A stretch of DNA of 64,000 nt from Lachnospiraceae bacterium (GTDB lineage: Bacteria > Bacillota > Clostridia > Lachnospirales > Lachnospiraceae). Position 1 is the first letter of the stretch; each line of letters starts with the position of its first letter. The notes under the pieces are model-generated. The model saw only the letters and a list, made by a program, of their open reading frames with translations. It was not told the origin of the DNA and did not search any database. Of the stretch, positions 1 to 64,000 are shown piece after piece. Made by a program: the position numbers and the translations under genes. The stretch spans positions 849 through 64,848 of the forward strand of contig JAFYHV010000162.1 of assembly GCA_017538995.1 (NCBI GenBank). The letters are read 5' to 3'.

Positions 1-232
1 ATACACGACCTTCCTTGCAGCCGTAATTCACATAGTGAGCCCAGAGATCCTTTTCGTTGTAGCCGAACGCAGCCTTTAAATCGCCGTATGTATCCGCATA
101 GTATATCGGATCGAAAATCGTGCCGTCCGGCATGTTTAAAGGTGCTGCTTTTGACTCAAATTTAAGAGCCGTAAAAAGACCGATTGTTACTAAAAGTAAA
201 AGAAACAATCGGAAAAAACTGAATTTTTTCAT
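1..232 (-). CDS. secreted or lipoprotein-like protein, N-terminal part only (gene runs off the left edge)
   Basis: Reverse-strand ATG at 230-232 gives MKKFSFFRLFLLLLVTIGLFTALKF..., a basic n-region followed by a hydrophobic signal peptide. The frame stays open to position 1. It is missing from the ORF track because it is truncated. Confidence 0.5.
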   Translation of the reverse strand, partial: MKKFSFFRLFLLLLVTIGLFTALKFESKAAPLNMPDGTIFDPIYYADTYGDLKAAFGYNEKDLWAHYVNYGCKEGRV

Positions 233-389
233 TACATATCCCCTCCACTTAACGTGTAAGAGAATTCTACCACAATTACTATAAATATACAATTACAGTT
301 AAATATATATAATGGACTGAAAAATCAGTTTATGATATCATAAAAGCGCTTGTTTAAAACTTGAAGTAAAACGAAAAAGGGATATAAAA

Positions 390-2012
390 ATGGCTGATAT
401 TGAAAAAAGACCGATACTTAAAAACAGAGTTTATCTTTACTTAACCGAGTTCTTTGCCGGAATGTCGGTAATGGCTGTAGAGCTGGGTGCATCAAGACTT
501 CTTGCACCGTACTTTTCGTCGTCTCAGATTGTATGGACGATTATCATCGGAACCATCATGATAGCAATGGCGCTCGGAAATATTTACGGCGGAAGAGCTG
601 CTGATAAAAACCCCAACCCCGACAGACTCTATGCGAGAATAATCATTGCGGCAATCTGGATTGCGCTTATTCCCGTGCTCGGCAAATATGTCATCGTCTT
701 GATTTCCGGAATTCTTATCTTTGCGGTTAACAAAAATTTCCTAATCATCGCAGGTTTTGTGGCTTGCATGGTAATCTTTGTATTCCCGCTTTTCTTACTC
801 GGAACGGTTACGCCTTCGCTCGTAAAATATACAGTCGACAATCTTGACGACAACGGAAAACTTGTAGGAAATCTTAATGCAGCCAACACCATCGGAAGCA
901 TCATCGGTACATTTGTGCCGACTTTTATAAGTATCCCTGCAGTCGGAACATCGATAACATTTTTGATTTTCGCAGGTATCCTTTTGATTCTTTCAGCGGT
1001 TTATTTTATAACATCCAAAATCAGTATGAAGAAAATCAAAAGACTCCCTGCAAGTATTGTGATTTTTGCTCTTTGCTGTACATTCGGATGGAAGAGCAAT
1101 TTCGCTTTCTGGCAGAACAATCTTTTATACGAAGGCGAGTCTATTTACAACTATCTTCAGGTTTATGATGACGACAGAGCAATTTATTTTTCAACCAACG
1201 TTCTTTTCAGCATCCAGTCCGTATACCTGAAAGAAAAAGGCCTCACGGGCTACTATTATGACTTCGCTATGGCGGCTCCTTTTATGAGCGGTGTCAATGA
1301 AAAGGATGCGCTCGACATTCTTATATTAGGCAACGGAACAGGCACCTTTGCGACACAGTGCGAAAGATATTTTGACAAGGATCTTCACATCACAGGCGTT
1401 GAAATAGATGATAAAATCACGAAGCTTGCAAAAGAATATTTCGAACTTCCCGAAGACGTGGAAGTCATTACATACGACGGCAGAGCGTATTTAAACGCAA
1501 TAGATAAAAAATACGACGTAATCATGGTGGATGCGTATCAGGACATCACGATTCCTTTTCAGATGTCTTCAATTGAATTCTTCACGCTCGTAAAAGAACA
1601 CTTAAAAGACGACGGCGTGATGGTAGTAAACATGAACATGAAAAGTAATGCAAAAGGCGGTATAAACGATTATCTTTCTGACACAATCTGCCAGGTATTT
1701 TCGGAGAGTTACTACGCAGATACATCGGCGCTTGGAAACCGCGAATTTTTCGCATCTAACAATCCCGAAATGCTTGATGTTTTTGCAAAGAATGTAGAAC
1801 TTGAAGAAGACGAAAGTCTTTTGTTTATGATGAACAGAGTTTCAGACAGACTCACGGAATACGAGGCAGGCGACCTTGTGATGACTGATGACAAAGCACC
1901 GGTGGAATTGCTTGGTATGAAAGTTATCGACGAACTTATTCAGACAGAAATGGCTTATTACAAAGGAGTTTTCAAAGAGGGCGGAATCAAAGCCGTCATT
2001 GAAAATCTGTAA
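390..2012 (+). CDS. polytopic membrane domain fused to a spermidine-synthase-like SAM-dependent transferase
   Basis: 540 aa. The N-terminal ~230 aa are hydrophobic helices. The C-terminal Rossmann region carries ILILGNGTGTF and DVIMVDAYQD, the pattern of the spermidine synthase family. Confidence 0.7.
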   Translation: MADIEKRPILKNRVYLYLTEFFAGMSVMAVELGASRLLAPYFSSSQIVWTIIIGTIMIAMALGNIYGGRAADKNPNPDRLYARIIIAAIWIALIPVLGKYVIVLISGILIFAVNKNFLIIAGFVACMVIFVFPLFLLGTVTPSLVKYTVDNLDDNGKLVGNLNAANTIGSIIGTFVPTFISIPAVGTSITFLIFAGILLILSAVYFITSKISMKKIKRLPASIVIFALCCTFGWKSNFAFWQNNLLYEGESIYNYLQVYDDDRAIYFSTNVLFSIQSVYLKEKGLTGYYYDFAMAAPFMSGVNEKDALDILILGNGTGTFATQCERYFDKDLHITGVEIDDKITKLAKEYFELPEDVEVITYDGRAYLNAIDKKYDVIMVDAYQDITIPFQMSSIEFFTLVKEHLKDDGVMVVNMNMKSNAKGGINDYLSDTICQVFSESYYADTSALGNREFFASNNPEMLDVFAKNVELEEDESLLFMMNRVSDRLTEYEAGDLVMTDDKAPVELLGMKVIDELIQTEMAYYKGVFKEGGIKAVIENL

Positions 2013-2014
2013 AT

Positions 2015-3388
2015 ATGACGCAGGAAGATAAATTTATCAAAATGACAACTGAGCCCATACCGAAATTAGTCGGACGTCTCGCAGTACCGACTATTTTAAG
2101 TATGCTTGTCACATCCTTTTACAATATGGTTGACACATACTTCGTGGGCAAAATAAATACATCCGCATCAGGTGCCGTAGGTATTGTTTTTTCATTAATG
2201 GCAATCATTCAGGCATTCGGATTTATGTTTGGACACGGCTCGGGCAATTTTCTTGCAAGAAAGCTCGGCGAGCAGAAAAACGATGAAGCGGAAGTAATCG
2301 CCAACGCAGGCTTTGCTTTTGCGTTTTCATTCGGCATCATTCTCGCCGTTGCAGGGCTTTTAAATCTTGACAGACTTGCGTATCTTTTAGGATCGACCGA
2401 TACAATCCTTCCGTATGCGCGCTCCTACATGGGACCGATTTTAATTGGTGCTCCGTGGATGATGGCATCAATTGTTTTAAACAATGAAATCAGATATCAG
2501 GGCAACGCGAAGACTGCAATGTTAGGTATTATGGCGGGCGCAGTAATAAATATCGGCCTCGATCCGCTCCTTATGTTTACATTTAAACTCGGCATTATGG
2601 GCGCCGCAATCGCAACGATTTCCGGACAGTTCATAAGCTTTATCATTCTTCTTTTAACCACGAGAAGAGCGGGCAATATAAGGATTACTCTTAAAAGAAA
2701 CCCGTTCGCGTTTAGATTCCTCTGGGAGATTATCTCCGGCGGACTTCCCTCGCTCTTCAGACAGGGACTCGCAAGTATCTCCGGTATCATGTTAAATGTT
2801 GTTGCCAAAAGAGTCGCAGGCCCCGAGTTTGCAGATGCAACCATCGCAGGTATGGCGATAGTCGGTAAAATCAGCATGTCCCTTAACTCTTTCGTAATCG
2901 GTTTCGGTCAGGGTTTCCAGCCCGTGTGCAGTTTTAATTTCGGTGCGGCCAAATACAAGCGTGTAAAAGAAGCATTCCTCTTCTCCGTAAAAGTATGTGC
3001 AGGCCTTATGGTAGTAGTCGGTGCAGCATGCTTTATCTTCGCACCGCATATTGTGGAACTTTTCAGAAAAGGCGATGCAATGGTAATTGAAGTCGGCTCC
3101 TTTGCGCTTCGTGCACAGTGCGTAACATATGTTTTCGGAGTATGGATTATTCTAACCAACATGCTTTTACAGGCTTCGGGAAGAGCATTCGGCGCGACTG
3201 TTATTTCTTCATGCCGTTCGGGACTCTGCTTTATTCCGGTAATACTTGTACTTCCGCTTTTCCTTGGAATCACAGGCGTTCAGATTTCACAGGCAGTGGC
3301 AGACATGATAGCATTTTTCATATCGCTCGGAGGCGGACTTTACTTTCTTAGAAAATTAGACAGGTCCGAAGGTTCGGTTATCAAGTAA
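2015..3388 (+). CDS. MATE family efflux transporter
   Basis: 457 aa with about 12 hydrophobic segments. The opening PIPKLVGRLAVPTILSMLVTSFYNMVDTYFVG is typical of MATE/NorM proteins. Confidence 0.85.
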   Translation: MTQEDKFIKMTTEPIPKLVGRLAVPTILSMLVTSFYNMVDTYFVGKINTSASGAVGIVFSLMAIIQAFGFMFGHGSGNFLARKLGEQKNDEAEVIANAGFAFAFSFGIILAVAGLLNLDRLAYLLGSTDTILPYARSYMGPILIGAPWMMASIVLNNEIRYQGNAKTAMLGIMAGAVINIGLDPLLMFTFKLGIMGAAIATISGQFISFIILLLTTRRAGNIRITLKRNPFAFRFLWEIISGGLPSLFRQGLASISGIMLNVVAKRVAGPEFADATIAGMAIVGKISMSLNSFVIGFGQGFQPVCSFNFGAAKYKRVKEAFLFSVKVCAGLMVVVGAACFIFAPHIVELFRKGDAMVIEVGSFALRAQCVTYVFGVWIILTNMLLQASGRAFGATVISSCRSGLCFIPVILVLPLFLGITGVQISQAVADMIAFFISLGGGLYFLRKLDRSEGSVIK

Positions 3389-3509
3389 TCTGAAAAAATA
3401 AGAGCCTTTAAACTGCCGTAAAATCAATAGAATTTTGAACTGCATATATTTATAATATAAAGTGAGTAAAAAGGGTGTTTTCAGAACTTAACGGTTTTGG
3501 AGGGATGAT

Positions 3510-5027
3510 ATGAATATTAAGTGCAATTATTGTGGCGAGATGTTCAGTGAGACACTGGAAAAGTGTCCTTCCTGTGGTGCGCCCAACAGCAATGTTAAGC
3601 GTACAACAGTCGATCAGCCGACCACAATCGAAGAATTAAAAGACTGGTACAGATCAAAGGGACTGCCTTCCTATGAGACTACCAGATTTTTTATTGGCAT
3701 TGACTACAAGGGTCCGAGAGCGTTCGGTATTTATTATGATAAGTATCTCGGCTATGTCGTATATAAAAACAAAGGCAACGGCGAGCGCGCTATAAGATAT
3801 CAGGGTACTGATGAAGCATATGCCGTAAATGAACTCTTCATGCGTCTTAAGCAGGAAATTCTTGAGCAGAAGTCAAGAAATCTTGACAGCAGGAGTTCAG
3901 CTTACATTACTCCAAAAGAGAGACAGGAATTAGAGGAAGAAAAAGAAGAGGCTTATAAAACTTTTATCCATAAGGAAATCACCAAAGAGGAAGCCGAGAG
4001 GCAGGCGTATCTGCATTATAAGGGTGAAATTGAATACCAACAAAGAGTTAAGAAAACCATCATAGCAGGTATAATCGTAGCAGTGATTATCTGTACGATT
4101 TTCGGTTTTGCTTCTTTTGGGGCGTATGTAAACAAACTGACAATCAGTCCGGGCTATTATTTATATAACAACGAAGTATATTATCACAAAAGTACCGATC
4201 AATTTGGTGGCTGGTTTAAGTACTATCCGAATGAGAATGACTGGGATAAGGCAGATGTGACTGCTTATCCCTTAGTCGACAAGCTGAAATCACGACAGTA
4301 TTTTGTTTCAGAGGAGGATTATTCCGCTCTCGGCTGTTCGGATGTTAAAGATTCTGTAGATTATAAGATTTCTGTTTATGGAACCGCCATAGGTCTGGGA
4401 TATTATAAGTATGACGACCATTACTATTATCATGCAGAAAACGACAACTCTTTAGGATGGTTTAAATTCAATAATGTGAAAATGGATTGGGATTATTCCA
4501 CATTTTCCAACCTACCGGAAGCACTGCAGCACCAGTATTCGGCCGTTGAATATTTTTACGATTTTAATGGGGAAAGGTATCATCCTTTCACGGATGTTAA
4601 GCAATCCCAAGCATATAAAATCACTTATCCCGCGGAATTTGCCTCGTATCCTAAAGAAAGTAAAGATGAAGGCTATTACAGCAAAAACGGTAAAATATAT
4701 TATCATAATGATTCTTATGCTTCAAAAAACTGGTATGAATACAACAGTACTACATCCCAATGGGAATATACTTACCAGGTGCCGGATGATGTTGAATCCT
4801 ACTCGCCGAAATATTACGGTATAAAGGACTTTACAGAAACAGAATACTACTCTGATGCCCATCCATCATACAATTATTCAAATAGTTCGAACAGCAGCTC
4901 AAATACAAACTCAAGCAGCTGGTGGTCAAGCGGTTCCGACAGTTCGTGGGACAGCGACTCGTCATGGAGCTGGAGCAGTTCTGATTCCTGGGATTCGGGC
5001 TCGACCGACTGGAGCAGCGACTGGTAA
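3510..5027 (+). CDS. zinc-ribbon membrane protein with three Tyr/Trp-rich repeats and a Ser/Trp/Asp tail; function unknown
   Basis: GGAGGG RBS. CNYCG..CPSCG zinc ribbon at the N-terminus, a coiled-coil-like EEEKEE stretch, and one TM at aa 183-205. Three GYYx5YYHx5-6[GN]W[FY][KE][YF]x4-6W[DE] repeats lie at aa 215-247, 297-329 and 388-420. The last 50 aa are almost only S, W, D, N, G and T. Confidence 0.6.
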   Translation: MNIKCNYCGEMFSETLEKCPSCGAPNSNVKRTTVDQPTTIEELKDWYRSKGLPSYETTRFFIGIDYKGPRAFGIYYDKYLGYVVYKNKGNGERAIRYQGTDEAYAVNELFMRLKQEILEQKSRNLDSRSSAYITPKERQELEEEKEEAYKTFIHKEITKEEAERQAYLHYKGEIEYQQRVKKTIIAGIIVAVIICTIFGFASFGAYVNKLTISPGYYLYNNEVYYHKSTDQFGGWFKYYPNENDWDKADVTAYPLVDKLKSRQYFVSEEDYSALGCSDVKDSVDYKISVYGTAIGLGYYKYDDHYYYHAENDNSLGWFKFNNVKMDWDYSTFSNLPEALQHQYSAVEYFYDFNGERYHPFTDVKQSQAYKITYPAEFASYPKESKDEGYYSKNGKIYYHNDSYASKNWYEYNSTTSQWEYTYQVPDDVESYSPKYYGIKDFTETEYYSDAHPSYNYSNSSNSSSNTNSSSWWSSGSDSSWDSDSSWSWSSSDSWDSGSTDWSSDW

Positions 5028-5041
5028 AGATGGAGAAAAAC

Positions 5042-5521
5042 ATGGAAACAAAAGTAAAAAAGACTCCCGTACTTTCCACACTCTGCCACATCATAAAAGA
5101 TGACTGTTATCTGATGATGCACAGAGTCAAAAAAGAAAATGACATCAACAAAGACAAGTGGATCGGTGTGGGCGGTAAATTCGAATACGGTGAAAGTCCG
5201 GAAGAGTGTCTTTTACGAGAAGTAAAAGAAGAAACGGGCCTCACATTACTTAATTACAAATTCAGAGGAATCGTGACATTCTGCTACGGCGAGGACGTCG
5301 TCGAATACATGCATATTTTTGACGGATATGAATTCGAGGGCGAGCTTACCGACTGTGATGAGGGCGAACTTGTCTGGGTGCCCATAAAAGAAGTATGCGA
5401 CCTTCCGATCTGGGAGGGCGATAAAATCTTCTTTAAGCTTTTAGCCGAAAACGCTGATTTCTTTTCGCTAAAGCTTGTCTATGATACCGACGATACGCTT
5501 AAGGAAGCAGTTGTTTACTGA
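5042..5521 (+). CDS. NUDIX hydrolase (MutT / 8-oxo-dGTPase-like)
   Basis: Nudix box GGKFEYGESPEECLLREVKEETGL. I prefer the ATG at 5042 (GGAG 6 nt upstream) over the track start at 5030. Confidence 0.8.
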   Translation: METKVKKTPVLSTLCHIIKDDCYLMMHRVKKENDINKDKWIGVGGKFEYGESPEECLLREVKEETGLTLLNYKFRGIVTFCYGEDVVEYMHIFDGYEFEGELTDCDEGELVWVPIKEVCDLPIWEGDKIFFKLLAENADFFSLKLVYDTDDTLKEAVVY

Positions 5522-5580
5522 CAGCCGTAAAAATGGTAAAATATATAGTTGTGGGTATGTAAAAACCTTGGAGGTTACTT

Positions 5581-5769
5581 ATGGAAGAGAAGAATTCAAG
5601 TGTAGTCTATTATGTCCTGATAACGATCATCGTGACGGGATTGTCTATTTTGCTTGCGCCGAAGTTAATCAATGCGTGTTCGTCGTATATTTATAAAAAG
5701 CAGAAACCCAAAGTAAACGTAAAATTTGATAAGAACTACGGACCCAGAATCGTAAAGAAGAGAAAGTAG
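5581..5769 (+). CDS. small single-pass membrane protein, hypothetical
   Basis: 62 aa with a GGAGG RBS. One TM (VVYYVLITIIVTGLSILLAP) and a Lys-rich tail. It ends 15 nt before the GTPase gene. Confidence 0.45.
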   Translation: MEEKNSSVVYYVLITIIVTGLSILLAPKLINACSSYIYKKQKPKVNVKFDKNYGPRIVKKRK

Positions 5770-5784
5770 GAGGCAGAAACAGGC

Positions 5785-6957
5785 ATGGATGCTTTAATGA
5801 CGGAAAATGTAGCGGAGAAAATAATGGCAGCAATCAGAGATGTTCAAAAGAATATGACCAAACTGAATATCATGGTTATGGGAAAGACGGGTGCCGGCAA
5901 AAGTACCCTTATTAACAATGTGTTCAGCAGAAATCTCGCTCAGACAGGTATAGGAAAGCCTGTAACACAGTCTATTCGCAAATACGAGATAGAGGACTTC
6001 CCTCTGGCAATCTATGATACTCCCGGTCTTGAACTCGGCGGAGAAAATGCCATCGACGAGCTCCTAAAAGAATCAAAAGAAGTTCTTTCAAAGGGTGCAA
6101 TGCGCGGTATTTCCGAATCTATTCACTGTATCTGGTACTGTGTTTCCACACCTTCTCATCGTTTCGAAGAGGCTGAGGTTGAGTTTATTAAGAAATTTCT
6201 CGATGAAGCTAACGAATTCTGTGTACCCGTAATCATCGTGCTTACACAGTCTTATTCAAAGAAAGATGCCAAGGCTTTAATGTCTGAAATCGAAAAAGAG
6301 AACTTAAATGTGGTTCAGATTGTTCCCGTTCTTGCTCAGGATGTGGATATTGACGAAGAATACGTAATTAAGGCATACGGCCTTGATACTCTTATAGATA
6401 TTGTAAACAACGTAATTCCCGAGGCTTTGAGAAATACTCTTGCGGCTGTTCAGAAGGCAAGCCTTAAGATGAAATTAAGAAAAGCCAACGCAATCGTTGC
6501 CACAGCGGCAGCAGCTGCAGCGGCTACGGGCGCTATTCCTATTCCGTTTACGGATGCGGCAGTACTTGTTCCCGAGCAGATTGGTATGATTGCATCAATT
6601 ACCGCGGTATTCGGTATTCCTATCGAAAAAGCAACCGTTACGGCTATTCTTTCGGCTACAATCGGAACCGTCGGTACTACAGTAATGGGAAAAACCGTTG
6701 TTTCGAGCCTTCTTAAGATGATTCCCGGTGTCGGATCAATTGCAGGCGGTGTTATTTCAGCATCCGTTGCAGCAGCGCTTACCGCAGCGCTTGGCGAAGC
6801 ATACATTGCAATCATGATGATGGTTTCAAAGGGCGAAATGAGCGTATCCGAACTTGATACCGCTGAAGGAAAAGCCAAGATTTCACAGATCTTTATGTCC
6901 AAACTCGGACTTAAGAGAAATGCTAAAGGCAAGCCCGTTGAAGAGGAAGAGGAATAA
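5785..6957 (+). CDS. P-loop GTPase with a C-terminal Gly/Ala-rich membrane-associated domain (DUF697 / YcjF-like)
   Basis: G1 motif GKTGAGKS and G3 motif DTPGL. The C-terminal 150 aa are Ala/Gly/Ile-rich hydrophobic (AAAAAAATGAIPIPFTDAAVL...GVGSIAGGVISA). AGGAGG RBS. Confidence 0.7.
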   Translation: MDALMTENVAEKIMAAIRDVQKNMTKLNIMVMGKTGAGKSTLINNVFSRNLAQTGIGKPVTQSIRKYEIEDFPLAIYDTPGLELGGENAIDELLKESKEVLSKGAMRGISESIHCIWYCVSTPSHRFEEAEVEFIKKFLDEANEFCVPVIIVLTQSYSKKDAKALMSEIEKENLNVVQIVPVLAQDVDIDEEYVIKAYGLDTLIDIVNNVIPEALRNTLAAVQKASLKMKLRKANAIVATAAAAAAATGAIPIPFTDAAVLVPEQIGMIASITAVFGIPIEKATVTAILSATIGTVGTTVMGKTVVSSLLKMIPGVGSIAGGVISASVAAALTAALGEAYIAIMMMVSKGEMSVSELDTAEGKAKISQIFMSKLGLKRNAKGKPVEEEEE

Positions 6958-6964
6958 AAAAGTA

Positions 6965-6994
6965 TTGACTATTCGCACTCTGACGGATTAAGAT
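6965..6994 (+). promoter_or_regulatory. candidate sigma-A promoter of the aromatic operon leader
   Basis: TTGACT (6965-6970), an 18 nt spacer, then TAAGAT (6989-6994). Confidence 0.4.
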
Positions 6995-7015
6995 ATGTTT
7001 GTTTGGAGAAAAACT

Positions 7016-7138
7016 ATGAACGCTATAGGCATTAATTCCAAATTGAACAACGGTTTCTATTACTTTATTCAGGCCTACTTTTTTGTAAGCCTTTTTGCCT
7101 TTTACTTTTCAAAGAATAATTATGGGCGTACCGAATAA
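7016..7138 (+). CDS. candidate Phe/Tyr-rich leader peptide (40 aa)
   Basis: GGAGA RBS 6 nt upstream. The peptide is MNAIGINSKLNNGFYYFIQAYFFVSLFAFYFSKNNYGRTE, with 7 Phe and 5 Tyr and no Trp. It sits between a promoter and a terminator directly upstream of pheA. It is too short for the ORF track. Confidence 0.5.
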   Translation: MNAIGINSKLNNGFYYFIQAYFFVSLFAFYFSKNNYGRTE

Positions 7139-7169
7139 AGAATAGATGCTGACTGAATGTGATTATGTT

Positions 7170-7202
7170 TGCACTGTCCTTGTTCGGGGCAGTGCATTTT
7201 TT
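7170..7202 (+). terminator. intrinsic terminator (attenuator) in the pheA leader
   Basis: TGCACTGTCC / GGGGCAGTGCA stem followed by TTTTTT, ending 16 nt before the pheA ATG. Confidence 0.7.
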
Positions 7203-7218
7203 ATGAGGTGAAACAGAT

Positions 7219-8313
7219 ATGTCTCAGATGGATGAATTACGCGGCCAAATCGAGAGAATAGACGAGCAGATGATTGATTTGTTCGAGCAGAGAATGAGCA
7301 TCAGCTCACAGGTTGCGGCTTACAAAAAAGAACACGGAATTCCTGTACTCGATAAAGACAGGGAAAAGGTTCTTATTGCCAAGAACGCGGGAAAAGTCAA
7401 AAACAGAGAACTCGAGGTTTACTACAAAGACTTTTTCGAAGGTGTTTTAAATGTATCAAAGAGTTATCAGCATAAGCTGATGGAAGGCGTTAAGGTGGCT
7501 TACAGCGGAATCGAAGGCTCGTTTGCAAGCATTTCCGCGAGCAAAATCTTACCCGACGCCACCAGAGTGTCCTACGGCAGCTTCTCAGAGGCCTACAACG
7601 CCGTTGTAGCGGGCGAATGTGATTTTGCCGTACTTCCTATAGAAAACAGCTATGCGGGCGAAGTAGGGGCCGTTACGGACCTTATGTTTAAAGGTGATCT
7701 TTTTGTAAACGGAGTGTATGAGCTTGGCGTATCGCAGTGTCTTTTAGGAGTTAAGGACAGTTCTTTAGAGTCAATCAAGACGGTGGTCAGCCACTCACAG
7801 GCACTCGACCAGTGCAGCGAATATATAAAAAGACACGGATTAAAAAGTATATCCGCAGAAAACACTGCTGTTGCCGCAAAAGAAATCGCAGATAAAAATG
7901 ATATAACCGTAGGCGCTATAGCAAGCAAGGAAGCAGCCAAACTTTACGGTCTCACCATTCTGGATTATGATATTAACGAAAGCGCCCAGAATACCACGAG
8001 ATTTGCGGTATTTTCAAGAGAAAAGGCAGTCATTAAGAGCAATGACGTAGCGGGCGATTTTATACTGATGTTTACAGTTAAAAACGAAGCAGGCTCACTT
8101 GCAGATGCAATCGCAATTTTAGGTAAGCACGGATACAACATGAAAGTTATAAGAAGCAGACCTGTTAAGAATGAAAACTGGCAGTACTACTTCTACACAG
8201 AGGTTGAGGGAGACATCGAGACCGAAGAGGGTGAAAAGATGTTAAAAGACCTCGAAAAAGAATGCAACATGATTAAGGTCATCGGAACCTATGCTGCAGA
8301 TATGAAAATCTAG
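7219..8313 (+). CDS. pheA: bifunctional chorismate mutase / prephenate dehydratase (P-protein)
   Basis: N-terminal CM_2 helix pattern (LRGQIERIDEQMIDLFEQRM), PDT domain (VAYSGIEGSFAS ... TRF), and a C-terminal ACT domain. Confidence 0.9.
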   Translation: MSQMDELRGQIERIDEQMIDLFEQRMSISSQVAAYKKEHGIPVLDKDREKVLIAKNAGKVKNRELEVYYKDFFEGVLNVSKSYQHKLMEGVKVAYSGIEGSFASISASKILPDATRVSYGSFSEAYNAVVAGECDFAVLPIENSYAGEVGAVTDLMFKGDLFVNGVYELGVSQCLLGVKDSSLESIKTVVSHSQALDQCSEYIKRHGLKSISAENTAVAAKEIADKNDITVGAIASKEAAKLYGLTILDYDINESAQNTTRFAVFSREKAVIKSNDVAGDFILMFTVKNEAGSLADAIAILGKHGYNMKVIRSRPVKNENWQYYFYTEVEGDIETEEGEKMLKDLEKECNMIKVIGTYAADMKI

Positions 8314-8321
8314 GAGAAAAA

Positions 8322-9344
8322 ATGATCGTAAAAGTAAATCTTCCGATTAACGGATATGAAATTATAATCGAAAGAGGCGTGCTTTCAAATGCAGGAGCGG
8401 AACTAAATTTAAATCGTAAGGTTATGATTGTAACCGATGACGGCGTGCCTGAAAAGTACAGCGATATTCTTGGTGAGCAGTGCCTGAGCTCTTCGAAATT
8501 TGTGCTTAAGCACGGCGAGGAAAGTAAGAACCTTGATAACTTCGCTGCGATTGAAAAAGCACTTCTTGAAAACGGTTTTTCAAGAAAGGACTGCGTGGTG
8601 GCTTTAGGCGGTGGAGTAGTAGGAGATCTCGCAGGATTTGCTGCATCATGTTTTATGAGAGGCATAGATTTCTACAATATTCCGACCACTGTTTTATCAC
8701 AGGTTGATTCATCGGTTGGCGGAAAAACAGCTGTAGATTTTAACGGTGTAAAAAATATTGTCGGAACATTTTATCAGCCTAAAAAGGTGCTTATCGATCC
8801 CGATGTACTCGATACTCTTTCCGACAGACAGAAAGCCAACGGACTTGTGGAAGCAATCAAGATGGCTGCAACATTTGATGCTAATCTTTTTGAAGAATTT
8901 GAGAAGGCTGAAAAGTTTGAAGACCTTGATATCGAATACGTAATCGGCAAAGCAATTCAGACAAAAGCGAACGTGGTTGAAAAGGACGAAAAAGAAGCAG
9001 ATCTTCGTAAGGTCTTAAACTTCGGACATACATTGGGCCACGGCGTTGAAGCGGCACTTCAGGATACCGACAGAGCACTTCTTCACGGAGAATGCGTAGG
9101 CATGGGTATGACGGTAATGTGCGATGAAGACGTAAAGGAACGCATCGTAAAGATACTTAACATGCTTAAGATAGCGCCCGTGTATTCATTCAATTACGAC
9201 GAAGCGCTTGAAGCCGTAACACATGATAAAAAGTTAAACGGCAAAACAATCTCCGCAGTATATGTTTCAAAAATCGGAACATACGAAATGAGAGATATGA
9301 CACCTGCTGAACTTGGGGAGAGGTTGAAAAAACTTCTTGCATAA
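8322..9344 (+). CDS. aroB: 3-dehydroquinate synthase
   Basis: LGGGVVGDLAGFAAS and VDSSVGGKTAVD motifs; 340 aa. Confidence 0.9.
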   Translation: MIVKVNLPINGYEIIIERGVLSNAGAELNLNRKVMIVTDDGVPEKYSDILGEQCLSSSKFVLKHGEESKNLDNFAAIEKALLENGFSRKDCVVALGGGVVGDLAGFAASCFMRGIDFYNIPTTVLSQVDSSVGGKTAVDFNGVKNIVGTFYQPKKVLIDPDVLDTLSDRQKANGLVEAIKMAATFDANLFEEFEKAEKFEDLDIEYVIGKAIQTKANVVEKDEKEADLRKVLNFGHTLGHGVEAALQDTDRALLHGECVGMGMTVMCDEDVKERIVKILNMLKIAPVYSFNYDEALEAVTHDKKLNGKTISAVYVSKIGTYEMRDMTPAELGERLKKLLA

Positions 9345-9358
9345 AAGAGGGTAATTTT

Positions 9359-10453
9359 ATGAAGAACACATTCGGACAAAGTTTACAGACAACAATATTC
9401 GGTGAGAGCCACGGACCTTACATCGGAGTGGTTTTAGACGGTCTTGCACCGGGCATCGAAGTAAATGATGATTTTATAAAAGAAAAACTTGCTTTAAGAA
9501 GACCTGCGGGTGCAATATCAACCGCCAGAGTCGAGGCTGATGAATATACATTTGCAAGCGGTGTGTTTAACGGTAAAACTACCGGAACGCCTCTTTGCAT
9601 TTTAATACCGAATACCAATACAAGAAGTGCGGATTACGACAAGGCAGGAAGAGTTGCAAGACCCGGTCATGCAGACTATACCGCAATGTGCAAATATCAC
9701 GGCTTTGAAGACTACAGAGGCGGCGGACATTTCAGCGGAAGAATTACCGCAGCAATAGTTGCAGGCGGCGCTATCGCAATGAGTGCACTCGAGAAGAAAG
9801 GTATTTTAATCGGAACACATATTTACAAGCTGTCCGATTTAACGGACAGAGAGTTTTCGGATATTAAGAATGATATCTCTGCTTTGAATAAAAAATCATT
9901 TGCAGTTCTTGATGAAGAAGTTGCAGAAAAAATGATTAAAGCAATCGAAGATGCAGCAAAGGATGCAGACAGTGTAGGCGGTGTTCTTGAAACCGCAATT
10001 ACAGGACTTCCCGCAGGTGTAGGCGAGCCCTGGTTTGATTCTGTTGAAAGCATTCTTTCACATGTTCTTTTCTCCGTACCCGGTATCAAGGGTGTACAGT
10101 TCGGCGCAGGATTTGACAAGGTATGCGAGAGAGGCTCAAACTTCAACGATGCGTTTAGAAACGAAGACGGAAAAGTTGTTACGGCCACAAATAATAACGG
10201 CGGAATTAACGGCGGTATCACAAACGGTATGCCGGTTATCATAAAGTGTGCGGTTAAACCCACACCTTCAATTTATAAAGAGCAGCAGAGCGTTAATCTT
10301 AACACACTTGAAAATGCTGACATTGCTATTGAAGGAAGACACGATCCAGCAATCATTCACAGAGCAAGAGTCGTGGTTGATTCTGTATGCGCGCTGGCTG
10401 TATACGATATGCTTGCTGCAAGATTCGGAACTGATTATTTTACACAGGAATAA
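9359..10453 (+). CDS. aroC: chorismate synthase
   Basis: N-terminal FGESHGPYIGVVLDG and the GGGHFSGR motif; 364 aa. Confidence 0.92.
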   Translation: MKNTFGQSLQTTIFGESHGPYIGVVLDGLAPGIEVNDDFIKEKLALRRPAGAISTARVEADEYTFASGVFNGKTTGTPLCILIPNTNTRSADYDKAGRVARPGHADYTAMCKYHGFEDYRGGGHFSGRITAAIVAGGAIAMSALEKKGILIGTHIYKLSDLTDREFSDIKNDISALNKKSFAVLDEEVAEKMIKAIEDAAKDADSVGGVLETAITGLPAGVGEPWFDSVESILSHVLFSVPGIKGVQFGAGFDKVCERGSNFNDAFRNEDGKVVTATNNNGGINGGITNGMPVIIKCAVKPTPSIYKEQQSVNLNTLENADIAIEGRHDPAIIHRARVVVDSVCALAVYDMLAARFGTDYFTQE

Positions 10454-10456
10454 AAC

Positions 10457-11692
10457 ATGGAATACGGACTTATAGGCGAACGCCTCGGACACAGCTTTTC
10501 GAAAGTGATTCATGAGGAGTTCGGATTTTACGGATACGAATTAAAAGAAATACCGCGTGACGGTCTCGATGCTTTTATGGAAGCAAAGGAATTCAGGGGA
10601 ATAAACGTTACGATTCCTTATAAGGAAGACGTCATCAAACACCTTGATTTCATCGATGAAAAAGCACGTGCAATAGGTGCGGTAAACACGGTTGTTAATA
10701 ACAACGGAAAGCTTAGCGGTTACAATACCGATTACTACGGACTTAAAACCCTGCTCGAAGAAAACGGTTTTAATTTACAGGGTAAGAAGGTACTTATACT
10801 CGGTACCGGCGGTACCAGCAAAACCGCGTATGCTGTATGCGAAGACATGGGCGCTGCCTTCTTAAGCAAGGTAAGCCGCAGTGCGAAAGACGGGGCTATC
10901 ACATACGAAGAAGCATACGAGAAACATTCCGATGCGGCATATATCGTTAATACAACGCCTAGCGGAATGTATCCAAACCTTGATGCAAAGCCCATTGATT
11001 TAAAGCATTTTACGAGCCTTGAAGGTGTTGCGGACGTAATCTACAACCCCGGCAGAACGAGATTAATACTCGAAGCCAAAGAGATGGGTGTTAAATACTG
11101 CAGCGGTTTAAAAATGCTTGTTTTACAGGCAGTTGCGGCATGCGAGTTTTTTACGGGCAATAAAGTACCTGCTAAAAAGGTTGAAGAGATTTATAAAAAT
11201 CTTTACGACGAAAACAACAACATCGTTTTAACCGGAATGCCGGGAAGCGGTAAGAGCACGATAGGAAAACTCCTTGCGGAAAAGCTTGGAAAAACCTTTA
11301 TAGATACAGATGCTCTGATAGTTGAAAGAGAAAAAAGAGAGATATCCGATATCTTTGCAACCGACGGCGAGAAGTATTTCAGAAATGTTGAGAAAGAAAT
11401 TGTTACCGAAGTTTCAACTCTTAAAAACAGCATCATTTCAACAGGCGGCGGAGTTATTTTAAACGCAGACAATGTAAAAAATCTGATGGCCAACGGAACG
11501 GTTTTCTTCCTTGACAGAAAGCCTGAAGATCTCGTTCCAACGGACGACAGACCGCTTGCAAACGAAAAAGCAAAGATAATGAAACTTTACGAGGAGAGGC
11601 TTCCGATTTACAATTCGACATGCGATTACAAAATCAACGCGGAAGTCGGAATCGACGAAACTGCAGAAGAAATTTTAAGGAGATTACAGTGA
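10457..11692 (+). CDS. aroE/aroK: shikimate dehydrogenase fused to shikimate kinase
   Basis: The N-terminal ~250 aa are AroE-like (GLIGERLGHSFS, NVTIPYKE, GTGGTSK). The C-terminal ~160 aa carry the shikimate kinase Walker A (GMPGSGKSTIG) and GGG lid. It is a single ORF. Confidence 0.88.
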   Translation: MEYGLIGERLGHSFSKVIHEEFGFYGYELKEIPRDGLDAFMEAKEFRGINVTIPYKEDVIKHLDFIDEKARAIGAVNTVVNNNGKLSGYNTDYYGLKTLLEENGFNLQGKKVLILGTGGTSKTAYAVCEDMGAAFLSKVSRSAKDGAITYEEAYEKHSDAAYIVNTTPSGMYPNLDAKPIDLKHFTSLEGVADVIYNPGRTRLILEAKEMGVKYCSGLKMLVLQAVAACEFFTGNKVPAKKVEEIYKNLYDENNNIVLTGMPGSGKSTIGKLLAEKLGKTFIDTDALIVEREKREISDIFATDGEKYFRNVEKEIVTEVSTLKNSIISTGGGVILNADNVKNLMANGTVFFLDRKPEDLVPTDDRPLANEKAKIMKLYEERLPIYNSTCDYKINAEVGIDETAEEILRRLQ

Positions 11693-12111
11693 AAACAATA
11701 CGTGTTATAAACGGACCAAATTTAAATATGCTCGGAATCAGAGAGCCTGATATTTACGGTAAAACAGATTATAAATCACTTTGTGAAATGATTGAGAATT
11801 ATGCGGATGTAATCGGTGTAAATGTTCAGATAATGCAGAGCAATCACGAGGGCGATCTGGTTGACTGGATTCAGGAAAGCTATAAGGCAATTGACGGAAT
11901 CATCATCAATCCCGGCGCATACACACATACAAGTGTGGCTATTCTTGATGCAGCAAAAGCAGTCGGAATTCCTATGGTGGAAGTACATATTTCTGATGTG
12001 GATTCAAGAGAAGAATTCAGACAGGTAAGCTACATCAGAGCAGCATGCATTAAAACAATTTCAGGTCACGGTATAAACGGCTACCTCGAAGCCATGGATT
12101 TATTAAAATAG
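11689..12111 (+). CDS. aroQ: type II 3-dehydroquinate dehydratase
   Basis: The GTG at 11689 overlaps the aroE/aroK stop (GTGA). The product VKTIRVINGPNLNMLGIREPDIYG...HISD is typical AroQ. The track start at 11620 is an out-of-context extension. Confidence 0.88.
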   Translation: MKTIRVINGPNLNMLGIREPDIYGKTDYKSLCEMIENYADVIGVNVQIMQSNHEGDLVDWIQESYKAIDGIIINPGAYTHTSVAILDAAKAVGIPMVEVHISDVDSREEFRQVSYIRAACIKTISGHGINGYLEAMDLLK

Positions 12112-12117
12112 CCAATC

Positions 12118-12164
12118 GGGGACGGTTCCGTTTTGGCAAAAAAGGCCAAAACGGAACCGTCCCC
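12118..12164. repeat. perfect 20-bp inverted repeat (stem-loop) with no U-tract
   Basis: GGGGACGGTTCCGTTTTGGC, a 7 nt loop, then GCCAAAACGGAACCGTCCCC. It lies between aroQ and aroA-tyrA. Confidence 0.8.
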
Positions 12165-12184
12165 AAATGGTCACTTTTAGAAAT

Positions 12185-14266
12185 ATGAATGTTACGATAG
12201 AAAAATCAACTGCATACGGTGAAATTTCAGCTCCGCCTTCAAAGAGCATGGCGCACAGATACATTATCTGTGCAGCACTTGCTAACGGTGAGAGCGTCAT
12301 TTCCAATGTGGATTTTTCGGAAGATATAAAAGCTACAATCGACTGTATAAAAACTCTTGGCGCAGATGTAAGGGTTGAAGGTTCTACTGTTTATGTAGAC
12401 GGAAGCAGGAGCATTTTAAGTGCTCCGAGCGAAACACTTACCTTTAACTGCCGTGAGTCCGGAAGTACCATGCGTTTCTTCATGGGAATCGCAATGACAC
12501 TTCCCGTGGTAAGTGAGTTTTACGGAAGCGAGACATTAAGGAACAGGCCTTTCGGAATATACGAAAACATTTTAAGGAGTGACGAATCTTTATCCTTTGA
12601 AAGACAGTCCGATAAGATTGTTATCAAAGGCGGAATCAGAGAAAACGATTTCGAAGTTGCAGGCAATATAAGCAGTCAGTTTATCACAGGGCTTCTTTTA
12701 GCATTGTCCATAAAAGGCGAGGGCGGAAGCATAAAACTCATCCCTCCCGTAGAAAGCAGATCATACATCAACATGACAATCCAGGCAATGAATGAGTTTG
12801 GAATAAATGTCGGCTGGAAGGATGAAAACACACTTTACGTAGAGAGCGGATGCAAATATATCTGTAAGAAAATCGAAGTCGAGGGCGACTATTCAAACGC
12901 TGCATTTCTTGATGCGTTCAATTTAATTGGCGGTAAAGTTAAGGTAAACGGACTAAACGAAAAAAGCCTTCAGGGCGACAGGATTTACAAAGAATATTTT
13001 GAGAAACTTTTATGCGAAAAAGCCACACTTGATATTGCAGACTGCCCTGATTTGGGACCCGTGCTTTTCGCAATGGCAGCAGCAAATAAAGGCGGAGTTT
13101 TCACATCGACTGCACGCCTTAAAATAAAAGAGAGCGACCGCGGAAGCGTAATGTGCGAGGAACTTGCAAAGTTTGGTATAAGCACGCACATGGAAGAGAA
13201 CTCAATCGAAATTGGCTGCGGATTAAACTCTCCGACAGTAGCAGTCGACGGTCACAACGATCACAGAATCGTAATGTCGATGGCGCTTCTTTTATCAGCA
13301 ACCGGTGGTACAATAAACGGTGCACAGGCAGTAAGAAAAAGCTATCCGGGATTTTTTGAAGACATTGAAAAGCTCGGAATTAAGATAAACAAAGAGGATA
13401 AAAACATGGAATGGATTAACAAACAAAACGTCCTTATCGTCGGACTCGGACTTATGGGCGGAAGTTACGCGAAGGCACTTAAAAGAATAGGCTGCCGCGT
13501 AACCGCAATTGACAAAAGCGAAGAGACAATAAAATTTGCAATCGAAAACGATATTATCGATGACGGAACTTTTAAGGAAGATATCTCCGAATTCGTCAAA
13601 GAAGCGGACTGCATTATCCTGGCTCTTTATCCGAACGCCGCAATTGAGTGGGTTAAAAACAACGTAAAAGACATAAAAGAAGGAATCCGCATCACAGACG
13701 TTACAGGTGTTAAGAGCTGCATCGTATATGAAATTCAGGATATCCTCGGTGACAGGGCTGAATTTATTGCAGCACATCCTATGGCAGGTAAGGAAACAAG
13801 CGGTGTTGAAAGTGCAGACGATCGTATCTTCAGAGATGCCAACTACATCGTTGTACCTACAGATAAAAACAGCGAAGAAGCAATTTTATGGTGCGAGAAT
13901 TTAGGACAGATTTTAGGCTTTAATAAAGTAAGTATTTTAAGTCCCGAAGAGCATGACGAAATGATTGCATATGTATCACAGCTTACACACTGCATCGCCG
14001 TTTCGCTTATGACATGTAAGGATAACGAGCACCTTAAAGATTACACGGGCGATTCTTTTAGGGACTTAACGAGAATCGCAAGAATAAATGAGAACATGTG
14101 GAGCGAACTTTTCCACGTGAACAAGGAATCACTGCTTCGTGAGATGGATTTGTTTATCGAAGAAATCACAGGTTTAAGAAACCTCATCGCAGAAGACAAT
14201 ACAGAAGCAATTAAAGAGAAAATGAGACTCTCTACCAAGAGACGTTCAAAATTTAATACAAAATAA
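12185..14266 (+). CDS. aroA/tyrA: EPSP synthase fused to prephenate dehydrogenase
   Basis: The N-terminal ~420 aa are AroA-like (SAPPSKSMAHR, LGADV, DHRIVMS). The C-terminal ~280 aa are TyrA-like (LIVGLGLMGGSYAKAL, AAHPMAGKE). It is a single ORF. An alternative start at 12167 abuts the hairpin. Confidence 0.85.
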   Translation: MNVTIEKSTAYGEISAPPSKSMAHRYIICAALANGESVISNVDFSEDIKATIDCIKTLGADVRVEGSTVYVDGSRSILSAPSETLTFNCRESGSTMRFFMGIAMTLPVVSEFYGSETLRNRPFGIYENILRSDESLSFERQSDKIVIKGGIRENDFEVAGNISSQFITGLLLALSIKGEGGSIKLIPPVESRSYINMTIQAMNEFGINVGWKDENTLYVESGCKYICKKIEVEGDYSNAAFLDAFNLIGGKVKVNGLNEKSLQGDRIYKEYFEKLLCEKATLDIADCPDLGPVLFAMAAANKGGVFTSTARLKIKESDRGSVMCEELAKFGISTHMEENSIEIGCGLNSPTVAVDGHNDHRIVMSMALLLSATGGTINGAQAVRKSYPGFFEDIEKLGIKINKEDKNMEWINKQNVLIVGLGLMGGSYAKALKRIGCRVTAIDKSEETIKFAIENDIIDDGTFKEDISEFVKEADCIILALYPNAAIEWVKNNVKDIKEGIRITDVTGVKSCIVYEIQDILGDRAEFIAAHPMAGKETSGVESADDRIFRDANYIVVPTDKNSEEAILWCENLGQILGFNKVSILSPEEHDEMIAYVSQLTHCIAVSLMTCKDNEHLKDYTGDSFRDLTRIARINENMWSELFHVNKESLLREMDLFIEEITGLRNLIAEDNTEAIKEKMRLSTKRRSKFNTK

Positions 14267-14307
14267 AAATGAGAGAATGAATAAAGTTAAGGAAGGCAAG
14301 TAAAACC

Positions 14308-15336
14308 ATGAAAATGAATTTCATCAAAAAACTGGCATTACCCGTAGAGGTTAAGGAAATGTGTCCGTTAACCGGCAAGATGGGGGATCTTGTTGATACG
14401 AAAAAGGCACAGTTGGAATCTGTATTTGAAGGAAGAAGCGACAAGCTTATACTTATCATCGGACCCTGCTCGGCAGACAGAGAGGACAGTGTAATCGATT
14501 ACATTTCAAGACTCTGTCCTATCCAGGAAAAGGTAAAAGATAAAATCATCATTGTTCCGAGAATTTATACAAACAAGCCCCGTACAACAGGCGAGGGTTA
14601 TAAGGGCATGCTTCATCAGCCTGACCCTAATGAAAAGTCCGATCTTTTCAAGGGAATCATTGCGACCAGACATCTTCACATGCGTGCGATTGAAGAGACC
14701 GGTTTTGCGTGCGCCGATGAAATGCTTTATCCCGAAAACTATCAGTACCTTGATGACGTGCTTGCATATGTTGCAGTCGGAGCAAGATCCGTAGAAGACC
14801 AGCAGCATCGTCTTGTTGCCAGTGGTATTGCGGCACCCGTAGGTATGAAAAATCCTACATCAGGTGATATAAGCGTTATGATGAACGGTATCCTTGCAGC
14901 ACAGCATTCACACTCATTCATCTACAGAGGCTGGGAAGTTCACTCGGAAGGCAATCCTTACGCACATGCTATTTTACGAGGTTATACCAACAAGCACGGC
15001 GAGTCACAGCCTAACTACCACTTCGAAGATCTTATAAGACTCTGCGACGCATATGACGAGAGAGACCTCATTAATCCCGCAGTTATCATCGACACCAACC
15101 ATTCGAACTCGGGCAAGAACCCGCTTGAGCAGCCCAGAATCATAAAAGACGTGCTTTACTCCACCAGACATGACGAGCGCGTTAAGAAGATTCTCAAAGG
15201 CTTCATGGTTGAAAGCTACATCGAGGACGGCTGCCAGAAGGTAGACGGTGGCGTATACGGCAAGTCAATTACCGATCCCTGTCTCGGCTGGGAAAAGACC
15301 GAAAGACTTATTTACGAGATTGCAGATTTATTATAA
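14308..15336 (+). CDS. aroF: 3-deoxy-7-phosphoheptulonate (DAHP) synthase
   Basis: 342 aa. LIIGPCSA, KPRT and the IIDTNHSNSGK pattern match class I DAHP synthases. Confidence 0.8.
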   Translation: MKMNFIKKLALPVEVKEMCPLTGKMGDLVDTKKAQLESVFEGRSDKLILIIGPCSADREDSVIDYISRLCPIQEKVKDKIIIVPRIYTNKPRTTGEGYKGMLHQPDPNEKSDLFKGIIATRHLHMRAIEETGFACADEMLYPENYQYLDDVLAYVAVGARSVEDQQHRLVASGIAAPVGMKNPTSGDISVMMNGILAAQHSHSFIYRGWEVHSEGNPYAHAILRGYTNKHGESQPNYHFEDLIRLCDAYDERDLINPAVIIDTNHSNSGKNPLEQPRIIKDVLYSTRHDERVKKILKGFMVESYIEDGCQKVDGGVYGKSITDPCLGWEKTERLIYEIADLL

Positions 15337-15345
15337 AAAAATCTA

Positions 15346-15374
15346 TTGACACAAATTTTTTGAAGTGATATAAA
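15346..15374 (+). promoter_or_regulatory. sigma-A promoter of the trpB2 T-box leader
   Basis: TTGACA (15346-15351), a 17 nt spacer, then TATAAA (15369-15374). Confidence 0.55.
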
Positions 15375-15384
15375 ATTTATCAGA

Positions 15385-15658
15385 AACAAACCTATGAAAA
15401 AGAGTGAGTAGACTTTTCCTCTTTCAGATACAGAGAACCGCCGGTGCTGAGAGCGCGGTATTGAAATGTAAAGTTGAATGGGCTTTTGAGGGCAAAAGGA
15501 AACGAAGCAATTCGGAGTATTGGCGCCGGGGAAGGGACCCCGTAAACAAAACCGGCATATGACAGTATGCAATGAGAGGATGCGTCTCGCATCAAGCAGG
15601 GTGGCACCGCAGGAAAGATACCTGTCCCGGCATAGTATGAATCTATGCCGGGTTTTTT
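15385..15658 (+). promoter_or_regulatory. T-box riboswitch leader, Trp specifier (UGG)
   Basis: AGAGA box (CAGAGAAC) and distal loop GGTGCTGAGAG. Specifier context GAA-TGG-G at 15476-15482. T-box sequence AGGGTGGCACCGCAGG at about 15598-15613. Terminator CCCGGCATAG/CTATGCCGGG plus TTTTTT at 15626-15658. Confidence 0.85.
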
Positions 15659-15748
15659 AATACTTAAAAGAACTGCTGCGAAGAAATCCTTATCGTTGGA
15701 ATATTGTTGAAACGTAAACAATTTTTTACAACCTGAAAGGAGACAGAC

Positions 15749-17119
15749 ATGTCAAAAGAAATCCCTTACAAAATTTATCTTGAAGAAAACGAGATGCCTA
15801 AGGCTTGGTACAACCTTCGCGCAGACATGATTAATAAGCCCGCACCGTTACTTAATCCCGGAACATTACAGCCTATGAAGGCAGAGGAACTCGCAGGCGT
15901 TTTCTGTGAAGAACTCGTAAAACAGGAACTTGATAACGATACAAGATTCATCGAGATTCCAGAAGAAATCAGAAACTTCTACAAGATGTACAGACCTTCA
16001 CCTTTGGTAAGAGCTTACTGCCTTGAAGAGAAGCTTCAGACACCTGCTAAGATTTACTACAAATTCGAGGGTAACAATACATCAGGAAGCCACAAACTTA
16101 ACTCAGCTATTGCTCAGGCTTACTACGCTAAGAAACAGGGCCTTAAGGGCGTTACCACAGAGACCGGTGCTGGTCAGTGGGGTACAGCTCTTTCAATGGC
16201 TTGTTCATATTTCGATCTTGACTGCAAAGTATTCATGGTTAAGGTTTCATACGAACAGAAGCCTTTCAGACGTGAAGTTATGAGAACATACGGCGCTTCT
16301 GTTACACCTTCTCCTTCAATGGAAACAGAAGTAGGTAAGAGAATCAACGCAGCTCATCCCGGAACCACAGGTTCACTCGGCTGTGCAATTTCAGAAGCAG
16401 TTGAAGTTGCAACAAGCACGCCCGGTTACAGATATGTTCTTGGTTCAGTTCTTAACCAGGTACTTCTTCATCAGTCGGTTATCGGTCTTGAAACAAAGGC
16501 TGCACTTGATAAATACGGCATCAAAGCAGACATCGTTATCGGCTGCGCAGGCGGCGGATCAAACCTCGGCGGTCTTATTGCTCCTTTTATGGGCGAAAAG
16601 ATTCAGAAGGGCACAGACTACAGAATCATCGCGGTTGAGCCTGCTTCATGTCCTTCCTTCACAAGAGGCGTATACGCATATGACTTCTGCGATACCGGTA
16701 TGGTTTGTCCTCTTGCTAAGATGTACACACTCGGCAGTGATTTCATTCCCGCACCCAACCATGCAGGCGGACTTCGTTATCACGGCATGAGCTCCATTCT
16801 TTCACAGCTCTACGCTGACGGACTTATGGAAGCAACTACAGCTAAGCAGACAGAAGTATTTGAAGCTGCTGAAATGTTCGCAAGAGTTGAAGGTATTCTT
16901 CCTGCTCCCGAAAGTTCACATGCTATCAAAGTTGCTATCGATGAAGCTCTTAAGTGCAAGGAAACAGGCGAAGAAAAGACTATCGTATTCGGTCTTACCG
17001 GTACAGGTTACTTCGATCTTGTTGCATACGAGAAATTCCATGACGGCAAGATGGATGATTATATTCCTACAGACGAAGAACTTGCAAAGTTCAGAGCAAA
17101 CCTTCCTAAAGTAGATTAA
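15749..17119 (+). CDS. trpB: TrpB2-type tryptophan synthase beta chain (PLP enzyme)
   Basis: 456 aa, the long TrpB2 form. The N-terminus IPYKIYLEENEMPKAWYN matches TrpB2, with the PLP-lysine region GSHKLNSA and GGGSN. Confidence 0.85.
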   Translation: MSKEIPYKIYLEENEMPKAWYNLRADMINKPAPLLNPGTLQPMKAEELAGVFCEELVKQELDNDTRFIEIPEEIRNFYKMYRPSPLVRAYCLEEKLQTPAKIYYKFEGNNTSGSHKLNSAIAQAYYAKKQGLKGVTTETGAGQWGTALSMACSYFDLDCKVFMVKVSYEQKPFRREVMRTYGASVTPSPSMETEVGKRINAAHPGTTGSLGCAISEAVEVATSTPGYRYVLGSVLNQVLLHQSVIGLETKAALDKYGIKADIVIGCAGGGSNLGGLIAPFMGEKIQKGTDYRIIAVEPASCPSFTRGVYAYDFCDTGMVCPLAKMYTLGSDFIPAPNHAGGLRYHGMSSILSQLYADGLMEATTAKQTEVFEAAEMFARVEGILPAPESSHAIKVAIDEALKCKETGEEKTIVFGLTGTGYFDLVAYEKFHDGKMDDYIPTDEELAKFRANLPKVD

Positions 17120-17159
17120 TTCGTTTAAAACTCTTATAAAACTTTTGTAATAATACAAG

Positions 17160-17187
17160 GCAGAGGGCTTAAGTCCTCTGCTTTTTT
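17160..17187 (+). terminator. intrinsic terminator after trpB2
   Basis: GCAGAGG / CCTCTGC stem followed by TTTTTT. Confidence 0.8.
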
Positions 17188-17271
17188 ATGTCCTAAAATA
17201 TTGCTTTCAAAGGGCTTTCAAGTTAAACTTAAGGAGTGTGAAAATGACAATAAAAATATTACGAGGTATAT

Positions 17272-17964
17272 ATGAAAAAAATAGGACTTGTAGGTGGTAC
17301 AGGACCCGAATCGACGGTTATGTACTATAAGAAATTAAACAGCGAGATTGATTTACTGACAAATGAAAAACACATGCCTGATATCGCGATTGAGAGTGTT
17401 GATTTCAGAAGAGCGTGGGAATACGTACAGAATGGAGAGACTAGCGAACTGGTAGACTATCTGGCTGAAAAAGTAAACTGTCTGGTTCAAACTAAAGCCG
17501 ATGTTATTGCATTAACAGCAGTAACAATGCATATGGTATATGACGAAATTGCTGAGAAAACGGGTGTTTCTCTTGTCAGCATTCCCAAAACGGTTTGCGA
17601 AAAAATCGTTTCCGAAGGAATCAAAAAAGTAGGTCTTTTCGGAACCGTTGTTACAATGGAACAGGACTACATGAAAAAAGATCTTTTGGAAAACGGTGTA
17701 GAGGTTTTTGTTCCGAACGATGAGGAAAGAGCGCTCATTGGAAAAAGAATCTACGAGGAACTTGAAAAGGGCATCGTAAAAGAATCAACCTTGGCAGAAC
17801 TGACTGAAATTATTAACAGAATGAAAGAAGAGGATGGCATAGAAGGGCTTATTTTAGGATGTACCGAACTTCCTTTAATTCTTAACTCTGATAATTGTCC
17901 GGTAAAGTGTTTTGATTCGGTTGAATTGCACTTAAAAAAACTTATTGAGCTTGCGATGGAATAA
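17272..17964 (+). CDS. aspartate/glutamate racemase family protein
   Basis: 230 aa. MKKIGLVGGTGPEST and LILGCTELPL are the two catalytic-Cys-region motifs of Asp/Glu racemases. Confidence 0.75.
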   Translation: MKKIGLVGGTGPESTVMYYKKLNSEIDLLTNEKHMPDIAIESVDFRRAWEYVQNGETSELVDYLAEKVNCLVQTKADVIALTAVTMHMVYDEIAEKTGVSLVSIPKTVCEKIVSEGIKKVGLFGTVVTMEQDYMKKDLLENGVEVFVPNDEERALIGKRIYEELEKGIVKESTLAELTEIINRMKEEDGIEGLILGCTELPLILNSDNCPVKCFDSVELHLKKLIELAME

Positions 17965-17974
17965 GGAGAGAATC

Positions 17975-18655
17975 TTGTTTGATCTGGATGAATACATGAA
18001 AAACTTTCTTAATGAAGCCAAAGCGGTTTATGGTGAGCGTCTTTTATATGTCGGCCTTCAGGGAAGTTATCTTCGCGGCGAAGCGCACGAGAACAGCGAT
18101 ATTGATGTGATGGTTGTAATTGAAGGTTTCTGTGTGAAGGATATGGACCTTTACAAAGAAATTCTTAACAGGATTGGCTACAGTGAAAAGTCCTGCGGTT
18201 TTATCTGCGGAAAAGACGAAATAAACGCATGGACTCCGCTTGAGACATTGCAGCTTCTTCAAACAACAAAGGATCTGTACGGAAATCTTGAAAAGCTTTT
18301 GCCGAAAGCTACAAGACAGGATGAAATTACATATGTCAAAACGAGCCTCGGAAATATTTATCACGAACTCTGTCATCGTTACATTCATGCGGACAGAGAA
18401 AAGAGCGTGCAGAAATTCCGCGGAACATGTAAGGGCTTCTTCTTTTTAATCCAGAATATGCATTACCTTGAGAGCGGAGAGTTTGTAAAAACAAAGAAAG
18501 AGCTCAAAGAGGCTGTAAGTGAAGAAGACAGAATCATATTGAATATGGCAGAAATTCCTGATGATTATGATTTTGACAAGGAATTTGATACGGTAATCGA
18601 ATGGTGCAAAAAAGCATTTGCCCTTATCAATTCTATGAATGTTACTGAACAATAG
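17975..18655 (+). CDS. nucleotidyltransferase-domain protein (aminoglycoside/antibiotic NTase-like fold)
   Basis: GLQGSYLRGEAHENSDIDVMVVI is the GS-x10-DxD minimal NTase motif. The TTG at 17975 is preferred because AAGGAGAG lies 5 nt upstream; the track start at 17945 overlaps the racemase gene. Confidence 0.65.
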   Translation: MFDLDEYMKNFLNEAKAVYGERLLYVGLQGSYLRGEAHENSDIDVMVVIEGFCVKDMDLYKEILNRIGYSEKSCGFICGKDEINAWTPLETLQLLQTTKDLYGNLEKLLPKATRQDEITYVKTSLGNIYHELCHRYIHADREKSVQKFRGTCKGFFFLIQNMHYLESGEFVKTKKELKEAVSEEDRIILNMAEIPDDYDFDKEFDTVIEWCKKAFALINSMNVTEQ

Positions 18656-18665
18656 AAAGGAAAAA

Positions 18666-19115
18666 ATGAATATAGAATTAAGACCAATTGATGATACAAC
18701 AAGAGAGGATTGTATTAAATTAAAAGTCAGTGAAAAACAGTCGTGTTATATTGACACAAATGAAAAATCGCTGGAGGCAGCAGCCGAAAATACCGATGTA
18801 GCAAGGCCATTTGTTATATATGCAGATGGCCGGCCGGTAGGTTTTACGATGTTTGCATTTGATGAAGAATATGAAGATCCTAATGACAGATACTGGTTGT
18901 GGAGATTTATGATTGATGAAAATCTTCAGGGACGCGGATATGGTAAAGAAGCATTAAAAGTAATCATTGCTTACTTTAAAGATAACGGCGCAAACAACAT
19001 CAGACTCTCTACGAAGGCTAGCAATGTGAATGCAATCGGTTTATACAAATCTTTCGGCTTTAAGGAAACCGGCGAAGTGAATGACGGAGAAGATGTATTT
19101 GAACTTAACTGGTAA
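18666..19115 (+). CDS. GNAT family N-acetyltransferase (diamine/spermidine acetyltransferase-like)
   Basis: Acetyl-CoA motif QGRGYGKEAL followed by GLYKSFGF. ATG at 18666. Confidence 0.75.
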   Translation: MNIELRPIDDTTREDCIKLKVSEKQSCYIDTNEKSLEAAAENTDVARPFVIYADGRPVGFTMFAFDEEYEDPNDRYWLWRFMIDENLQGRGYGKEALKVIIAYFKDNGANNIRLSTKASNVNAIGLYKSFGFKETGEVNDGEDVFELNW

Positions 19116-19135
19116 TCAGGTTTTGAGGTTTCATA

Positions 19136-19426
19136 ATGCTTACGGCAATAATTAGTCTAATCTTTTTATATATTTATCAATTTCCAATGGATGATGCAGC
19201 TTTTTTAATATGGCTTGTTTCATTTTTCGTTGGAATATTTATTTGCATACATGCAGATATTTTTATTTTCGCCCTTTTGCTGGAAGCGTTGGGTCAGTCG
19301 GTTAGGACCGTATTTTTGTTACTTGTTTTGTGTATTTTAATTATTGTTTTTATCCGTTCGAATAAAAGCAAAAGAAGTTTACAGGAAAAACAACAGGAAA
19401 GTTTCGATAACGAGAGGCCGGAATGA
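19136..19426 (+). CDS. small polytopic membrane protein, hypothetical
   Basis: 96 aa with three hydrophobic segments. Its stop overlaps the next start (ATGA at 19423). Confidence 0.5.
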   Translation: MLTAIISLIFLYIYQFPMDDAAFLIWLVSFFVGIFICIHADIFIFALLLEALGQSVRTVFLLLVLCILIIVFIRSNKSKRSLQEKQQESFDNERPE

Positions 19427-19866
19427 AAAATACATTACTTATCGGATTCAAAGGAAAAAATAATTCATCCAATATACTTGTTAGTTCGGTATCTTCAAAC
19501 CATATTTTATTAACTAATTCTTTTACGGGTTTGAAGAAAGATATTGAGGAGCTTTCTCCCGATTATGATGAAGTTTACTTGGTTGGAGTAAACAAGAATT
19601 TAAGTGATTCATTCAGCATTGAGTATGTTGCGGAAAAAGACGGAAAGCGACTGGAATCCAAACTTGATTTGGAGGAGTTGAAAGAACGGTTTGCTTCTTT
19701 TATGATCAAGGCAGACATATCGAAAGTTCCGTCCAAATATCTTTGCAACGAAGCGTACTGGTATTTGCTTGAAAATTATAAGGGAAACGTAGTTTTGATT
19801 CATATACCGACTGTAAAGAATTTCAAGGAAGAATGGATTGAAAGTTTTAAGAAAGCAATAAATTAA
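19423..19866 (+). CDS. shortened pyroglutamyl-peptidase (C15)-like protein
   Basis: 147 aa. LLIGFKGKNNSS aligns with Pcp LLTGFDPFGG, SIEYVA with ERVAIN (Glu), KYLCNEAYWYLL with TFVCNHLFYGLM (Cys), and VLIHIP with GFIHIP (His). Confidence 0.5.
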   Translation: MKNTLLIGFKGKNNSSNILVSSVSSNHILLTNSFTGLKKDIEELSPDYDEVYLVGVNKNLSDSFSIEYVAEKDGKRLESKLDLEELKERFASFMIKADISKVPSKYLCNEAYWYLLENYKGNVVLIHIPTVKNFKEEWIESFKKAIN

Positions 19867-19883
19867 TAAGTGGAGCTAAAAAA

Positions 19884-20417
19884 ATGGAAATACTGGAAAT
19901 AAATAAAGACAGAATAAAAGATATAAAAGGCATCAATGAGCCGTTTGAAATAATTGGAAAATTAAGACCGGCATTTGTTGATGATGAGTGGTCATTTACG
20001 GAAGAATTGCTTGCTGATCCATACATGCATTCATATGAAGAAGATGATACGGATTATTCCGAATATGTTGATAATCCTTACAAGACGGTATTCATGGCTT
20101 ATGAGGACGGTAAATTCGCAGGCAGGATAATCGTCAGAAAAGACTGGAATAAATATCTTTTTGTAGATGATATCAGCGTTTTAAAAGACTTCAGGGGAAA
20201 AGGTGTAGGCACAGCGCTTATGCAAAAAGCAGTTGAATGGGCTAAAAAAGAAGGAATGGCCGGACTTGCTTTGGAAACTCAGGACAACAATCTTTTAGCA
20301 TGCAGATTTTATTCCAAATTCGGATTTAAATTAGGAGCTGTAAATACGATGTTTTATAAAAATTTGGATAAACCTTTCTGTGATGCTACAGCTTTATATT
20401 GGTACATGAAGTTTTAA
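19884..20417 (+). CDS. streptothricin N-acetyltransferase-like GNAT (SatA/YyaR family)
   Basis: It follows my recollection of the B. subtilis SatA pattern along its whole length: NEPFEIIGKL..W.FTE, RKDWNKY..DDI.V.KDFRGKGVG.AL, LETQDNNLLACRFY..GF..GAV.TM.Y, and WYMKF at the end. Confidence 0.7.
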   Translation: MEILEINKDRIKDIKGINEPFEIIGKLRPAFVDDEWSFTEELLADPYMHSYEEDDTDYSEYVDNPYKTVFMAYEDGKFAGRIIVRKDWNKYLFVDDISVLKDFRGKGVGTALMQKAVEWAKKEGMAGLALETQDNNLLACRFYSKFGFKLGAVNTMFYKNLDKPFCDATALYWYMKF

Positions 20418-20459
20418 TCGTTTATTGGGGGGAATAAATCAAGGCAGGATTATTTAGGC

Positions 20460-21320
20460 ATGAAGGATAATTTGAAAGGAATAATTTGCATAATCATTGC
20501 GGCAGCAGGATTTTCTCTGATGACGTTTTTCGTCAGACTGTCGGGAGACATTCCTACAATGCAAAAAGCTTTCTTCAGAAATGCTTTTGCTCTTGTAATC
20601 GCAATAATTACGCTACTGGTAAAAAGACAGAAATTTGAAATCAAAAAAGAATTCGGCGCAGATATATTTTTCAGATGTCTTTTCGGAACCACGGGCCTTA
20701 TTGCAAACTTTTATGCAATCGACAAGCTTGCATTGGCGGATGCGAATATGCTAAATAAACTCTCGCCGTTTTTTGCGATTATTTTATCCATTCCGCTCCT
20801 AAAAGAAAAACCTTCAAAGACTGACGTTATAGCAACAATAATCGCTTTTGCCGGAGCACTTTTTATTATAAGGCCTACACCGCAGAACATGGTGCTCGTA
20901 CCTTCGTTAATCGGTTTGTACGGAGGATTCGGTGCAGGATGCGCATATGCTTTTGTAAGAAGAGCGACTAAGAAGGGTGCGGCAACTCCCGTGATAGTCA
21001 TCTGTTTTTCGTTGTTCTCATGCATGCTGACTCTTCCTTTTATGGTGTTTAGGTATGTGCATATGACACCACTGCAACTTCTGATCCTTATGGCAGCAGG
21101 CCTGTCGGCAGCGGTCGGACAGTTTGCGATAACAAGTGCATACAAATTTGCTCCTGCGAAAAAGCTTTCGGTATTTGATTACATTCAGGTATTGTTTGCG
21201 GCCGCATGGGGAATCATTTTCCTTCAGGAAACGCCTACGCTGTTAAGTATTATCGGATATGTAATCATTATCGGAGTGGCTGTAATACGCTGGGAGAAAG
21301 CAAGAATAGAAGAAAAATAA
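20460..21320 (+). CDS. EamA/DMT family transporter
   Basis: 286 aa with about 10 TM segments arranged as two EamA-like halves. Confidence 0.8.
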   Translation: MKDNLKGIICIIIAAAGFSLMTFFVRLSGDIPTMQKAFFRNAFALVIAIITLLVKRQKFEIKKEFGADIFFRCLFGTTGLIANFYAIDKLALADANMLNKLSPFFAIILSIPLLKEKPSKTDVIATIIAFAGALFIIRPTPQNMVLVPSLIGLYGGFGAGCAYAFVRRATKKGAATPVIVICFSLFSCMLTLPFMVFRYVHMTPLQLLILMAAGLSAAVGQFAITSAYKFAPAKKLSVFDYIQVLFAAAWGIIFLQETPTLLSIIGYVIIIGVAVIRWEKARIEEK

Positions 21321-21344
21321 ATCTATTTATTTTAGGAGAACGCG

Positions 21345-21860
21345 ATGAGCGAATACATTGTCAGAGATGTTCGGATTGAAGACGCCGAACGACTGGTTGA
21401 AATCTATTCATATTATGTTTTAAATACAGCAGTTTCATTCGAGTACGAAGTTCCTTCGGTAAGCGAATTTGAGGAAAGAATAAAGCATACTATAGAGAAA
21501 TATCCATACCTTGTATGTGAAAAAGATAATAAAATAGTTGGCTATGTTTACGCAGGTGCGTACAGTGTTCGTGAAGCGTATACCTGGACCGCTACAACAT
21601 CGATTTATCTGGATAAGGACTATCGAAGACAGGGTATCGGAGCTTTGTTATATAAGGAAATAGAGAAGCGCCTAAAAGAAAAAGGCATTATCAATCTTTT
21701 AGCTGGTGTTGCTTACGTGGAAGACGAGGATGAATATCTCTCGCACGACAGCTGTAAATTCCATGAAAATCAGGGATACACGGAAGTTGCACACATGAAA
21801 ACCGTCGGTAAGAAATTTGACAGATGGTACGATCTTTTATGGTATCAGAAGAAAATATAA
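21345..21860 (+). CDS. phosphinothricin/methionine-sulfoximine N-acetyltransferase-like GNAT (PAT family)
   Basis: IRDVRIEDAERLVEIYSYYVLNTAVSFEYEVPSVSEFEERI and RRQGIGALLY are the PAT/Bar family pattern. Confidence 0.75.
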   Translation: MSEYIVRDVRIEDAERLVEIYSYYVLNTAVSFEYEVPSVSEFEERIKHTIEKYPYLVCEKDNKIVGYVYAGAYSVREAYTWTATTSIYLDKDYRRQGIGALLYKEIEKRLKEKGIINLLAGVAYVEDEDEYLSHDSCKFHENQGYTEVAHMKTVGKKFDRWYDLLWYQKKI

Positions 21861-21870
21861 GAGGTGGAAT

Positions 21871-22314
21871 ATGACACACAAAGAAAAAGCATTAGTTTAT
21901 TTTGGTAACAAATTTCATTGTTCGCAGTCAGTTCTGGCAGCGTTTGCAGACGAAGTAGGATTAAGCGAAGAACAGGCATTAAAACTCGGAGCATGCTTTG
22001 GCGGCGGAATGCGTCAGGGCGAAGTTTGCGGTGCAGCTACGGGCGCACTTATGGTGTTAGGAATGCTTTACGGTCAGTTCGATAAGGATGATCTTGAAAG
22101 CAGAATGACAGCCAATAAAGTAAATGATGAGATGATGAAAAGGTTCAAAGAAAAGAACGGAACATATATCTGCAACGATTTGCTCGGATGTGATATTTCT
22201 TCACCTGAGGGAGTTCAGTATTGCATTGAGAATAAACTCTTCACTGAATTCTGCCCCAAGATGGTTGAAAGTGCGATTGAAATACTGGAAGAGATAATTG
22301 CGGAAAATAAGTAA
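21871..22314 (+). CDS. C_GCAxxG_C_C family redox-active protein
   Basis: FHCSQSVL and CGAATGALMVLG motifs plus a C-terminal Cys. The ATG at 21871 follows AGAGGTGG; the track start at 21817 overlaps the PAT gene. Confidence 0.75.
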   Translation: MTHKEKALVYFGNKFHCSQSVLAAFADEVGLSEEQALKLGACFGGGMRQGEVCGAATGALMVLGMLYGQFDKDDLESRMTANKVNDEMMKRFKEKNGTYICNDLLGCDISSPEGVQYCIENKLFTEFCPKMVESAIEILEEIIAENK

Positions 22315-22416
22315 TTCAGAGGATTTAGGTATGAGTGAAAGAACCTTCCGGGGCACAATCGCTACGAGAGGTCAGATCTGGATGTGTTGAATTGATATTT
22401 TAGGAGGAAAACCATT

Positions 22417-22710
22417 ATGAAGAAAATTATGAAAAAACATTTTCCTTTTAAAGACAAACCGAATACAGCCTGTTTTACCTGCAGCCATGTGTTAGAAGAA
22501 CACAAGCCAATCCTTTATGTATCTCACGATGACGAGGGATACTGGTCGTTTCTCTGTGGCGGAAGTCATACCGAAAAAGACCTTAGATTAGTTGCGCTCG
22601 CTGAGATTCTGGACATTGACAGTTCCATGGCTGATTTGGCCGGCCTTGATTACGGACAGTATGCTGAAGCCGAAGATGCGCAGAGCAACTGGATTGTTGG
22701 GAGAGAATAA
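22417..22710 (+). CDS. hypothetical protein (DUF2185-like)
   Basis: 97 aa with an AGGAGG RBS. CFTCSHV..HDDEGYWSFLCG pattern. Confidence 0.5.
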   Translation: MKKIMKKHFPFKDKPNTACFTCSHVLEEHKPILYVSHDDEGYWSFLCGGSHTEKDLRLVALAEILDIDSSMADLAGLDYGQYAEAEDAQSNWIVGRE

Positions 22711-22711
22711 A

Positions 22712-23227
22712 TTGGAACTCATAAAAGAAATATTTGGCAGTGTAAAAATATATAAACTAAAATCACGTGATGACAACAGAGGCAATCTGACATATGTCTG
22801 TGATGACAGTATAGACGGATTTAAGGCGAAGGAAACGCGTACATATAAAATGCCCAAGGCGGGAACTTTCTTTGGCATTCATTATCGCGAAGAGATTTCT
22901 CCGATGGCTAAGTTTGTAACTGTTATCCAGGGCAAAGGAATGGACTATGTCGTTGATTTAAGAAAGGATTCACCTACATATTTACAATACGAATCATTTG
23001 AATTATCAGAAGAAAACAACTTAGCGGTCCTTGTTCCCGCAGGAATCGGACACGCGTTTATATCGCTGGAAGACAATACAATTCAGGTTTATACAATAGA
23101 CAGAAGCGGAAACGACGGTCACTCAAAACAGATTAATTATGCAGATGAAAAGATAGGACTAAAGCTTCCTGTACCAATCAGCGAGATATCCAATTACGAC
23201 CAAAACGCACCATTTATAGCGGAATAA
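22712..23227 (+). CDS. RmlC-like cupin (dTDP-4-dehydrorhamnose 3,5-epimerase family)
   Basis: DNRGNL, FGIHY, DYVVDLRKDSPTY and PAGIGHAF motifs. The TTG at 22712 follows GGGAGAG; the track start at 22592 overlaps the previous gene. Confidence 0.65.
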   Translation: MELIKEIFGSVKIYKLKSRDDNRGNLTYVCDDSIDGFKAKETRTYKMPKAGTFFGIHYREEISPMAKFVTVIQGKGMDYVVDLRKDSPTYLQYESFELSEENNLAVLVPAGIGHAFISLEDNTIQVYTIDRSGNDGHSKQINYADEKIGLKLPVPISEISNYDQNAPFIAE

Positions 23228-23445
23228 AAGGCTTCTTTACCACTTTAATTTGGTAAAATATAATAAAAGAAACATCAAACAATTAGTAAATATTCACAAT
23301 AAAAAGGACAAAAGGTGGAAAAGTCTGTGAATTCTGCAAATTGTTTCAGATAATGTAGCATGCTATAATCAGTCAAACATAATGAAGAGGGGTCACAATC
23401 ACGAAGGTAACTTGCGGGGCAGACTTGAAGAAAGGAAGTGATTGT

Positions 23446-23631
23446 ATGAACTACATTATCGAAATCGAAAAAGGTCTTTGGTTTTTAGGATGGTCGCCGC
23501 TTGACGGAACCATGCAGACAACAAGTAAAATCGGTCTGGCCTATCGTATGAGAAGAACGGTAGCGCAAAGAACTCTTCCGAAGGTTGTCGAAAAGTACGG
23601 TAACGGTCATATTATGGCATCAGCGATTTAA
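23446..23631 (+). CDS. hypothetical small protein
   Basis: 61 aa. The ATG follows AAGGAAG, and a strong terminator follows the gene. Confidence 0.4.
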   Translation: MNYIIEIEKGLWFLGWSPLDGTMQTTSKIGLAYRMRRTVAQRTLPKVVEKYGNGHIMASAI

Positions 23632-23653
23632 CCAAATATATTTAACAAAGCCG

Positions 23654-23686
23654 GATCTCCCGTCAGTGTACGGGAGATCTTTTTTT
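23654..23686 (+). terminator. intrinsic terminator
   Basis: GATCTCCCGT / ACGGGAGATC stem followed by TTTTTTT. Confidence 0.85.
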
Positions 23687-23725
23687 GTGCTTTTTAAAAA
23701 AATTCAAAAAATTTTAAATTACCTA

Positions 23726-23754
23726 TTGACATAGTAGGTTGAAAGTTGTATTTT
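23726..23754 (+). promoter_or_regulatory. candidate sigma-A promoter of the metY-cysK operon
   Basis: TTGACA (23726-23731), a 17 nt spacer, then TATTTT (23749-23754). Confidence 0.4.
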
Positions 23755-23832
23755 ATATTTACCGACCAACGAGGTGGGTAAAAGAAAAGCACCGGCTGAT
23801 GGCTTTAAGTCAGCAAAGAATGAGAGGACAAA

Positions 23833-23919
23833 ATGGCAAAGGATTTTATAATCAATTTTGTAAAAAATATACTGTTGATTCGAATGTGCTCACGATGTCG
23901 ATGTTGCAGCGTGAATTAA
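23833..23919 (+). CDS. candidate Cys-rich upstream ORF (28 aa) in the metY-cysK leader
   Basis: GAGAGGA lies 4 nt upstream. The peptide is MAKDFIINFVKNILLIRMCSRCRCCSVN, with 4 Cys and 1 Met in the last 11 codons. Confidence 0.35.
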   Translation: MAKDFIINFVKNILLIRMCSRCRCCSVN

Positions 23920-23998
23920 GATGAACAAAGATTCATCAAAAAAGAGAAAATGAATGATTAAAATAATTAACAGTATATAACGAAAGGAAATAAATAAA

Positions 23999-25282
23999 AT
24001 GAGCGATTACAGATTTGAAACATTACAGATACATGTTGGACAGGAGAGCCCCGACATCTCCACAGATGCGAGAGCGGTTCCCATCTACGCAACCACATCC
24101 TACGTATTTAAGGATTCCAAGACAGCAGCAGGAAGATTCGGACTTACAGAGAGCGGTAACATTTACACCAGACTCATGAACCCCACTTCCGATGTTTTTG
24201 AAAAAAGAATTGCAGCACTTGAAGGCGGTATCGGAGCACTTGCTACAGCTTCAGGTTCATCGGCAATCACATATGCGATTCAGAATATCGCAACCACAGG
24301 AGATCACATCGTAGCTTCCAAGAACCTTTACGGCGGAACTTACAACCTTCTCGCACACACACTCAAAGATCAGGGACTTACAACCACATTCGTAGATCCT
24401 TCCGATCCCGAGAATTTTGAAAAAGCAATTAAGGACAATACAAAGCTTCTTTATGCAGAGACTCTTGGCAATCCCAACTCGGATATTGCAGATCTCGAAG
24501 CAATTTCGGCAATTGCACACAAGCACGGAATTCCGCTTATTGTTGACTCTACATTTGCTACTCCTTATCTTCTTCGTCCGATTGAACACGGCGCAGATAT
24601 AGTGGTACATTCCGCTACCAAGTTCATCGGCGGACACGGAACGGTAATGGGCGGTGTCATCGTTGACGGCGGTAAGTTTGACTGGGCTCAGAATGATAAA
24701 TTCCCCGGCCTTTCCAAACCCAATCCTTCATATCACGGAATCGTATTTACGGATGCAGTCGGTGCGGCAGCTTATATCATAAAATTAAGAACAACCATCA
24801 TGAGAGATCAAGGAGCTGCATTATCACCTTTCAACTCATTCCTTCTTATCCAGGGTCTTGAAACACTCTCACTCAGAGTGGAAAGACATGTTGAGAATGC
24901 TTTGAAGGTAATCGATTATTTAAGCAAACATCCTCAGGTAGAGAGAGTAAACCATCCTTCAGTTGAAGGCGGAAGACAGAAAGAACTTTATGATCAGTAC
25001 TTCCCTAACGGAGCAGGTTCAATCTTTACATTTGATATAAAGGGCGATGCAAACACAGCAAGAAAGTTCACTGAAAGCCTTAAGCTTTTCTCACTTCTTG
25101 CAAACGTTGCGGATGTTAAATCACTCGTTATTCATCCCGCATCAACCACACACTCACAGCTTAGCGAAGAAGAACTTCTCGATGCAGGTATCAGACCTAA
25201 TACCGTAAGACTTTCAATCGGTACAGAGCACATTGATGATATCATCGAAGATCTCGAGCAGGCATTTAAAGCAGTTTTATAA
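23999..25282 (+). CDS. metY: O-acetylhomoserine sulfhydrylase (aminocarboxypropyltransferase)
   Basis: 427 aa. The opening [11 protein letters not shown] and the PLP-lysine region [11 protein letters not shown]. Confidence 0.9.
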
Positions 25283-25331
25283 TTTGATATAATACAGTTT
25301 AAAGAATCTAGGATTCGGAAAGGAATTAATC

Positions 25332-26264
25332 ATGGGAAAAATATATACATCAGCAGATCAGTTAGTAGGAAAGACTCCTCTTTTGGAGCTCACACATATC
25401 GAAGCAGCAGAAAAGCTTGAAGCTAAAATTTATGCAAAGCTTGAGTACTTTAATCCTGCAGGTTCCGTAAAAGACAGAATCGCCAAAGCCATGCTTGACG
25501 ATGCAGAAGCTAAAGGACTTGTAAATGCCGATACAACAATCATCGAGCCTACATCAGGCAACACAGGTATCGGTCTTGCTTCCGTAGCGGCAGCAAGAGG
25601 ATATAAAATTATCATTGTCATGCCCGAAACAATGTCAGTTGAAAGAAGACAGCTTATGAAGGCTTACGGCGCTAGCCTTGAGCTTACAGAAGGCTCAAAG
25701 GGTATGAAGGGTGCAATTGCTAAGGCAGAAGAACTTGCAAAGGAAATTCCCAACAGCTTTATCCCTTCACAGTTTACAAACGCAGCAAATCCCAAGGCTC
25801 ATTTTGAGACCACAGGTCCTGAAATCTGGGAAGATACAGACGGAAACGTAGATATCTTTGTAGCAGGCGTAGGTACCGGCGGAACAGTTACAGGCGTAGG
25901 CGAGTTCCTTAAATCAAAGAAGGCAGCAGTTAAGGTTGTTGCGGTTGAGCCCGCAGATTCACCCGTTCTTTCAAAAGGCACTGCAGGCAGCCATAAGATT
26001 CAGGGTATCGGTGCAGGATTTGTTCCCGATGTACTTAACACAAAGATTTATGATGAAATCATCGCAGTTACAAACGATGCAGCTTTCGAGACAGGCAGAC
26101 TTGTCGGAACCAAGGAAGGTGTTCTCGTAGGTATTTCATCAGGCGCAGCACTTTTCGCAGCAATCGAACTTGCAAAGAGAGCAGAAAACAAGGGCAAGAA
26201 CATTGTTGTTCTTCTTCCCGACACAGGAGACAGATATCTTTCAACAGCTCTTTTTGCCAACTAA
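25332..26264 (+). CDS. cysK: cysteine synthase A (O-acetylserine sulfhydrylase)
   Basis: [25 protein letters not shown] and GVGTGGT motifs; 310 aa. Confidence 0.92.
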
Positions 26265-26281
26265 TTAGAGGTATTTATTTT

Positions 26282-26704
26282 ATGATGGTTTCCACAAGGG
26301 GCAGATATGCGCTCAGGGTTATGATCGATATTGCAGAGCATAGTAACGGAAATTATGTTGCCATGCACGAAGTTGCCGCTAGGCAGGACATATCACTTAA
26401 ATATCTTGAGAGAATTCTGCCGATGCTTGTTAAGGCTAAGTTAATAGAGGGAGTACACGGAAAGGGCGGCGGTTATCATTTGACCAGAAAGCCGTCACAG
26501 TATACGGTCGGCGAAATATTAAGACTGACCGAAGGAGATCTCGCTCCCGTAAGCTGCTTAGACTGCAAGGGTCCCGAATGCAACAGAAAGGCAGAATGCA
26601 GAACGCTTCCGATGTGGGAAAAAATAGACAAAATCGTAAACGATTATTTTGACTCGGTCACAATAGAAGACCTGATGTACAAAGACATAACAGCCAACAT
26701 ATAA
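26282..26704 (+). CDS. Rrf2 family transcriptional regulator (CymR/IscR-like)
   Basis: The N-terminus STRGRYALRVMIDIA is the winged-HTH region. A Cys cluster CLDCKGPECNRKAEC follows. The gene lies next to cysK. Confidence 0.85.
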   Translation: MMVSTRGRYALRVMIDIAEHSNGNYVAMHEVAARQDISLKYLERILPMLVKAKLIEGVHGKGGGYHLTRKPSQYTVGEILRLTEGDLAPVSCLDCKGPECNRKAECRTLPMWEKIDKIVNDYFDSVTIEDLMYKDITANI

Positions 26705-26710
26705 AGAATA

Positions 26711-26738
26711 AACCGCTCGTTTGGGCGGTTTTTCTTTT
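26711..26738 (+). terminator. intrinsic terminator after the Rrf2 gene
   Basis: AACCGC / GCGGTT stem followed by TTTTCTTTT. Confidence 0.6.
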
Positions 26739-26871
26739 GCGTATAATCGGTTGTATCAAAGACATAAAAATGGTAAATTTATTGTAAGAAAATGAATCAT
26801 AAAAGTTATGAAAAATCTTAAAAAAACCGATAAATAATTAAATGTGTAAAAAAGATGTTTTGAGGTAAAAA

Positions 26872-28155
26872 ATGCCGGGAATCAACGAACTCATTTTACA
26901 AATTGAATCAGGTACGCTGGACGACCAGTTCGCCGATGTTTACAAGGACGAAAACGCCATCAGATATCAGAGAATCAGATATACCGATGCTCTAATAAAA
27001 TTCAGGGATCTTTATAAAACTGAAGATTTCTGTATTTTTTCTGCGCCCGGAAGAAGCGAGGTTATGGGCAATCATACCGATCACCAGCATGGAGAAGTGC
27101 TTGCTGCAGGAATCAATCTGGATGCAATTGCAATCGTTAATAAGACCGACAGCAAGCTAATCAGGATTGTATCCGGCGATTATCCCATGATGAAAGTCGA
27201 CGTAAGCAGCCTCAACAAACAAAAGTCAAAAAAAGGCTCAAGTGAAGCTCTGATAGAAGGTATCTGCAAATATTTCTTTGATAAAGGGTATGCGGTCGGC
27301 GGATTCGATGCATATGTTACCAGCGATGTAATAGTTGGCGCAGGTCTGTCTTCCTCAGCAGCATTTGAGACGCTTATAGGAACGGTTGTATCGCATCTTT
27401 TTAACAACGGATATTTTAAGGATACAGAGATAGCAATAGCAGGCCAGTATGCGGAAAATGTATACTTCGGCAAACCCTGCGGACTGATGGATCAGATGGC
27501 ATGTTCGCTCGGCGGTCTGGTGCATGTTGATTTTGCGGATGAGAGCAATCCGATATCGGAAAAGATTATGTACGATTTATCAGACAACGGATATTCGCTC
27601 TGCATTACCGATACCAAGGGTTCGCATGCAAATCTGACCGATGAGTATGCAGCCATTCCGAAGGAAATGAAAGAGGTTGCATCATTCTTCGGAAAAGATT
27701 ATTTACTTGGTGTGACATTAGATGAACTGCTTGCAAACGCTTCTAAAATCCGTGCACAGTTTTCTGACAGAGCACTGCTTCGCGCAATACATTTTGTAAA
27801 CGAAAATGAGAGAGTTAAAAAAGGTGTTGAGGCACTTAAGAATAATGATACAAATGAGTTTTTAAAACTTGTCAGAGAGTCAGGCAAATCATCGTTTGAG
27901 TATCTTCAAAACGTATATGCGGTGAATGATTATCTCAATCAGAATTTGTCTCTGGCTCTTGCAATCAGTGACAGTATTCTGGATAAAAATGAGGAGGCAT
28001 TCAGAGTTCACGGCGGCGGATTTGCAGGAACGATTCAGGCGTTTGTCAAAAACGAAAACGTACAGGCTTACAAGGAAAAACTTGATGCCGTATTCGGAGA
28101 TAATTCCTGCCATGTACTTAAGGTACGAAAGTACGGAGGAATAAGGATTTTATAA
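26872..28155 (+). CDS. galK: galactokinase-family GHMP sugar kinase
   Basis: APGRSEVMGNHTDHQHG (galactokinase signature region) and the GHMP motif GAGLSSSAAFE. Confidence 0.8.
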   Translation: MPGINELILQIESGTLDDQFADVYKDENAIRYQRIRYTDALIKFRDLYKTEDFCIFSAPGRSEVMGNHTDHQHGEVLAAGINLDAIAIVNKTDSKLIRIVSGDYPMMKVDVSSLNKQKSKKGSSEALIEGICKYFFDKGYAVGGFDAYVTSDVIVGAGLSSSAAFETLIGTVVSHLFNNGYFKDTEIAIAGQYAENVYFGKPCGLMDQMACSLGGLVHVDFADESNPISEKIMYDLSDNGYSLCITDTKGSHANLTDEYAAIPKEMKEVASFFGKDYLLGVTLDELLANASKIRAQFSDRALLRAIHFVNENERVKKGVEALKNNDTNEFLKLVRESGKSSFEYLQNVYAVNDYLNQNLSLALAISDSILDKNEEAFRVHGGGFAGTIQAFVKNENVQAYKEKLDAVFGDNSCHVLKVRKYGGIRIL

Positions 28156-28177
28156 AATAAATTTTGTGAGGGTTACA

Positions 28178-30598
28178 ATGAGCAGAATATATCTTAACAA
28201 CGACTGGTATTTCAACGACTCTTTTTCGGATGAAATGTTACAGCCTTCTTATGATTTCAAAAAAAACGAATGTGTGAGAATTCCCCACACCGTAAAAGAA
28301 ACTCCCCTGCATTATTTTGATGAGCATGAATACCAGAAAATAGCTACGTATTTTAAGGTTTTAAATGTTCCCGAAGAGTGGCGCGACAAGGATGTATTTT
28401 TAACATTCGACGGCGTGCTTCATTCGTGTACGGTTTATATTAACGGAAAAGAAGCTGGCTCACACCTTTGCGGATATACTGCTTTTACGATAAATCTTTC
28501 AGGGCTTGTTAACATAGGTGTAGATAATGTCATCACGGTTAAAGCCGACAGCAGAGAAGATCAGAACTTACCTCCTTTCGGGTTTGTAATCGATTACATG
28601 ACCTACGGAGGCATCTACAGAGACGTCTATATCGACGTAAAAGAAAAGGCACATTTCGACGACATTTTTGTATCGGGCGATGCGGAAGGAAATATCCGTG
28701 TCGGCATTTCCGCGAGCAAAGATGCCAACGGAATGATTGTCGAAAATTCAATTATTTCCCTTAAGAAAAATGAAGACGGAATACTTGTTTCGGGCGAAGA
28801 GAAATTGCTCGGAGAGGGTGAATTCTATCCTGATGAAGGAAAAGAAGAATGCGTTAAAACATATAAATTCGACAATCCCGCACTCTGGGATACAGTGCAT
28901 CCGAATCTTTATATTTTACGAAGCGTATTAAAGGATGCTGCAGGAAAAATCATCGACGAAAACAAGGTAAGATTCGGTTTCAGAAGCGCGGTTTTCAAAG
29001 CCGACGGATTTTATTTAAACGGCGAAAAGTTTAAGATAAGAGGCTTAAACCGACATCAGAGTTACCCATACGTAGGATATGCAATGCCCAAGAATGCGCA
29101 GGCAAACGACGCAAAAATTTTAAAAGAAGAACTCGGACTTAACGCAGTCCGTACATCACATTATCCGCAGTCGCATTACTTCCTTGATGCATGCGATGAG
29201 ATAGGCCTTCTGGTATTCACTGAAATACCGGGATGGCAGCATATCGGAGACGCGGCATGGAAGGATATTGCAGTTGAAAACGTGCGAGAAATGGTGCTTC
29301 AGTACAGAAACCACACATCGATTATTTTATGGGGAGTTAGAATTAACGAATCCGTGGATGACGATGAATTTTACAAGCGAACCAACGAAGCAGCGCATGC
29401 GCTTGATCCGACCAGACAGACAGGCGGTGTAAGATGCTACAAGAAGTCGAATCTTTTAGAAGATGTTTACACATACAATGATTTTATTCACAGCGGCGGA
29501 AACCAGGGATGCGATAAGAAATCCGCGGTTACAACCGACATGAATAAGGGCTATTTTATCAGCGAATACATGGGACATATGTTCCCGACTAAAGCATTCG
29601 ATTGGGAAGAACACAGACTCGAAGATGCTATTAGACACGCGCGAGTTTTAAATGATGTTTCGGCGAATGAAGATATCGCGGGAAGCTTCGGATGGTGCAT
29701 GTTTGATTACAATACTCATAAGGATTTCGGAAGTGGCGACAGAATCTGTTATCACGGTGTAACCGATATGTTCAGAAACCCGAAGATGGCTGCATATGTT
29801 TATGCGGAAATGCAGGATGAAACACCGGTGCTTGAATTAAGCTCTTCGATGGATATCGGCGAACATCCGGGATGTAATCGAAACGAAACATATATTTTCA
29901 CAAATGCAGATTCCGTGAAGATGTATAAGAACGATAATTTCATCAAGGAATACGTGCATGAAAACACGCAGTTTAAGAACCTTTATCATCCGCCCATAAA
30001 AGTGGACGACTATATCGGAGACGTGCTTGAAAAGGCCGAGAATATGTCACCTGCGCAGGCGAAGGACGTAAAAGATATTTTAAACGAAGTTGCAAAATTC
30101 GGGCTTTACAAAATGACGACTTCGGCGAAATTAAAGGCTGCAAAACTCATGCTTTTCCATCACATGAAAATGGATGATGCGGTACAACTTTACAACAAAT
30201 ACGTCGGCGACTGGGGCGGCAGCGCAACCACTTACAGATTCGAAGCAATCAAGGACGGAAAGGTCGTAAAAGAGATTAAAAAATCGCCGATGACAAAGGT
30301 CAATTTTGAGATAAAAGCAGACCACACGGATTTAAAAGAAGACAATACTTATGATGTTTCCTGTATAAGAATCCGCGCTGTGGATGAGAACGGAAATCTG
30401 CTTAACTATTTTAACGATCCTTTGGTTCTTTCGATTGAAGGTGATGCACAAATCATCGGACCGAAAATCATTTCGCTCTCGGGCGGTATGGGCGGTACAT
30501 ATGTAAAAACTGTCGGAAAAGCAGGAAACGCAAAGCTTACCGTAAGCGATAATTACGGTGAAGAAAAGGGCAGCGTATCTTTTATGATAAATATTTAA
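28178..30598 (+). CDS. glycoside hydrolase family 2 (beta-galactosidase-like)
   Basis: NNDWYF, VRTSHYPQS and WGVRINES (acid/base region). The ATG at 28178 follows GAGGG. Confidence 0.8.
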   Translation: MSRIYLNNDWYFNDSFSDEMLQPSYDFKKNECVRIPHTVKETPLHYFDEHEYQKIATYFKVLNVPEEWRDKDVFLTFDGVLHSCTVYINGKEAGSHLCGYTAFTINLSGLVNIGVDNVITVKADSREDQNLPPFGFVIDYMTYGGIYRDVYIDVKEKAHFDDIFVSGDAEGNIRVGISASKDANGMIVENSIISLKKNEDGILVSGEEKLLGEGEFYPDEGKEECVKTYKFDNPALWDTVHPNLYILRSVLKDAAGKIIDENKVRFGFRSAVFKADGFYLNGEKFKIRGLNRHQSYPYVGYAMPKNAQANDAKILKEELGLNAVRTSHYPQSHYFLDACDEIGLLVFTEIPGWQHIGDAAWKDIAVENVREMVLQYRNHTSIILWGVRINESVDDDEFYKRTNEAAHALDPTRQTGGVRCYKKSNLLEDVYTYNDFIHSGGNQGCDKKSAVTTDMNKGYFISEYMGHMFPTKAFDWEEHRLEDAIRHARVLNDVSANEDIAGSFGWCMFDYNTHKDFGSGDRICYHGVTDMFRNPKMAAYVYAEMQDETPVLELSSSMDIGEHPGCNRNETYIFTNADSVKMYKNDNFIKEYVHENTQFKNLYHPPIKVDDYIGDVLEKAENMSPAQAKDVKDILNEVAKFGLYKMTTSAKLKAAKLMLFHHMKMDDAVQLYNKYVGDWGGSATTYRFEAIKDGKVVKEIKKSPMTKVNFEIKADHTDLKEDNTYDVSCIRIRAVDENGNLLNYFNDPLVLSIEGDAQIIGPKIISLSGGMGGTYVKTVGKAGNAKLTVSDNYGEEKGSVSFMINI

Positions 30599-30632
30599 GG
30601 AAGATTTTTAAGATTCGCGAGGAGGGAAACGT

Positions 30633-32486
30633 ATGAAGCTTGGATTTAAAGAGAAATTCGCATACGGAATAGGAGCGGTCGGAAAGGACATGGTTTACAT
30701 GCTTTCCGCGAGCTACATCCTTTACTATTATCAGGACATCATGGGCGTATCCGCGTGGGTTATGGGTATCATTCTTCTGATAGCCAGAGTGTTTGATGCG
30801 TTTAACGACCCGCTTATGGGAGTTCTTGTTGCAAAGACCAAAACAAAATGGGGGAAATTCAGACCCTGGCTTTTCATCGGTACGCTTACAAACGCAGTCG
30901 TACTGTTCTTTATGTTTGCCGCACCGCCCACGCTTAATGCAAAAGGCATGATTGCATACGCAGCTGTATTTTACATTCTCTGGGGCGTTACATACACCAT
31001 GATGGATATTCCTTACTGGTCAATGGTTCCCGCATTTACAGAGTCCGGTAAAGAGCGAGAAAACATGTCCGCGCTCGGCAGAAGCTGCGCAGGTGTAGGC
31101 TCCGCAATCATCACAATCGTTACCGTTCTTGCGGTTGCAGCAATCGGTAATTTTGCACTCGGAAGAACGAATAATAATGTTGTCAAACAATTCAACAATA
31201 CTTTTGATTATGATGGTGTTACGGCATATGTTGCAGAACTTGATGAAGCAGGCAACACTACAGGAAACGTAAAAGAAATTGCGCATAACCAAATAGATAT
31301 CAAAGCGGCTTCAAAAGAATTTGAAAATGAGACTTCATTTAATAACAGTAACTGCGATTTTGAAGTAAAGTTTTATAATGAAAAAGGTCACAATAATGCA
31401 AAATATATTCAGGATGAATGTACGATGGATATAGTTGCTGATGCGACCAACAATAAGGCGGTTGCGATTGTATATCTTTCAAGCGAGAAATATAACAAAG
31501 TCGATGCTGAAGGGGAGATTTTGCTGAATATCAATTCCACAAAGGAAGTTGACCGTCTCGGCTTTAAATATTTCTCACTTATCGTTGCCATTCTTTTCTT
31601 TGTATTCATCCTTATTACCTGCCTTTTCATAAAAGAAAAGTCAACAGTGGATGTACAGACTGCAAGCATCGGAGATATGTTCAAGGCGCTTGTTCAAAAC
31701 GATCAGGCCATGGCGATTGTTATTACGATTGTGCTTGTAAACTCATCGGTATATGTTACTTCAAACCTGCTTATTTACTTCTTTAAATACGATATTGGCG
31801 GCGCTTCATGGCAGGGCAATTACACGCTGTTTAATACTTTCGGAGGCGGCATTCAGATACTTGCGATGATGCTTTTCTTCCCGATTATGAGAAAGTTTTT
31901 AAATACGCTTAAGATGTTTTATGTATCGGTTATCTCAGCAATATTCGGATATGTCGTACTGCTTGTGATGGCACTCTCGGGTGTTGATTCGGTTTATCTT
32001 TTCTTCGTTCCCGGATTTTTCATCTTTGGCGCAGTCGGACTCTTAAACGTACTCGTTACCGTATTCCTTGCAAATACCGTTGACTACGGCGAGATTAAGA
32101 ATAACAGAAGAGACGAATCGGTTATTTTCTCAATGCAGACTTTCGTCGTAAAACTTGCATCAGGTATTGCAGCACTTGCCGCAGCAATAAGCCTTTCGGT
32201 ATTTAACATAAGCAAAACAAGTTCAAGTTACGAAGCAATTGACGGCAGTCTCTTAAAAGGTCTGCAGGCAGCAATTGATAACATTAAATCAAGCGGCGGA
32301 GTATCCGTATCAGGCGGTTCGATTATAGGACTCAGATTCGTAATGACAGTGCTCCCGATGATAGTGCTTGTAATTGCACTCTTTATCTTTAAGGCAAGAT
32401 ATACGCTGAATGATGAAAAGCTTGCGGAGATTACGGCCAAGATAAAAGAAAGACGCGATACATCCGCAACCGAAAAAGAAGCATAA
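30633..32486 (+). CDS. glycoside-pentoside-hexuronide (GPH) cation symporter with an enlarged central loop
   Basis: GPH motif ARVFDAFNDPLMG with 6+6 TM segments. A hydrophilic insert of about 135 aa lies at aa 178-315. Confidence 0.8.
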   Translation: MKLGFKEKFAYGIGAVGKDMVYMLSASYILYYYQDIMGVSAWVMGIILLIARVFDAFNDPLMGVLVAKTKTKWGKFRPWLFIGTLTNAVVLFFMFAAPPTLNAKGMIAYAAVFYILWGVTYTMMDIPYWSMVPAFTESGKERENMSALGRSCAGVGSAIITIVTVLAVAAIGNFALGRTNNNVVKQFNNTFDYDGVTAYVAELDEAGNTTGNVKEIAHNQIDIKAASKEFENETSFNNSNCDFEVKFYNEKGHNNAKYIQDECTMDIVADATNNKAVAIVYLSSEKYNKVDAEGEILLNINSTKEVDRLGFKYFSLIVAILFFVFILITCLFIKEKSTVDVQTASIGDMFKALVQNDQAMAIVITIVLVNSSVYVTSNLLIYFFKYDIGGASWQGNYTLFNTFGGGIQILAMMLFFPIMRKFLNTLKMFYVSVISAIFGYVVLLVMALSGVDSVYLFFVPGFFIFGAVGLLNVLVTVFLANTVDYGEIKNNRRDESVIFSMQTFVVKLASGIAALAAAISLSVFNISKTSSSYEAIDGSLLKGLQAAIDNIKSSGGVSVSGGSIIGLRFVMTVLPMIVLVIALFIFKARYTLNDEKLAEITAKIKERRDTSATEKEA

Positions 32487-32498
32487 AAGGATTAAAAT

Positions 32499-34931
32499 AT
32501 GATACTTACAAAAGACGGCAGATTTGTTCTTCAGACAAACAATACAACATACGCATTTGATACTCTTGTGACGGGTCATTTAGAGCATCTTTATTACGGC
32601 GCGCGCATTGATTTTACGAGCGATTTAAAAGAGTTTGAGGTCATAAAACCCAAGCGCGAATTTGCACCCGGAAATACTATTTCTTACGACGAAGAACATT
32701 TATCGTTGTCTCCCGAAGATACATGCTTTGAAATATCCTCAACAGGGAAGGGAGATTTGCGTTCTCCTTTTGTCAGCATAATTCATAATGACGGCAGTAG
32801 AACAAGTGATTTTATCTATGAAAGCCATGAGATTAAAAAGGGTAAGGAAGCAAGAAAAACTCTGCCCGGTTCGTACGATGAAAACGATGCATGTGAGACA
32901 CTTGTTATAACGCTAAAAGACAAGAGTTACGATGTAAAACTTTTGCTATATTACGTTGTATATGAAGACAAGGATGTTATTGCAAGATATGCGGATTTAA
33001 TTAACGAGGGAGAGGAAGAGATTAAGCTTGAGAGACTTTTAAGTTTACAGCTTGATTTAAGTGATTCGGACTTCGATGGCATATTCTTTGCGGGAGCATG
33101 GGCGAGGGAAATGCAGAGCTACAGAACGCATATTTCACAGGGTATGCATGTTAGCCGAAGCAATACAGGTACGAGTTCAAGCCGTGCAAATCCGTTCTTT
33201 ATGATTGCAAAAGAAGAGACCACCGAAGATGTCGGAGAGTGCTTCGGATTTAATCTTATCTACAGCGGAAACCATATGGAAATTACCGATGCGAATTCGT
33301 TCGGAAAGGTTCGTATTCAGTCGGGTATCAATGACGAAGGATTTTTATATTCGCTTAAAAAGGGTGAAGTTTTCGAAGCTCCCGAAGCAATCATGTGCTA
33401 CTCGGACAAAGGCTTTAATCTTTTAAGCAACCGTCTCCATGAATTCGTCAGAGAAAACATTGTCCGCGGTGAATGGAAGAAGAAAGAGCGGCCTGTTCTT
33501 TTAAACAGCTGGGAAGCAGCATATTTTAACTTCGATGAAAGCAAGCTCGTAAAACTTGCGAAAAAGGGCGCGGAAGTCGGCATAGAACTTTTTGTAATGG
33601 ACGACGGATGGTTTGGTGAAAGAGACGATGATACCAAATCGCTCGGCGACTGGACTGTATATGCGAAAAAGATTCCGCACGGGCTCGACGGACTCTGCAA
33701 AAAGATTAATAACTTGGGCCTTAAATTCGGACTCTGGGTAGAGCCTGAGATGGTAAACGTTAAGAGTAAACTCTACGAAGCACATCCTGACTGGTGTCTC
33801 GCAAATCCGGACACACCGCATTCCGAAGGACGTCATCAGAGAATGCTCGATTTAACGAAAAAGGAAGTCAGAGAATATCTCTTGGAAGCACTTACCAACA
33901 TATTCTCATCTGCGAATATTGAGTACGTCAAATGGGACATGAACAGAATTTTATCCGATGTGTATTCACAGGGAATGCCTGCTTCTTTTATGGGCGAAGT
34001 GGCTCACAGATATGTGCTCGGTTTATATGAAATTCTGGATGAACTGACGAAACGTTTCCCGAAGATTTTATTTGAGGGATGTTCATCGGGCGGCAACAGA
34101 TTTGATCTTGGAATCCTTTGTTACTTCCCTCAGATCTGGGCATCGGATAATACCGATCCTATCTGCAGAAGCGAGATACAGGAAGGCTTAAGTTACGGCT
34201 ATCCTTTAAACACAATCGGAGCTCATGTTTCTGCGAGTCCGAACCATCAGACCTTAAGAAAAACTCCGATGAAAACAAGGGCTGCGATTGCTTCGTTCGG
34301 ATGCTTCGGATACGAATGCAATTTGAATGATTTTTCCAAGGAAGAAATCGAAGAGATAAAGAAAGAAATCGCACTCTACAAGGCATACAGAAGTGTAATG
34401 CAGTTCGGTGATTTTTACCGTGGCGGAAAAGGCCCCGCGAAGGCTCTTCCTTCATCTGCTACAAGTGCTTTGTCAAATCCTTCGGGCATCGGTAATTTAA
34501 GCGAATGGACCGTTGTTTCAAAGGATAAAAATGTGGCTGTGGGAATGATGCTTAAAAAGCTCGCACTTCCGAATACGCAGAATACGATTTATCATCCGAA
34601 GGGGCTTGAAGATACTGCGGATTACCTCTTCGTAAACAAGGAACTTGAATATGATATCAGGGATTTCGGCGATCTGGTAAACATGATTTCTCCGATTCAT
34701 TTAAAGCAGAATTCGCTTCTTTTAGACATTATTGCGAAGAAGGTTAAGCTTCCGAGCGAAAAGGAGAATTACGTGGCAAATGGTAAGCTTCTCTGTACTG
34801 CGGGTGTAAAGCTCTGTCAGGATTTTGCGGGCACGGGATACAATGAAAACGTCCGTTATGCGCAGGATTTCTCCACCAAGATGTACATTATGGAAAAGAT
34901 TGAGAAAAAAGACGAAGAATCCACGGATTAG
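32499..34931 (+). CDS. alpha-galactosidase, GH36
   Basis: DDGWFGERDDDTKSLGDW, YVKWDMNR and CSSGGNRFD motifs. Confidence 0.88.
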   Translation: MILTKDGRFVLQTNNTTYAFDTLVTGHLEHLYYGARIDFTSDLKEFEVIKPKREFAPGNTISYDEEHLSLSPEDTCFEISSTGKGDLRSPFVSIIHNDGSRTSDFIYESHEIKKGKEARKTLPGSYDENDACETLVITLKDKSYDVKLLLYYVVYEDKDVIARYADLINEGEEEIKLERLLSLQLDLSDSDFDGIFFAGAWAREMQSYRTHISQGMHVSRSNTGTSSSRANPFFMIAKEETTEDVGECFGFNLIYSGNHMEITDANSFGKVRIQSGINDEGFLYSLKKGEVFEAPEAIMCYSDKGFNLLSNRLHEFVRENIVRGEWKKKERPVLLNSWEAAYFNFDESKLVKLAKKGAEVGIELFVMDDGWFGERDDDTKSLGDWTVYAKKIPHGLDGLCKKINNLGLKFGLWVEPEMVNVKSKLYEAHPDWCLANPDTPHSEGRHQRMLDLTKKEVREYLLEALTNIFSSANIEYVKWDMNRILSDVYSQGMPASFMGEVAHRYVLGLYEILDELTKRFPKILFEGCSSGGNRFDLGILCYFPQIWASDNTDPICRSEIQEGLSYGYPLNTIGAHVSASPNHQTLRKTPMKTRAAIASFGCFGYECNLNDFSKEEIEEIKKEIALYKAYRSVMQFGDFYRGGKGPAKALPSSATSALSNPSGIGNLSEWTVVSKDKNVAVGMMLKKLALPNTQNTIYHPKGLEDTADYLFVNKELEYDIRDFGDLVNMISPIHLKQNSLLLDIIAKKVKLPSEKENYVANGKLLCTAGVKLCQDFAGTGYNENVRYAQDFSTKMYIMEKIEKKDEESTD

Positions 34932-35008
34932 GTGGCCCGAACACTTGAAAAATAAGGGAAATTTGTATAAAATAGCACGTGGATTTAAATTACAAGGAGA
35001 AAACAAAA

Positions 35009-35617
35009 ATGGGAATGAACGTTGCATGTCTCGATCTTGAAGGTGTACTGGTACCTGAAATATGGATTGCTTTTTCAAAGGCAAGCGGAATCGATGAACT
35101 TAAAATCACCACTAGAGACGAGCCTGATTACGATAAGCTTATGAAATACAGACTGGCTATTCTTAAGGAGCACGGTTTAGGCCTTAAGGAGATTCAGGAT
35201 ACTATCGAAAAGATTGATCCTTTAGACGGTGCCAAGGAGTTCTTAGACGAATTAAGAGACAATATGCAGACCATTATCATCAGTGATACTTTTGAGCAGT
35301 TTGCAAAGCCTCTTATGAAGAAGCTCGGTATGCCCACACTTTTCTGCAACAAACTCGTTGTAGGTGAAGACGGTATGATTACCGGCTACACAATGCGCTG
35401 TGACAAGTCCAAATTAACGACCGTAAAAGCATTACAGAGCTGCGGATTTGATACCATCGCTACAGGCGACAGCTTCAACGATTTAGCCATGATTCAGGCT
35501 TCAAAAGCAGGTTTCTTATTCAGATCTACAGAGAAGATTAAAGCAGACTTCCCTGAGATTCCCGCATACGAAGAGTATGCAGATTTACTTGCGGCTTTTA
35601 AGAACGCAGCAAAATAA
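35009..35617 (+). CDS. thrH: ThrH-like HAD phosphatase (phosphoserine phosphatase / homoserine phosphotransferase)
   Basis: VACLDLEGVLVPEIWIAF..TTRDEPDYDKLM..ISDTF..GDSFND matches my recollection of Pseudomonas ThrH almost motif for motif. The ATG at 35009 follows AGGAGAA. Confidence 0.75.
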   Translation: MGMNVACLDLEGVLVPEIWIAFSKASGIDELKITTRDEPDYDKLMKYRLAILKEHGLGLKEIQDTIEKIDPLDGAKEFLDELRDNMQTIIISDTFEQFAKPLMKKLGMPTLFCNKLVVGEDGMITGYTMRCDKSKLTTVKALQSCGFDTIATGDSFNDLAMIQASKAGFLFRSTEKIKADFPEIPAYEEYADLLAAFKNAAK

Positions 35618-35633
35618 TTTTAATATTTGAGCA

Positions 35634-35668
35634 CTAAAAAACCGGACATCTTTGATGCCCGGTTTTAT
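35634..35668. terminator. bidirectional intrinsic terminator between thrH and dapL
   Basis: AACCGGACATC / GATGCCCGGTT stem with an A-run on one side and a T-run on the other. Confidence 0.7.
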
Positions 35669-36853
35669 TTATTTAAGCAATTCGTATAATCTCTTAGCCG
35701 CTTCGGTTGTATCTTCAAGACTTCCGAACATTGAAAATCTGAAGTATCCTTCACCACATGCTCCGAATCCTTCGCCGGGTGTTCCGACTACCTGGATTTT
35801 GTTAAGAAGCAGATCGAAGAATTCCCAGCTACCCATTCCTTCCGGACATTTCATCCAGATGTAAGGAGAGTTCTTTCCGCCGCAGTACCAGATACCTAAT
35901 TTATCAAGAACTTCCATCAGAATCTTTGCATTATTTTTATAGATATCGATGTTTGCATGAATCTGCTTTAAGCCTTCTTCGGTAAATACCGCAGCGCCGC
36001 CTTTCTGGATGATGTAGGAAACGCCGTTGGTTTTTGTTGTACGGTTTCTAAGCCACATAGCGTTGAAATTCATACCGTTTCGCTCAAGGTCTTTAGGAAT
36101 TACCGTATAGCCTAATCTTGTGCCTGTAAAGCCTGCTGTTTTTGAGAAAGAGCAGATTTCGATTGCACATGTTCTTGCACCTTCGATTTCAAATATGCTG
36201 CGAGGCAGGGAATCGTCCTCTATGAAGGCTTCATATGCTGCGTCGAATATAATGACACTGCCGTTCTTATTTGCGAAATTTACCCACTTCTCGAGCTTCT
36301 CACGGTCAAATACAGCGCCGGTAGGGTTGTTAGGTGAGCAAAGATAAATAATATCTGCCAGAGTATCGTCATTCGGAAGGGGAAGGAAGCCGTCTTCCTT
36401 TGAAGATGAAAGATGAACTATTTTTCTTCCTGCCATTACGTTTGCATCCACATACGCGGGATATGCTGGCTCAATTACGAGAGCGGAAGAGGAGCGGTCG
36501 AATAAATCTAAGATGTCGCCGAGTTCATCGGATGCACCGCTTGATACAAATACTTCATCATCGGAAAGATTCACATTTCTTCTCTTGTAATAATTTGCTA
36601 TTGCACTTCTTAAAAAAGGAGCACCTGCTTCAGGCATATATCCGTGGAAGTTTTCCTTGCAGCTCTGATCGTCTACTGCAGAATGAAGAGCCTTAATTAC
36701 TTCATCGCAGAGAGGGAGTGATACATCGCCGATACCGAGACGTAAAAGTTTCTTGTCGGGATTGTCCTCGAGATATTTTTTTGTTTTCAAAGAAATGTTG
36801 TAAAAAAGATATGAATCTTTTAATTCAGCATAATGCATGTTGGGTGTAATCAT
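35669..36853 (-). CDS. dapL: LL-diaminopimelate aminotransferase
   Basis: The opening NMHYAELKDSYLF, LRLGIGDVSLPL and the PLP-lysine region SFSKTAGFTG. The ATG at 36853 is preferred because the track GTG at 36862 lies inside the AAGGTGA RBS. Confidence 0.88.
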   Translation of the reverse strand: MITPNMHYAELKDSYLFYNISLKTKKYLEDNPDKKLLRLGIGDVSLPLCDEVIKALHSAVDDQSCKENFHGYMPEAGAPFLRSAIANYYKRRNVNLSDDEVFVSSGASDELGDILDLFDRSSSALVIEPAYPAYVDANVMAGRKIVHLSSSKEDGFLPLPNDDTLADIIYLCSPNNPTGAVFDREKLEKWVNFANKNGSVIIFDAAYEAFIEDDSLPRSIFEIEGARTCAIEICSFSKTAGFTGTRLGYTVIPKDLERNGMNFNAMWLRNRTTKTNGVSYIIQKGGAAVFTEEGLKQIHANIDIYKNNAKILMEVLDKLGIWYCGGKNSPYIWMKCPEGMGSWEFFDLLLNKIQVVGTPGEGFGACGEGYFRFSMFGSLEDTTEAAKRLYELLK

Positions 36854-36871
36854 TTTAATCACCTTCGTTTT

Positions 36872-37765
36872 CTATTGATTTGAATATAATTTAATATCGC
36901 CTTCGTAAACAAATGTTGCAGGTCCCTGCATTGTAATTTCCTCGTCGGAGGAGATGCTGATTGTGAGCACTCCTCCGTCAAGGATGATGTGGATTGGAGT
37001 ATCATAATCGCAGTATTTATTTTTGACTGCGGCAAAAGCTGACGCACATGCACCGGTACCACATGCCATGGTAACGCCGCTTCCTCGCTCCCATACACGC
37101 ATACGAAGTTCGTTTCTTGAAAGTACTTCAACGAATTCAACATTTACGCCGTCGGGAAATGCTTCGTGATGTTCAATTACGGGACCGAGTGTTGTCAAGG
37201 GTGCGTTCTCTGCGTCTTTTACGAATATAATCGCATGAGGGTTGCCTGTTGAAACACTCTTGCAGATAACATTTAATGAATCGGTATTTAAATCAAAACT
37301 CTTTGAACCGAAAGGCAATTCGGTCTTCTGCAAATTCATGGCAATGTTTGAATAGTTATTTACAGTGTTGGGAATATTTAAAGACAAATCGCCTTTATCT
37401 TCACCTTTTCCCATATCTACGGAAACACTCACAACGCTTCCTGCCATTGTTTCAAGAGACAGATATTTGATGCCCGACATAGTGTCGATTTTAAGTTCAG
37501 TTTTATCGGTGTACCCTTTATCGTACACATACTTTCCGACACATCTGATACCGTTTCCGCACATCTTTGCTTCGCTTCCGTCTGCGTTAAAAATACGCAT
37601 CTGAAAATCAGCCTTATCCGAAGGAGAGATATAAATCATTCCGTCAGATCCTGCGCCGAAATGTCTGTCAGACATTTTAATCGATAAATCTTCTATGTTT
37701 TCCGGAACTTCGCCGAATACGTATAAGTAGTCGTTTCCGAGACCGTGCATTTTTGTAAAGTGCAT
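36872..37765 (-). CDS. dapF: diaminopimelate epimerase
   Basis: FTKMHGLGNDYLYV, MCGNGIRC and the second Cys in ACGTGACA. Confidence 0.9.
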   Translation of the reverse strand: MHFTKMHGLGNDYLYVFGEVPENIEDLSIKMSDRHFGAGSDGMIYISPSDKADFQMRIFNADGSEAKMCGNGIRCVGKYVYDKGYTDKTELKIDTMSGIKYLSLETMAGSVVSVSVDMGKGEDKGDLSLNIPNTVNNYSNIAMNLQKTELPFGSKSFDLNTDSLNVICKSVSTGNPHAIIFVKDAENAPLTTLGPVIEHHEAFPDGVNVEFVEVLSRNELRMRVWERGSGVTMACGTGACASAFAAVKNKYCDYDTPIHIILDGGVLTISISSDEEITMQGPATFVYEGDIKLYSNQ

Positions 37766-37802
37766 TTTCCATTCCTCCTTTAAGTATTTCCCCTAAAATC
37801 AC

Positions 37803-40800
37803 TTATTCCGCATCTATTGTTGAGATGCCCATTGTCACTTCTTCTAATACGTCAAGAAGCATTCTTACGGTATCGAGAGAAGTGAGCATTGTAATGTTGT
37901 TCTGAGTTGCTTTAAGTCTTATTGCAACACCGTCGCCGTAGTGGTTGCCCGATAATACGGCACGTGTGTTAATAATGTAGCTCACATAGTCCGAGTTGAT
38001 TGCATCAAGTATTTCGTTGCTGCCTTCAGAGGGCTTGTGAAGTATTCTGGTCTTTACGCCGTGATCTCTTAAAAACTCACCGGTAACGGTTGTGGCTTCG
38101 ATGTTAAAGCCCATGTTGTAAAATCTTTCAACCAGCGGAAGAGTTTCTTCCTTGTCTTCGTCAGCAACGCTGACCAAAACGGTTCCGTAGTTCTTAAGCT
38201 TAAGTCCCGATGCAATCATTGCCTTGTACATTGCACGGTGAAGCTTTTTATCATATCCGATTGCCTCGCCCGTTGACTTCATCTCAGGTGAAAGATATGA
38301 ATCCATACCGCGAAGCTTCGAGAATGAGAATGCGGGAACCTTTACGTAGTAACGTGATTTTTCCTTAGGATAAATCTCTGTGATTCCCTGTTCTTTTAAG
38401 GACTTGCCGAGGCTTACAAATGTTGCGATATCTGCGAGGCAGTAACCTGTGGCTTTCGAAAGGAAAGGAACCGTTCTTGAAGAACGGGGGTTAACCTCGA
38501 TGATATAAACTTCTTCGTTAGGATCAACGATGAACTGTATGTTGTAAAGTCCGATGATTCCGATTCCGAGACCGAGTCTCTTAGCGTAATCAAGGATTGT
38601 GCTCTTAACCTTTTCGGAAAGGCTGTACGAAGGATATACGCTGATTGAGTCGCCCGAATGTACACCGGTTCTCTCTACGAGTTCCATGATGCCGGGAACG
38701 AATACATCCGTACCGTCACAAACCGCATCAACCTCGACTTCTTTTCCACGGATATATCTGTCTACGAGAACAGGCTTGTCTTCGTCTATTTCAACGGCTG
38801 TTTTTAAGTATCTTATAAGTTCTTCTTCCTTAGCGACAATCTGCATTGCACGTCCGCCGAGAACGAATGAAGGTCTTACAAGTACGGGATAACCGATTTC
38901 GGAAGCAGCCTTAATACCTGCTTCGATGCTTGTTACCGCACATCCCTTAGGCTGGGGTATACCGAGTTCTTTTAAAAGATGCTCAAACAGATCTCTGTCT
39001 TCAGCTTTATCAATTGCTTCACAGCCTGTACCGATGATGTTTACACCGCGCTCTGCAAGAGGATCAGCAAGGTTGATTGCAGTCTGTCCGCCGAGAGTTG
39101 CGATAACGCCTTCGGGCTTTTCAAGTTCGATGATGTTCATTACATCTTCTATGCACAAAGGCTCGAAATAAAGCTTGTCCGAACATGTGTAATCGGTGGA
39201 TACGGTTTCGGGATTGTTGTTAATGATAATCGCTTCGTATCCTGCTGATTTTATGGTCATTACCGCATGAACGGTAGAGTAGTCGAATTCCACGCCCTGG
39301 CCGATTCTGATAGGGCCTGAACCAAGAACTATAACTTTCTTTCTGTCCGATATAACGGACTCGTTTTCTTCCTCGTATGTTGAGTAGAAATACGGTATGT
39401 AGCTGTCAAATTCCGATGCGCAGGTGTCAATCATTTTGTACACCGGAACTATCTTATTCGCATGTCTTAAATCAAAGATCTCTTTTTCGGATTTATTCCA
39501 GAGAATTCCGATTTCCTTATCCGAAAAGCCCATCTTCTTGGCACTTCTTAAAATGTCGATATCGCCTGCGTTTTTAGCAAGTTCTTTCTCGGCATCCATG
39601 ATAAGTTTTATCTTTCTTAAGAAGAAAAGATCGATGGCTGTGATTTCGTTGATTTTATCAACATCGGAGTTTCTTCTTAAAAGCTCTGCAATGGCGTAAA
39701 TTCTGTCATCTGTGCCGATTTTGATGTATGAATAAAGTTCTTCATCGCTCGTAAAATCAAACTTAGGCGAGTGAAGATGGAAGTGACCGATTTCAAGTGA
39801 ACGAACTGCTTTTAAGAGGCTTTCTTCAAAGGTTCTTCCGATGCTCATTACTTCACCTGTTGCCTTCATCTGAGTGGAGAGCGAGTTGTTTGCATCGGTA
39901 AATTTATCAAACGGGAAACGAGGCATCTTTGTTACGACATAGTCGAGTGTCGGTTCGAAAGATGCTGGTGTGTTTGCTATCTGAATTTCATCGAGTGTCA
40001 TGCCTATACCGATCTTTGCGGATACTCTGGCGATAGGATAGCCGCTGGCTTTGGATGCGAGAGCGGAAGAACGTGAAACTCTGGGGTTAACCTCGATTAA
40101 GTAGTACTGGAACGAATTCGGATCAAGTGCAAACTGTACGTTACATCCGCCTTCGATTTCAAGTGCTCTGATAATCTTTAAAGCGCTGTCACGAAGCATG
40201 TGATACTCCTTGTTGGTTAATGTCTGCGAAGGACATACAACAATCGAGTCGCCTGTGTGAATGCCTACAGGGTCGAGGTTTTCCATGTTACAGATTGTAA
40301 TGGCTGTGTCGTTTGAGTCACGCATTACTTCGTATTCGATTTCCTTAAAGCCTTTGATGCTCTTTTCAATCAGTACCTGTTTTACGGGCGAAAGTTCAAG
40401 AGCGTTTTTCATGAGAGGAAGGTATTCTTCTTCATTCTCAGCAAAACCGCCGCCTGTTCCGCCAAGCGTAAAAGCAGGACGAAGAACAACGGGATAGCCG
40501 ATTTTTTCGATTACTTTAAGGCCTTCTTCTATGGTAGAAGCTATATCCGAAGGAAGTACAGGTTCGCCTAATTCTTCGCAGAGTTCCTTGAATAATTCTC
40601 TGTCTTCGGCGCGCTCGATACTTTTGCTTTTTGTTCCCAAAAGTTCGCAGCGGCATTCATGTAAAATGCCTTTTTTCTCAAGCTGCATTGCAAGGTTTAA
40701 ACCTGTCTGTCCGCCGATACCCGGAAGTATTGCATCGGGACGTTCGTATCTGATTATTTTGGCAATGTACTCAAGTGTCAGCGGTTCCATATAAACCTTA

Positions 40801-40985
40801 TCCGCAATGGCGGTATCGGTCATGATTGTCGCAGGGTTTGAGTTGCAAAGAACAACCTCATAGCCTTCTTCCTTTAATGCAAGGCAGGCCTGGGTTCCCG
40901 CGTAGTCAAATTCCGCTGCCTGACCGATTACAATCGGGCCGGAACCTATGACAAGTACTTTTTTAATATCAGTTCTCTTGGACAT
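37803..40985 (-). CDS. carB: carbamoyl-phosphate synthase large subunit
   Basis: 1060 aa with duplicated ATP-grasp halves. N-terminus [24 protein letters not shown], and an MGS-like C-terminus. Confidence 0.95.
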
Positions 40986-41000
40986 TTTATTATCCTCTAA

Positions 41001-42116
41001 TTAATGTGATTCGTGCATTAAATCAATAAATTCATCAAACAAATATGAGCTGTCCTGCGGACCGGGAGCGCTTTCGGGATGGTACTGAACCGAAAACAAT
41101 CTGTCCGATTTATTGGACACACCTTCAATTGTGTTATCAAGTAAATTTATATGTGTGATTTCAAGACCCGTATCTTTTATGCTGTCGTTATCAACTGCAT
41201 AAGAATGGTTCTGTGAAGTAATTTCAATCCTGCCTGTTTTAAGGTTTCTTACAGGATGGTTTCCGCCACGGTGGCCGAATTTTAATTTGTATGTTTTCGC
41301 ACCGCTTGCAAGTGAGATTATCTGATGGCCGAGGCAGATACCGAAGATTGGATATTTGCCTATTAACTTCTTAATAGTCTCAATGGTTTCAACAACATCC
41401 GTGGGATCTCCGGGGCCGTTTGAAATAAACACGCCGTCGGGATTAAGTCTTATGATATCTTCAGCGGTTGTGTTCCAGGGAACCTTAATTACATTGCATC
41501 CTCTTCCTGTGAGTGAACGCACGATATTCTGCTTCATACCGCAGTCGATTGCTACGACATTTAAGTTCTTTTTAGGATGTGAAGACATGGAATTATTTCC
41601 CGGATAGGAGATGATTTCCTTACAGCTTACCTTGGAAACCGCGTCCTTCGGGATTTCGTTATTTTTTATGATTTGAAGACCTTCTTCAAGCGTTGTGCTC
41701 ATATTTGTGATGAGTACTTTTCTGCTTCCGAGGTCCCTTATTGAACGTGTGATTTTTCTTGTATCAACACCGTAGATACCGGGTATTTTAAATGCCTTTA
41801 AAACTTCGTCGACACTTCTTTCACTTCTGAAGTTTGAAGGCTCGTCATTTATTTCTCTGACGATAAGTCCGCCGATGGTGGGAATCACTGTTTCGTAGTC
41901 CTCAGAAGCCATACCGTAGTTACCGATTAAAGGGTAGGTCATAACTACAGCCTGATAGGTGTACGAAGGATCGGAGATGATTTCCTGATAACCGACCATG
42001 GAAGTATTGAATACTATTTCGCAAAGCTTGTCTTCGGTATCTCCGAAAGCGTAGCCGTAGTATTCAACGCCGTCTTCAAGTATTATTTTTCTGTTGTAAT
42101 CTTTCGAGGTTAACAT
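41001..42116 (-). CDS. carA: carbamoyl-phosphate synthase small (glutaminase) subunit
   Basis: Class I GATase triad region GICLGHQ and YHPE; 371 aa. Confidence 0.93.
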   Translation of the reverse strand: MLTSKDYNRKIILEDGVEYYGYAFGDTEDKLCEIVFNTSMVGYQEIISDPSYTYQAVVMTYPLIGNYGMASEDYETVIPTIGGLIVREINDEPSNFRSERSVDEVLKAFKIPGIYGVDTRKITRSIRDLGSRKVLITNMSTTLEEGLQIIKNNEIPKDAVSKVSCKEIISYPGNNSMSSHPKKNLNVVAIDCGMKQNIVRSLTGRGCNVIKVPWNTTAEDIIRLNPDGVFISNGPGDPTDVVETIETIKKLIGKYPIFGICLGHQIISLASGAKTYKLKFGHRGGNHPVRNLKTGRIEITSQNHSYAVDNDSIKDTGLEITHINLLDNTIEGVSNKSDRLFSVQYHPESAPGPQDSSYLFDEFIDLMHESH

Positions 42117-42141
42117 TCTTTATTCCTCATAAAAGTATTAA

Positions 42142-43551
42142 TTATATTTCAGAAATTCTTTTCTCAAATCTGTCTTTTCTTGTGTCTGTAGGAATCGCAG
42201 TCGGATATTCTCCACTGAAACAAGCACTGCAGTATTCTGCGTTTCCGCAGAGTGCACCAAGTTCTTCTACAGGTAAGAAACCGAGCGAATCGGCTCCGAT
42301 AATCTTTGCAATTTCATCCACGCTGTGATGACATGCAATTAAGTTTTCTTCGGAATCGATGTCTGTGCCGTAGTAGCAGGGATGAAGGAAAGGAGGAGAA
42401 GATATTCTCATGTGTACCTCTTTGGCGCCTGCTTCTTTTAGCATGTTTACTATACGTCCGCTTGTCGTTCCACGAACGATTGAGTCGTCTATTAAAACTA
42501 TGCGCTTTCCGCGAACCACGTCTTCGATAGCTGAAAGCTTGATTTTAACTTTATCAAGACGTTTGCCGGGAGCGATAAATGTTCTTCCGATGTAGTTATT
42601 TTTGATAAGTCCGATTTCGTAAGGAATGCCTGATTCCCTGCTGTATCCGAGTGCCGCATCAAGGCCCGAATCGGGAACACCGATTACAAGATCTGCATCT
42701 GCGGGATGTGCTTTTGCAAGTACAGCGCCTGCGTTAAGTCTTGCGGTATGAACCGATACGCCATCGATAACCGAATCGTGACGAGCAAAATAAATATATT
42801 CGAAGATACAGAGTTTTCTGGGTTTTCTTTCGCAGTGTTCTTTCTTTGAAACGATACCGTTCTTTGAAAAAATAATGATTTCTCCGGGTTCAACGTCTCT
42901 TACAAACTCTGCGCCGACTGCTTTTAATGCACAGCTTTCGGAAGCTATTACATAAAGTCCGTCGGGAGTTTTGCCGTAACAGAGAGGTCTGAAACCGTAG
43001 GGATCTCTCGCGCAGATGAGTTTCTGGGGAGACATCAAAACGAGCGAATACGCACCGTCCAAGGAATACATAGCCTGAGATAGTGCGTCTTCAATTGACC
43101 CTGTGAGAAGTCGTTCTCTGGTAATGATATAAGCGATGATTTCGGTATCGCTTGTTGTATGGAAAATCGCACCTGAAAGTTCAAGTGTGTTTCTTAAAGT
43201 TGCTGCATTTGAAAGGTTGCCGTTATGTGCAAGTGCCATGCGGCCTTTCTGGTGATTAACCTCGATAGGCTGGCAGTTGCTTCGGTTTGTACCGCCGGTT
43301 GTGCCGTATCTTGTGTGTGCTACAGCCATAGTGGCATCAGGGAAAGAATTAAGTACGTCTTCGCTGAAAACTTCGCTGACAAGGCCCATATCTTTGTGGG
43401 ATGTGAAAACGCCGTCATCGTTTACAACGATACCGCAGCTTTCCTGACCTCTGTGCTGAAGTGCAAACAAACCGTAATATGAAAGTGTGGCAAGATTGCA
43501 GGGGTTGGGAGAGTAGATTCCGAAAACCCCGCATTCTTCATGTATGCTCAT
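42142..43551 (-). CDS. purF: amidophosphoribosyltransferase
   Basis: Ntn Cys in ECGVFGI, PRTase loop VLIDDSIVRGTT, and C-terminal Cys ligands. Confidence 0.93.
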   Translation of the reverse strand: MSIHEECGVFGIYSPNPCNLATLSYYGLFALQHRGQESCGIVVNDDGVFTSHKDMGLVSEVFSEDVLNSFPDATMAVAHTRYGTTGGTNRSNCQPIEVNHQKGRMALAHNGNLSNAATLRNTLELSGAIFHTTSDTEIIAYIITRERLLTGSIEDALSQAMYSLDGAYSLVLMSPQKLICARDPYGFRPLCYGKTPDGLYVIASESCALKAVGAEFVRDVEPGEIIIFSKNGIVSKKEHCERKPRKLCIFEYIYFARHDSVIDGVSVHTARLNAGAVLAKAHPADADLVIGVPDSGLDAALGYSRESGIPYEIGLIKNNYIGRTFIAPGKRLDKVKIKLSAIEDVVRGKRIVLIDDSIVRGTTSGRIVNMLKEAGAKEVHMRISSPPFLHPCYYGTDIDSEENLIACHHSVDEIAKIIGADSLGFLPVEELGALCGNAEYCSACFSGEYPTAIPTDTRKDRFEKRISEI

Positions 43552-43563
43552 GATTAACTCCGA

Positions 43564-45213
<1,650 letters not shown>

Positions 45214-45235
45214 TTATTCAAGTTCTCGTTTTGCC

Positions 45236-47062
45236 TTATTCAACGGTAACTGATTTGGCAAGATTTTTTGGTTTGTCGATATCGCATTCATTTAACTTCG
45301 CAACATAATATGCAAGCATCTGAAGCGGTATAATTTCCACTGCGGCCGAGAAAAGCGTGTCGACCTTGGGAACGTAGATTACATCATTGGCAACTGATAC
45401 AATCTGATTATTTCCTTTGTATGTAAGTGCCAGCACGTCTGCGCCACGGGCCTTTACTTCAACGATATTGCTTAATGTTTTCTCCATTATCTTTTCGTTG
45501 TAACAAAGGGCGACTACAGGTCTGTGTTCCTCGATGAGTGCTATTGTTCCGTGCTTAAGTTCGCCTGCCGCATAGGACTCGGCGTGAATGTAAGAAATCT
45601 CTTTCATCTTAAGCGCACCCTCAAGGGCTATTGCATAGTCGGTATTTCTTCCGATGAAGAACATTGATTTGTTGTCGTAATATTTTATGGCAAGCTTGTG
45701 AATTTTGGAGTTGGTATCAATGGTTTCCTGTATCTTCTTCGGAAGTGCTTTAAGTGCTGTGAGGAGACGGTTGAATTCCTCGTCGCTTATGCTGCCGATT
45801 TTCTTTGCTGTATAAAGAGAGAAGAGATATAAAACAGCGAGCTGTGTGGTATATCCTTTCGTGGTTGCAACCGCAATTTCGGGACCTGCCCATGTATAAA
45901 GTGCATGGTCCGCAAGCTTTGCAATTGTACTTCCAACCACATTTACTATTGCTATTGTTTTTGCACCGCGGTTTTTGCATTCCTTCATCGCTGCAATCGT
46001 ATCGGCTGTTTCACCGGACTGCGAAAGCACAATTAAAAGTGTGTGCTCATCGATTAAGGGATCCGCATATCTAAGTTCACTTGCAAGTTCCGTGATAACG
46101 GGAACCCTGCAGAGTTTTTCAATTGTGTATTTTGCGGCACAGCCTGCGTAATATGCAGAACCGCAAGCGGTAATAACAATCTTGTTTACGCTTTCAAGAT
46201 ATTCTTTTGAAAGATCCGTTTCATCGAGTACGATTTCGCCTTCTTTGATTCTCGGTGCAATCGTTGCCTTAAAAGCACGGGGCTGTTCCATGATTTCTTT
46301 TAACATGAAATGCTCGTAACCGCCTTTTTCGGCTGCCTGAATATCCCATACGATTCTTGAGATTTTTTTGCTTACAGGCTGGAGTGCAACATCGAAAACT
46401 TTTATCTCTTCAGGAGAGATTTCTGCGAATTCTCCGTCCTCAAGATAGATGGCGTTTCTGGTGTATGAAACCAAAGCGGTAACATCCGATGCGAAGAAGT
46501 TTTCACCAACGCCCACTCCTAAAATAAGCGGAGAAGCTTCTCTTGCTACATAGAGTTTGTCGGGATCGTCCGCACAGATAACACCTAATGCATATGAACC
46601 CTGAAGTCTTGCGCTGGTTTTGATAACTGCTTTTTTGATGTCCCCTTTATAGTACATCTCAAGTAAGTGAACGATTACTTCGGTATCTGTTTCGCTTTCG
46701 AAATGATAACCTTTTGCGGTAAGCTCATCGTGAAGCGACATATAGTTTTCGATGATACCGTTGTGAACGATGGCAAATCTTCCGTCGTTACTCATATGAG
46801 GATGAGCATTGGTATCACTGGGTGCACCGTGTGTTGCCCACCTGGTATGACCGATACCGGTAGTACCGGGATAATCCTTACCGTCATTTGTTTTTTCACA
46901 GAGATTTGCGATTCGTCCCGTTACCTTGGCGATGGAAATTGTTCCGTCATTTATCAAAGCGATTCCTGCCGAATCATATCCTCTGTATTCAAGTTTTTTA
47001 AGTCCTTCAAGGAGTATGGGTGAAGCACCCTGAACTCCTGTATATCCAACTATTCCACACAT
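45236..47062 (-). CDS. glmS: glutamine--fructose-6-phosphate aminotransferase
   Basis: MCGIVGY N-terminus, two SIS domains, and a C-terminal KSVTVE. Confidence 0.95.
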   Translation of the reverse strand: MCGIVGYTGVQGASPILLEGLKKLEYRGYDSAGIALINDGTISIAKVTGRIANLCEKTNDGKDYPGTTGIGHTRWATHGAPSDTNAHPHMSNDGRFAIVHNGIIENYMSLHDELTAKGYHFESETDTEVIVHLLEMYYKGDIKKAVIKTSARLQGSYALGVICADDPDKLYVAREASPLILGVGVGENFFASDVTALVSYTRNAIYLEDGEFAEISPEEIKVFDVALQPVSKKISRIVWDIQAAEKGGYEHFMLKEIMEQPRAFKATIAPRIKEGEIVLDETDLSKEYLESVNKIVITACGSAYYAGCAAKYTIEKLCRVPVITELASELRYADPLIDEHTLLIVLSQSGETADTIAAMKECKNRGAKTIAIVNVVGSTIAKLADHALYTWAGPEIAVATTKGYTTQLAVLYLFSLYTAKKIGSISDEEFNRLLTALKALPKKIQETIDTNSKIHKLAIKYYDNKSMFFIGRNTDYAIALEGALKMKEISYIHAESYAAGELKHGTIALIEEHRPVVALCYNEKIMEKTLSNIVEVKARGADVLALTYKGNNQIVSVANDVIYVPKVDTLFSAAVEIIPLQMLAYYVAKLNECDIDKPKNLAKSVTVE

Positions 47063-47081
47063 AATTTTTCTCCGTTAATCC

Positions 47082-48617
47082 TTACTCCCATTCAACCGTT
47101 GCGGGGGGCTTGGAAGTAATGTCATAAACGACTCTGGATACTCCCTTGACTTCGTTGGTGATTCTGTTGCTTGCCTTGGCAAGTACTTCATAGGGAAGTC
47201 TGGTCCAGTCAGCCGTCATAAAGTCATCGGTAGTTACGGCACGAAGAGCAATTGTTACGCCGTATGTTCTGGCATCACCCATAACACCTACGGAATGAAC
47301 ATCGGTTAATACTGCAAAGTACTGGTTGGTATCTTTTTCAAGATTAGCGTTTGCAATTTCTTCTCTGAAAATTGCATCCGCATCCTGAAGCATTGCAACC
47401 TTATCTTTTGTGATATCGCCGATGATTCTTACTGCAAGTCCGGGACCCGGGAAAGGCTGTCTCCAGACTAGTTCTTTAGGTATGCCAAGCTTTGCGCCGA
47501 CTTCTCTGACCTCGTCTTTAAAGAGGTCTCTTAAAGGTTCGGCAATTGATTCGAATGATATGATATCGGGAAGTCCGCCAACATTGTGATGACTCTTAAT
47601 AACTGCCGAATCACCTTTGCCGCTTTCGATAACGTCGGGATAAATCGTTCCCTGTGCGAGCACATTTATTTTGCCGAGCTTCTTTGCTTCATCTTCAAAT
47701 ACACGGATAAATTCTTCGCCGATTATTTTTCTTTTTGTTTCGGGATCCGAAACGCCTGTGAGTCTTGATAAAAATCTCTCCTGAGCGTTTACTCTTATTA
47801 AGTTAAGTCCGAATTTGCCTTTGAAAGTCTGCTCAACAAAATCTGCTTCATTCTTTCTGAGTAATCCGTGATCCACGAATACACATGTTAAGTTGCTGCC
47901 GATTGCGTTGTGTAAAAGGAGAGCAACAACCGATGAATCAACACCGCCGGAAAGAGCAAGCAAAACTTTCTTGTCTTTTAATTCCTCACGGTATTTTTCT
48001 ATGCAGCTCTTTGCGAAGCTTTCCATCTGCCAGTCTGCAGAGCAGTTACAAACATGGAAAAGGAAATTGTATAAAACCTGTTTGCCGTATTCTGTATGTG
48101 TAACTTCGGGATGGAACTGAACTCCGTAAAGTTTTCTTGTTTCATCGCACATTGCGGCGTTGGGACATTTGTCGGTATAACCGATTCTTTTAAACCCTTC
48201 GGGAAGCTCACTTACGAAATCCGTATGGCTCATCCAGCAGATGCTCATTTCGGGAATATCCTTAAAAAGAATATTCTCTTCGAATGTCACCATTGTTTTG
48301 CCGTATTCACTTGAATTCTCTGCGCTTTCGACTTTTCCGCCTGCCATGTATGCCATAAGCTGGTCACCGTAGCAGATACCTAAAATAGGAACGCCTGCAT
48401 CTAACAAAGCAGGATCGTAGTGCGGTGATTTTTCATCGTATACGCTGTTGGGGCCGCCGGTAAAAATAATTCCGCTGTAGCCCGCATTTTTAATTTCTTC
48501 AACGGAGATTTTGTTGTAAGGCTTAATCTCCGAATATACATGATGTTCTCTGACACGGCGTGCGATAAGCTGATTGTACTGTCCGCCGAAATCGAGGACT
48601 AAAATCTTATCGTTCAT
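47082..48617 (-). CDS. guaA: GMP synthase (glutamine-hydrolysing)
   Basis: GICYGDQ GATase, [10 protein letters not shown]-loop, and a C-terminal TVEWE. Confidence 0.95.
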
Positions 48618-48619
48618 TT

Positions 48620-49894
48620 TTACCTCACAATGATGCTTTCACGCTCAGCACCTACAGAAACATATTTGATGGGACATTCGATTTCTTTTTCGATGAAGAG
48701 GACGTATTCTTTTGCTTCTTCAGGTAGATCTTCCCACTTTCTCACACCGGAAATATCACATTTCCAGCCCTTGAATGTTTTGATAACGGGCTTTGCATCG
48801 TTAAGCGCCATAGGGAAAGGAAAACGGTCTGTTTCTTTTCCGTCTACGATATATTTTGTACATACAGGGATTTCATCCATGTATGAAAGTACGTCAAGTT
48901 TGGTAAGTGCAATCTTTGTAGCGGCCTGAACTTCAACACCGTATTTTGTTGCAACGATATCGATAGGTCCGACACGTCTTGGACGACCTGTTTTTGCACC
49001 GTATTCAAAGCCTGCTTTTCTAAGCTCTTCAGCTTCGTCACCGAACATTTCGCATACGAAAGGTCCTTCGCCTACACATGTTGAATAAGCTTTTACAACA
49101 CCGATTACTTCATCAATCTTTGCTGCTGCATAACCCGAACCGATGGGAGCGAATGCTGCGGTTGTATTCGAAGAAGTGGTGTAAGGATAGATACCGTAAT
49201 CAAGATCACGAAGTGAGCCAAGCTGTGCTTCGAATAAAATCTGCTTGCCTTCTTTATGAGCATTCTTTAAGAAAAGACCTGTATCGGCAACAAAAGGTTT
49301 GATTCTTTCACAGTAATCGGAAAGCCATTTTTCAAGGTCTTCCATCGTAAAAGGATCAGCTCCGTATACTTTTGTTAATGTGAGATTTTTCCACTCAAGA
49401 AGGTCTGCAAGGTGAGACTTCAATTCTTCGGGATAGAAGAGTTCGCCTGCAAGAATTGTTTTCTTTTGATATTTGTCTGAATAGAAAGGTGCGATTCCCT
49501 GTTTGGTGGAACCGTATTTTTTGTCAGCAAGTCTTAACTCTTCAAGCTCATCCAGCTCGCGATGCCAGGGGAGTAAAAGAGAAGCTCTGTCGCTGATTTT
49601 TAAGTTTTCGGGTGTGATTGCAACACCTTTCGAAGTAACGTCTTCGATTTCTTTTAAGAGGTTCTCGGGATCGAGAGCCACACCGTTTCCGAGAATATTC
49701 ACTACACCGTCTCTGAATACTCCGGAGGGCAGAAGATGAAGTGCGAATTTTCCTTTGTCATTGATGACGGTATGACCTGCATTACCGCCGCCCTGAAAAC
49801 GAACTACAACATCATAATCCTCGGTCAGAAGGTCAACCATTCGGCCTTTACCTTCATCGCCCCAGTTGATACCGACAATTGCGCAATTTGCCAT
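48620..49894 (-). CDS. purA: adenylosuccinate synthase
   Basis: WGDEGKGR and GGGNAGHT motifs. The ATG at 49894 follows GGAGG; the track start at 49909 lies upstream of the RBS. Confidence 0.93.
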
Positions 49895-49917
49895 ATAAAA
49901 ATCCTCCAAAAAATCAT

Positions 49918-49974
49918 AAAAAAGAAGACAATGGGTCCTTAATGTTTTTACACATTAAAGACGCCATTGCCTTT
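49918..49974 (-). promoter_or_regulatory. leader attenuator of the purA operon: hexaloop hairpin overlapping an intrinsic terminator
   Basis: The RNA forms AAAGGC-AAUGGC-GUCUUU (49957-49974). A 19-bp alternative hairpin, GGCAAUGGCGUCUUUAAUGU / ACAUUAAGGACCCAUUGUC, is followed by UUCUUUUUU (49918-49971). Confidence 0.65.
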
Positions 49975-49984
49975 TCACCCGTCA

Positions 49985-50013
49985 AATATACTCTTTTTTT
50001 GCTTATTTGTCAA
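49985..50013 (-). promoter_or_regulatory. sigma-A promoter of the purA operon
   Basis: On the minus strand: TTGACA (50008-50013), a 17 nt spacer, then TATATT (49985-49990). Confidence 0.6.
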
Positions 50014-50020
50014 TTATTTC

Positions 50021-50057
50021 AAAAGAAAAAAGTTCACGCGTGAACATGAACTTTTTT
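50021..50057 (-). terminator. intrinsic terminator after asnB
   Basis: The minus-strand RNA is AAAAAAGUUCA..GUUCACGCGUGAAC followed by UUUUUUCUUUU. Confidence 0.7.
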
Positions 50058-50095
50058 CATATTAAGGAAGATTTTTATATGATGTTCGCCAATGT

Positions 50096-51676
50096 CTATT
50101 TTCCGCTGTCGCCATAGTTGGAGAGGGCTCTTGCGGAAGGATCGTTGACGTTGCATCCTTTCCAGGATTTGTTGGGCATCCAGAAGTCTACTATCATCTC
50201 AGCCTGGCCGGGATAGTATTTCTCAAAGATTTCCCTGTAAAGAAGCGATTCCTTGGTAAAAGGTCTCGCATGAGTATACGTCTGACTTAAAGCTTTAAAC
50301 TCGTCGTCGGTATACATTTTTTCTGCATATTCCTTTAAGTAGTCAACCATTGAATGGCCTACGGCATCGGAGAATGCAGCTTTCTCTCTGTAGAGAATAT
50401 CGTGAGGAAGATAATCGCCTTCAAAAGCATGACGAAGGAGATATTTTCCTTTTTTGTATTTGTTTAATTTGAGTTCGGGATCGATTGACATTACATATTC
50501 AGCAAAATCAAGATCGCCGAAAGGAACTCTGGCTTCGAGAGAGTTTACGCTGATACATCTGTCGGCACGAAGCACGTCGTACATGTGAAGCTCTCTGACA
50601 CGCTTTTTGGATTCTTCCTGGAATTCATAAGCGTTCGGAGCAAAGTCCGTATATTTGTAACCGAAAAGTTCATCGGAGATTTCACCTGTCAAAAGTACAC
50701 GAATATCTGTCTGTTCGTGAATTGCCTTGCAGAGAAGATACATACCCATGCTCGCACGAATTGTAGTGATATCGAACGTTCCTAAAAGATGTATTACATC
50801 TTCAAGTGAATTGATGACATCAGCGGGAGTCATGTAAACTTCCGTATGGTCGCTTCCGATATAGTTGGCAACTTCTTTCGCATATTTTAAATCGATTGCA
50901 TCCTCGGTCATACCGATTGCAAAAGTTCTGATAGGCTTATCGCTCTTCTTGGCTGCAATTGCACATACTAATGATGAGTCAAGACCGCCTGATAAAAGAA
51001 ATCCGACCTTGGCATCTGCGATAAGTCTTTTTTCAACACCTGCGATAAGTTTTTCACGAATGTTTGTACAGATAACATCGAGTGAATCGCTGTGCATTTC
51101 CTTAACTTCCGTCATATCACGGTATTTAATAAACTCACCGTTCTTGTAGTAATGTCCGGGAGGGAAGGGCATGATCTTATCGCATATTCCGACGAGGTTC
51201 TTTGCTTCGGAAGCAAAAAGAATTACGCCGTTTTTATCATATCCGTAATGAAGCGGACGGATTCCTATGGGGTCTCTCGCCGCGATATATTCATTGGTTT
51301 CTTTGTCGTATAAAATAAGGGCAAATTCGGCATCAAGCATTTTAAACATTTCTGTGCCGTATTCTTTGTATAAAGGCAAAAGGATTTCACAATCCGAATC
51401 ACTTTTAAATGTATAGCCCTTTTTAATAAGCTCTTTTCTTAAAGCTTCAAATCCGTATATTTCACCGTTGCAGACAACGTAGTTTCCGTCTAATTCAAAA
51501 GGCTGCATTCCGGCTTCCGTCAGACCCATGATGGAAAGACGCTGAAATCCGAGCAGACCATAACCCGTATCTATTATTTTCATTGCATCGGGACCTCTTG
51601 ATACGGTTTTATCCAGTCCCTTCTTTAGTACATCCTCATCTGCGCTCACGTCGCAGTAACCCATAATTGAACACAT
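50096..51676 (-). CDS. asnB: asparagine synthase (glutamine-hydrolysing)
   Basis: Ntn Cys in MCSIMG and the PP-loop SGGLDSS; 526 aa. Confidence 0.9.
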   Translation of the reverse strand: MCSIMGYCDVSADEDVLKKGLDKTVSRGPDAMKIIDTGYGLLGFQRLSIMGLTEAGMQPFELDGNYVVCNGEIYGFEALRKELIKKGYTFKSDSDCEILLPLYKEYGTEMFKMLDAEFALILYDKETNEYIAARDPIGIRPLHYGYDKNGVILFASEAKNLVGICDKIMPFPPGHYYKNGEFIKYRDMTEVKEMHSDSLDVICTNIREKLIAGVEKRLIADAKVGFLLSGGLDSSLVCAIAAKKSDKPIRTFAIGMTEDAIDLKYAKEVANYIGSDHTEVYMTPADVINSLEDVIHLLGTFDITTIRASMGMYLLCKAIHEQTDIRVLLTGEISDELFGYKYTDFAPNAYEFQEESKKRVRELHMYDVLRADRCISVNSLEARVPFGDLDFAEYVMSIDPELKLNKYKKGKYLLRHAFEGDYLPHDILYREKAAFSDAVGHSMVDYLKEYAEKMYTDDEFKALSQTYTHARPFTKESLLYREIFEKYYPGQAEMIVDFWMPNKSWKGCNVNDPSARALSNYGDSGK

Positions 51677-51752
51677 TTTTTAATCTTCCTTTAAAGTATT
51701 TTTAGGTGTCCGGCCCCCGCAGGAGTCGGACACCGATAAGTATTAAATATTT

Positions 51753-53519
51753 TTATTCAACGTCCTGAAGTGCATCGAAACCTTCTTCACCGGTACGAAC
51801 CTTTACAACGTTTTCAACGTCATATACAAAGATCTTTCCGTCGCCGATATGTCCGGTATAAAGGACTTTCTTGGCTGTTTCGATTACGTCTCTTACAGGA
51901 ACTGCACTGACTACGATATCTACCTGAATCTTAGGCAGTAAGTTTGCTTCAATCTGTACTCCTCTGTAGTATTCCGGTTTGCCCTTCTGTACGCCGCATC
52001 CTAAAACATGGGATACTGTCATACCGGTAATACCGAGTTTCATCATTGCTGTCTTCAAAGACTCAAACTTAGCTTCTTTACAGATGATCTCAACTTTGGT
52101 GTATTTATGTCCGTCGCCTGAGAATGTGGGCATTTTCTTAACTTCAACAGCTTCTGCAACGGGAGTGTCGCCTGTAACGGCAACAACCGGTTCGCCTTCT
52201 GCGCCTTCTTCGATATATTCGGGTAACATTGCAAATCCTGCATATGCCGAAGGAAGACCATGTTCTGTAGCATCAAGACCAGTTAATTCTTCTTCTCTTG
52301 ATACTCTTAAGCCAACGATGGCTTTGATAATAAAGAATGCGATTGTAATTGTAACTACGGTCCAGCCTGCTACCGATACGAAACCGAGTAACTGGATTCC
52401 TAAAAGCTTAAATCCGCCGCCGTAGAACAAACCTGCCATCTGAACACCGTTTGCATCTGCGATTGAATAACCGGGAGCCGAAGGAGTAGCGAATAAACCT
52501 ACAGCGATTGTACCCCAGATACCGTTCATACAGTGAACTGCTACAGCACCTACGGGATCGTCTATTCTTAAAACATAATCAAGGAACCATACACCGAATA
52601 CTACAAGTAAACCTGATACTGCACCGATGCAGACAGCGCCTGCACAGTCAGTTACATCACAGGGAGCTGTAATTGCTACCAAACCTGCAAGTGATGCGTT
52701 TAAGCACATCGAAACATCGGGTTTCTTATATTTGATCCATGTGAAGATCATACAAACAACCGTTGCAACAGCGGGAGATATGGTTGTTGTAAGGAATATA
52801 GATCCTAACTGAGGAAGGCTTGTTGCAGCCGCACCGTTGAAACCGTACCAGCCGAACCAGAGGATGAATACACCCAGAGCGCCGATTGCGATATTGTGGC
52901 CGGGGAAAGCGTTAACCTTAACGATCTTACCCTTTTCGTCTTTTGTGAATTTACCAATACGTGCACCAAGGATTTTTGCACCGATTAAAGCGGAGATACC
53001 GCCAACCATGTGAATTGCCGTGGAACCTGCAAAATCATGGAAGCCCAGTCCTGCAAGCCAGCCGCCGCCCCAGATCCAGTGAGCTTCGATCGGGTAAATC
53101 AAAGCCGAAATAACAGCTGAATAGATACAATATGATAAGAATTTGGTTCTTTCAGCCATTGCTCCGGAAACGATGGTTGCTGTAGTAGCACAGAATACCA
53201 GGTTGAAAACAAAGGATGAAAAATCAAAATTATCATATGATGTGAAGAGGTCAAATCCGGGTTTACCGATAAATCCGAATAAATCCTCGCCCATGAGCAA
53301 TCCGAAACCGATTGCTATAAATACTACGGTACCGATACAGAAGTCCATCAGGTTTTTCATGATGATATTTCCTGTATTCTTAGCCCTCGTAAAACCTGCT
53401 TCAACCATTGCGAAGCCTGCCTGCATCCAGAATACGAGAGCAGCACCGATAAGGAACCAAACTGAGAACACTTCGTTGGAAACTGCTTCTTTCACTGTCA
53501 TTAATAAAGTCTCATCCAT
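51753..53519 (-). CDS. amt: ammonium transporter fused to a C-terminal P-II (GlnB/GlnK-like) domain
   Basis: The Amt core has AGFAMVEAGF and about 11 TM segments. After a linker come ~110 aa with KVEIICKEAKFESLKTAMMKLGITGMTVSHVLGCGVQKG...GDGKIFVY, a P-II fold pattern. The ATG at 53519 is preferred because the 53528 ATG abuts the AAGGAG RBS. Confidence 0.85.
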   Translation of the reverse strand: MDETLLMTVKEAVSNEVFSVWFLIGAALVFWMQAGFAMVEAGFTRAKNTGNIIMKNLMDFCIGTVVFIAIGFGLLMGEDLFGFIGKPGFDLFTSYDNFDFSSFVFNLVFCATTATIVSGAMAERTKFLSYCIYSAVISALIYPIEAHWIWGGGWLAGLGFHDFAGSTAIHMVGGISALIGAKILGARIGKFTKDEKGKIVKVNAFPGHNIAIGALGVFILWFGWYGFNGAAATSLPQLGSIFLTTTISPAVATVVCMIFTWIKYKKPDVSMCLNASLAGLVAITAPCDVTDCAGAVCIGAVSGLLVVFGVWFLDYVLRIDDPVGAVAVHCMNGIWGTIAVGLFATPSAPGYSIADANGVQMAGLFYGGGFKLLGIQLLGFVSVAGWTVVTITIAFFIIKAIVGLRVSREEELTGLDATEHGLPSAYAGFAMLPEYIEEGAEGEPVVAVTGDTPVAEAVEVKKMPTFSGDGHKYTKVEIICKEAKFESLKTAMMKLGITGMTVSHVLGCGVQKGKPEYYRGVQIEANLLPKIQVDIVVSAVPVRDVIETAKKVLYTGHIGDGKIFVYDVENVVKVRTGEEGFDALQDVE

Positions 53520-53580
53520 ATTATTCATCTCCTTTGTAGTGATTTAACGAAGCAACCCCCCAATAAGTGTTCGTTAATTT

Positions 53581-55674
53581 TTATACTCCGAATAATAAAT
53601 CCGCATATGACGGGAACGGCCAGTATTCTTTGGATGTAAGTGTTTCAGCTTCATCACAAAGGGCTCTTAATTCCGCCATCTTGGGAAGAATCTTATCGCG
53701 AATCATACCGGATTCTTCGATAATGTCGCCTGCATTTGAAAGTGCAGCGATTTCATCCTTAAGTTCATCTGTCTTTGTATATGCTGCATCTGTAATAGCA
53801 GATAATTTCTTAACAAGACTGAGTTCGTATGAATCAGGAATGGAAGAACCGATGCTCTGCTTTAATGCAACTCTCTGAGCAAGGTCTCCGACATATTTGT
53901 CGATTGCGGGAGCAATCTGTGTCTTTGACATAACAACCATTGTATTAGCTTCGATTGTTACGCTCTTGCAGTAGTTCTCGAGCATGATTTCGCATCTTGA
54001 TTCAAGCTCTGCCTTGGAGAATACTCCGTGTTTTGTAAGCATTGTGACGTTCTTCTCATCAAGAAGGTGAGGCATACAGTCGGGTGTTGTCTTGTAGTTT
54101 GAAAGACCTCTTACTTCTGTAGCTTCTTTTACCCAGGCATCGTCATAACCGTTGCCGTTAAAGATAATTCTTTTATGAGCTTTAATAGTCTCTTTGATAA
54201 GAGCATGAAGATCATTTTCAAAATCTGATGATGCTTCAAGTTTGTCTGCGAAAATCTGAAGTGATTCTGCAACAGCTGAGTTAAGCATGATGTTTGCACA
54301 TGCGATACTGTTGGAAGAACCGAGGCTTCTGAATTCGAATTTATTGCCTGTAAATGCGAAAGGTGATGTACGGTTTCTATCCGTTGTATCCTTGCTGATA
54401 GGAGGAAGGATATCTACACCGAGCTGCATTTTCTGCTTAATCATATCTGTGTAAGGCTTGTCATTTTCGATGGCATCGAGTACTGCGTTGAGTTCGTCGC
54501 CAAGGAACATTGAGATGATTGCGGGAGGTGCCTCATTAGCGCCTAATCTGTGGTCGTTACCTGCGGTAGCAACTGCAAGTCTTAAAAGATCCTGATAATC
54601 ATCAACTGCCTTAATTACTGCACAAAGGAATAAAAGGAACTGTGCATTTTCATAAGGTGTAGCACCGGGTGACAGGAGGTTCTGTCCGAGGTTTGTGGAC
54701 ATTGACCAGTTGTTGTGCTTACCTGAACCGTTAACTCCTGCGAAAGGTTTCTCATGAAGGAGGCATACGAGACCGTGCTTAAGTGCTGTCTTCTGCATGA
54801 TTTCCATTGTTAACTGGTTGTGGTCTGTAGCGATATTTGTTGTCTCGTAGATAGGAGCAAGTTCATGCTGTGCGGGAGCAACTTCGTTATGTTCTGTCTT
54901 TGCGAAGATACCGAGTTTCCAGAGTTCTTCGTTAAGATCTTCCATGTATGCCGCAACTCTGGGTTTGATAACACCGAAGTAATGGTCATCCATTTCCTGA
55001 CCCTTGGGTGATTTGGAACCAAAGAGTGTTCTGCCTGTCATCTTAAGGTCGAGACGTTTGTCGTACATTTCTTTGGTTACAAGGAAGTATTCCTGCTCAG
55101 GACCAACCGATGTACGTACGTTTTTAACCTGATCGTTACCGAATAATTTAAGAATTCTCAAGCACTGCTTATTCAAAGCTTCCATGGAACGAAGAAGAGG
55201 AGTCTTCTTATCAAGTGCATGTCCGCTGTAAGAACAGAATGCTGTGGGAATACATAATGTTTTTCCTTTGATAAATGCGTAGGATGAAGGATCCCAGGCT
55301 GTGTAACCTCTTGCTTCGAAGGTTGCACGTAGGCCGCCTGAAGGGAAAGAAGATGCATCGGGTTCGCCCTTTATCAGTTCTTTTCCGGAGAATTCCATCA
55401 GCACGCCGCCGTCGGGAGCGGGAGAGATGAAGCTGTCATGCTTTTCAGCTGTAACACCAGTCATAGGCTGGAACCAGTGAGTATAATGTGTAGCTCCTTT
55501 TGCAACTGCCCATTCCTTCATAGCCTGAGCAACTACGTCTGCAACGCTCGGATCAAGAGGAGTGTCCTCGTCGATTGTTTTCTTTAATGATGCAAATACC
55601 TTTGCCGGAAGTACGGCTTTCATTGTTCTCTCGTCAAATACGAGACTTCCGAAAATATCATTAATCTGTGCCAT
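53581..55674 (-). CDS. glnN: type III glutamine synthetase
   Basis: 697 aa. It has a GSIII-type N-terminal extension and the NGSGKHNNWS motif. Confidence 0.9.
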   Translation of the reverse strand: MAQINDIFGSLVFDERTMKAVLPAKVFASLKKTIDEDTPLDPSVADVVAQAMKEWAVAKGATHYTHWFQPMTGVTAEKHDSFISPAPDGGVLMEFSGKELIKGEPDASSFPSGGLRATFEARGYTAWDPSSYAFIKGKTLCIPTAFCSYSGHALDKKTPLLRSMEALNKQCLRILKLFGNDQVKNVRTSVGPEQEYFLVTKEMYDKRLDLKMTGRTLFGSKSPKGQEMDDHYFGVIKPRVAAYMEDLNEELWKLGIFAKTEHNEVAPAQHELAPIYETTNIATDHNQLTMEIMQKTALKHGLVCLLHEKPFAGVNGSGKHNNWSMSTNLGQNLLSPGATPYENAQFLLFLCAVIKAVDDYQDLLRLAVATAGNDHRLGANEAPPAIISMFLGDELNAVLDAIENDKPYTDMIKQKMQLGVDILPPISKDTTDRNRTSPFAFTGNKFEFRSLGSSNSIACANIMLNSAVAESLQIFADKLEASSDFENDLHALIKETIKAHKRIIFNGNGYDDAWVKEATEVRGLSNYKTTPDCMPHLLDEKNVTMLTKHGVFSKAELESRCEIMLENYCKSVTIEANTMVVMSKTQIAPAIDKYVGDLAQRVALKQSIGSSIPDSYELSLVKKLSAITDAAYTKTDELKDEIAALSNAGDIIEESGMIRDKILPKMAELRALCDEAETLTSKEYWPFPSYADLLFGV

Positions 55675-55757
55675 ATTTATATTCCTCCGTTTTATTATTT
55701 TTGTTTTTATTTTTAATATTTTGAATACTTTTTATTTGGGATTTTTTATTATAGGGT

Positions 55758-55807
55758 AAAAGAAAAGACGCCTTAAATGTTTTAAACACTTAAGACGTCT
55801 TTGCCTT
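55758..55807 (-). promoter_or_regulatory. hexaloop hairpin plus intrinsic terminator between gdhA and glnN
   Basis: The RNA forms AAGGC-AAAGAC-GUCUU (55792-55807). A 15-bp hairpin AGACGUCUUAAGUGU / ACAUUUAAGGCGUCU is followed by UUUCUUUU (55758-55800). Confidence 0.6.
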
Positions 55808-55840
55808 TTATAATGGGTATATTATTTTTTTATTTATCGA

Positions 55841-57202
<1,362 letters not shown>

Positions 57203-57219
57203 TTAAAAATCTTGTGCAT

Positions 57220-57282
57220 AAAAGAAAAAGAGCCTTTAATGGATAAAGTAATACCACTTCCATTAAAGACGCCATTGCCTTT
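57220..57282 (-). promoter_or_regulatory. leader attenuator of gdhA: hexaloop hairpin overlapping an intrinsic terminator
   Basis: The RNA forms AAAGGC-AAUGGC-GUCUUU (57265-57282), identical to the purA copy. The terminator GUCUUUAAUGGA / UCCAUUAAAGGC is followed by UCUUUUUCUUUU (57220-57270). Confidence 0.65.
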
Positions 57283-57346
57283 ATCACATAATTTAATTGA
57301 CTATTTTTTGGAAAGGACTGTAAGTCGCTTTCGCTTCATGCATTGA

Positions 57347-57375
57347 ATACTACATCAGCAATTTTTGTTTGTCAA
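57347..57375 (-). promoter_or_regulatory. candidate sigma-A promoter of gdhA
   Basis: On the minus strand: TTGACA (57370-57375), a 17 nt spacer, then TAGTAT (57347-57352). Confidence 0.5.
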
Positions 57376-57420
57376 CACTTTTTTTGCAAAAAATATTTTC
57401 GAAAAAACCGAGTCGAATCC

Positions 57421-58071
57421 TTAGAATATGAATGTAGTGGTGTAAAGAGCCAGAACAAGTCCGGCCATTATTATGATAATTCCGATGACGGGAAAAATTT
57501 TTTCAGGCCCGGTAAGTTCACTGACCTGTTTGTTTCTGGTTGCAGGATTGGCAATCATTAAAACAATGCCGAGTAAGATGCAGAATGTTGCAACAATACA
57601 TAAAACAGACTGGAAACCGACGGTACAGTCTATCATTAAATACTGATCCGTATAACTTTTATAAAAGCCTTCGTAAGTTTTGGCATCCACGCTGTCGCCG
57701 AAAGTTCTGGAAACAGTAGTATCAACCGAGCGTACTTTTCCTTTTATAAGAACGGGAGTATTTTTGGATTTAAGACTTTTTGAAGCTCTTACAAAATAGA
57801 CAGCATTATTTTCATTGTCAGTTGCCGCATAGTAATATTCTTTTCCGGTCGGAATAAAACCGTAAGAGTTTGTTACTTCTCCGATATATGTAATATCATC
57901 TATTTCAATCTGAACATACTCGCCTTTATTTACAATTCTTTCTGCATCTTTTAGGGGAATGATTCCTGTGTAATGAATAATATTAAGAAACGCATTTATG
58001 ACATACGCCAGAAGGCCACCGCCGATTAAAATTATTGAAAGTATTGTCGAAACTATTTTTTTCTTTTCCAT
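57421..58071 (-). CDS. hypothetical membrane protein
   Basis: About 216 aa from the ATG at 58071 (GGGG RBS). One N-terminal TM, a soluble middle region, and two C-terminal TM segments. I recognise no family motif. Confidence 0.5.
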   Translation of the reverse strand: MEKKKIVSTILSIILIGGGLLAYVINAFLNIIHYTGIIPLKDAERIVNKGEYVQIEIDDITYIGEVTNSYGFIPTGKEYYYAATDNENNAVYFVRASKSLKSKNTPVLIKGKVRSVDTTVSRTFGDSVDAKTYEGFYKSYTDQYLMIDCTVGFQSVLCIVATFCILLGIVLMIANPATRNKQVSELTGPEKIFPVIGIIIIMAGLVLALYTTTFIF

Positions 58072-58310
58072 ATTTTTCCCCTTAAAAACAAAAAGCATTT
58101 TTGATGCGTTTGAAAAAATTTTCCCCTTTTACAGAAAAACAAACTCACAAAAATGTCTCTTTTATAATACAGTCTTTGTAAAAATATCTCAATGCTTTTT
58201 AAGAAATTTTTTTATTTCACCGACATATCGTGCGAATGCTTGACACTGCACCGAATAAATCAATATACTCAAATTGTATGAGGTGGTTATTTTATTGAAA
58301 GTGAATACTG

Positions 58311-58949
58311 ATGAAAAAAACTGATAATACAAAAAAATCAAAAATTTTATTTATCGGATTGCCGGTTCTTATAATTATTTTAATTGCATTGATTATCGTT
58401 AATTATTTTATCCTTCCGCCGAAAACTTCGGATAATGCAGCAAAGTATAAGTATTACGGTTATAATTTTTTACAGCTCAAATCCATCACTGATGATGAGG
58501 ATAAGGTGATAATAGAATTCGGTTCATTGAATTTCAATTTTAATTATTTCTTCAACAGAAATAAAATCGAATCTTCAGGTAACGATTTTGAATTTATCAG
58601 ATGGATTGGAAATTTTGACCCGTATTCCAATACAGAATCTTTTCCGGATTATTACATAATTTCAACACTGACATCCAATTATATGGTTATATCCAAAAGT
58701 CCGGAAATGAAAACCAAAGATTTATATAGCTTTAATTATGATATGGAATATCAGGATGTTACAATTCAATTGCGATTCTTCGAAAAATATGAAAACGCCC
58801 AAATATATATGAGCAAAGATTATATTAAAAACAATGAGATAAAAAAAACGGAGCAAAAAAAACAAGCTTATAACAGTTATGATAAAGAATGGAATTCTAT
58901 AGAAAAATATACTATTTATAATGGCGTTACCATAACTACCGAAGAATAA
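58311..58949 (+). CDS. hypothetical membrane-anchored protein, very AT-rich gene
   Basis: 212 aa. N-terminal TM (ILFIGLPVLIIILIALIIV), then an Asn/Lys/Tyr-rich domain. I recognise no motif. Confidence 0.45.
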   Translation: MKKTDNTKKSKILFIGLPVLIIILIALIIVNYFILPPKTSDNAAKYKYYGYNFLQLKSITDDEDKVIIEFGSLNFNFNYFFNRNKIESSGNDFEFIRWIGNFDPYSNTESFPDYYIISTLTSNYMVISKSPEMKTKDLYSFNYDMEYQDVTIQLRFFEKYENAQIYMSKDYIKNNEIKKTEQKKQAYNSYDKEWNSIEKYTIYNGVTITTEE

Positions 58950-58979
58950 TTTTTTCTTCAAAAAATAAAAATTTTTTTC

Positions 58980-59009
58980 TTGACAAGAAAATATTTGTGG
59001 GTGTATAGT
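58980..59009 (+). promoter_or_regulatory. sigma-A promoter of the glutamate synthase operon
   Basis: TTGACA (58980-58985), an 18 nt spacer, then TATAGT (59004-59009). Confidence 0.55.
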
Positions 59010-59015
59010 ACTCGC

Positions 59016-59074
59016 AAATGAGCAAAGGTGTTCGTTTAAACACACAGTGTTTGAATGAGCGCCTTTTTCTTTTT
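59016..59074 (+). promoter_or_regulatory. leader attenuator of the glutamate synthase operon: hexaloop hairpin overlapping an intrinsic terminator
   Basis: AAAUGAGC-AAAGGU-GUUCGUUU (59016-59037). A 20-bp alternative hairpin AAAGGUGUUCGUUUAAACAC / GUGUUUGAAUGAGCGCCUUU has only G-U wobbles as deviations, and is followed by UUUUUCUUUUU (to 59074). Confidence 0.65.
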
Positions 59075-59103
59075 GTTACAAAAATGAAAGGAAGATTTTT
59101 GTT

Positions 59104-60198
59104 ATGAGAATGGAAGGTGAAGTCAGAATTCCGTCCGGTTGTGCTATTGCGGCCGTTATCTCAAAAGACGGAAATAAAATGTCCGGCCAGAAAATATACG
59201 AGTGCATGAAACCCATGCATGATCGTTCCAACGGTCTCGGCGGTGGTTTTGCGGGCTACGGAATCTATCCGGACTATAAAGATTTTTATGCATTTCATAT
59301 GTTCTTCGATGACAGAAATACAAGAAAGTCATGCGAAGAATTTCTGAAGGAAAGATTTGAAATCGTCAAATCGGAAATCATTCCCACAAGAAAAATTCCG
59401 GCTATTACAAATGAACCGGACATATGGAGATATTTTGTCGCTCCGCTTAAAAGCCAGATGGAAAAAATGCAGGTCGACGAAAAGGAATTTGTTGCGAGAA
59501 GCGTAATGAAAATAAACACCGAAATGAAAGGTGCTTACGTTTTTTCTAGCGGCAAAAACATGGGCGCATTCAAGGCTGTTGGTTTCCCTGAAGACGTCGG
59601 AGTATTTTACAGACTCGAAGAATACGAAGGATATTCATGGACCGCACACGGCAGATATCCTACCAACACTCCCGGCTGGTGGGGCGGCGCACATCCTTTT
59701 ACACTGCTTGATTATTCAATAGTTCATAACGGCGAAATTTCTTCCTATGACGCGAACAGAAGATTTATTGAAATGTTCGGATATAAATGTAACCTCCAGA
59801 CCGATACCGAGGTAATTACATATATTATGGATTATCTTATAAGAGTTAAAGGTCTTACTTTAAATGAAGCTGCAAGCGTTATTGCAGCGCCTTTCTGGAG
59901 CACTATTGAAGGCAAGGAAAACATCGAAGAAAAAGAAAAACTTACATTCTTAAGAACAGTATTTCCTTCGCTCCTTGTAACAGGTCCGTTCTCAATTGTA
60001 TTCGGATTTAACGGCGGTCTCATGGCTCTTAACGACAGACTTAAATTAAGATCCATGGTTATCGGCGAAAAGGACGATAAGGTTTATATCGCCAGTGAAG
60101 AAGCAGCCATCAGATCCATGGAACCCGATGCGGAAAACATCTGGGCACCCGCAGGCGGCGAACCTGTAATTATTAAAGTAAAGGAGGGTGCATACTAA
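59104..60198 (+). CDS. glutamate synthase, class II glutamine amidotransferase subunit (GltB domain 1-like)
   Basis: The Ntn-type Cys lies in IPSGCAIAAV after a short propeptide. The pattern HGRYPTN..HNGEISSY is typical of archaeal-type split GltS. Confidence 0.8.
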   Translation: MRMEGEVRIPSGCAIAAVISKDGNKMSGQKIYECMKPMHDRSNGLGGGFAGYGIYPDYKDFYAFHMFFDDRNTRKSCEEFLKERFEIVKSEIIPTRKIPAITNEPDIWRYFVAPLKSQMEKMQVDEKEFVARSVMKINTEMKGAYVFSSGKNMGAFKAVGFPEDVGVFYRLEEYEGYSWTAHGRYPTNTPGWWGGAHPFTLLDYSIVHNGEISSYDANRRFIEMFGYKCNLQTDTEVITYIMDYLIRVKGLTLNEAASVIAAPFWSTIEGKENIEEKEKLTFLRTVFPSLLVTGPFSIVFGFNGGLMALNDRLKLRSMVIGEKDDKVYIASEEAAIRSMEPDAENIWAPAGGEPVIIKVKEGAY

Positions 60199-61703
60199 TG
60201 AGTATCAGATATGTATATCCTGAATTCGAAGTGGTACGAAACGAAAACCGATGCATCACCTGCAGGGTTTGCGAAAGACAGTGTGCCAACGAAGTTCATT
60301 CATATAATGAAGACAAAAAAGTAATGATAAGCGACGAAACAAAATGCGTCAATTGTCAGAGATGCGTATCGCTTTGTCCGACCAGAGCATTAAAGATAGT
60401 AAAGAGCGACTGCACTTTAAGAGAAAACGCCAACTGGCAGAACGATACCATAAAAGAAATATACAAACAGGCAGGAAGCGGCGGTGTGCTTCTTTCATCA
60501 ATGGGTAATCCCAAGCCCCTTCCCGTTTACTGGGACAAGATTTTAATTAATGCTTCCCAGGTTACAAACCCGCCCATCGATCCCTTAAGAGAGCCGATGG
60601 AAACAAGAGTATTCTTAGGTAAGAAAAATGCAGGTTTAGAGAGAGACGAGAATGGGAATCTTAAATGTGAATTATCTCCCCAGCTAGAACTTGCAATGCC
60701 TGTAATGTTCTCGGCTATGAGCTACGGTTCCATAAGCTACAACGCACATGCATCACTTGCAAGAGCAGCTACGGAGCTCGGAATCCTTTATAACACAGGT
60801 GAAGGCGGACTACACGAAGATTTCTATGTATACGGTCCCAACACTATAGTTCAGGTTGCATCAGGTAGATTCGGTGTACATGAGGATTATCTTGAAGCAG
60901 GCGCAGCTATAGAAATCAAGATGGGCCAGGGCGCAAAGCCCGGTATCGGCGGACATTTGCCCGGTGCCAAAATTGTCGGAGATGTATCGAGAACACGTAT
61001 GATTCCCGAAGGAAGCGATGCGATTTCTCCCGCTCCTCATCATGATATTTATTCAATCGAAGATTTAAGACAGCTTGTCTTTTCACTTAAAGAAGCTACC
61101 GATTATAAGAAACCCGTCATCGTAAAAGTAGCAGCGGTTCACAATATCGCAGCTATCGCAAGCGGTATCGCACGAAGCGGTGCAGATATCATTGCAATTG
61201 ACGGTTTCAGAGGCGGTACGGGCGCAGCTCCCACCAGAATCAGAGATAACGTTGGTATTCCTATTGAACTTGCACTTGCAAGTGTTGATCAGAGACTTCG
61301 TGACGAAGGTATCAGAAACAATGTTTCACTGGTTGTAGGCGGTTCAATAAGAAGCGCTTCGGACGTAATCAAAGCCATCGCACTCGGTGCAGATGCTTGC
61401 TACGTTGCAACTGCAGCTTTACTTGCACTCGGCTGTCACTTATGCCGTACATGTCAGAGCGGTAAATGTAACTGGGGTATCGCAACACAGCGTCCCGACC
61501 TTGTAAAGAGACTCAATCCGGATATCGGAAGCGAAAGACTTGTAAACCTTATGACTGCATGGCGTCATGAAATCATGGAGCTTATGGGCGGTATGGGTAT
61601 TAACTCTATCGAAGCACTTAAGGGCAACCGTCTGATGCTTCGCGGAGTAGGTCTTAACGAAAAAGAACTTGAAATCTTAGGCATTTCACATGCAGGAGAA
61701 TAA
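60198..61703 (+). CDS. glutamate synthase FMN/Fe-S subunit (GltB domain 2-like) with an N-terminal 2x[4Fe-4S] ferredoxin module
   Basis: CITCRVCERQC and CVNCQRCVSLCP motifs, then the GltS FMN domain (GEGG, KMGQGAKPGIGGHLPG, HHDIYSIEDL, DGFRGGTGAAP). TAATG overlap with the upstream gene. Confidence 0.88.
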   Translation: MSIRYVYPEFEVVRNENRCITCRVCERQCANEVHSYNEDKKVMISDETKCVNCQRCVSLCPTRALKIVKSDCTLRENANWQNDTIKEIYKQAGSGGVLLSSMGNPKPLPVYWDKILINASQVTNPPIDPLREPMETRVFLGKKNAGLERDENGNLKCELSPQLELAMPVMFSAMSYGSISYNAHASLARAATELGILYNTGEGGLHEDFYVYGPNTIVQVASGRFGVHEDYLEAGAAIEIKMGQGAKPGIGGHLPGAKIVGDVSRTRMIPEGSDAISPAPHHDIYSIEDLRQLVFSLKEATDYKKPVIVKVAAVHNIAAIASGIARSGADIIAIDGFRGGTGAAPTRIRDNVGIPIELALASVDQRLRDEGIRNNVSLVVGGSIRSASDVIKAIALGADACYVATAALLALGCHLCRTCQSGKCNWGIATQRPDLVKRLNPDIGSERLVNLMTAWRHEIMELMGGMGINSIEALKGNRLMLRGVGLNEKELEILGISHAGE

Positions 61704-61705
61704 TA

Positions 61706-62137
61706 ATGAAAAGAGTATATGTTAACGAAGAATGGTGTCTCGGATGTCACCTTTGCGAATATAACTGTGCATTTGCCAATTCAGGCTTAAGCGACATGGC
61801 AGAAGCACTCAAAGGAAAACAGATTTATCCCAGAATCCATGTCGAAGGCGATGAAAAAATTTCATACGGTGTATCCTGTCGTCACTGCGAAGATCCTATG
61901 TGCGTTAAGAGCTGTATAGCAGGCGCAATCAGCAAAGTTGACGGCGTGGTACAGATCGACAGAAGCAAATGTGTCGGATGCCTTACATGCGTTCTGGTAT
62001 GTCCTTACGGAGCACTTGCACCTTCGAAGGAAGGCACAATGCAGAAATGCGAACTCTGCCTCAAGAATTCCTGCGGAGAGCCCGCATGCGTAATAGGATG
62101 TCCAAACAAGGCCATAGTATATGAGGAAAGAGACTAA
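61706..62137 (+). CDS. 4Fe-4S dicluster ferredoxin-like protein
   Basis: 143 aa with several CxxCxxCxxxCP-like motifs (CLGCHLCEYNC, CVGCLTCVLVCP). Confidence 0.8.
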   Translation: MKRVYVNEEWCLGCHLCEYNCAFANSGLSDMAEALKGKQIYPRIHVEGDEKISYGVSCRHCEDPMCVKSCIAGAISKVDGVVQIDRSKCVGCLTCVLVCPYGALAPSKEGTMQKCELCLKNSCGEPACVIGCPNKAIVYEERD

Positions 62138-62141
62138 GATT

Positions 62142-63374
62142 ATGAGCAATTATTGTATTATCGGAAACGGTACCGCTGCAGTAGGCTGTATCGAAGGAAT
62201 AAGAAGCGTTGACCAGGAAGGTCAAATCACTGTAATATCCAAAGAAAACCATAAAGTTTACTCAAGACCGCTGATTTCCTACCTTCTCGAAGGAAAGACC
62301 GATGTCGAGAGGATGAAATACAGAAAAGATGACTTTTATGAGAGTGAAAAGTGTGTATTTTTACCCGGAACATCTGCTGTAAAAATCGACAAAGAAGGTA
62401 AAACGGTTGAAACTGACAAAGGAGAGAAAATTCCTTTTGACAAGGTTTGCGTGGCAACCGGTTCATCACCTTTCGTGCCTCCTTTTGAAGGACTCGATCA
62501 GGTTGAAAAGAAGTTTTCTTTTATGACTTTAGACGATGCGCTTTCATTAAAGGATGCGCTCACACCCGACTCAAAGGTACTTATAATAGGTGCTGGTCTT
62601 ATCGGTCTTAAATGTGCCGAGGGAATCAAGGACCTCGTAAAAGAAATCACAGTCTGCGATTTAGCAGACAGAATCTTATCGAGTATTCTCGACAGCGAGT
62701 GTGCAGCCATAATGCAGAAGCACCTCGAGGAAAACGGAATCAAGTTTATGCTTTCCGATTCGGCCGTAAAGTTTGAGAAAAACAAAGCTTACATGAAGAG
62801 CGGAGCAGAAGTTGATTTTGACGTACTCGTGCTTGCAATCGGTGTAAGAGCAAACATTTCGCTCATAAAAGATATCGAAGGCGAAGTTAACCGCGGTATC
62901 GTAGTTAACACAAAGATGGAAACATCCGTAAAAGATATTTATGCCGTAGGCGACTGTGCAGAAGGTTATGATTCATCAATTGGAGGAAACAGAGTCCTTG
63001 CAATTTTACCCAATGCTTATATGCAGGGCTTTACAGCAGGCGTAAACATGGCAGGCGGAGACAAGGAATTCACCAATGCCATTCCGATGAACTCAATCGG
63101 CTTTTACGGTCTTCATATTATGACTGCAGGCAACTACGACGGCGAATGCTTTGAAGAGAAGCGCGACGGCGTTTTGAAGAGATTTTTCGTAAAAGACAAC
63201 AAGCTTATAGGATACATGTTAATCGGCGAAACAGACAGAGCCGGAGTATACACATCCATGATCAGAGAACAGATTCCTCTTGATACGGTGGATTTTGAAC
63301 TTCTTAAAAAAGTTGCCACGACTTTTGCTTTTTCAAGTGAAAATCGTAGAAAAAAGTTTGGAGGTGTGGTATAA
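62142..63374 (+). CDS. FAD/NAD(P)-dependent pyridine-nucleotide oxidoreductase (electron-input subunit)
   Basis: IIGNGTAAVG (FAD) and IIGAGLIGLKCAE (NAD(P)) dinucleotide folds plus AVGDCA. The ATG at 62142 is preferred. Confidence 0.8.
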   Translation: MSNYCIIGNGTAAVGCIEGIRSVDQEGQITVISKENHKVYSRPLISYLLEGKTDVERMKYRKDDFYESEKCVFLPGTSAVKIDKEGKTVETDKGEKIPFDKVCVATGSSPFVPPFEGLDQVEKKFSFMTLDDALSLKDALTPDSKVLIIGAGLIGLKCAEGIKDLVKEITVCDLADRILSSILDSECAAIMQKHLEENGIKFMLSDSAVKFEKNKAYMKSGAEVDFDVLVLAIGVRANISLIKDIEGEVNRGIVVNTKMETSVKDIYAVGDCAEGYDSSIGGNRVLAILPNAYMQGFTAGVNMAGGDKEFTNAIPMNSIGFYGLHIMTAGNYDGECFEEKRDGVLKRFFVKDNKLIGYMLIGETDRAGVYTSMIREQIPLDTVDFELLKKVATTFAFSSENRRKKFGGVV

Positions 63375-63376
63375 AA

Positions 63377-64000
63377 ATGATGATTGATGCTAAAGAACTG
63401 GGTTATAAAGATATAAACGAGAAACTTCGTGAAGCAGGCAGTGAATGCGAAATCGAAGGGTGCCTTGGACAGCGTTTTATAGCTGCCGGAATGTCCGGTA
63501 AAAACATCAGTATCAAAGGTGTTCCGGGCAATGCTCTCGGTGCATATTTAAACGGTGCAACAATTGATGTTTTTGCCAATGCGCAGGATGCTGTGGGCGA
63601 TACCATGAACGCAGGTAAAATCGTTGTTCACGGTAATATTGGAGATGCTGCCGGATATGCGATGAGAGGCGGCAAAATCTTCGTCGAAGGTGATGCGGGA
63701 TATCGTGCCGGCATTCATATGAAGGCATATAAGGAAAAGGTTCCCGTAATGGTAATCGGCGGATGTGCAGGAAGTTTCTTGGGTGAATACCAGGCGGGCG
63801 GAATCATTACCGTTCTCGGTCTTGATGCAGAAGAAAAGAACAAAAAGATCGTCGGATTCTTCCCCTGCACAGGAATGCATGGCGGAAAAATGTATTTAAG
63901 ATCCGACTGCGCAGATGTTCAGTTTCCCGGACAGGTCATCGTAAGTCATGCTAACGGCAAAGACCTCGAGGAATTAAAACCTATACTGGAAGAATACTGC
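63377..64000 (+). CDS. glutamate synthase GXGXG-repeat subunit (GltB domain 3-like), 3' end cut by the window edge
   Basis: GGAGG RBS. The product is MMIDAKELGYKDINEKLR..GQRFIAAGMSG..GNALGAYLNG..GDTMNAGKIVVHGN..GYAMRGGKIFVEGDAGYRAG.., a beta-helix repeat pattern. It is open to the end of the window and absent from the ORF track because there is no stop. Confidence 0.8.
   Translation, partial: MMIDAKELGYKDINEKLREAGSECEIEGCLGQRFIAAGMSGKNISIKGVPGNALGAYLNGATIDVFANAQDAVGDTMNAGKIVVHGNIGDAAGYAMRGGKIFVEGDAGYRAGIHMKAYKEKVPVMVIGGCAGSFLGEYQAGGIITVLGLDAEEKNKKIVGFFPCTGMHGGKMYLRSDCADVQFPGQVIVSHANGKDLEELKPILEEYC

Follow-up and report, generated by a model that had tools for sequence, protein, structure and literature searches.

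The leader that precedes pheA in the analysed window, a stretch of 64,000 nucleotides from a Lachnospiraceae genome, is very probably a ribosome-mediated transcription attenuator of the pheA-aroB-aroC-aroEK-aroQ-aroA/tyrA-aroF operon, as judged from its sequence and predicted folding. All the elements that ribosome-mediated attenuation requires at the level of sequence are present in this leader. The candidate attenuator would read the supply of Phe-tRNA and probably also that of Tyr-tRNA. This reading, already put forward in the original prediction, draws support from the anatomy of the leader, from an antiterminator pairing, from the conservation of the leader ORF, from the recurrence of the same layout and from the substitution of the leader by Phe T-boxes at related operons. 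Ribosome stalling, coupling of transcription and translation, pausing at an inner hairpin and the sensing of Tyr in addition to Phe are what we infer from these features.

Anatomy of the leader and its operon

Transcription of the leader is predicted to start at about position 7001, some 7 nt past the -10 box of a sigma-70-type promoter on the forward strand (6965-6994), which consists of a -35 box TTGACT (6965-6970), an 18-nt spacer and a -10 box TAAGAT (6989-6994). In 11 relatives TTGAC is invariant and variation of the -10 box is confined to TAnnnT. The promoter is followed on the same strand by the leader ORF (7016-7138), which comprises 40 codons and a UAA stop (7136-7138) and encodes MNAIGINSKLNNGFYYFIQAYFFVSLFAFYFSKNNYGRTE; its Shine-Dalgarno sequence GGAG (7005-7008) is placed 7 nt ahead of the ATG at 7016. 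An in-frame ATG at 6995, which would give a 47-residue form, was dropped as a candidate start: it abuts the -10 box, and hence lies upstream of the predicted transcription start, and it is missing in relatives L007-L011.

The leader peptide contains 7 Phe, 5 Tyr and no Trp. Within codons 14-31 (7055-7108, forward strand) 11 of the 18 codons specify Phe or Tyr, and the translation agrees on this point with what had been noted initially. These codons are presumed to be the stall sites of the ribosome under scarcity of Phe-tRNA or Tyr-tRNA. Downstream of the ORF, and on the same strand, lies an intrinsic terminator (7170-7202) with an 11-bp stem (7170-7180:7186-7196, 6 GC), a 5-nt loop UGUUC and a run of six U (7197-7202). 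It ends 16 nt upstream of the pheA ATG (7219), and the pheA Shine-Dalgarno sequence, GAGG, occupies positions 7205-7208. No separate promoter-like site was found between 7138 and 7219. The coordinates first proposed for the promoter, the ribosome binding site, the ORF and the terminator, including its distance to pheA, all match the sequence.

Such a density of aromatic codons is rare in the host genome (2.29 Mb), where only 9 of 34,787 six-frame ORFs of 15-80 codons have at least 11 Phe/Tyr in 18 codons. Of the remaining eight, seven are located within long ORFs, in a different frame or on the opposite strand. The last one, on contig C45, is intergenic, and downstream on its strand no aromatic gene was seen, only a hydrophobic 315-residue ORF. 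This genome-wide scan for Phe/Tyr-rich small ORFs gave no further case upstream of aromatic genes, and a search of the same genome by nhmmer with a leader profile recovered no second copy of the leader. Gene callers have called the leader ORF in several public assemblies, with no name given.

Rumen and gut metatranscriptome assemblies contain contigs from close relatives that cover the leader. One of them spans 7001-7206 and another begins at 7007, which agrees, if weakly, with a start some 7 nt past the -10 box, and other contigs run in from the upstream gene or on into pheA. In none of the runs does coverage fall at the terminator. Given that these are low-depth assemblies that may include DNA, the contigs speak only for presence, and neither for termination nor for regulation.

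Downstream of the leader, Pfam searches identified pheA (7219-8313; chorismate mutase, prephenate dehydratase and ACT domains), aroB (8322-9344), aroC (9359-10453), an aroE-aroK fusion (10457-11692), aroQ (11620-12111), an aroA-tyrA fusion (12167-14266) and, together with a genome search for PF00793, the DAHP synthase gene aroF (14308-15336), all on the forward strand. The finding of pheA and of the aroA-tyrA fusion is in line with the initial proposal that the Phe/Tyr bias of the leader fits the end products of the operon. From pheA to the DAHP synthase gene the genes share direction and tight spacing, with no strong forward-strand terminator inside, and the seven genes (7219-15336) appear to form one operon. 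With these genes downstream, DAHP synthase included, the leader would front the whole common pathway as well as the Phe and Tyr branches.

The DAHP synthase gene at 14308-15336 was absent from the operon list of the original prediction. According to the PF00793 genome search, it is the sole copy of DAHP synthase I in the genome. Beyond it, the region 15385-15632 holds a T-box with the context GAA-UGG-G, which precedes a PALP enzyme of the TrpB type. The UGG T-box previously assigned to the neighbouring Trp gene is real, with a score of 84.5 bits (below the Rfam gathering score of 93) and an E value of 2e-17.

Mutually exclusive folds of the leader RNA

The predicted fold of the leader RNA beats 200 of 200 shuffles (z = -4.2), and its four-region layout is the design of the trp, his and phe attenuators. 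Region 1 (7051-7070, codons 12-19), the 5' strand of the anti-antiterminator, pairs with 7133-7151 over 18 bp. Region 2 (7131-7153), the switch strand CCGAAUAAAGAAUAGAUGCUGAC, includes the stop codon (7136-7138) and pairs with either region 1 or region 3. Region 3 (7167-7187) comprises the 5' arm and the loop of the terminator and forms the antiterminator when paired with region 2, and pairing of regions 3 and 4 gives the terminator itself; all four regions are on the forward strand. In the antiterminator 2:3, an imperfect helix of 19 bp capped by a 3-bp apical stem, the 5' arm and the loop of the terminator are taken up completely. The energies of duplex 1:2 (-19.8 kcal/mol), hairpin 2:3 (-16.9 kcal/mol) and hairpin 3:4 (-18.1 kcal/mol) are similar, and the folds are mutually exclusive. 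When the partner strand was shuffled with dinucleotide content retained, the energy of 1:2 was matched by 1 of 2000 shuffles (p ~0.0005) and that of 2:3 by 29 of 2000 (p ~0.015).

No antiterminator pairing had been visible by eye in the original prediction. Constrained folding, in which the ribosome footprint was masked and the RNA was cut at 7187, before the 3' arm of the terminator is complete, provides one at 7131-7153:7167-7187, and the RNA folding that had been suggested as a check reveals the alternative structures 1:2, 2:3 and 3:4. With no ribosome on the RNA, 1:2 pairs and the terminator forms. With the footprint masked of a ribosome whose A site is on codon 14, 16 or 22, region 2 switches to 7167-7187, and with the ribosome masked on the UAA stop codon the terminator returns. 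If the ribosome is placed instead at codons 27-31, which lie between regions 1 and 2, helix 1:2 can re-form around it in the unconstrained fold, and codons 14-23 are therefore the cluster that clearly frees region 2.

Taken as an attenuator, the leader would operate as follows. Transcription would begin near 7001 and a ribosome would translate the 40-codon leader. With both Phe-tRNA and Tyr-tRNA plentiful, the ribosome would reach the UAA at 7136-7138 and cover region 2 (7131-7153), regions 3 and 4 would pair, and the terminator at 7170-7202 would form and stop transcription 16 nt before pheA. If either charged tRNA were scarce, the ribosome would stall in the Phe/Tyr block, chiefly at codons 14-23, which overlap region 1. 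Region 2 would then be free to pair with region 3 (7167-7187), consuming the 5' arm of the terminator and allowing the polymerase to enter the operon. Where translation fails altogether, regions 1 and 2 would pair and the terminator would form.

Two additional forward-strand hairpins are predicted at the 5' end and inside the ORF. The 5'-terminal hairpin (7001-7043) joins GUUUGGAG (7001-7008) to UUCCAAAU (7036-7043) through 8 bp and sequesters the leader Shine-Dalgarno sequence GGAG (7005-7008). Across 11 relatives seven of its eight pairs are kept in at least 10, and the outermost pair (column 12:55) in 9. It may serve as a stabiliser of the 5' end and/or as a brake on ribosome loading. The internal hairpin, AGGCCUAC-UUUUUU-GUAAGCCU (7071-7092, codons 19-26), pairs 7071-7078 with 7085-7092, which settles the position of the hairpin that had been seen within the Phe codons. 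It stacks on helix 1:2, and a U-rich run comes after it. Compared across 15 leaders from three subtypes, its pairing reaches 93.3%, with 11 cells altered on both sides, and its covariation score in this set, whose kinship inflates the counts, is 0.424 as compared with 0.258 after shuffling (0 of 500 shuffles as high). A function as a pause or coupling element is suggested.

Conservation in close relatives

When the leader was compared by BLAST with 60 related genomes, 10 of them, all of the same genus, proved to contain it at 75-97% identity. The Shine-Dalgarno sequence, the ATG, the frame and the stop are kept in all 10 of these genomes, and the ORF, its frame and all helices are retained in 12 related leaders. 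Codons 2-13 vary mostly at the third codon position (9/4/18 by codon position), with 16 synonymous codon types versus 13 residue changes, and relative L010 carries an in-frame deletion of 3 nt in the ORF. Variation of this sort and an in-frame indel are coding signatures, as read from the alignment. Across 11 relatives the residues encoded by codons 14-31 change at three places only, codons 16, 22 and 23, and each time between Phe and Tyr. The check on ORF conservation that the original prediction had called for yields an ORF kept in relatives, coding-type variation at its 5' end and nothing other than Phe/Tyr swaps in its core.

Toward the 3' end of the ORF the pattern changes. Codons 24-31 are invariant, synonymous sites included, and the attenuator model does not fully account for the invariance of synonymous sites at 7093-7108. 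Codons 32-38 vary freely (12/15/14 by codon position), yet they stay open and constant in length, as expected for a spacer whose only requirement is translation. No change occurs in the final two codons or the stop, which belong to the strand common to helices 1:2 and 2:3.

These patterns also bear on whether the ORF encodes a stable hydrophobic micro-protein, such as a membrane peptide, with 7170-7202 as its own terminator and pheA expressed by leaky read-through or from another promoter. Residues 13-31 do constitute a 19-residue hydrophobic stretch, S8, K9, N11 and N12 are conserved, Leu occupies position 10 in 10 of the 11 (L011 has Met), and, as mentioned, gene callers have picked up the ORF in several public assemblies. 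However, the stretch contains 11 Phe/Tyr and just a single Leu, Ile and Val, a composition unlike that of a membrane helix; residues 32-38 show no constraint (12/15/14, as above), and RNA pairing accounts for the conserved codons at the C-terminal end. Moreover, the region between 7138 and 7219 has no promoter-like site from which pheA could be expressed, the ORF occurs only directly 5' of Phe/Tyr genes, in one copy per genome, and between subtypes the peptide sequence changes while position, aromatic richness and terminator persist. A micro-protein is thus extremely improbable, and a regulatory leader peptide is the preferred reading of the ORF.

The pairings on which the attenuator would depend were evaluated in 12 sequences, with the partner strand shifted by 1-3 columns as a control. 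Helix 1:2 is paired in 91.7% of cells, against 39-55% with the partner slid, and helix 2:3 in 91.9%, against 33-46%. The terminator 3:4 is 94.5% paired, with two pairs altered on both sides, and region 2 is near-invariant in 12 relatives. Covariation of 1:2, 2:3 and 3:4 in the 12 close relatives is not significant (43-79 of 500 shuffles as high) because compensatory changes are too few. The case for these three predicted helices is one of conserved pairing potential, not of compensatory change.

Diverged leaders, Phe T-boxes and known attenuators

A covariance model of the leader detected diverged homologues in another seven genomes of the genus, where they directly precede PDT-only genes, and a homologue in another Lachnospiraceae genus as well. 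Over 400 Lachnospiraceae genera the model gave one clear further leader and three other matches to the terminator only; either the family evolves too fast for the model or it is patchy. The PDT-only peptides (MTSKRNAQLN..AFAFTFFQ..FFAGLYWRWQF..) contain 7 Phe, 1-3 Tyr and 2 Trp. Their leaders precede a PDT-DAHP synthase pair (PDT-aroF), and tyrA was not seen downstream within the ~1.5 kb fetched. A third leader type, MKKLITKANEYFYFYFDFSRFYFGGYYFGANES, occurs upstream of tyrA-pheA-aroF, and diverged aromatic-rich leaders with terminators also front pheA-tyrA-aroF operons. Pfam searches confirmed the operon contents pheA-tyrA-aroF and pheA-aroB-aroC.

In order to assess the distribution of such leaders, the 80 closest PheA loci of a species-level genome collection were surveyed, 75 of which had upstream sequence. 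Aromatic-rich leader ORFs are present at 45 of these 75 Clostridia pheA loci. Leader-peptide attenuators of his genes have also been predicted in the Bacillus cereus group, Peptostreptococcaceae and Erysipelotrichales (PMC2965389, PMC9413887). Contrary to the earlier assumption of an uncommon device, it is not rare in these Clostridia. Most of the leaders (35 of the 45) belong to an Oscillospirales-type family with the consensus MNLAL..SKYFFSFSVAFYFGYAYFAMKKLLVRA, in which the antiterminator strand GUUACUUGUGAG mimics the 3' arm of the terminator and the stop lies at a distance from the aromatic core that differs between members by up to ~10 codons.

An automated fold analysis was applied to 18 leaders of all types; it did not work where the ORF extends beyond the switch strand. 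Terminators of -12 to -21 kcal/mol were obtained in 17 of the 18, and in most of them the strength of 2:3 is comparable to that of the terminator, with its 5' strand overlapping the stop codon. Relative to the stop, this strand covers -6 to +18 nt in the type found in the window, -3 to +16 in the PDT type and about -16 to +4 in the Oscillospirales type.

Five leader-less loci (L059, L077, L084, L079 and L108) have a T-box immediately 5' of pheA, and in three of the five, those with alignments shown, the specifier is GAA-UUC-C, a Phe codon. At four more leader-less pheA loci a T-box lies ~2 kb upstream. That related pheA operons use either a Phe T-box or an aromatic leader ORF argues that the leader reads the same signal.

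T-boxes filling the same slot in relatives would also suit an RNA-only switch governed by the binding of a protein, tRNA or small molecule to the leader, with the ORF being incidental to a U-rich structured RNA. The almost invariant nucleotides of the core (7055-7108), synonymous sites included, and the covarying internal hairpin point in the same direction. Yet neither at the gathering score nor with E values as high as 1 did any Rfam family match 6900-7220, T-box (RF00230) and Phe_leader included, in a scan that does detect the Trp T-box at 15385-15632; Phe T-boxes were found in relatives. The conserved Shine-Dalgarno sequence, ATG and frame, together with third-position variation and an in-frame indel, argue against an incidental ORF, as does the persistence across subtypes of aromatic codon richness, in spite of differing nucleotide sequence, and of a stop codon within region 2. 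Overall, control without the ORF is very unlikely. Control by a protein of the TRAP or PyrR type was rejected, there being no such repeat pattern in the leader sequence.

A further possibility is that the nascent peptide itself acts as the sensor, as in TnaC or SecM, such that free Phe or Tyr would hold the ribosome in place, for instance on the stop codon over region 2, and high levels would favour termination. The position of the stop codon within region 2 would be suited to this, the core is conserved beyond its aromatic residues (V24, S25, L26, A28), and an FAFYF patch is set 10-14 residues ahead of the stop, with no change of spacing within the subtype of the window. Helix 1:2 and the inner hairpin nevertheless explain most of the conservation of the peptide core, the peptide bears no apparent similarity to known arrest peptides, and control by tRNA charging requires no extra mechanism. 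The variable core-to-stop distance of the Oscillospirales type (differences of up to ~10 codons) is also at odds with an arrest that is specific to a position in the tunnel. A sensor of this kind is considered highly improbable.

It is similarly very doubtful that the nascent aromatic peptide slows or arrests its own ribosome in the exit tunnel, making the stall dependent on the peptide in addition to tRNA charging, or even on free Phe/Tyr at the stop. If true, nascent-chain arrest would account for the synonymous invariance of codons 24-31 and for the constant distance of 7 codons between FAFYF and the stop. Much more likely than such arrest, and on balance probable, is a large uncatalogued family of Phe/Tyr attenuators across the Clostridia, in alternation with Phe T-boxes, equipped with a covarying pause hairpin of its own and with a codon make-up that tracks operon content.

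Three leader peptides matched no Pfam or NCBIfam family, even with E values as high as 10, and literature searches found no description of a Phe/Tyr leader in Clostridia. A known counterpart, pheL, is essentially limited to gamma-proteobacteria according to the survey in PMC3082878, and the few possible exceptions named there are from Bacteroides and Desulfobacterium. Like the leader in the window, the E. coli pheL-pheA system (Rfam Phe_leader) has an ORF rich in codons for the end product directly 5' of pheA and alternating 1:2, 2:3 and 3:4 hairpins, and it follows the logic proposed here, in which a ribosome at the stop codon blocks the antiterminator and the supply of charged tRNA is read out. 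In contrast, the two have no sequence or covariance-model similarity, and pheL has ~15 codons, with Phe in runs, whereas the ORF in the window has 40, with scattered aromatic codons and Phe mixed with Tyr. Also distinct from pheL are the seven-gene operon with tyrA and the whole shikimate pathway, the covarying hairpin within the ORF and the Firmicute host.

Among Gram-positive bacteria, a summary (PMC11802643) of the work of Neshat et al. 2014 describes a C. glutamicum leader peptide, aroR (Phe-Tyr-Phe), upstream of aroF, whose expression is affected by limitation of Phe and not of Tyr. As far as that account goes, aroR resembles the window in being a Gram-positive leader with Phe/Tyr codons that attenuates an operon containing DAHP synthase. 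By description, it differs in its actinobacterial host, in the genes regulated and in having three regulatory codons only. Since aroR is described there as answering to Phe and not to Tyr, Tyr sensing by the leader in the window is not to be assumed.

The predicted His attenuators of Firmicutes likewise represent classical leader-peptide attenuation in place of T-boxes at amino-acid operons, but they rely on runs of 3-5 His codons, have unrelated sequences and control different operons. With the Phe T-boxes of related pheA genes the leader shares its position, a terminator/antiterminator output and, as proposed here, tRNA-Phe charging as the signal; a T-box, however, binds uncharged tRNA directly, with no need for translation, and the leader has no T-box features. 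The leu/phe leaders of Lactococcus are short Firmicute ORFs with runs of Leu or Phe codons upstream of amino-acid genes. This motif reportedly entered Rfam through the 2010 work of Weinberg and colleagues and is said to have a narrow range (Lactococcus); the scan against all Rfam families gave no match to it in the leader region of the window.

The class of mechanism is textbook, and what is particular to this leader are its mixed Phe/Tyr codons, its long peptide, the covarying hairpin within the ORF and the seven-gene operon that follows. As a candidate attenuator it would be a well-resolved addition to the few leader-peptide attenuators of Firmicutes, where amino-acid operons are usually assigned to T-boxes, and it would place the whole shikimate pathway and both the Phe and Tyr branches under a single switch. 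The survey documents an exchange between T-boxes and leader peptides at related pheA operons of uncultured gut and rumen Clostridia. For genome annotation, small ORFs of this type should be labelled as regulatory leaders and not as hypothetical proteins, and the family could join the catalogues of RNAs and leaders.

The proximal leader: an upstream in-frame ATG, invariant codons and a possible loop contact

Codons 27-31 of the Phe/Tyr-rich leader (7093-7108, UUU GCC UUU UAC UUU) show no change at any position across 11 congeneric leaders, 12 if the cross-collection locus L035 is included, and are used by no predicted conserved helix. This invariance possibly reflects a pause tract, or selection acting on particular codons. 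Further upstream, codons 10-12 (7044-7050, UUGAACA) are predicted to pair with the loop of the leader terminator (7180-7186, UGUUCGG) in the ribosome-free fold of an RNA cut at 7187; this modelled pairing may be an additional contact or simply due to chance.

An in-frame ATG at 6995 (additional stretch 6995-7015) yields a 47-aa form of the leader (MFVWRKT...), which is picked by some gene callers in public assemblies. Since this ATG adjoins the -10 box (6989-6994) and is missing from more distant relatives, it is probably not used as the leader start. The GTPase gene upstream of the leader lacks a terminator of its own, and ATG 6995 could be relevant on read-through transcripts arriving from that gene.

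Additional segment upstream of pheA in relatives

In the related loci L005 (1764-1810), L006, L010 (1666-1760) and L011, an additional conserved segment (AUGAUAAAGGAAUCAGAAGUCGAGAC...), ranging from 40 to about 330 nt, separates the leader terminator from pheA. The segment is absent from the window and present in RNA contigs, as inserts of 42 and 178 letters at 7206/7218. It could correspond to a second control element or to a small mobile insert.

Other putatively regulated genes in the window

Directly 3' of the aromatic operon lie a T-box and a TrpB-type PALP gene (15385-17119). The T-box scores 84.5 bits, below the Rfam gathering score of 93, and its specifier position reads GAA-UGG-G. The downstream gene encodes a lone PALP enzyme of the TrpB type (456 aa), and no further trp genes follow it.

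The leader of the gene at 23999-25282 contains a 28-codon ORF (23833-23919) that ends ..RMCSRCRCCSVN and is not followed by an intrinsic terminator. Close to the downstream Shine-Dalgarno site there is a long-range pairing between about 23867-23880 and 23966-23979. The ORF may constitute a second leader-peptide device of this genome, for Cys.

Diverged leaders of PDT-DAHP synthase operons

At loci L127-L133 and L144 of the same genus, operons encoding prephenate dehydratase (PDT) and DAHP synthase are preceded by a diverged leader with 7 Phe codons, only 1-3 Tyr codons and a conserved Trp-Arg-Trp. Leader codon make-up appears to track the products of the operon, and Trp codons ahead of DAHP synthase would make sense as an arrangement.

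Follow-up and report, generated by a model that had tools for sequence, protein, structure and literature searches.

Nitrogen regulons under the control of ANTAR proteins have been described by Ramesh et al. 2012 (PMC3369931), and in Clostridium saccharobutylicum the ANTAR protein NitR, whose gene adjoins glnA, has been reported to induce the GS/GOGAT genes under nitrogen limitation (PMC6316151, which summarises Stutz et al. 2007). The eut sites of Enterococcus faecalis consist of P1 and P2 hairpins lying 5-12 nt apart, both of which are required, and antitermination by EutV is lost on deletion of P1 (PMC3369931). Binding of NasR to P2 alone is weak, at about 12 uM (PMC7496416). The crystal structure of EutV with RNA, on the other hand, presents one hexaloop as the minimal site, and its authors call for single-hexaloop targets to be studied by bioinformatics and experiment (Walshe et al. 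2022, PMC8934654). The published 13-mer core of ANTAR/EutV sites is AGCAANGRRGCUY (PMC3369931).

The window analysed here is a stretch of 64,000 nt from a Lachnospiraceae bacterium (GCA_017538995.1, JAFYHV010000162.1:849-64848), and all coordinates are positions in it. Four small putative antiterminator hairpins with a common C[AAnGRY]G hexaloop were found in leaders of nitrogen genes: AAAGGC[AAUGGC]GUCUUU in the purA leader (49957..49974, minus strand; -4.5 kcal/mol, covariance model 26.8 bits), UAAAGGC[AAUGGC]GUCUUUA in the gdhA leader (57264..57283, minus; -5.6 kcal/mol, 28.4 bits), AAGGC[AAAGAC]GUCUU in the glnN leader, between gdhA and glnN (55792..55807, minus; -3.6 kcal/mol, 23.3 bits), and AAAUGAGC[AAAGGU]GUUCGUUU in the glt leader (59016..59037, plus; -6.5 kcal/mol, 23.5 bits). 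The gdhA leader repeats the purA 18-mer at 57282..57265 (minus), one extra U-A pair extending its hairpin to 57283..57264. A preliminary description had reported four hexaloop hairpins with A1, A2 and G4 in the loop at these positions, and all four are indeed there; the terminal hexaloop with A1 and G4 by which Ramesh et al. 2012 define ANTAR targets is thus present in 4/4 copies. A covariance model of the hairpin, run over the window, returned exactly these four matches (23-28 bits; next best 12 bits). Rfam 15, glutamine riboswitches and T-box included, gave 0 matches over the whole window at gathering thresholds, and an Rfam scan of 49800-59200 gave noise matches only (E above 1). We read the four elements as attenuators of transcription that serve one nitrogen regulon and depend on a NitR-type ANTAR protein, which recognises each through a single hairpin, and give this reading a probability of about 0.78.

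As in known ANTAR targets, each small hairpin shares sequence with the 5' half of an intrinsic terminator, so that only one of the two folds can form at a time. The terminator of the purA leader (49915..49968, minus; stem-loop 49968..49930, U-run 49929..49915) has a 5' arm built from the loop and 3' arm of the small hairpin and a predicted energy of -19 kcal/mol for the stem-loop alone and -28.2 for the whole leader. Its counterparts lie at 57220..57273 (minus; stem-loop 57273..57229, U-run 57228..57220) ahead of gdhA, at 55757..55802 (minus; stem-loop 55802..55764 of 18 pairs, then a U-run) ahead of glnN, and at 59024..59075 (plus; stem-loop 59024..59066 of 20 pairs, U-run 59067..59075) ahead of glt. 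The competition between antiterminator and terminator proposed earlier is borne out in every leader: loop and 3' arm fall inside the terminator 5' arm, the terminator 3' arm repeats the 5' arm of the hairpin, and a U-run follows. Across the four leaders, the small hairpins have predicted energies of -3.6 to -6.5 kcal/mol versus -25 to -30 kcal/mol for the terminator folds, and 15-20 of the 16-22 nt of each hairpin take other partners in the minimum-free-energy terminator. When the small hairpin was enforced in folding, the remaining hairpin had only 5-9 bp and was detached from the U-run.

The genes behind the attenuators are concerned with nitrogen. The purA attenuator precedes purA-guaA-glmS-pyrG-purF-carA-carB-dapF-aminotransferase (35669..49894, minus), nine genes with gaps of 2-37 nt that all lie behind it; gdhA (55841..57187, minus) encodes an NADP-type glutamate dehydrogenase; glnN, for a type III glutamine synthetase, is followed by an amtB-glnK fusion and asnB (50096..55674, minus), a unit closed by a terminator at 50052..50020 (minus); and the glt element precedes a split glutamate synthase operon with GATase_2, Glu_synthase, Fer4, Pyr_redox_2 and the start of GXGXG (59104..64000, plus). 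Promoters, which like the start sites are consensus matches only, were predicted for the purA operon (TTGACA-17-TATATT, 49985..50013, minus; 11/12 matches), the glt operon (TTGACA-18-TATAGT, 58980..59009, plus; 11/12) and gdhA (TTGACA-17-TAGTAT, 57347..57375, minus; 10/12). The first two had already been said to leave about 10 nt upstream of the hairpin, and the ends of their -10 boxes lie 10 and 6 nt from it; at gdhA, a leader of ~58 nt runs ahead of the hairpin. A further small hairpin with a GAAA/AAAG loop, which is no A1/G4 hexaloop, occurs in the gdhA leader at 57336..57322. Where four transcription units had been claimed, the four attenuators stand but only three promoters were found; since the glnN copy sits between gdhA and glnN, glnN is placed behind two attenuators in series.

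The hairpin element is not due to chance. Our comparison set comprised 80 related loci (glnN loci of Clostridia) which, with the window, make 81 sequences and 1.4 Mb. A rule-based scan of this set returned 102 copies; block shuffles gave 0-1, and alternative loop definitions matched in degeneracy gave 0-2. This is an enrichment of about 100-fold over shuffles, and it is restricted to the AAnGRn loop. Among the hexaloops that overlap terminators, tallied without bias, AAAGGC (43), AATGGC (10) and AAGGGC (6) predominate, and position 5 of the loop is a purine in 93/93 copies, though the search did not impose it. A scan of relatives with a covariance model had been proposed in the preliminary description, with the expectation of nitrogen metabolism genes downstream: the gene just downstream is glnN, GOGAT, amtB, gdhA, pyrG, asnB, glnA or purF in 94/102 copies, 22 copies preceding the glt operon.

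Compared with the published AGCAANGRRGCUY, the core here, (A/G)GC-AAnGG(C/U)-GU(C/U), agrees in the C-G closing pair and loop positions 1-5 (AAnGR), but has mostly C instead of R at loop position 6 and G-U instead of G-C as its second pair. The site resembles those of EutV/EutW (Enterococcus faecalis) in its hexaloop with A1, A2, G4 and R5, its C-G closing pair and its overlap with the terminator 5' arm, and the first eut hairpin, too, starts close behind the -10 box, at about 6 nt. It differs in having one hairpin instead of two, located at the 5' end of the transcript as placed by the consensus promoters.

A search for an ANTAR-domain gene within the 64-kb window found none, in agreement with the earlier claim of its absence; as a picture of the genome that claim does not hold, and the search for ANTAR-domain proteins recommended with it was successful just outside. 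In a metagenome contig 99.8% identical to the window, from which the ANTAR gene is known, the glt operon runs on with GXGXG, glnA and a gene for a 194-aa REC-like/ANTAR protein, and the near-identical contigs L083/L084 give the same order of glt genes, glnA and ANTAR. Past the window end, glnA would occupy the window-equivalent positions 64164-65372 and the ANTAR gene 65430-66014, ~1.4 kb beyond it. The regulator gene closes the glt-glnA operon and therefore lies behind one of its own predicted targets. Among the related glnN loci, 30/80 have an ANTAR-domain ORF within 10 kb, and in 26/27 loci with a labelled ANTAR gene it directly follows glnA; the motif is present in 22/27 of these by the rule-based scan and in 4 of the remaining 5 by the covariance model. 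This arrangement, in which glnA is directly followed by the ANTAR gene and the GS/GOGAT genes are predicted targets, is that of NitR-type regulators. As far as NitR is described in the summary cited above, the likeness covers glnA linkage, GS and GOGAT targets, antitermination and membership of the Clostridia, and the difference is that the regulon here also takes in gdhA, glnN (GS III), amtB-glnK, asnB and the nine-gene operon of nitrogen-donor-consuming enzymes. Between the two options left open earlier for the antitermination regulon, a single-hairpin ANTAR variant or some other factor, the loop match, the glnA-linked ANTAR gene and the one hairpin favour the former, and judged from these sequences an ANTAR protein very probably serves as the trans factor.

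The protein has a Pfam PF03861 match, with Rv1626, AmiR and EutV as best PDB matches. It shares the order REC-like domain, coiled coil and ANTAR domain with EutV, and in the alignment the EutV RNA-contact residues K149 (Lys) and E160 (Glu) are conserved, but the residue stacking on G4, Tyr in EutV (Y164), is His here as it is in AmiR (contact residues from PMC8934654). When aligned to Rv1626, the receiver domain shows Ser/Ala for E20/D21 and Asn for D65, and among 31 aligned ANTAR proteins (30 related loci and the window relative) the phospho-Asp position is Asn in 23 and Asp in 0, the conserved receiver Lys being retained in most. The acidic pocket and phospho-acceptor Asp of two-component REC-ANTAR proteins (EutV, Rv1626/PdtaR) are therefore absent, and the domain is predicted to be incapable of phosphorylation, unlike EutV, which is activated by phosphorylation of Asp54. 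With a Ser-Ala acidic pair and Asn as phospho-acceptor, the activity of the regulator must be set another way, most plausibly by a partner protein. ANTAR proteins with an unphosphorylated receiver-like domain are also found in AmiR/AmiC (Pseudomonas aeruginosa) and NasT/NasS, and the activity of AmiR and NasT is set by sequestration by a co-encoded ligand-sensing partner. The neighbour gene here encodes a glutamine synthetase instead of a periplasmic-binding-protein-type sensor, and a multi-operon regulon replaces the single operon of these systems. This glutamine synthetase I, encoded directly upstream, is the leading candidate partner; it belongs to the I-alpha type known from B. subtilis (best PDB matches 7tdv and 4lnf). 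The Bacillus I-alpha enzyme signals glutamine status to regulators through direct contact, and the GlnR/TnrA-glutamine synthetase circuit of Bacillus subtilis governs the same kind of regulon as the one proposed here, where a I-alpha enzyme is encoded beside the regulator. GlnR and TnrA, however, are DNA-binding MerR-type proteins acting at promoters, whereas control here would be exerted at the RNA level by antitermination; contact between glutamine synthetase and regulator is only hypothesised in our case.

To the hairpins, terminator overlap, conservation and covariation, promoter positions, ANTAR gene with its features and gene associations, which were observed or computed, the proposed mechanism adds binding, read-through, a nitrogen signal and a partner protein, which we infer, the nitrogen responsiveness from gene content and the NitR literature. 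By default, the nascent leader would form the strong intrinsic terminator and transcription would end ahead of the first gene. The small hairpin would fold first, at the 5' end of the transcript or a few nt from it, and under nitrogen scarcity, probably of glutamine, a NitR-type ANTAR protein would bind its C[AAnGRY]G hexaloop. The bound protein would keep the loop and 3' arm (GUCUUU or GUUCGUUU) from pairing with the terminator 3' arm; a short A/U-rich hairpin well upstream of the U-run would remain, and RNA polymerase would read through. A broader proposal, tentative and rather doubtful as a whole, is that a very large ANTAR subfamily of gut and rumen Clostridia uses one 5'-end hexaloop hairpin with no recruitment hairpin P1, is unphosphorylated, and is switched through contact with the type I-alpha glutamine synthetase encoded alongside, an enzyme that in its glutamine-bound, feedback-inhibited form would sequester the regulator. 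Such a circuit would do at the RNA level what the GS-TnrA/GlnR system does in Bacillus, and would govern ammonium assimilation together with the principal biosynthetic enzymes that consume glutamine.

It could be objected that there is no RNA switch and that the repeats are DNA operators (inverted repeats) for a transcription factor, or else ordinary terminators pairing by chance with an A-rich upstream flank. A-tracts are common upstream of terminators, the predicted folds do pair them with the U-run, and the element overlaps the +1 region, a frequent repressor binding place. The covariation already claimed in favour of RNA over a DNA operator is nevertheless upheld in the relatives, where stem pair 5-18 is AU in 56, GC in 27, GU in 6 and CG in 4 of 93 copies, pair 6-17 is GC in 49, AU in 37 and CG in 5, and the second stem pair, 7-16, is G-U in 58/93, a mismatch in a DNA palindrome. 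The stem scores 0.526 for covariation against 0.266 when shuffled and 0.10-0.20 when slid, in copies chosen with >= 4 inner pairs required, so that the pairing of those four inner pairs is partly built in. Moreover, conservation is highest in the loop at the middle of the repeat, the opposite of a typical operator, 43/102 copies are promoterless, being intercistronic or tandem, and the enrichment is confined to the AAnGRn loop; the objection is hardly tenable. A canonical dual-hairpin ANTAR substrate, its P1 overlooked through degeneracy or through true start sites further upstream than predicted, is a weightier rival, although still a very unlikely one, and it has in its favour that every ANTAR antiterminator characterised so far relies on two hairpins (PMC3369931; PMC12591593). 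The two tandem hairpins P1 and P2 with a short linker described by Ramesh et al. 2012 were not found here. In 59/102 copies the hairpin follows the end of a near-consensus TTGACA-17-TATAAT promoter at a distance of 5-14 nt (mode 8-9), which leaves no RNA for P1, and upstream A1/G4 hexaloop hairpins occur in 7/102 copies versus 12.2 +/- 3.2 in shuffled sequence, with no enrichment. The same scan found P1 in 7/10 eut control sites, with linkers of 1-14 nt (7% versus 70%), though 3/10 of these escaped it, and the gdhA leader has room for a P1 and a small hairpin of its own, which has the wrong loop. The earlier finding of one hairpin per leader is thereby strengthened. Because reported binding of EutV and NasR to one hairpin is weak, a single hairpin would need a higher-affinity protein or extra contacts.

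A recogniser other than an ANTAR protein, such as a PII/GlnK-type protein, glutamine synthetase itself or a riboswitch-like ligand such as glutamine, seems unlikely. ANTAR binding to the hairpin is a prediction only, and besides the window, 29/51 motif-bearing related loci have no ANTAR gene within the DNA fetched, although it could lie elsewhere in their genomes. Against other recognisers stand the absence of Rfam matches, the loop consensus, which is that of ANTAR sites, the co-occurrence of motif and ANTAR gene, and the location of this gene within an operon under predicted attenuator control, both in this strain and at 26 other loci. A ligand pocket in particular is unlikely because the conserved part, a hexaloop with its closing pairs, is too little for one.

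Since ANTAR antitermination of nitrogen genes is already established, the novelty lies not in the regulon itself but in a large natural collection of predicted single-hexaloop ANTAR-type attenuators, with 102 copies in 81 sequences. This set bears on the conflict between genetics, by which both hairpins are needed, and the EutV-RNA structure with its one minimal hexaloop, a question for which the present leaders would serve as ready-made test substrates. Dual-hairpin covariance models are the usual way of finding ANTAR targets, and they probably overlook a major class of them among Lachnospiraceae, Oscillospiraceae and related bacteria. Together with the linkage to glnA, a receiver predicted to be non-phosphorylatable points to unexplored nitrogen sensing in abundant gut and rumen bacteria. 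As a separate observation, the family to which the regulator belongs comprises thousands of sequence clusters.

Pfam assignments of the genes, combined with promoter and terminator positions, delimit three transcription units in the window. The first, on the minus strand, comprises gdhA, an attenuator (a small hexaloop hairpin with an overlapping intrinsic terminator), the type III glutamine synthetase (GS) gene glnN, an amtB-glnK fusion and asnB, and ends at a terminator at 50052..50020. The second, also on the minus strand, runs from a promoter at 50013..49985 through an attenuator into purA-guaA-glmS-pyrG-purF-carA-carB-dapF-aminotransferase (genes at 35669-49894, gaps of 2-37 nt). The third, on the plus strand, has its promoter at 58980..59009, followed by an attenuator and the split glutamate synthase genes GATase_2-Glu_synthase-Fer4-Pyr_redox_2, and continues past the window end. 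The preliminary description had counted four units; its four attenuators stand, but the promoters are three, and glnN sits behind two attenuators in series, one in the gdhA leader and one intercistronic. A covariance-model scan of the rest of the window returned no further copies.

The nine-gene purA operon holds most of the cell's glutamine amidotransferases and enzymes consuming nitrogen donors. Related loci cluster its genes around glnA and an ANTAR gene; in L027, L030, L033, L052 and L076, for example, pyrG immediately follows the latter. In the first unit, the ammonium transporter and the PII (GlnK) domain are fused in a single 591-aa ORF (51753-53528, minus). Two ORFs of 225 aa (57421-58098, minus) and 212 aa (58311-58949, plus) lie between the gdhA and glt promoters and are kept in near-identical contigs. 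Considered as in-window regulators, both were rejected: they have hydrophobic N-terminal segments, gave no Pfam match and look like membrane proteins.

Reading of the transcribed strand confirmed the four hairpins that had been proposed. The purA leader carries AAAGGC[AAUGGC]GUCUUU (loop in brackets; 49974..49957, minus), the gdhA leader the identical 18-mer (57282..57265, minus; 57283..57264 when one pair longer), the gdhA-glnN intercistronic region AAGGC[AAAGAC]GUCUU (55807..55792, minus) and the glt leader AAAUGAGC[AAAGGU]GUUCGUUU (59016..59037, plus). Folded alone, these hairpins reach -4.5, -5.6, -3.6 and -6.5 kcal/mol, respectively. Each is overlapped by a terminator stem-loop followed by a U-run, at 49968..49930 (purA, minus), 57273..57229 (gdhA, minus), 55802..55764 (glnN, minus) and 59024..59066 (glt, plus). 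The four complete leaders adopt terminator folds of -25 to -30 kcal/mol in which 15-20 of the 16-22 nt of each small hairpin are re-paired, in agreement with the mutual exclusion claimed earlier. When the small hairpin is enforced in the fold, just a 5-9 bp A/U-rich hairpin is left, detached from the U-run. As a weak antiterminator is opposed to a strong terminator, termination is expected to be the default and the small hairpin to need a factor that holds it. The gdhA leader is unusual in that about 58 nt precede its ANTAR-type hairpin, including a small hairpin AAGCGAAAGCGACUU with a GAAA/AAAG loop (57322-57336, minus); the gdhA attenuator of relatives usually follows the promoter directly.

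Conservation was assessed in 80 loci, mostly of Clostridia, that surround relatives of GlnN with 63-78% identity; the closest of these relatives, at 78% identity, come from Clostridia MAGs and Merdimmobilis. A rule scan for C[AAnGnn]G hairpins of 4 or more pairs that share their loop and 3' arm with a terminator followed by a U-run found 102 copies in 1.40 Mb, against 0-1 in block-shuffled sequence and 0-2 for eight alternative loop definitions of equal degeneracy. When all hexaloops in terminator-overlapping positions were tallied without bias, the same loops came first (AAAGGC 43, AATGGC 10, AAGGGC 6; unrelated loops at most 5), and loop position 5, free in the search, is a purine in all 93 distinct copies. 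As the preliminary description had expected of related leaders, the motif precedes nitrogen genes: for 94 of the 102 copies the gene immediately downstream is glnN (40), the first glt gene (22), amtB (11), gdhA (8) or one of pyrG, gltSynth, asnB, glnA and purF. A covariance model of the hairpin (R1) has exactly four matches in the window, at 23-28 bits, the next scoring 12 bits; its training set included the four window copies, so that the gap is the informative part of this result. Many relatives carry tandem complete attenuators before glnN or gdhA, 65-110 nt apart and each with its own terminator (L001 7701 and 7766; L002 9770 and 9877; L005 9812 and 9892; L010 9829 and 9918; L012 5437 and 5517), an arrangement similar to the series of two before glnN in the window. 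Cultured relatives with the motif include Merdimmobilis hominis, Mediterraneibacter agrestimuris, Ruminococcus flavefaciens and Clostridium thermocellum.

Several explanations were weighed for these hairpins. The preliminary description preferred an RNA element to a DNA operator on account of covariation in the stem. Among the 93 distinct copies, pair 5-18 is AU in 56, GC in 27, GU in 6 and CG in 4, and pair 6-17 is GC in 49, AU in 37 and CG in 5. The stem covariation score is 0.526, against 0.266 +/- 0.016 in shuffled sequence and 0.10-0.20 when the stem is slid, with the caveat that the inner four pairs were demanded by the search; the next two pairs outward, free in the search, still form in 81% and 67% of cases. 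Next to the closing C-G, 58 of 93 copies have a G-U pair, which argues for an RNA feature rather than a DNA one. A known riboswitch or leader was rejected, no real Rfam match being obtained either with the whole window at the gathering threshold or with 49800-59200 in an E-value search. An ANTAR target is favored by the attenuator core, GC[AAnGRY]GU, which resembles the 13-mer AGCAANGRRGCUY common to the EutV-dependent sites of E. faecalis (PMC3369931).

The accepted ANTAR substrate consists of two hexaloop hairpins, P1 and P2, 5-12 nt apart, and deletion of P1 abolishes EutV-dependent induction (PMC3369931). NasR binds P2 alone only at about 12 uM (PMC7496416), and a 2025 review gives all ANTAR targets as dual hairpins (PMC12591593). 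The leaders studied here have one hairpin each, as first described. A near-consensus TTGACA-17-TATAAT promoter, with the -10 box ending 5-14 nt (mode 8-9) before the hairpin, was found for 59 of 102 copies; the distances are 10 nt for purA and 6 nt for glt in the window. At such spacing the hairpin begins at about +1 to +3, leaving no RNA for P1. Upstream A1/G4 hexaloop hairpins (at least 3 pairs, within 45 nt) are not enriched (7/102 vs 12.2 +/- 3.2 in shuffled sequence), and a second A1/G4 hairpin inside the terminator shows a weak excess (16/102 vs 9.3 +/- 2.9) and is an inconsistent feature. As a positive control, the same scan of eut loci fetched with an EutV fragment detected the canonical P1, at linker lengths of 1-14 nt, for 7 of the 10 sites that overlap a terminator. 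P1 of E. faecalis-type eut loci starts 6 nt after the -10 box (7460-7500 and 6191-6230 in the control locus L090). Since this promoter-to-hairpin spacing is the same as that of the nitrogen leaders, the single hairpin may represent a fusion of P1 and P2. On the basis of the EutV-RNA structure, Walshe et al. (2022) arrived at a single hexaloop as the minimal site (PMC8934654). No description of single-hexaloop sites in transcription attenuation was found in the literature searched, the primary NitR paper being outside its reach; judging from sequence, the present family would be such sites.

The statement that the window has no ANTAR gene is true of the window itself, in which a phmmer search with the ANTAR domain found none, but such a gene lies past its end in a near-identical contig. 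Over window 43581-64000 the metagenome contig ERZ27256909 k141_799522 matches with 99.82% identity, and it reaches past the window end; the two copies of the Pyr_redox_2 protein differ by 3 residues. In this contig and in L083, another near-identical contig, the glt operon continues with GXGXG, glnA, the ANTAR gene and a strong terminator. The glnA gene encodes a type I-alpha GS of 402 aa (window-equivalent 64164-65372; 13967-15172 on the near-identical contig L084) and the last gene an ANTAR protein of 194 aa (window-equivalent 65430-66014) with a faint Response_reg and a clear ANTAR match. The pair spans window-equivalent 64164-66014, or L084 13967-15817, and the terminator lies directly 3' (L084 15816-15845). 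From GXGXG through glnA to the ANTAR gene no further attenuator copy was found, and the operon has no strong internal promoter; the regulator thus appears to sit behind one of its own targets and to depend on read-through. A 9-bp G+C-rich hairpin lacking a U-run, terminator-like on the opposite strand, separates GXGXG from glnA (L084 13911-13935).

This gene association recurs. An ANTAR ORF of about 200 aa occurs within 10 kb in 30 of the 80 related loci, and directly after glnA in 26 of the 27 loci with a labelled gene, mostly in the order glt-glnA-ANTAR and in many cases with pyrG next. The RNA motif was detected in 22 of these 27 loci by the rule scan and in 4 of the remaining 5 by the covariance model. 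The best solved relatives of the ANTAR protein are Rv1626, AmiR and EutV. The EutV residues contacting the hexaloop have been described (PMC8934654); by alignment, Lys149 and Glu160 are retained, and the G4-stacking Tyr164 is replaced by His, the residue that AmiR also has.

Aligned to Rv1626, the window relative, i.e. the ANTAR protein encoded past the window end, has Ser-Ala for the acidic pair and Asn for the phospho-acceptor Asp. Among 30 locus ORFs and this protein, the position is Asn in 23 of 31 and Asp in none. The protein is thus predicted not to be a phosphorylated response regulator and resembles AmiR in its non-phosphorylated receiver. A partner protein governs the activity of AmiR. 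The ANTAR gene's invariant neighbor encodes a GS I-alpha of the B. subtilis type with catalytic motifs kept; the Bacillus enzyme of this type contacts TnrA and GlnR directly and thereby conveys the glutamine status to them. The 402-aa copy lacks about 11 aa internally, its C-terminus is short, and its NCBIfam GlnA score of 344 bits falls below the cut-off of 429. As the genome also encodes the type III enzyme, this copy may be partly regulatory. PMC9888227 gives the same glt-cluster/glnA adjacency in C. thermocellum (Clo1313_2031-2036), and the title of a paper cited there states that deletion of C. thermocellum glnA "deregulates nitrogen metabolism". By analogy with these cases, and given the invariant neighbor, a GS-ANTAR partnership is a reasonable hypothesis.

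The core similarity and the glnA-ANTAR pairing support the main proposal of the preliminary description, a nitrogen-responsive antitermination regulon, in the first of its two versions, a single-hairpin ANTAR variant rather than another trans factor or ligand, and hence a functional placement of the attenuator with ANTAR antiterminators. The ANTAR protein would bind the hairpin co-transcriptionally under nitrogen limitation and thereby block terminator formation, basal read-through would supply the regulator and create positive feedback, and a partner protein or ligand would set its activity. Part of this picture has precedents: NitR of C. saccharobutylicum, encoded next to glnA, is a reported inducer of GS/GOGAT genes on nitrogen limitation (PMC6316151), and Ramesh et al. 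found ANTAR sites before GS, GOGAT, PII and ammonium transporter genes in many Firmicutes, as well as a GS-ANTAR gene pair in Alkaliphilus (PMC3369931). The regulon and mechanism class are therefore already known; the single hairpin and the pseudo-receiver are not. The former departs from the published ANTAR RNA motif, defined by two hairpins, and the latter from REC-ANTAR response regulators, which have a phospho-acceptor. The family lends itself to testing the single-hexaloop question and represents a widespread RNA element, so far uncurated, in gut and rumen Clostridia.

The regulator family itself counts at least 7,773 clusters at E <= 1e-5, named in their sources only "ANTAR domain-containing protein" or "response regulator NasT", and no dedicated NCBIfam model exists for it. 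A few loci have, close to glnN, a second and different kind of ANTAR-domain ORF that lacks the Ser-Ala/Asn receiver signature (L032 1145-1696; L046 1146-1697; L070 14555-15148).
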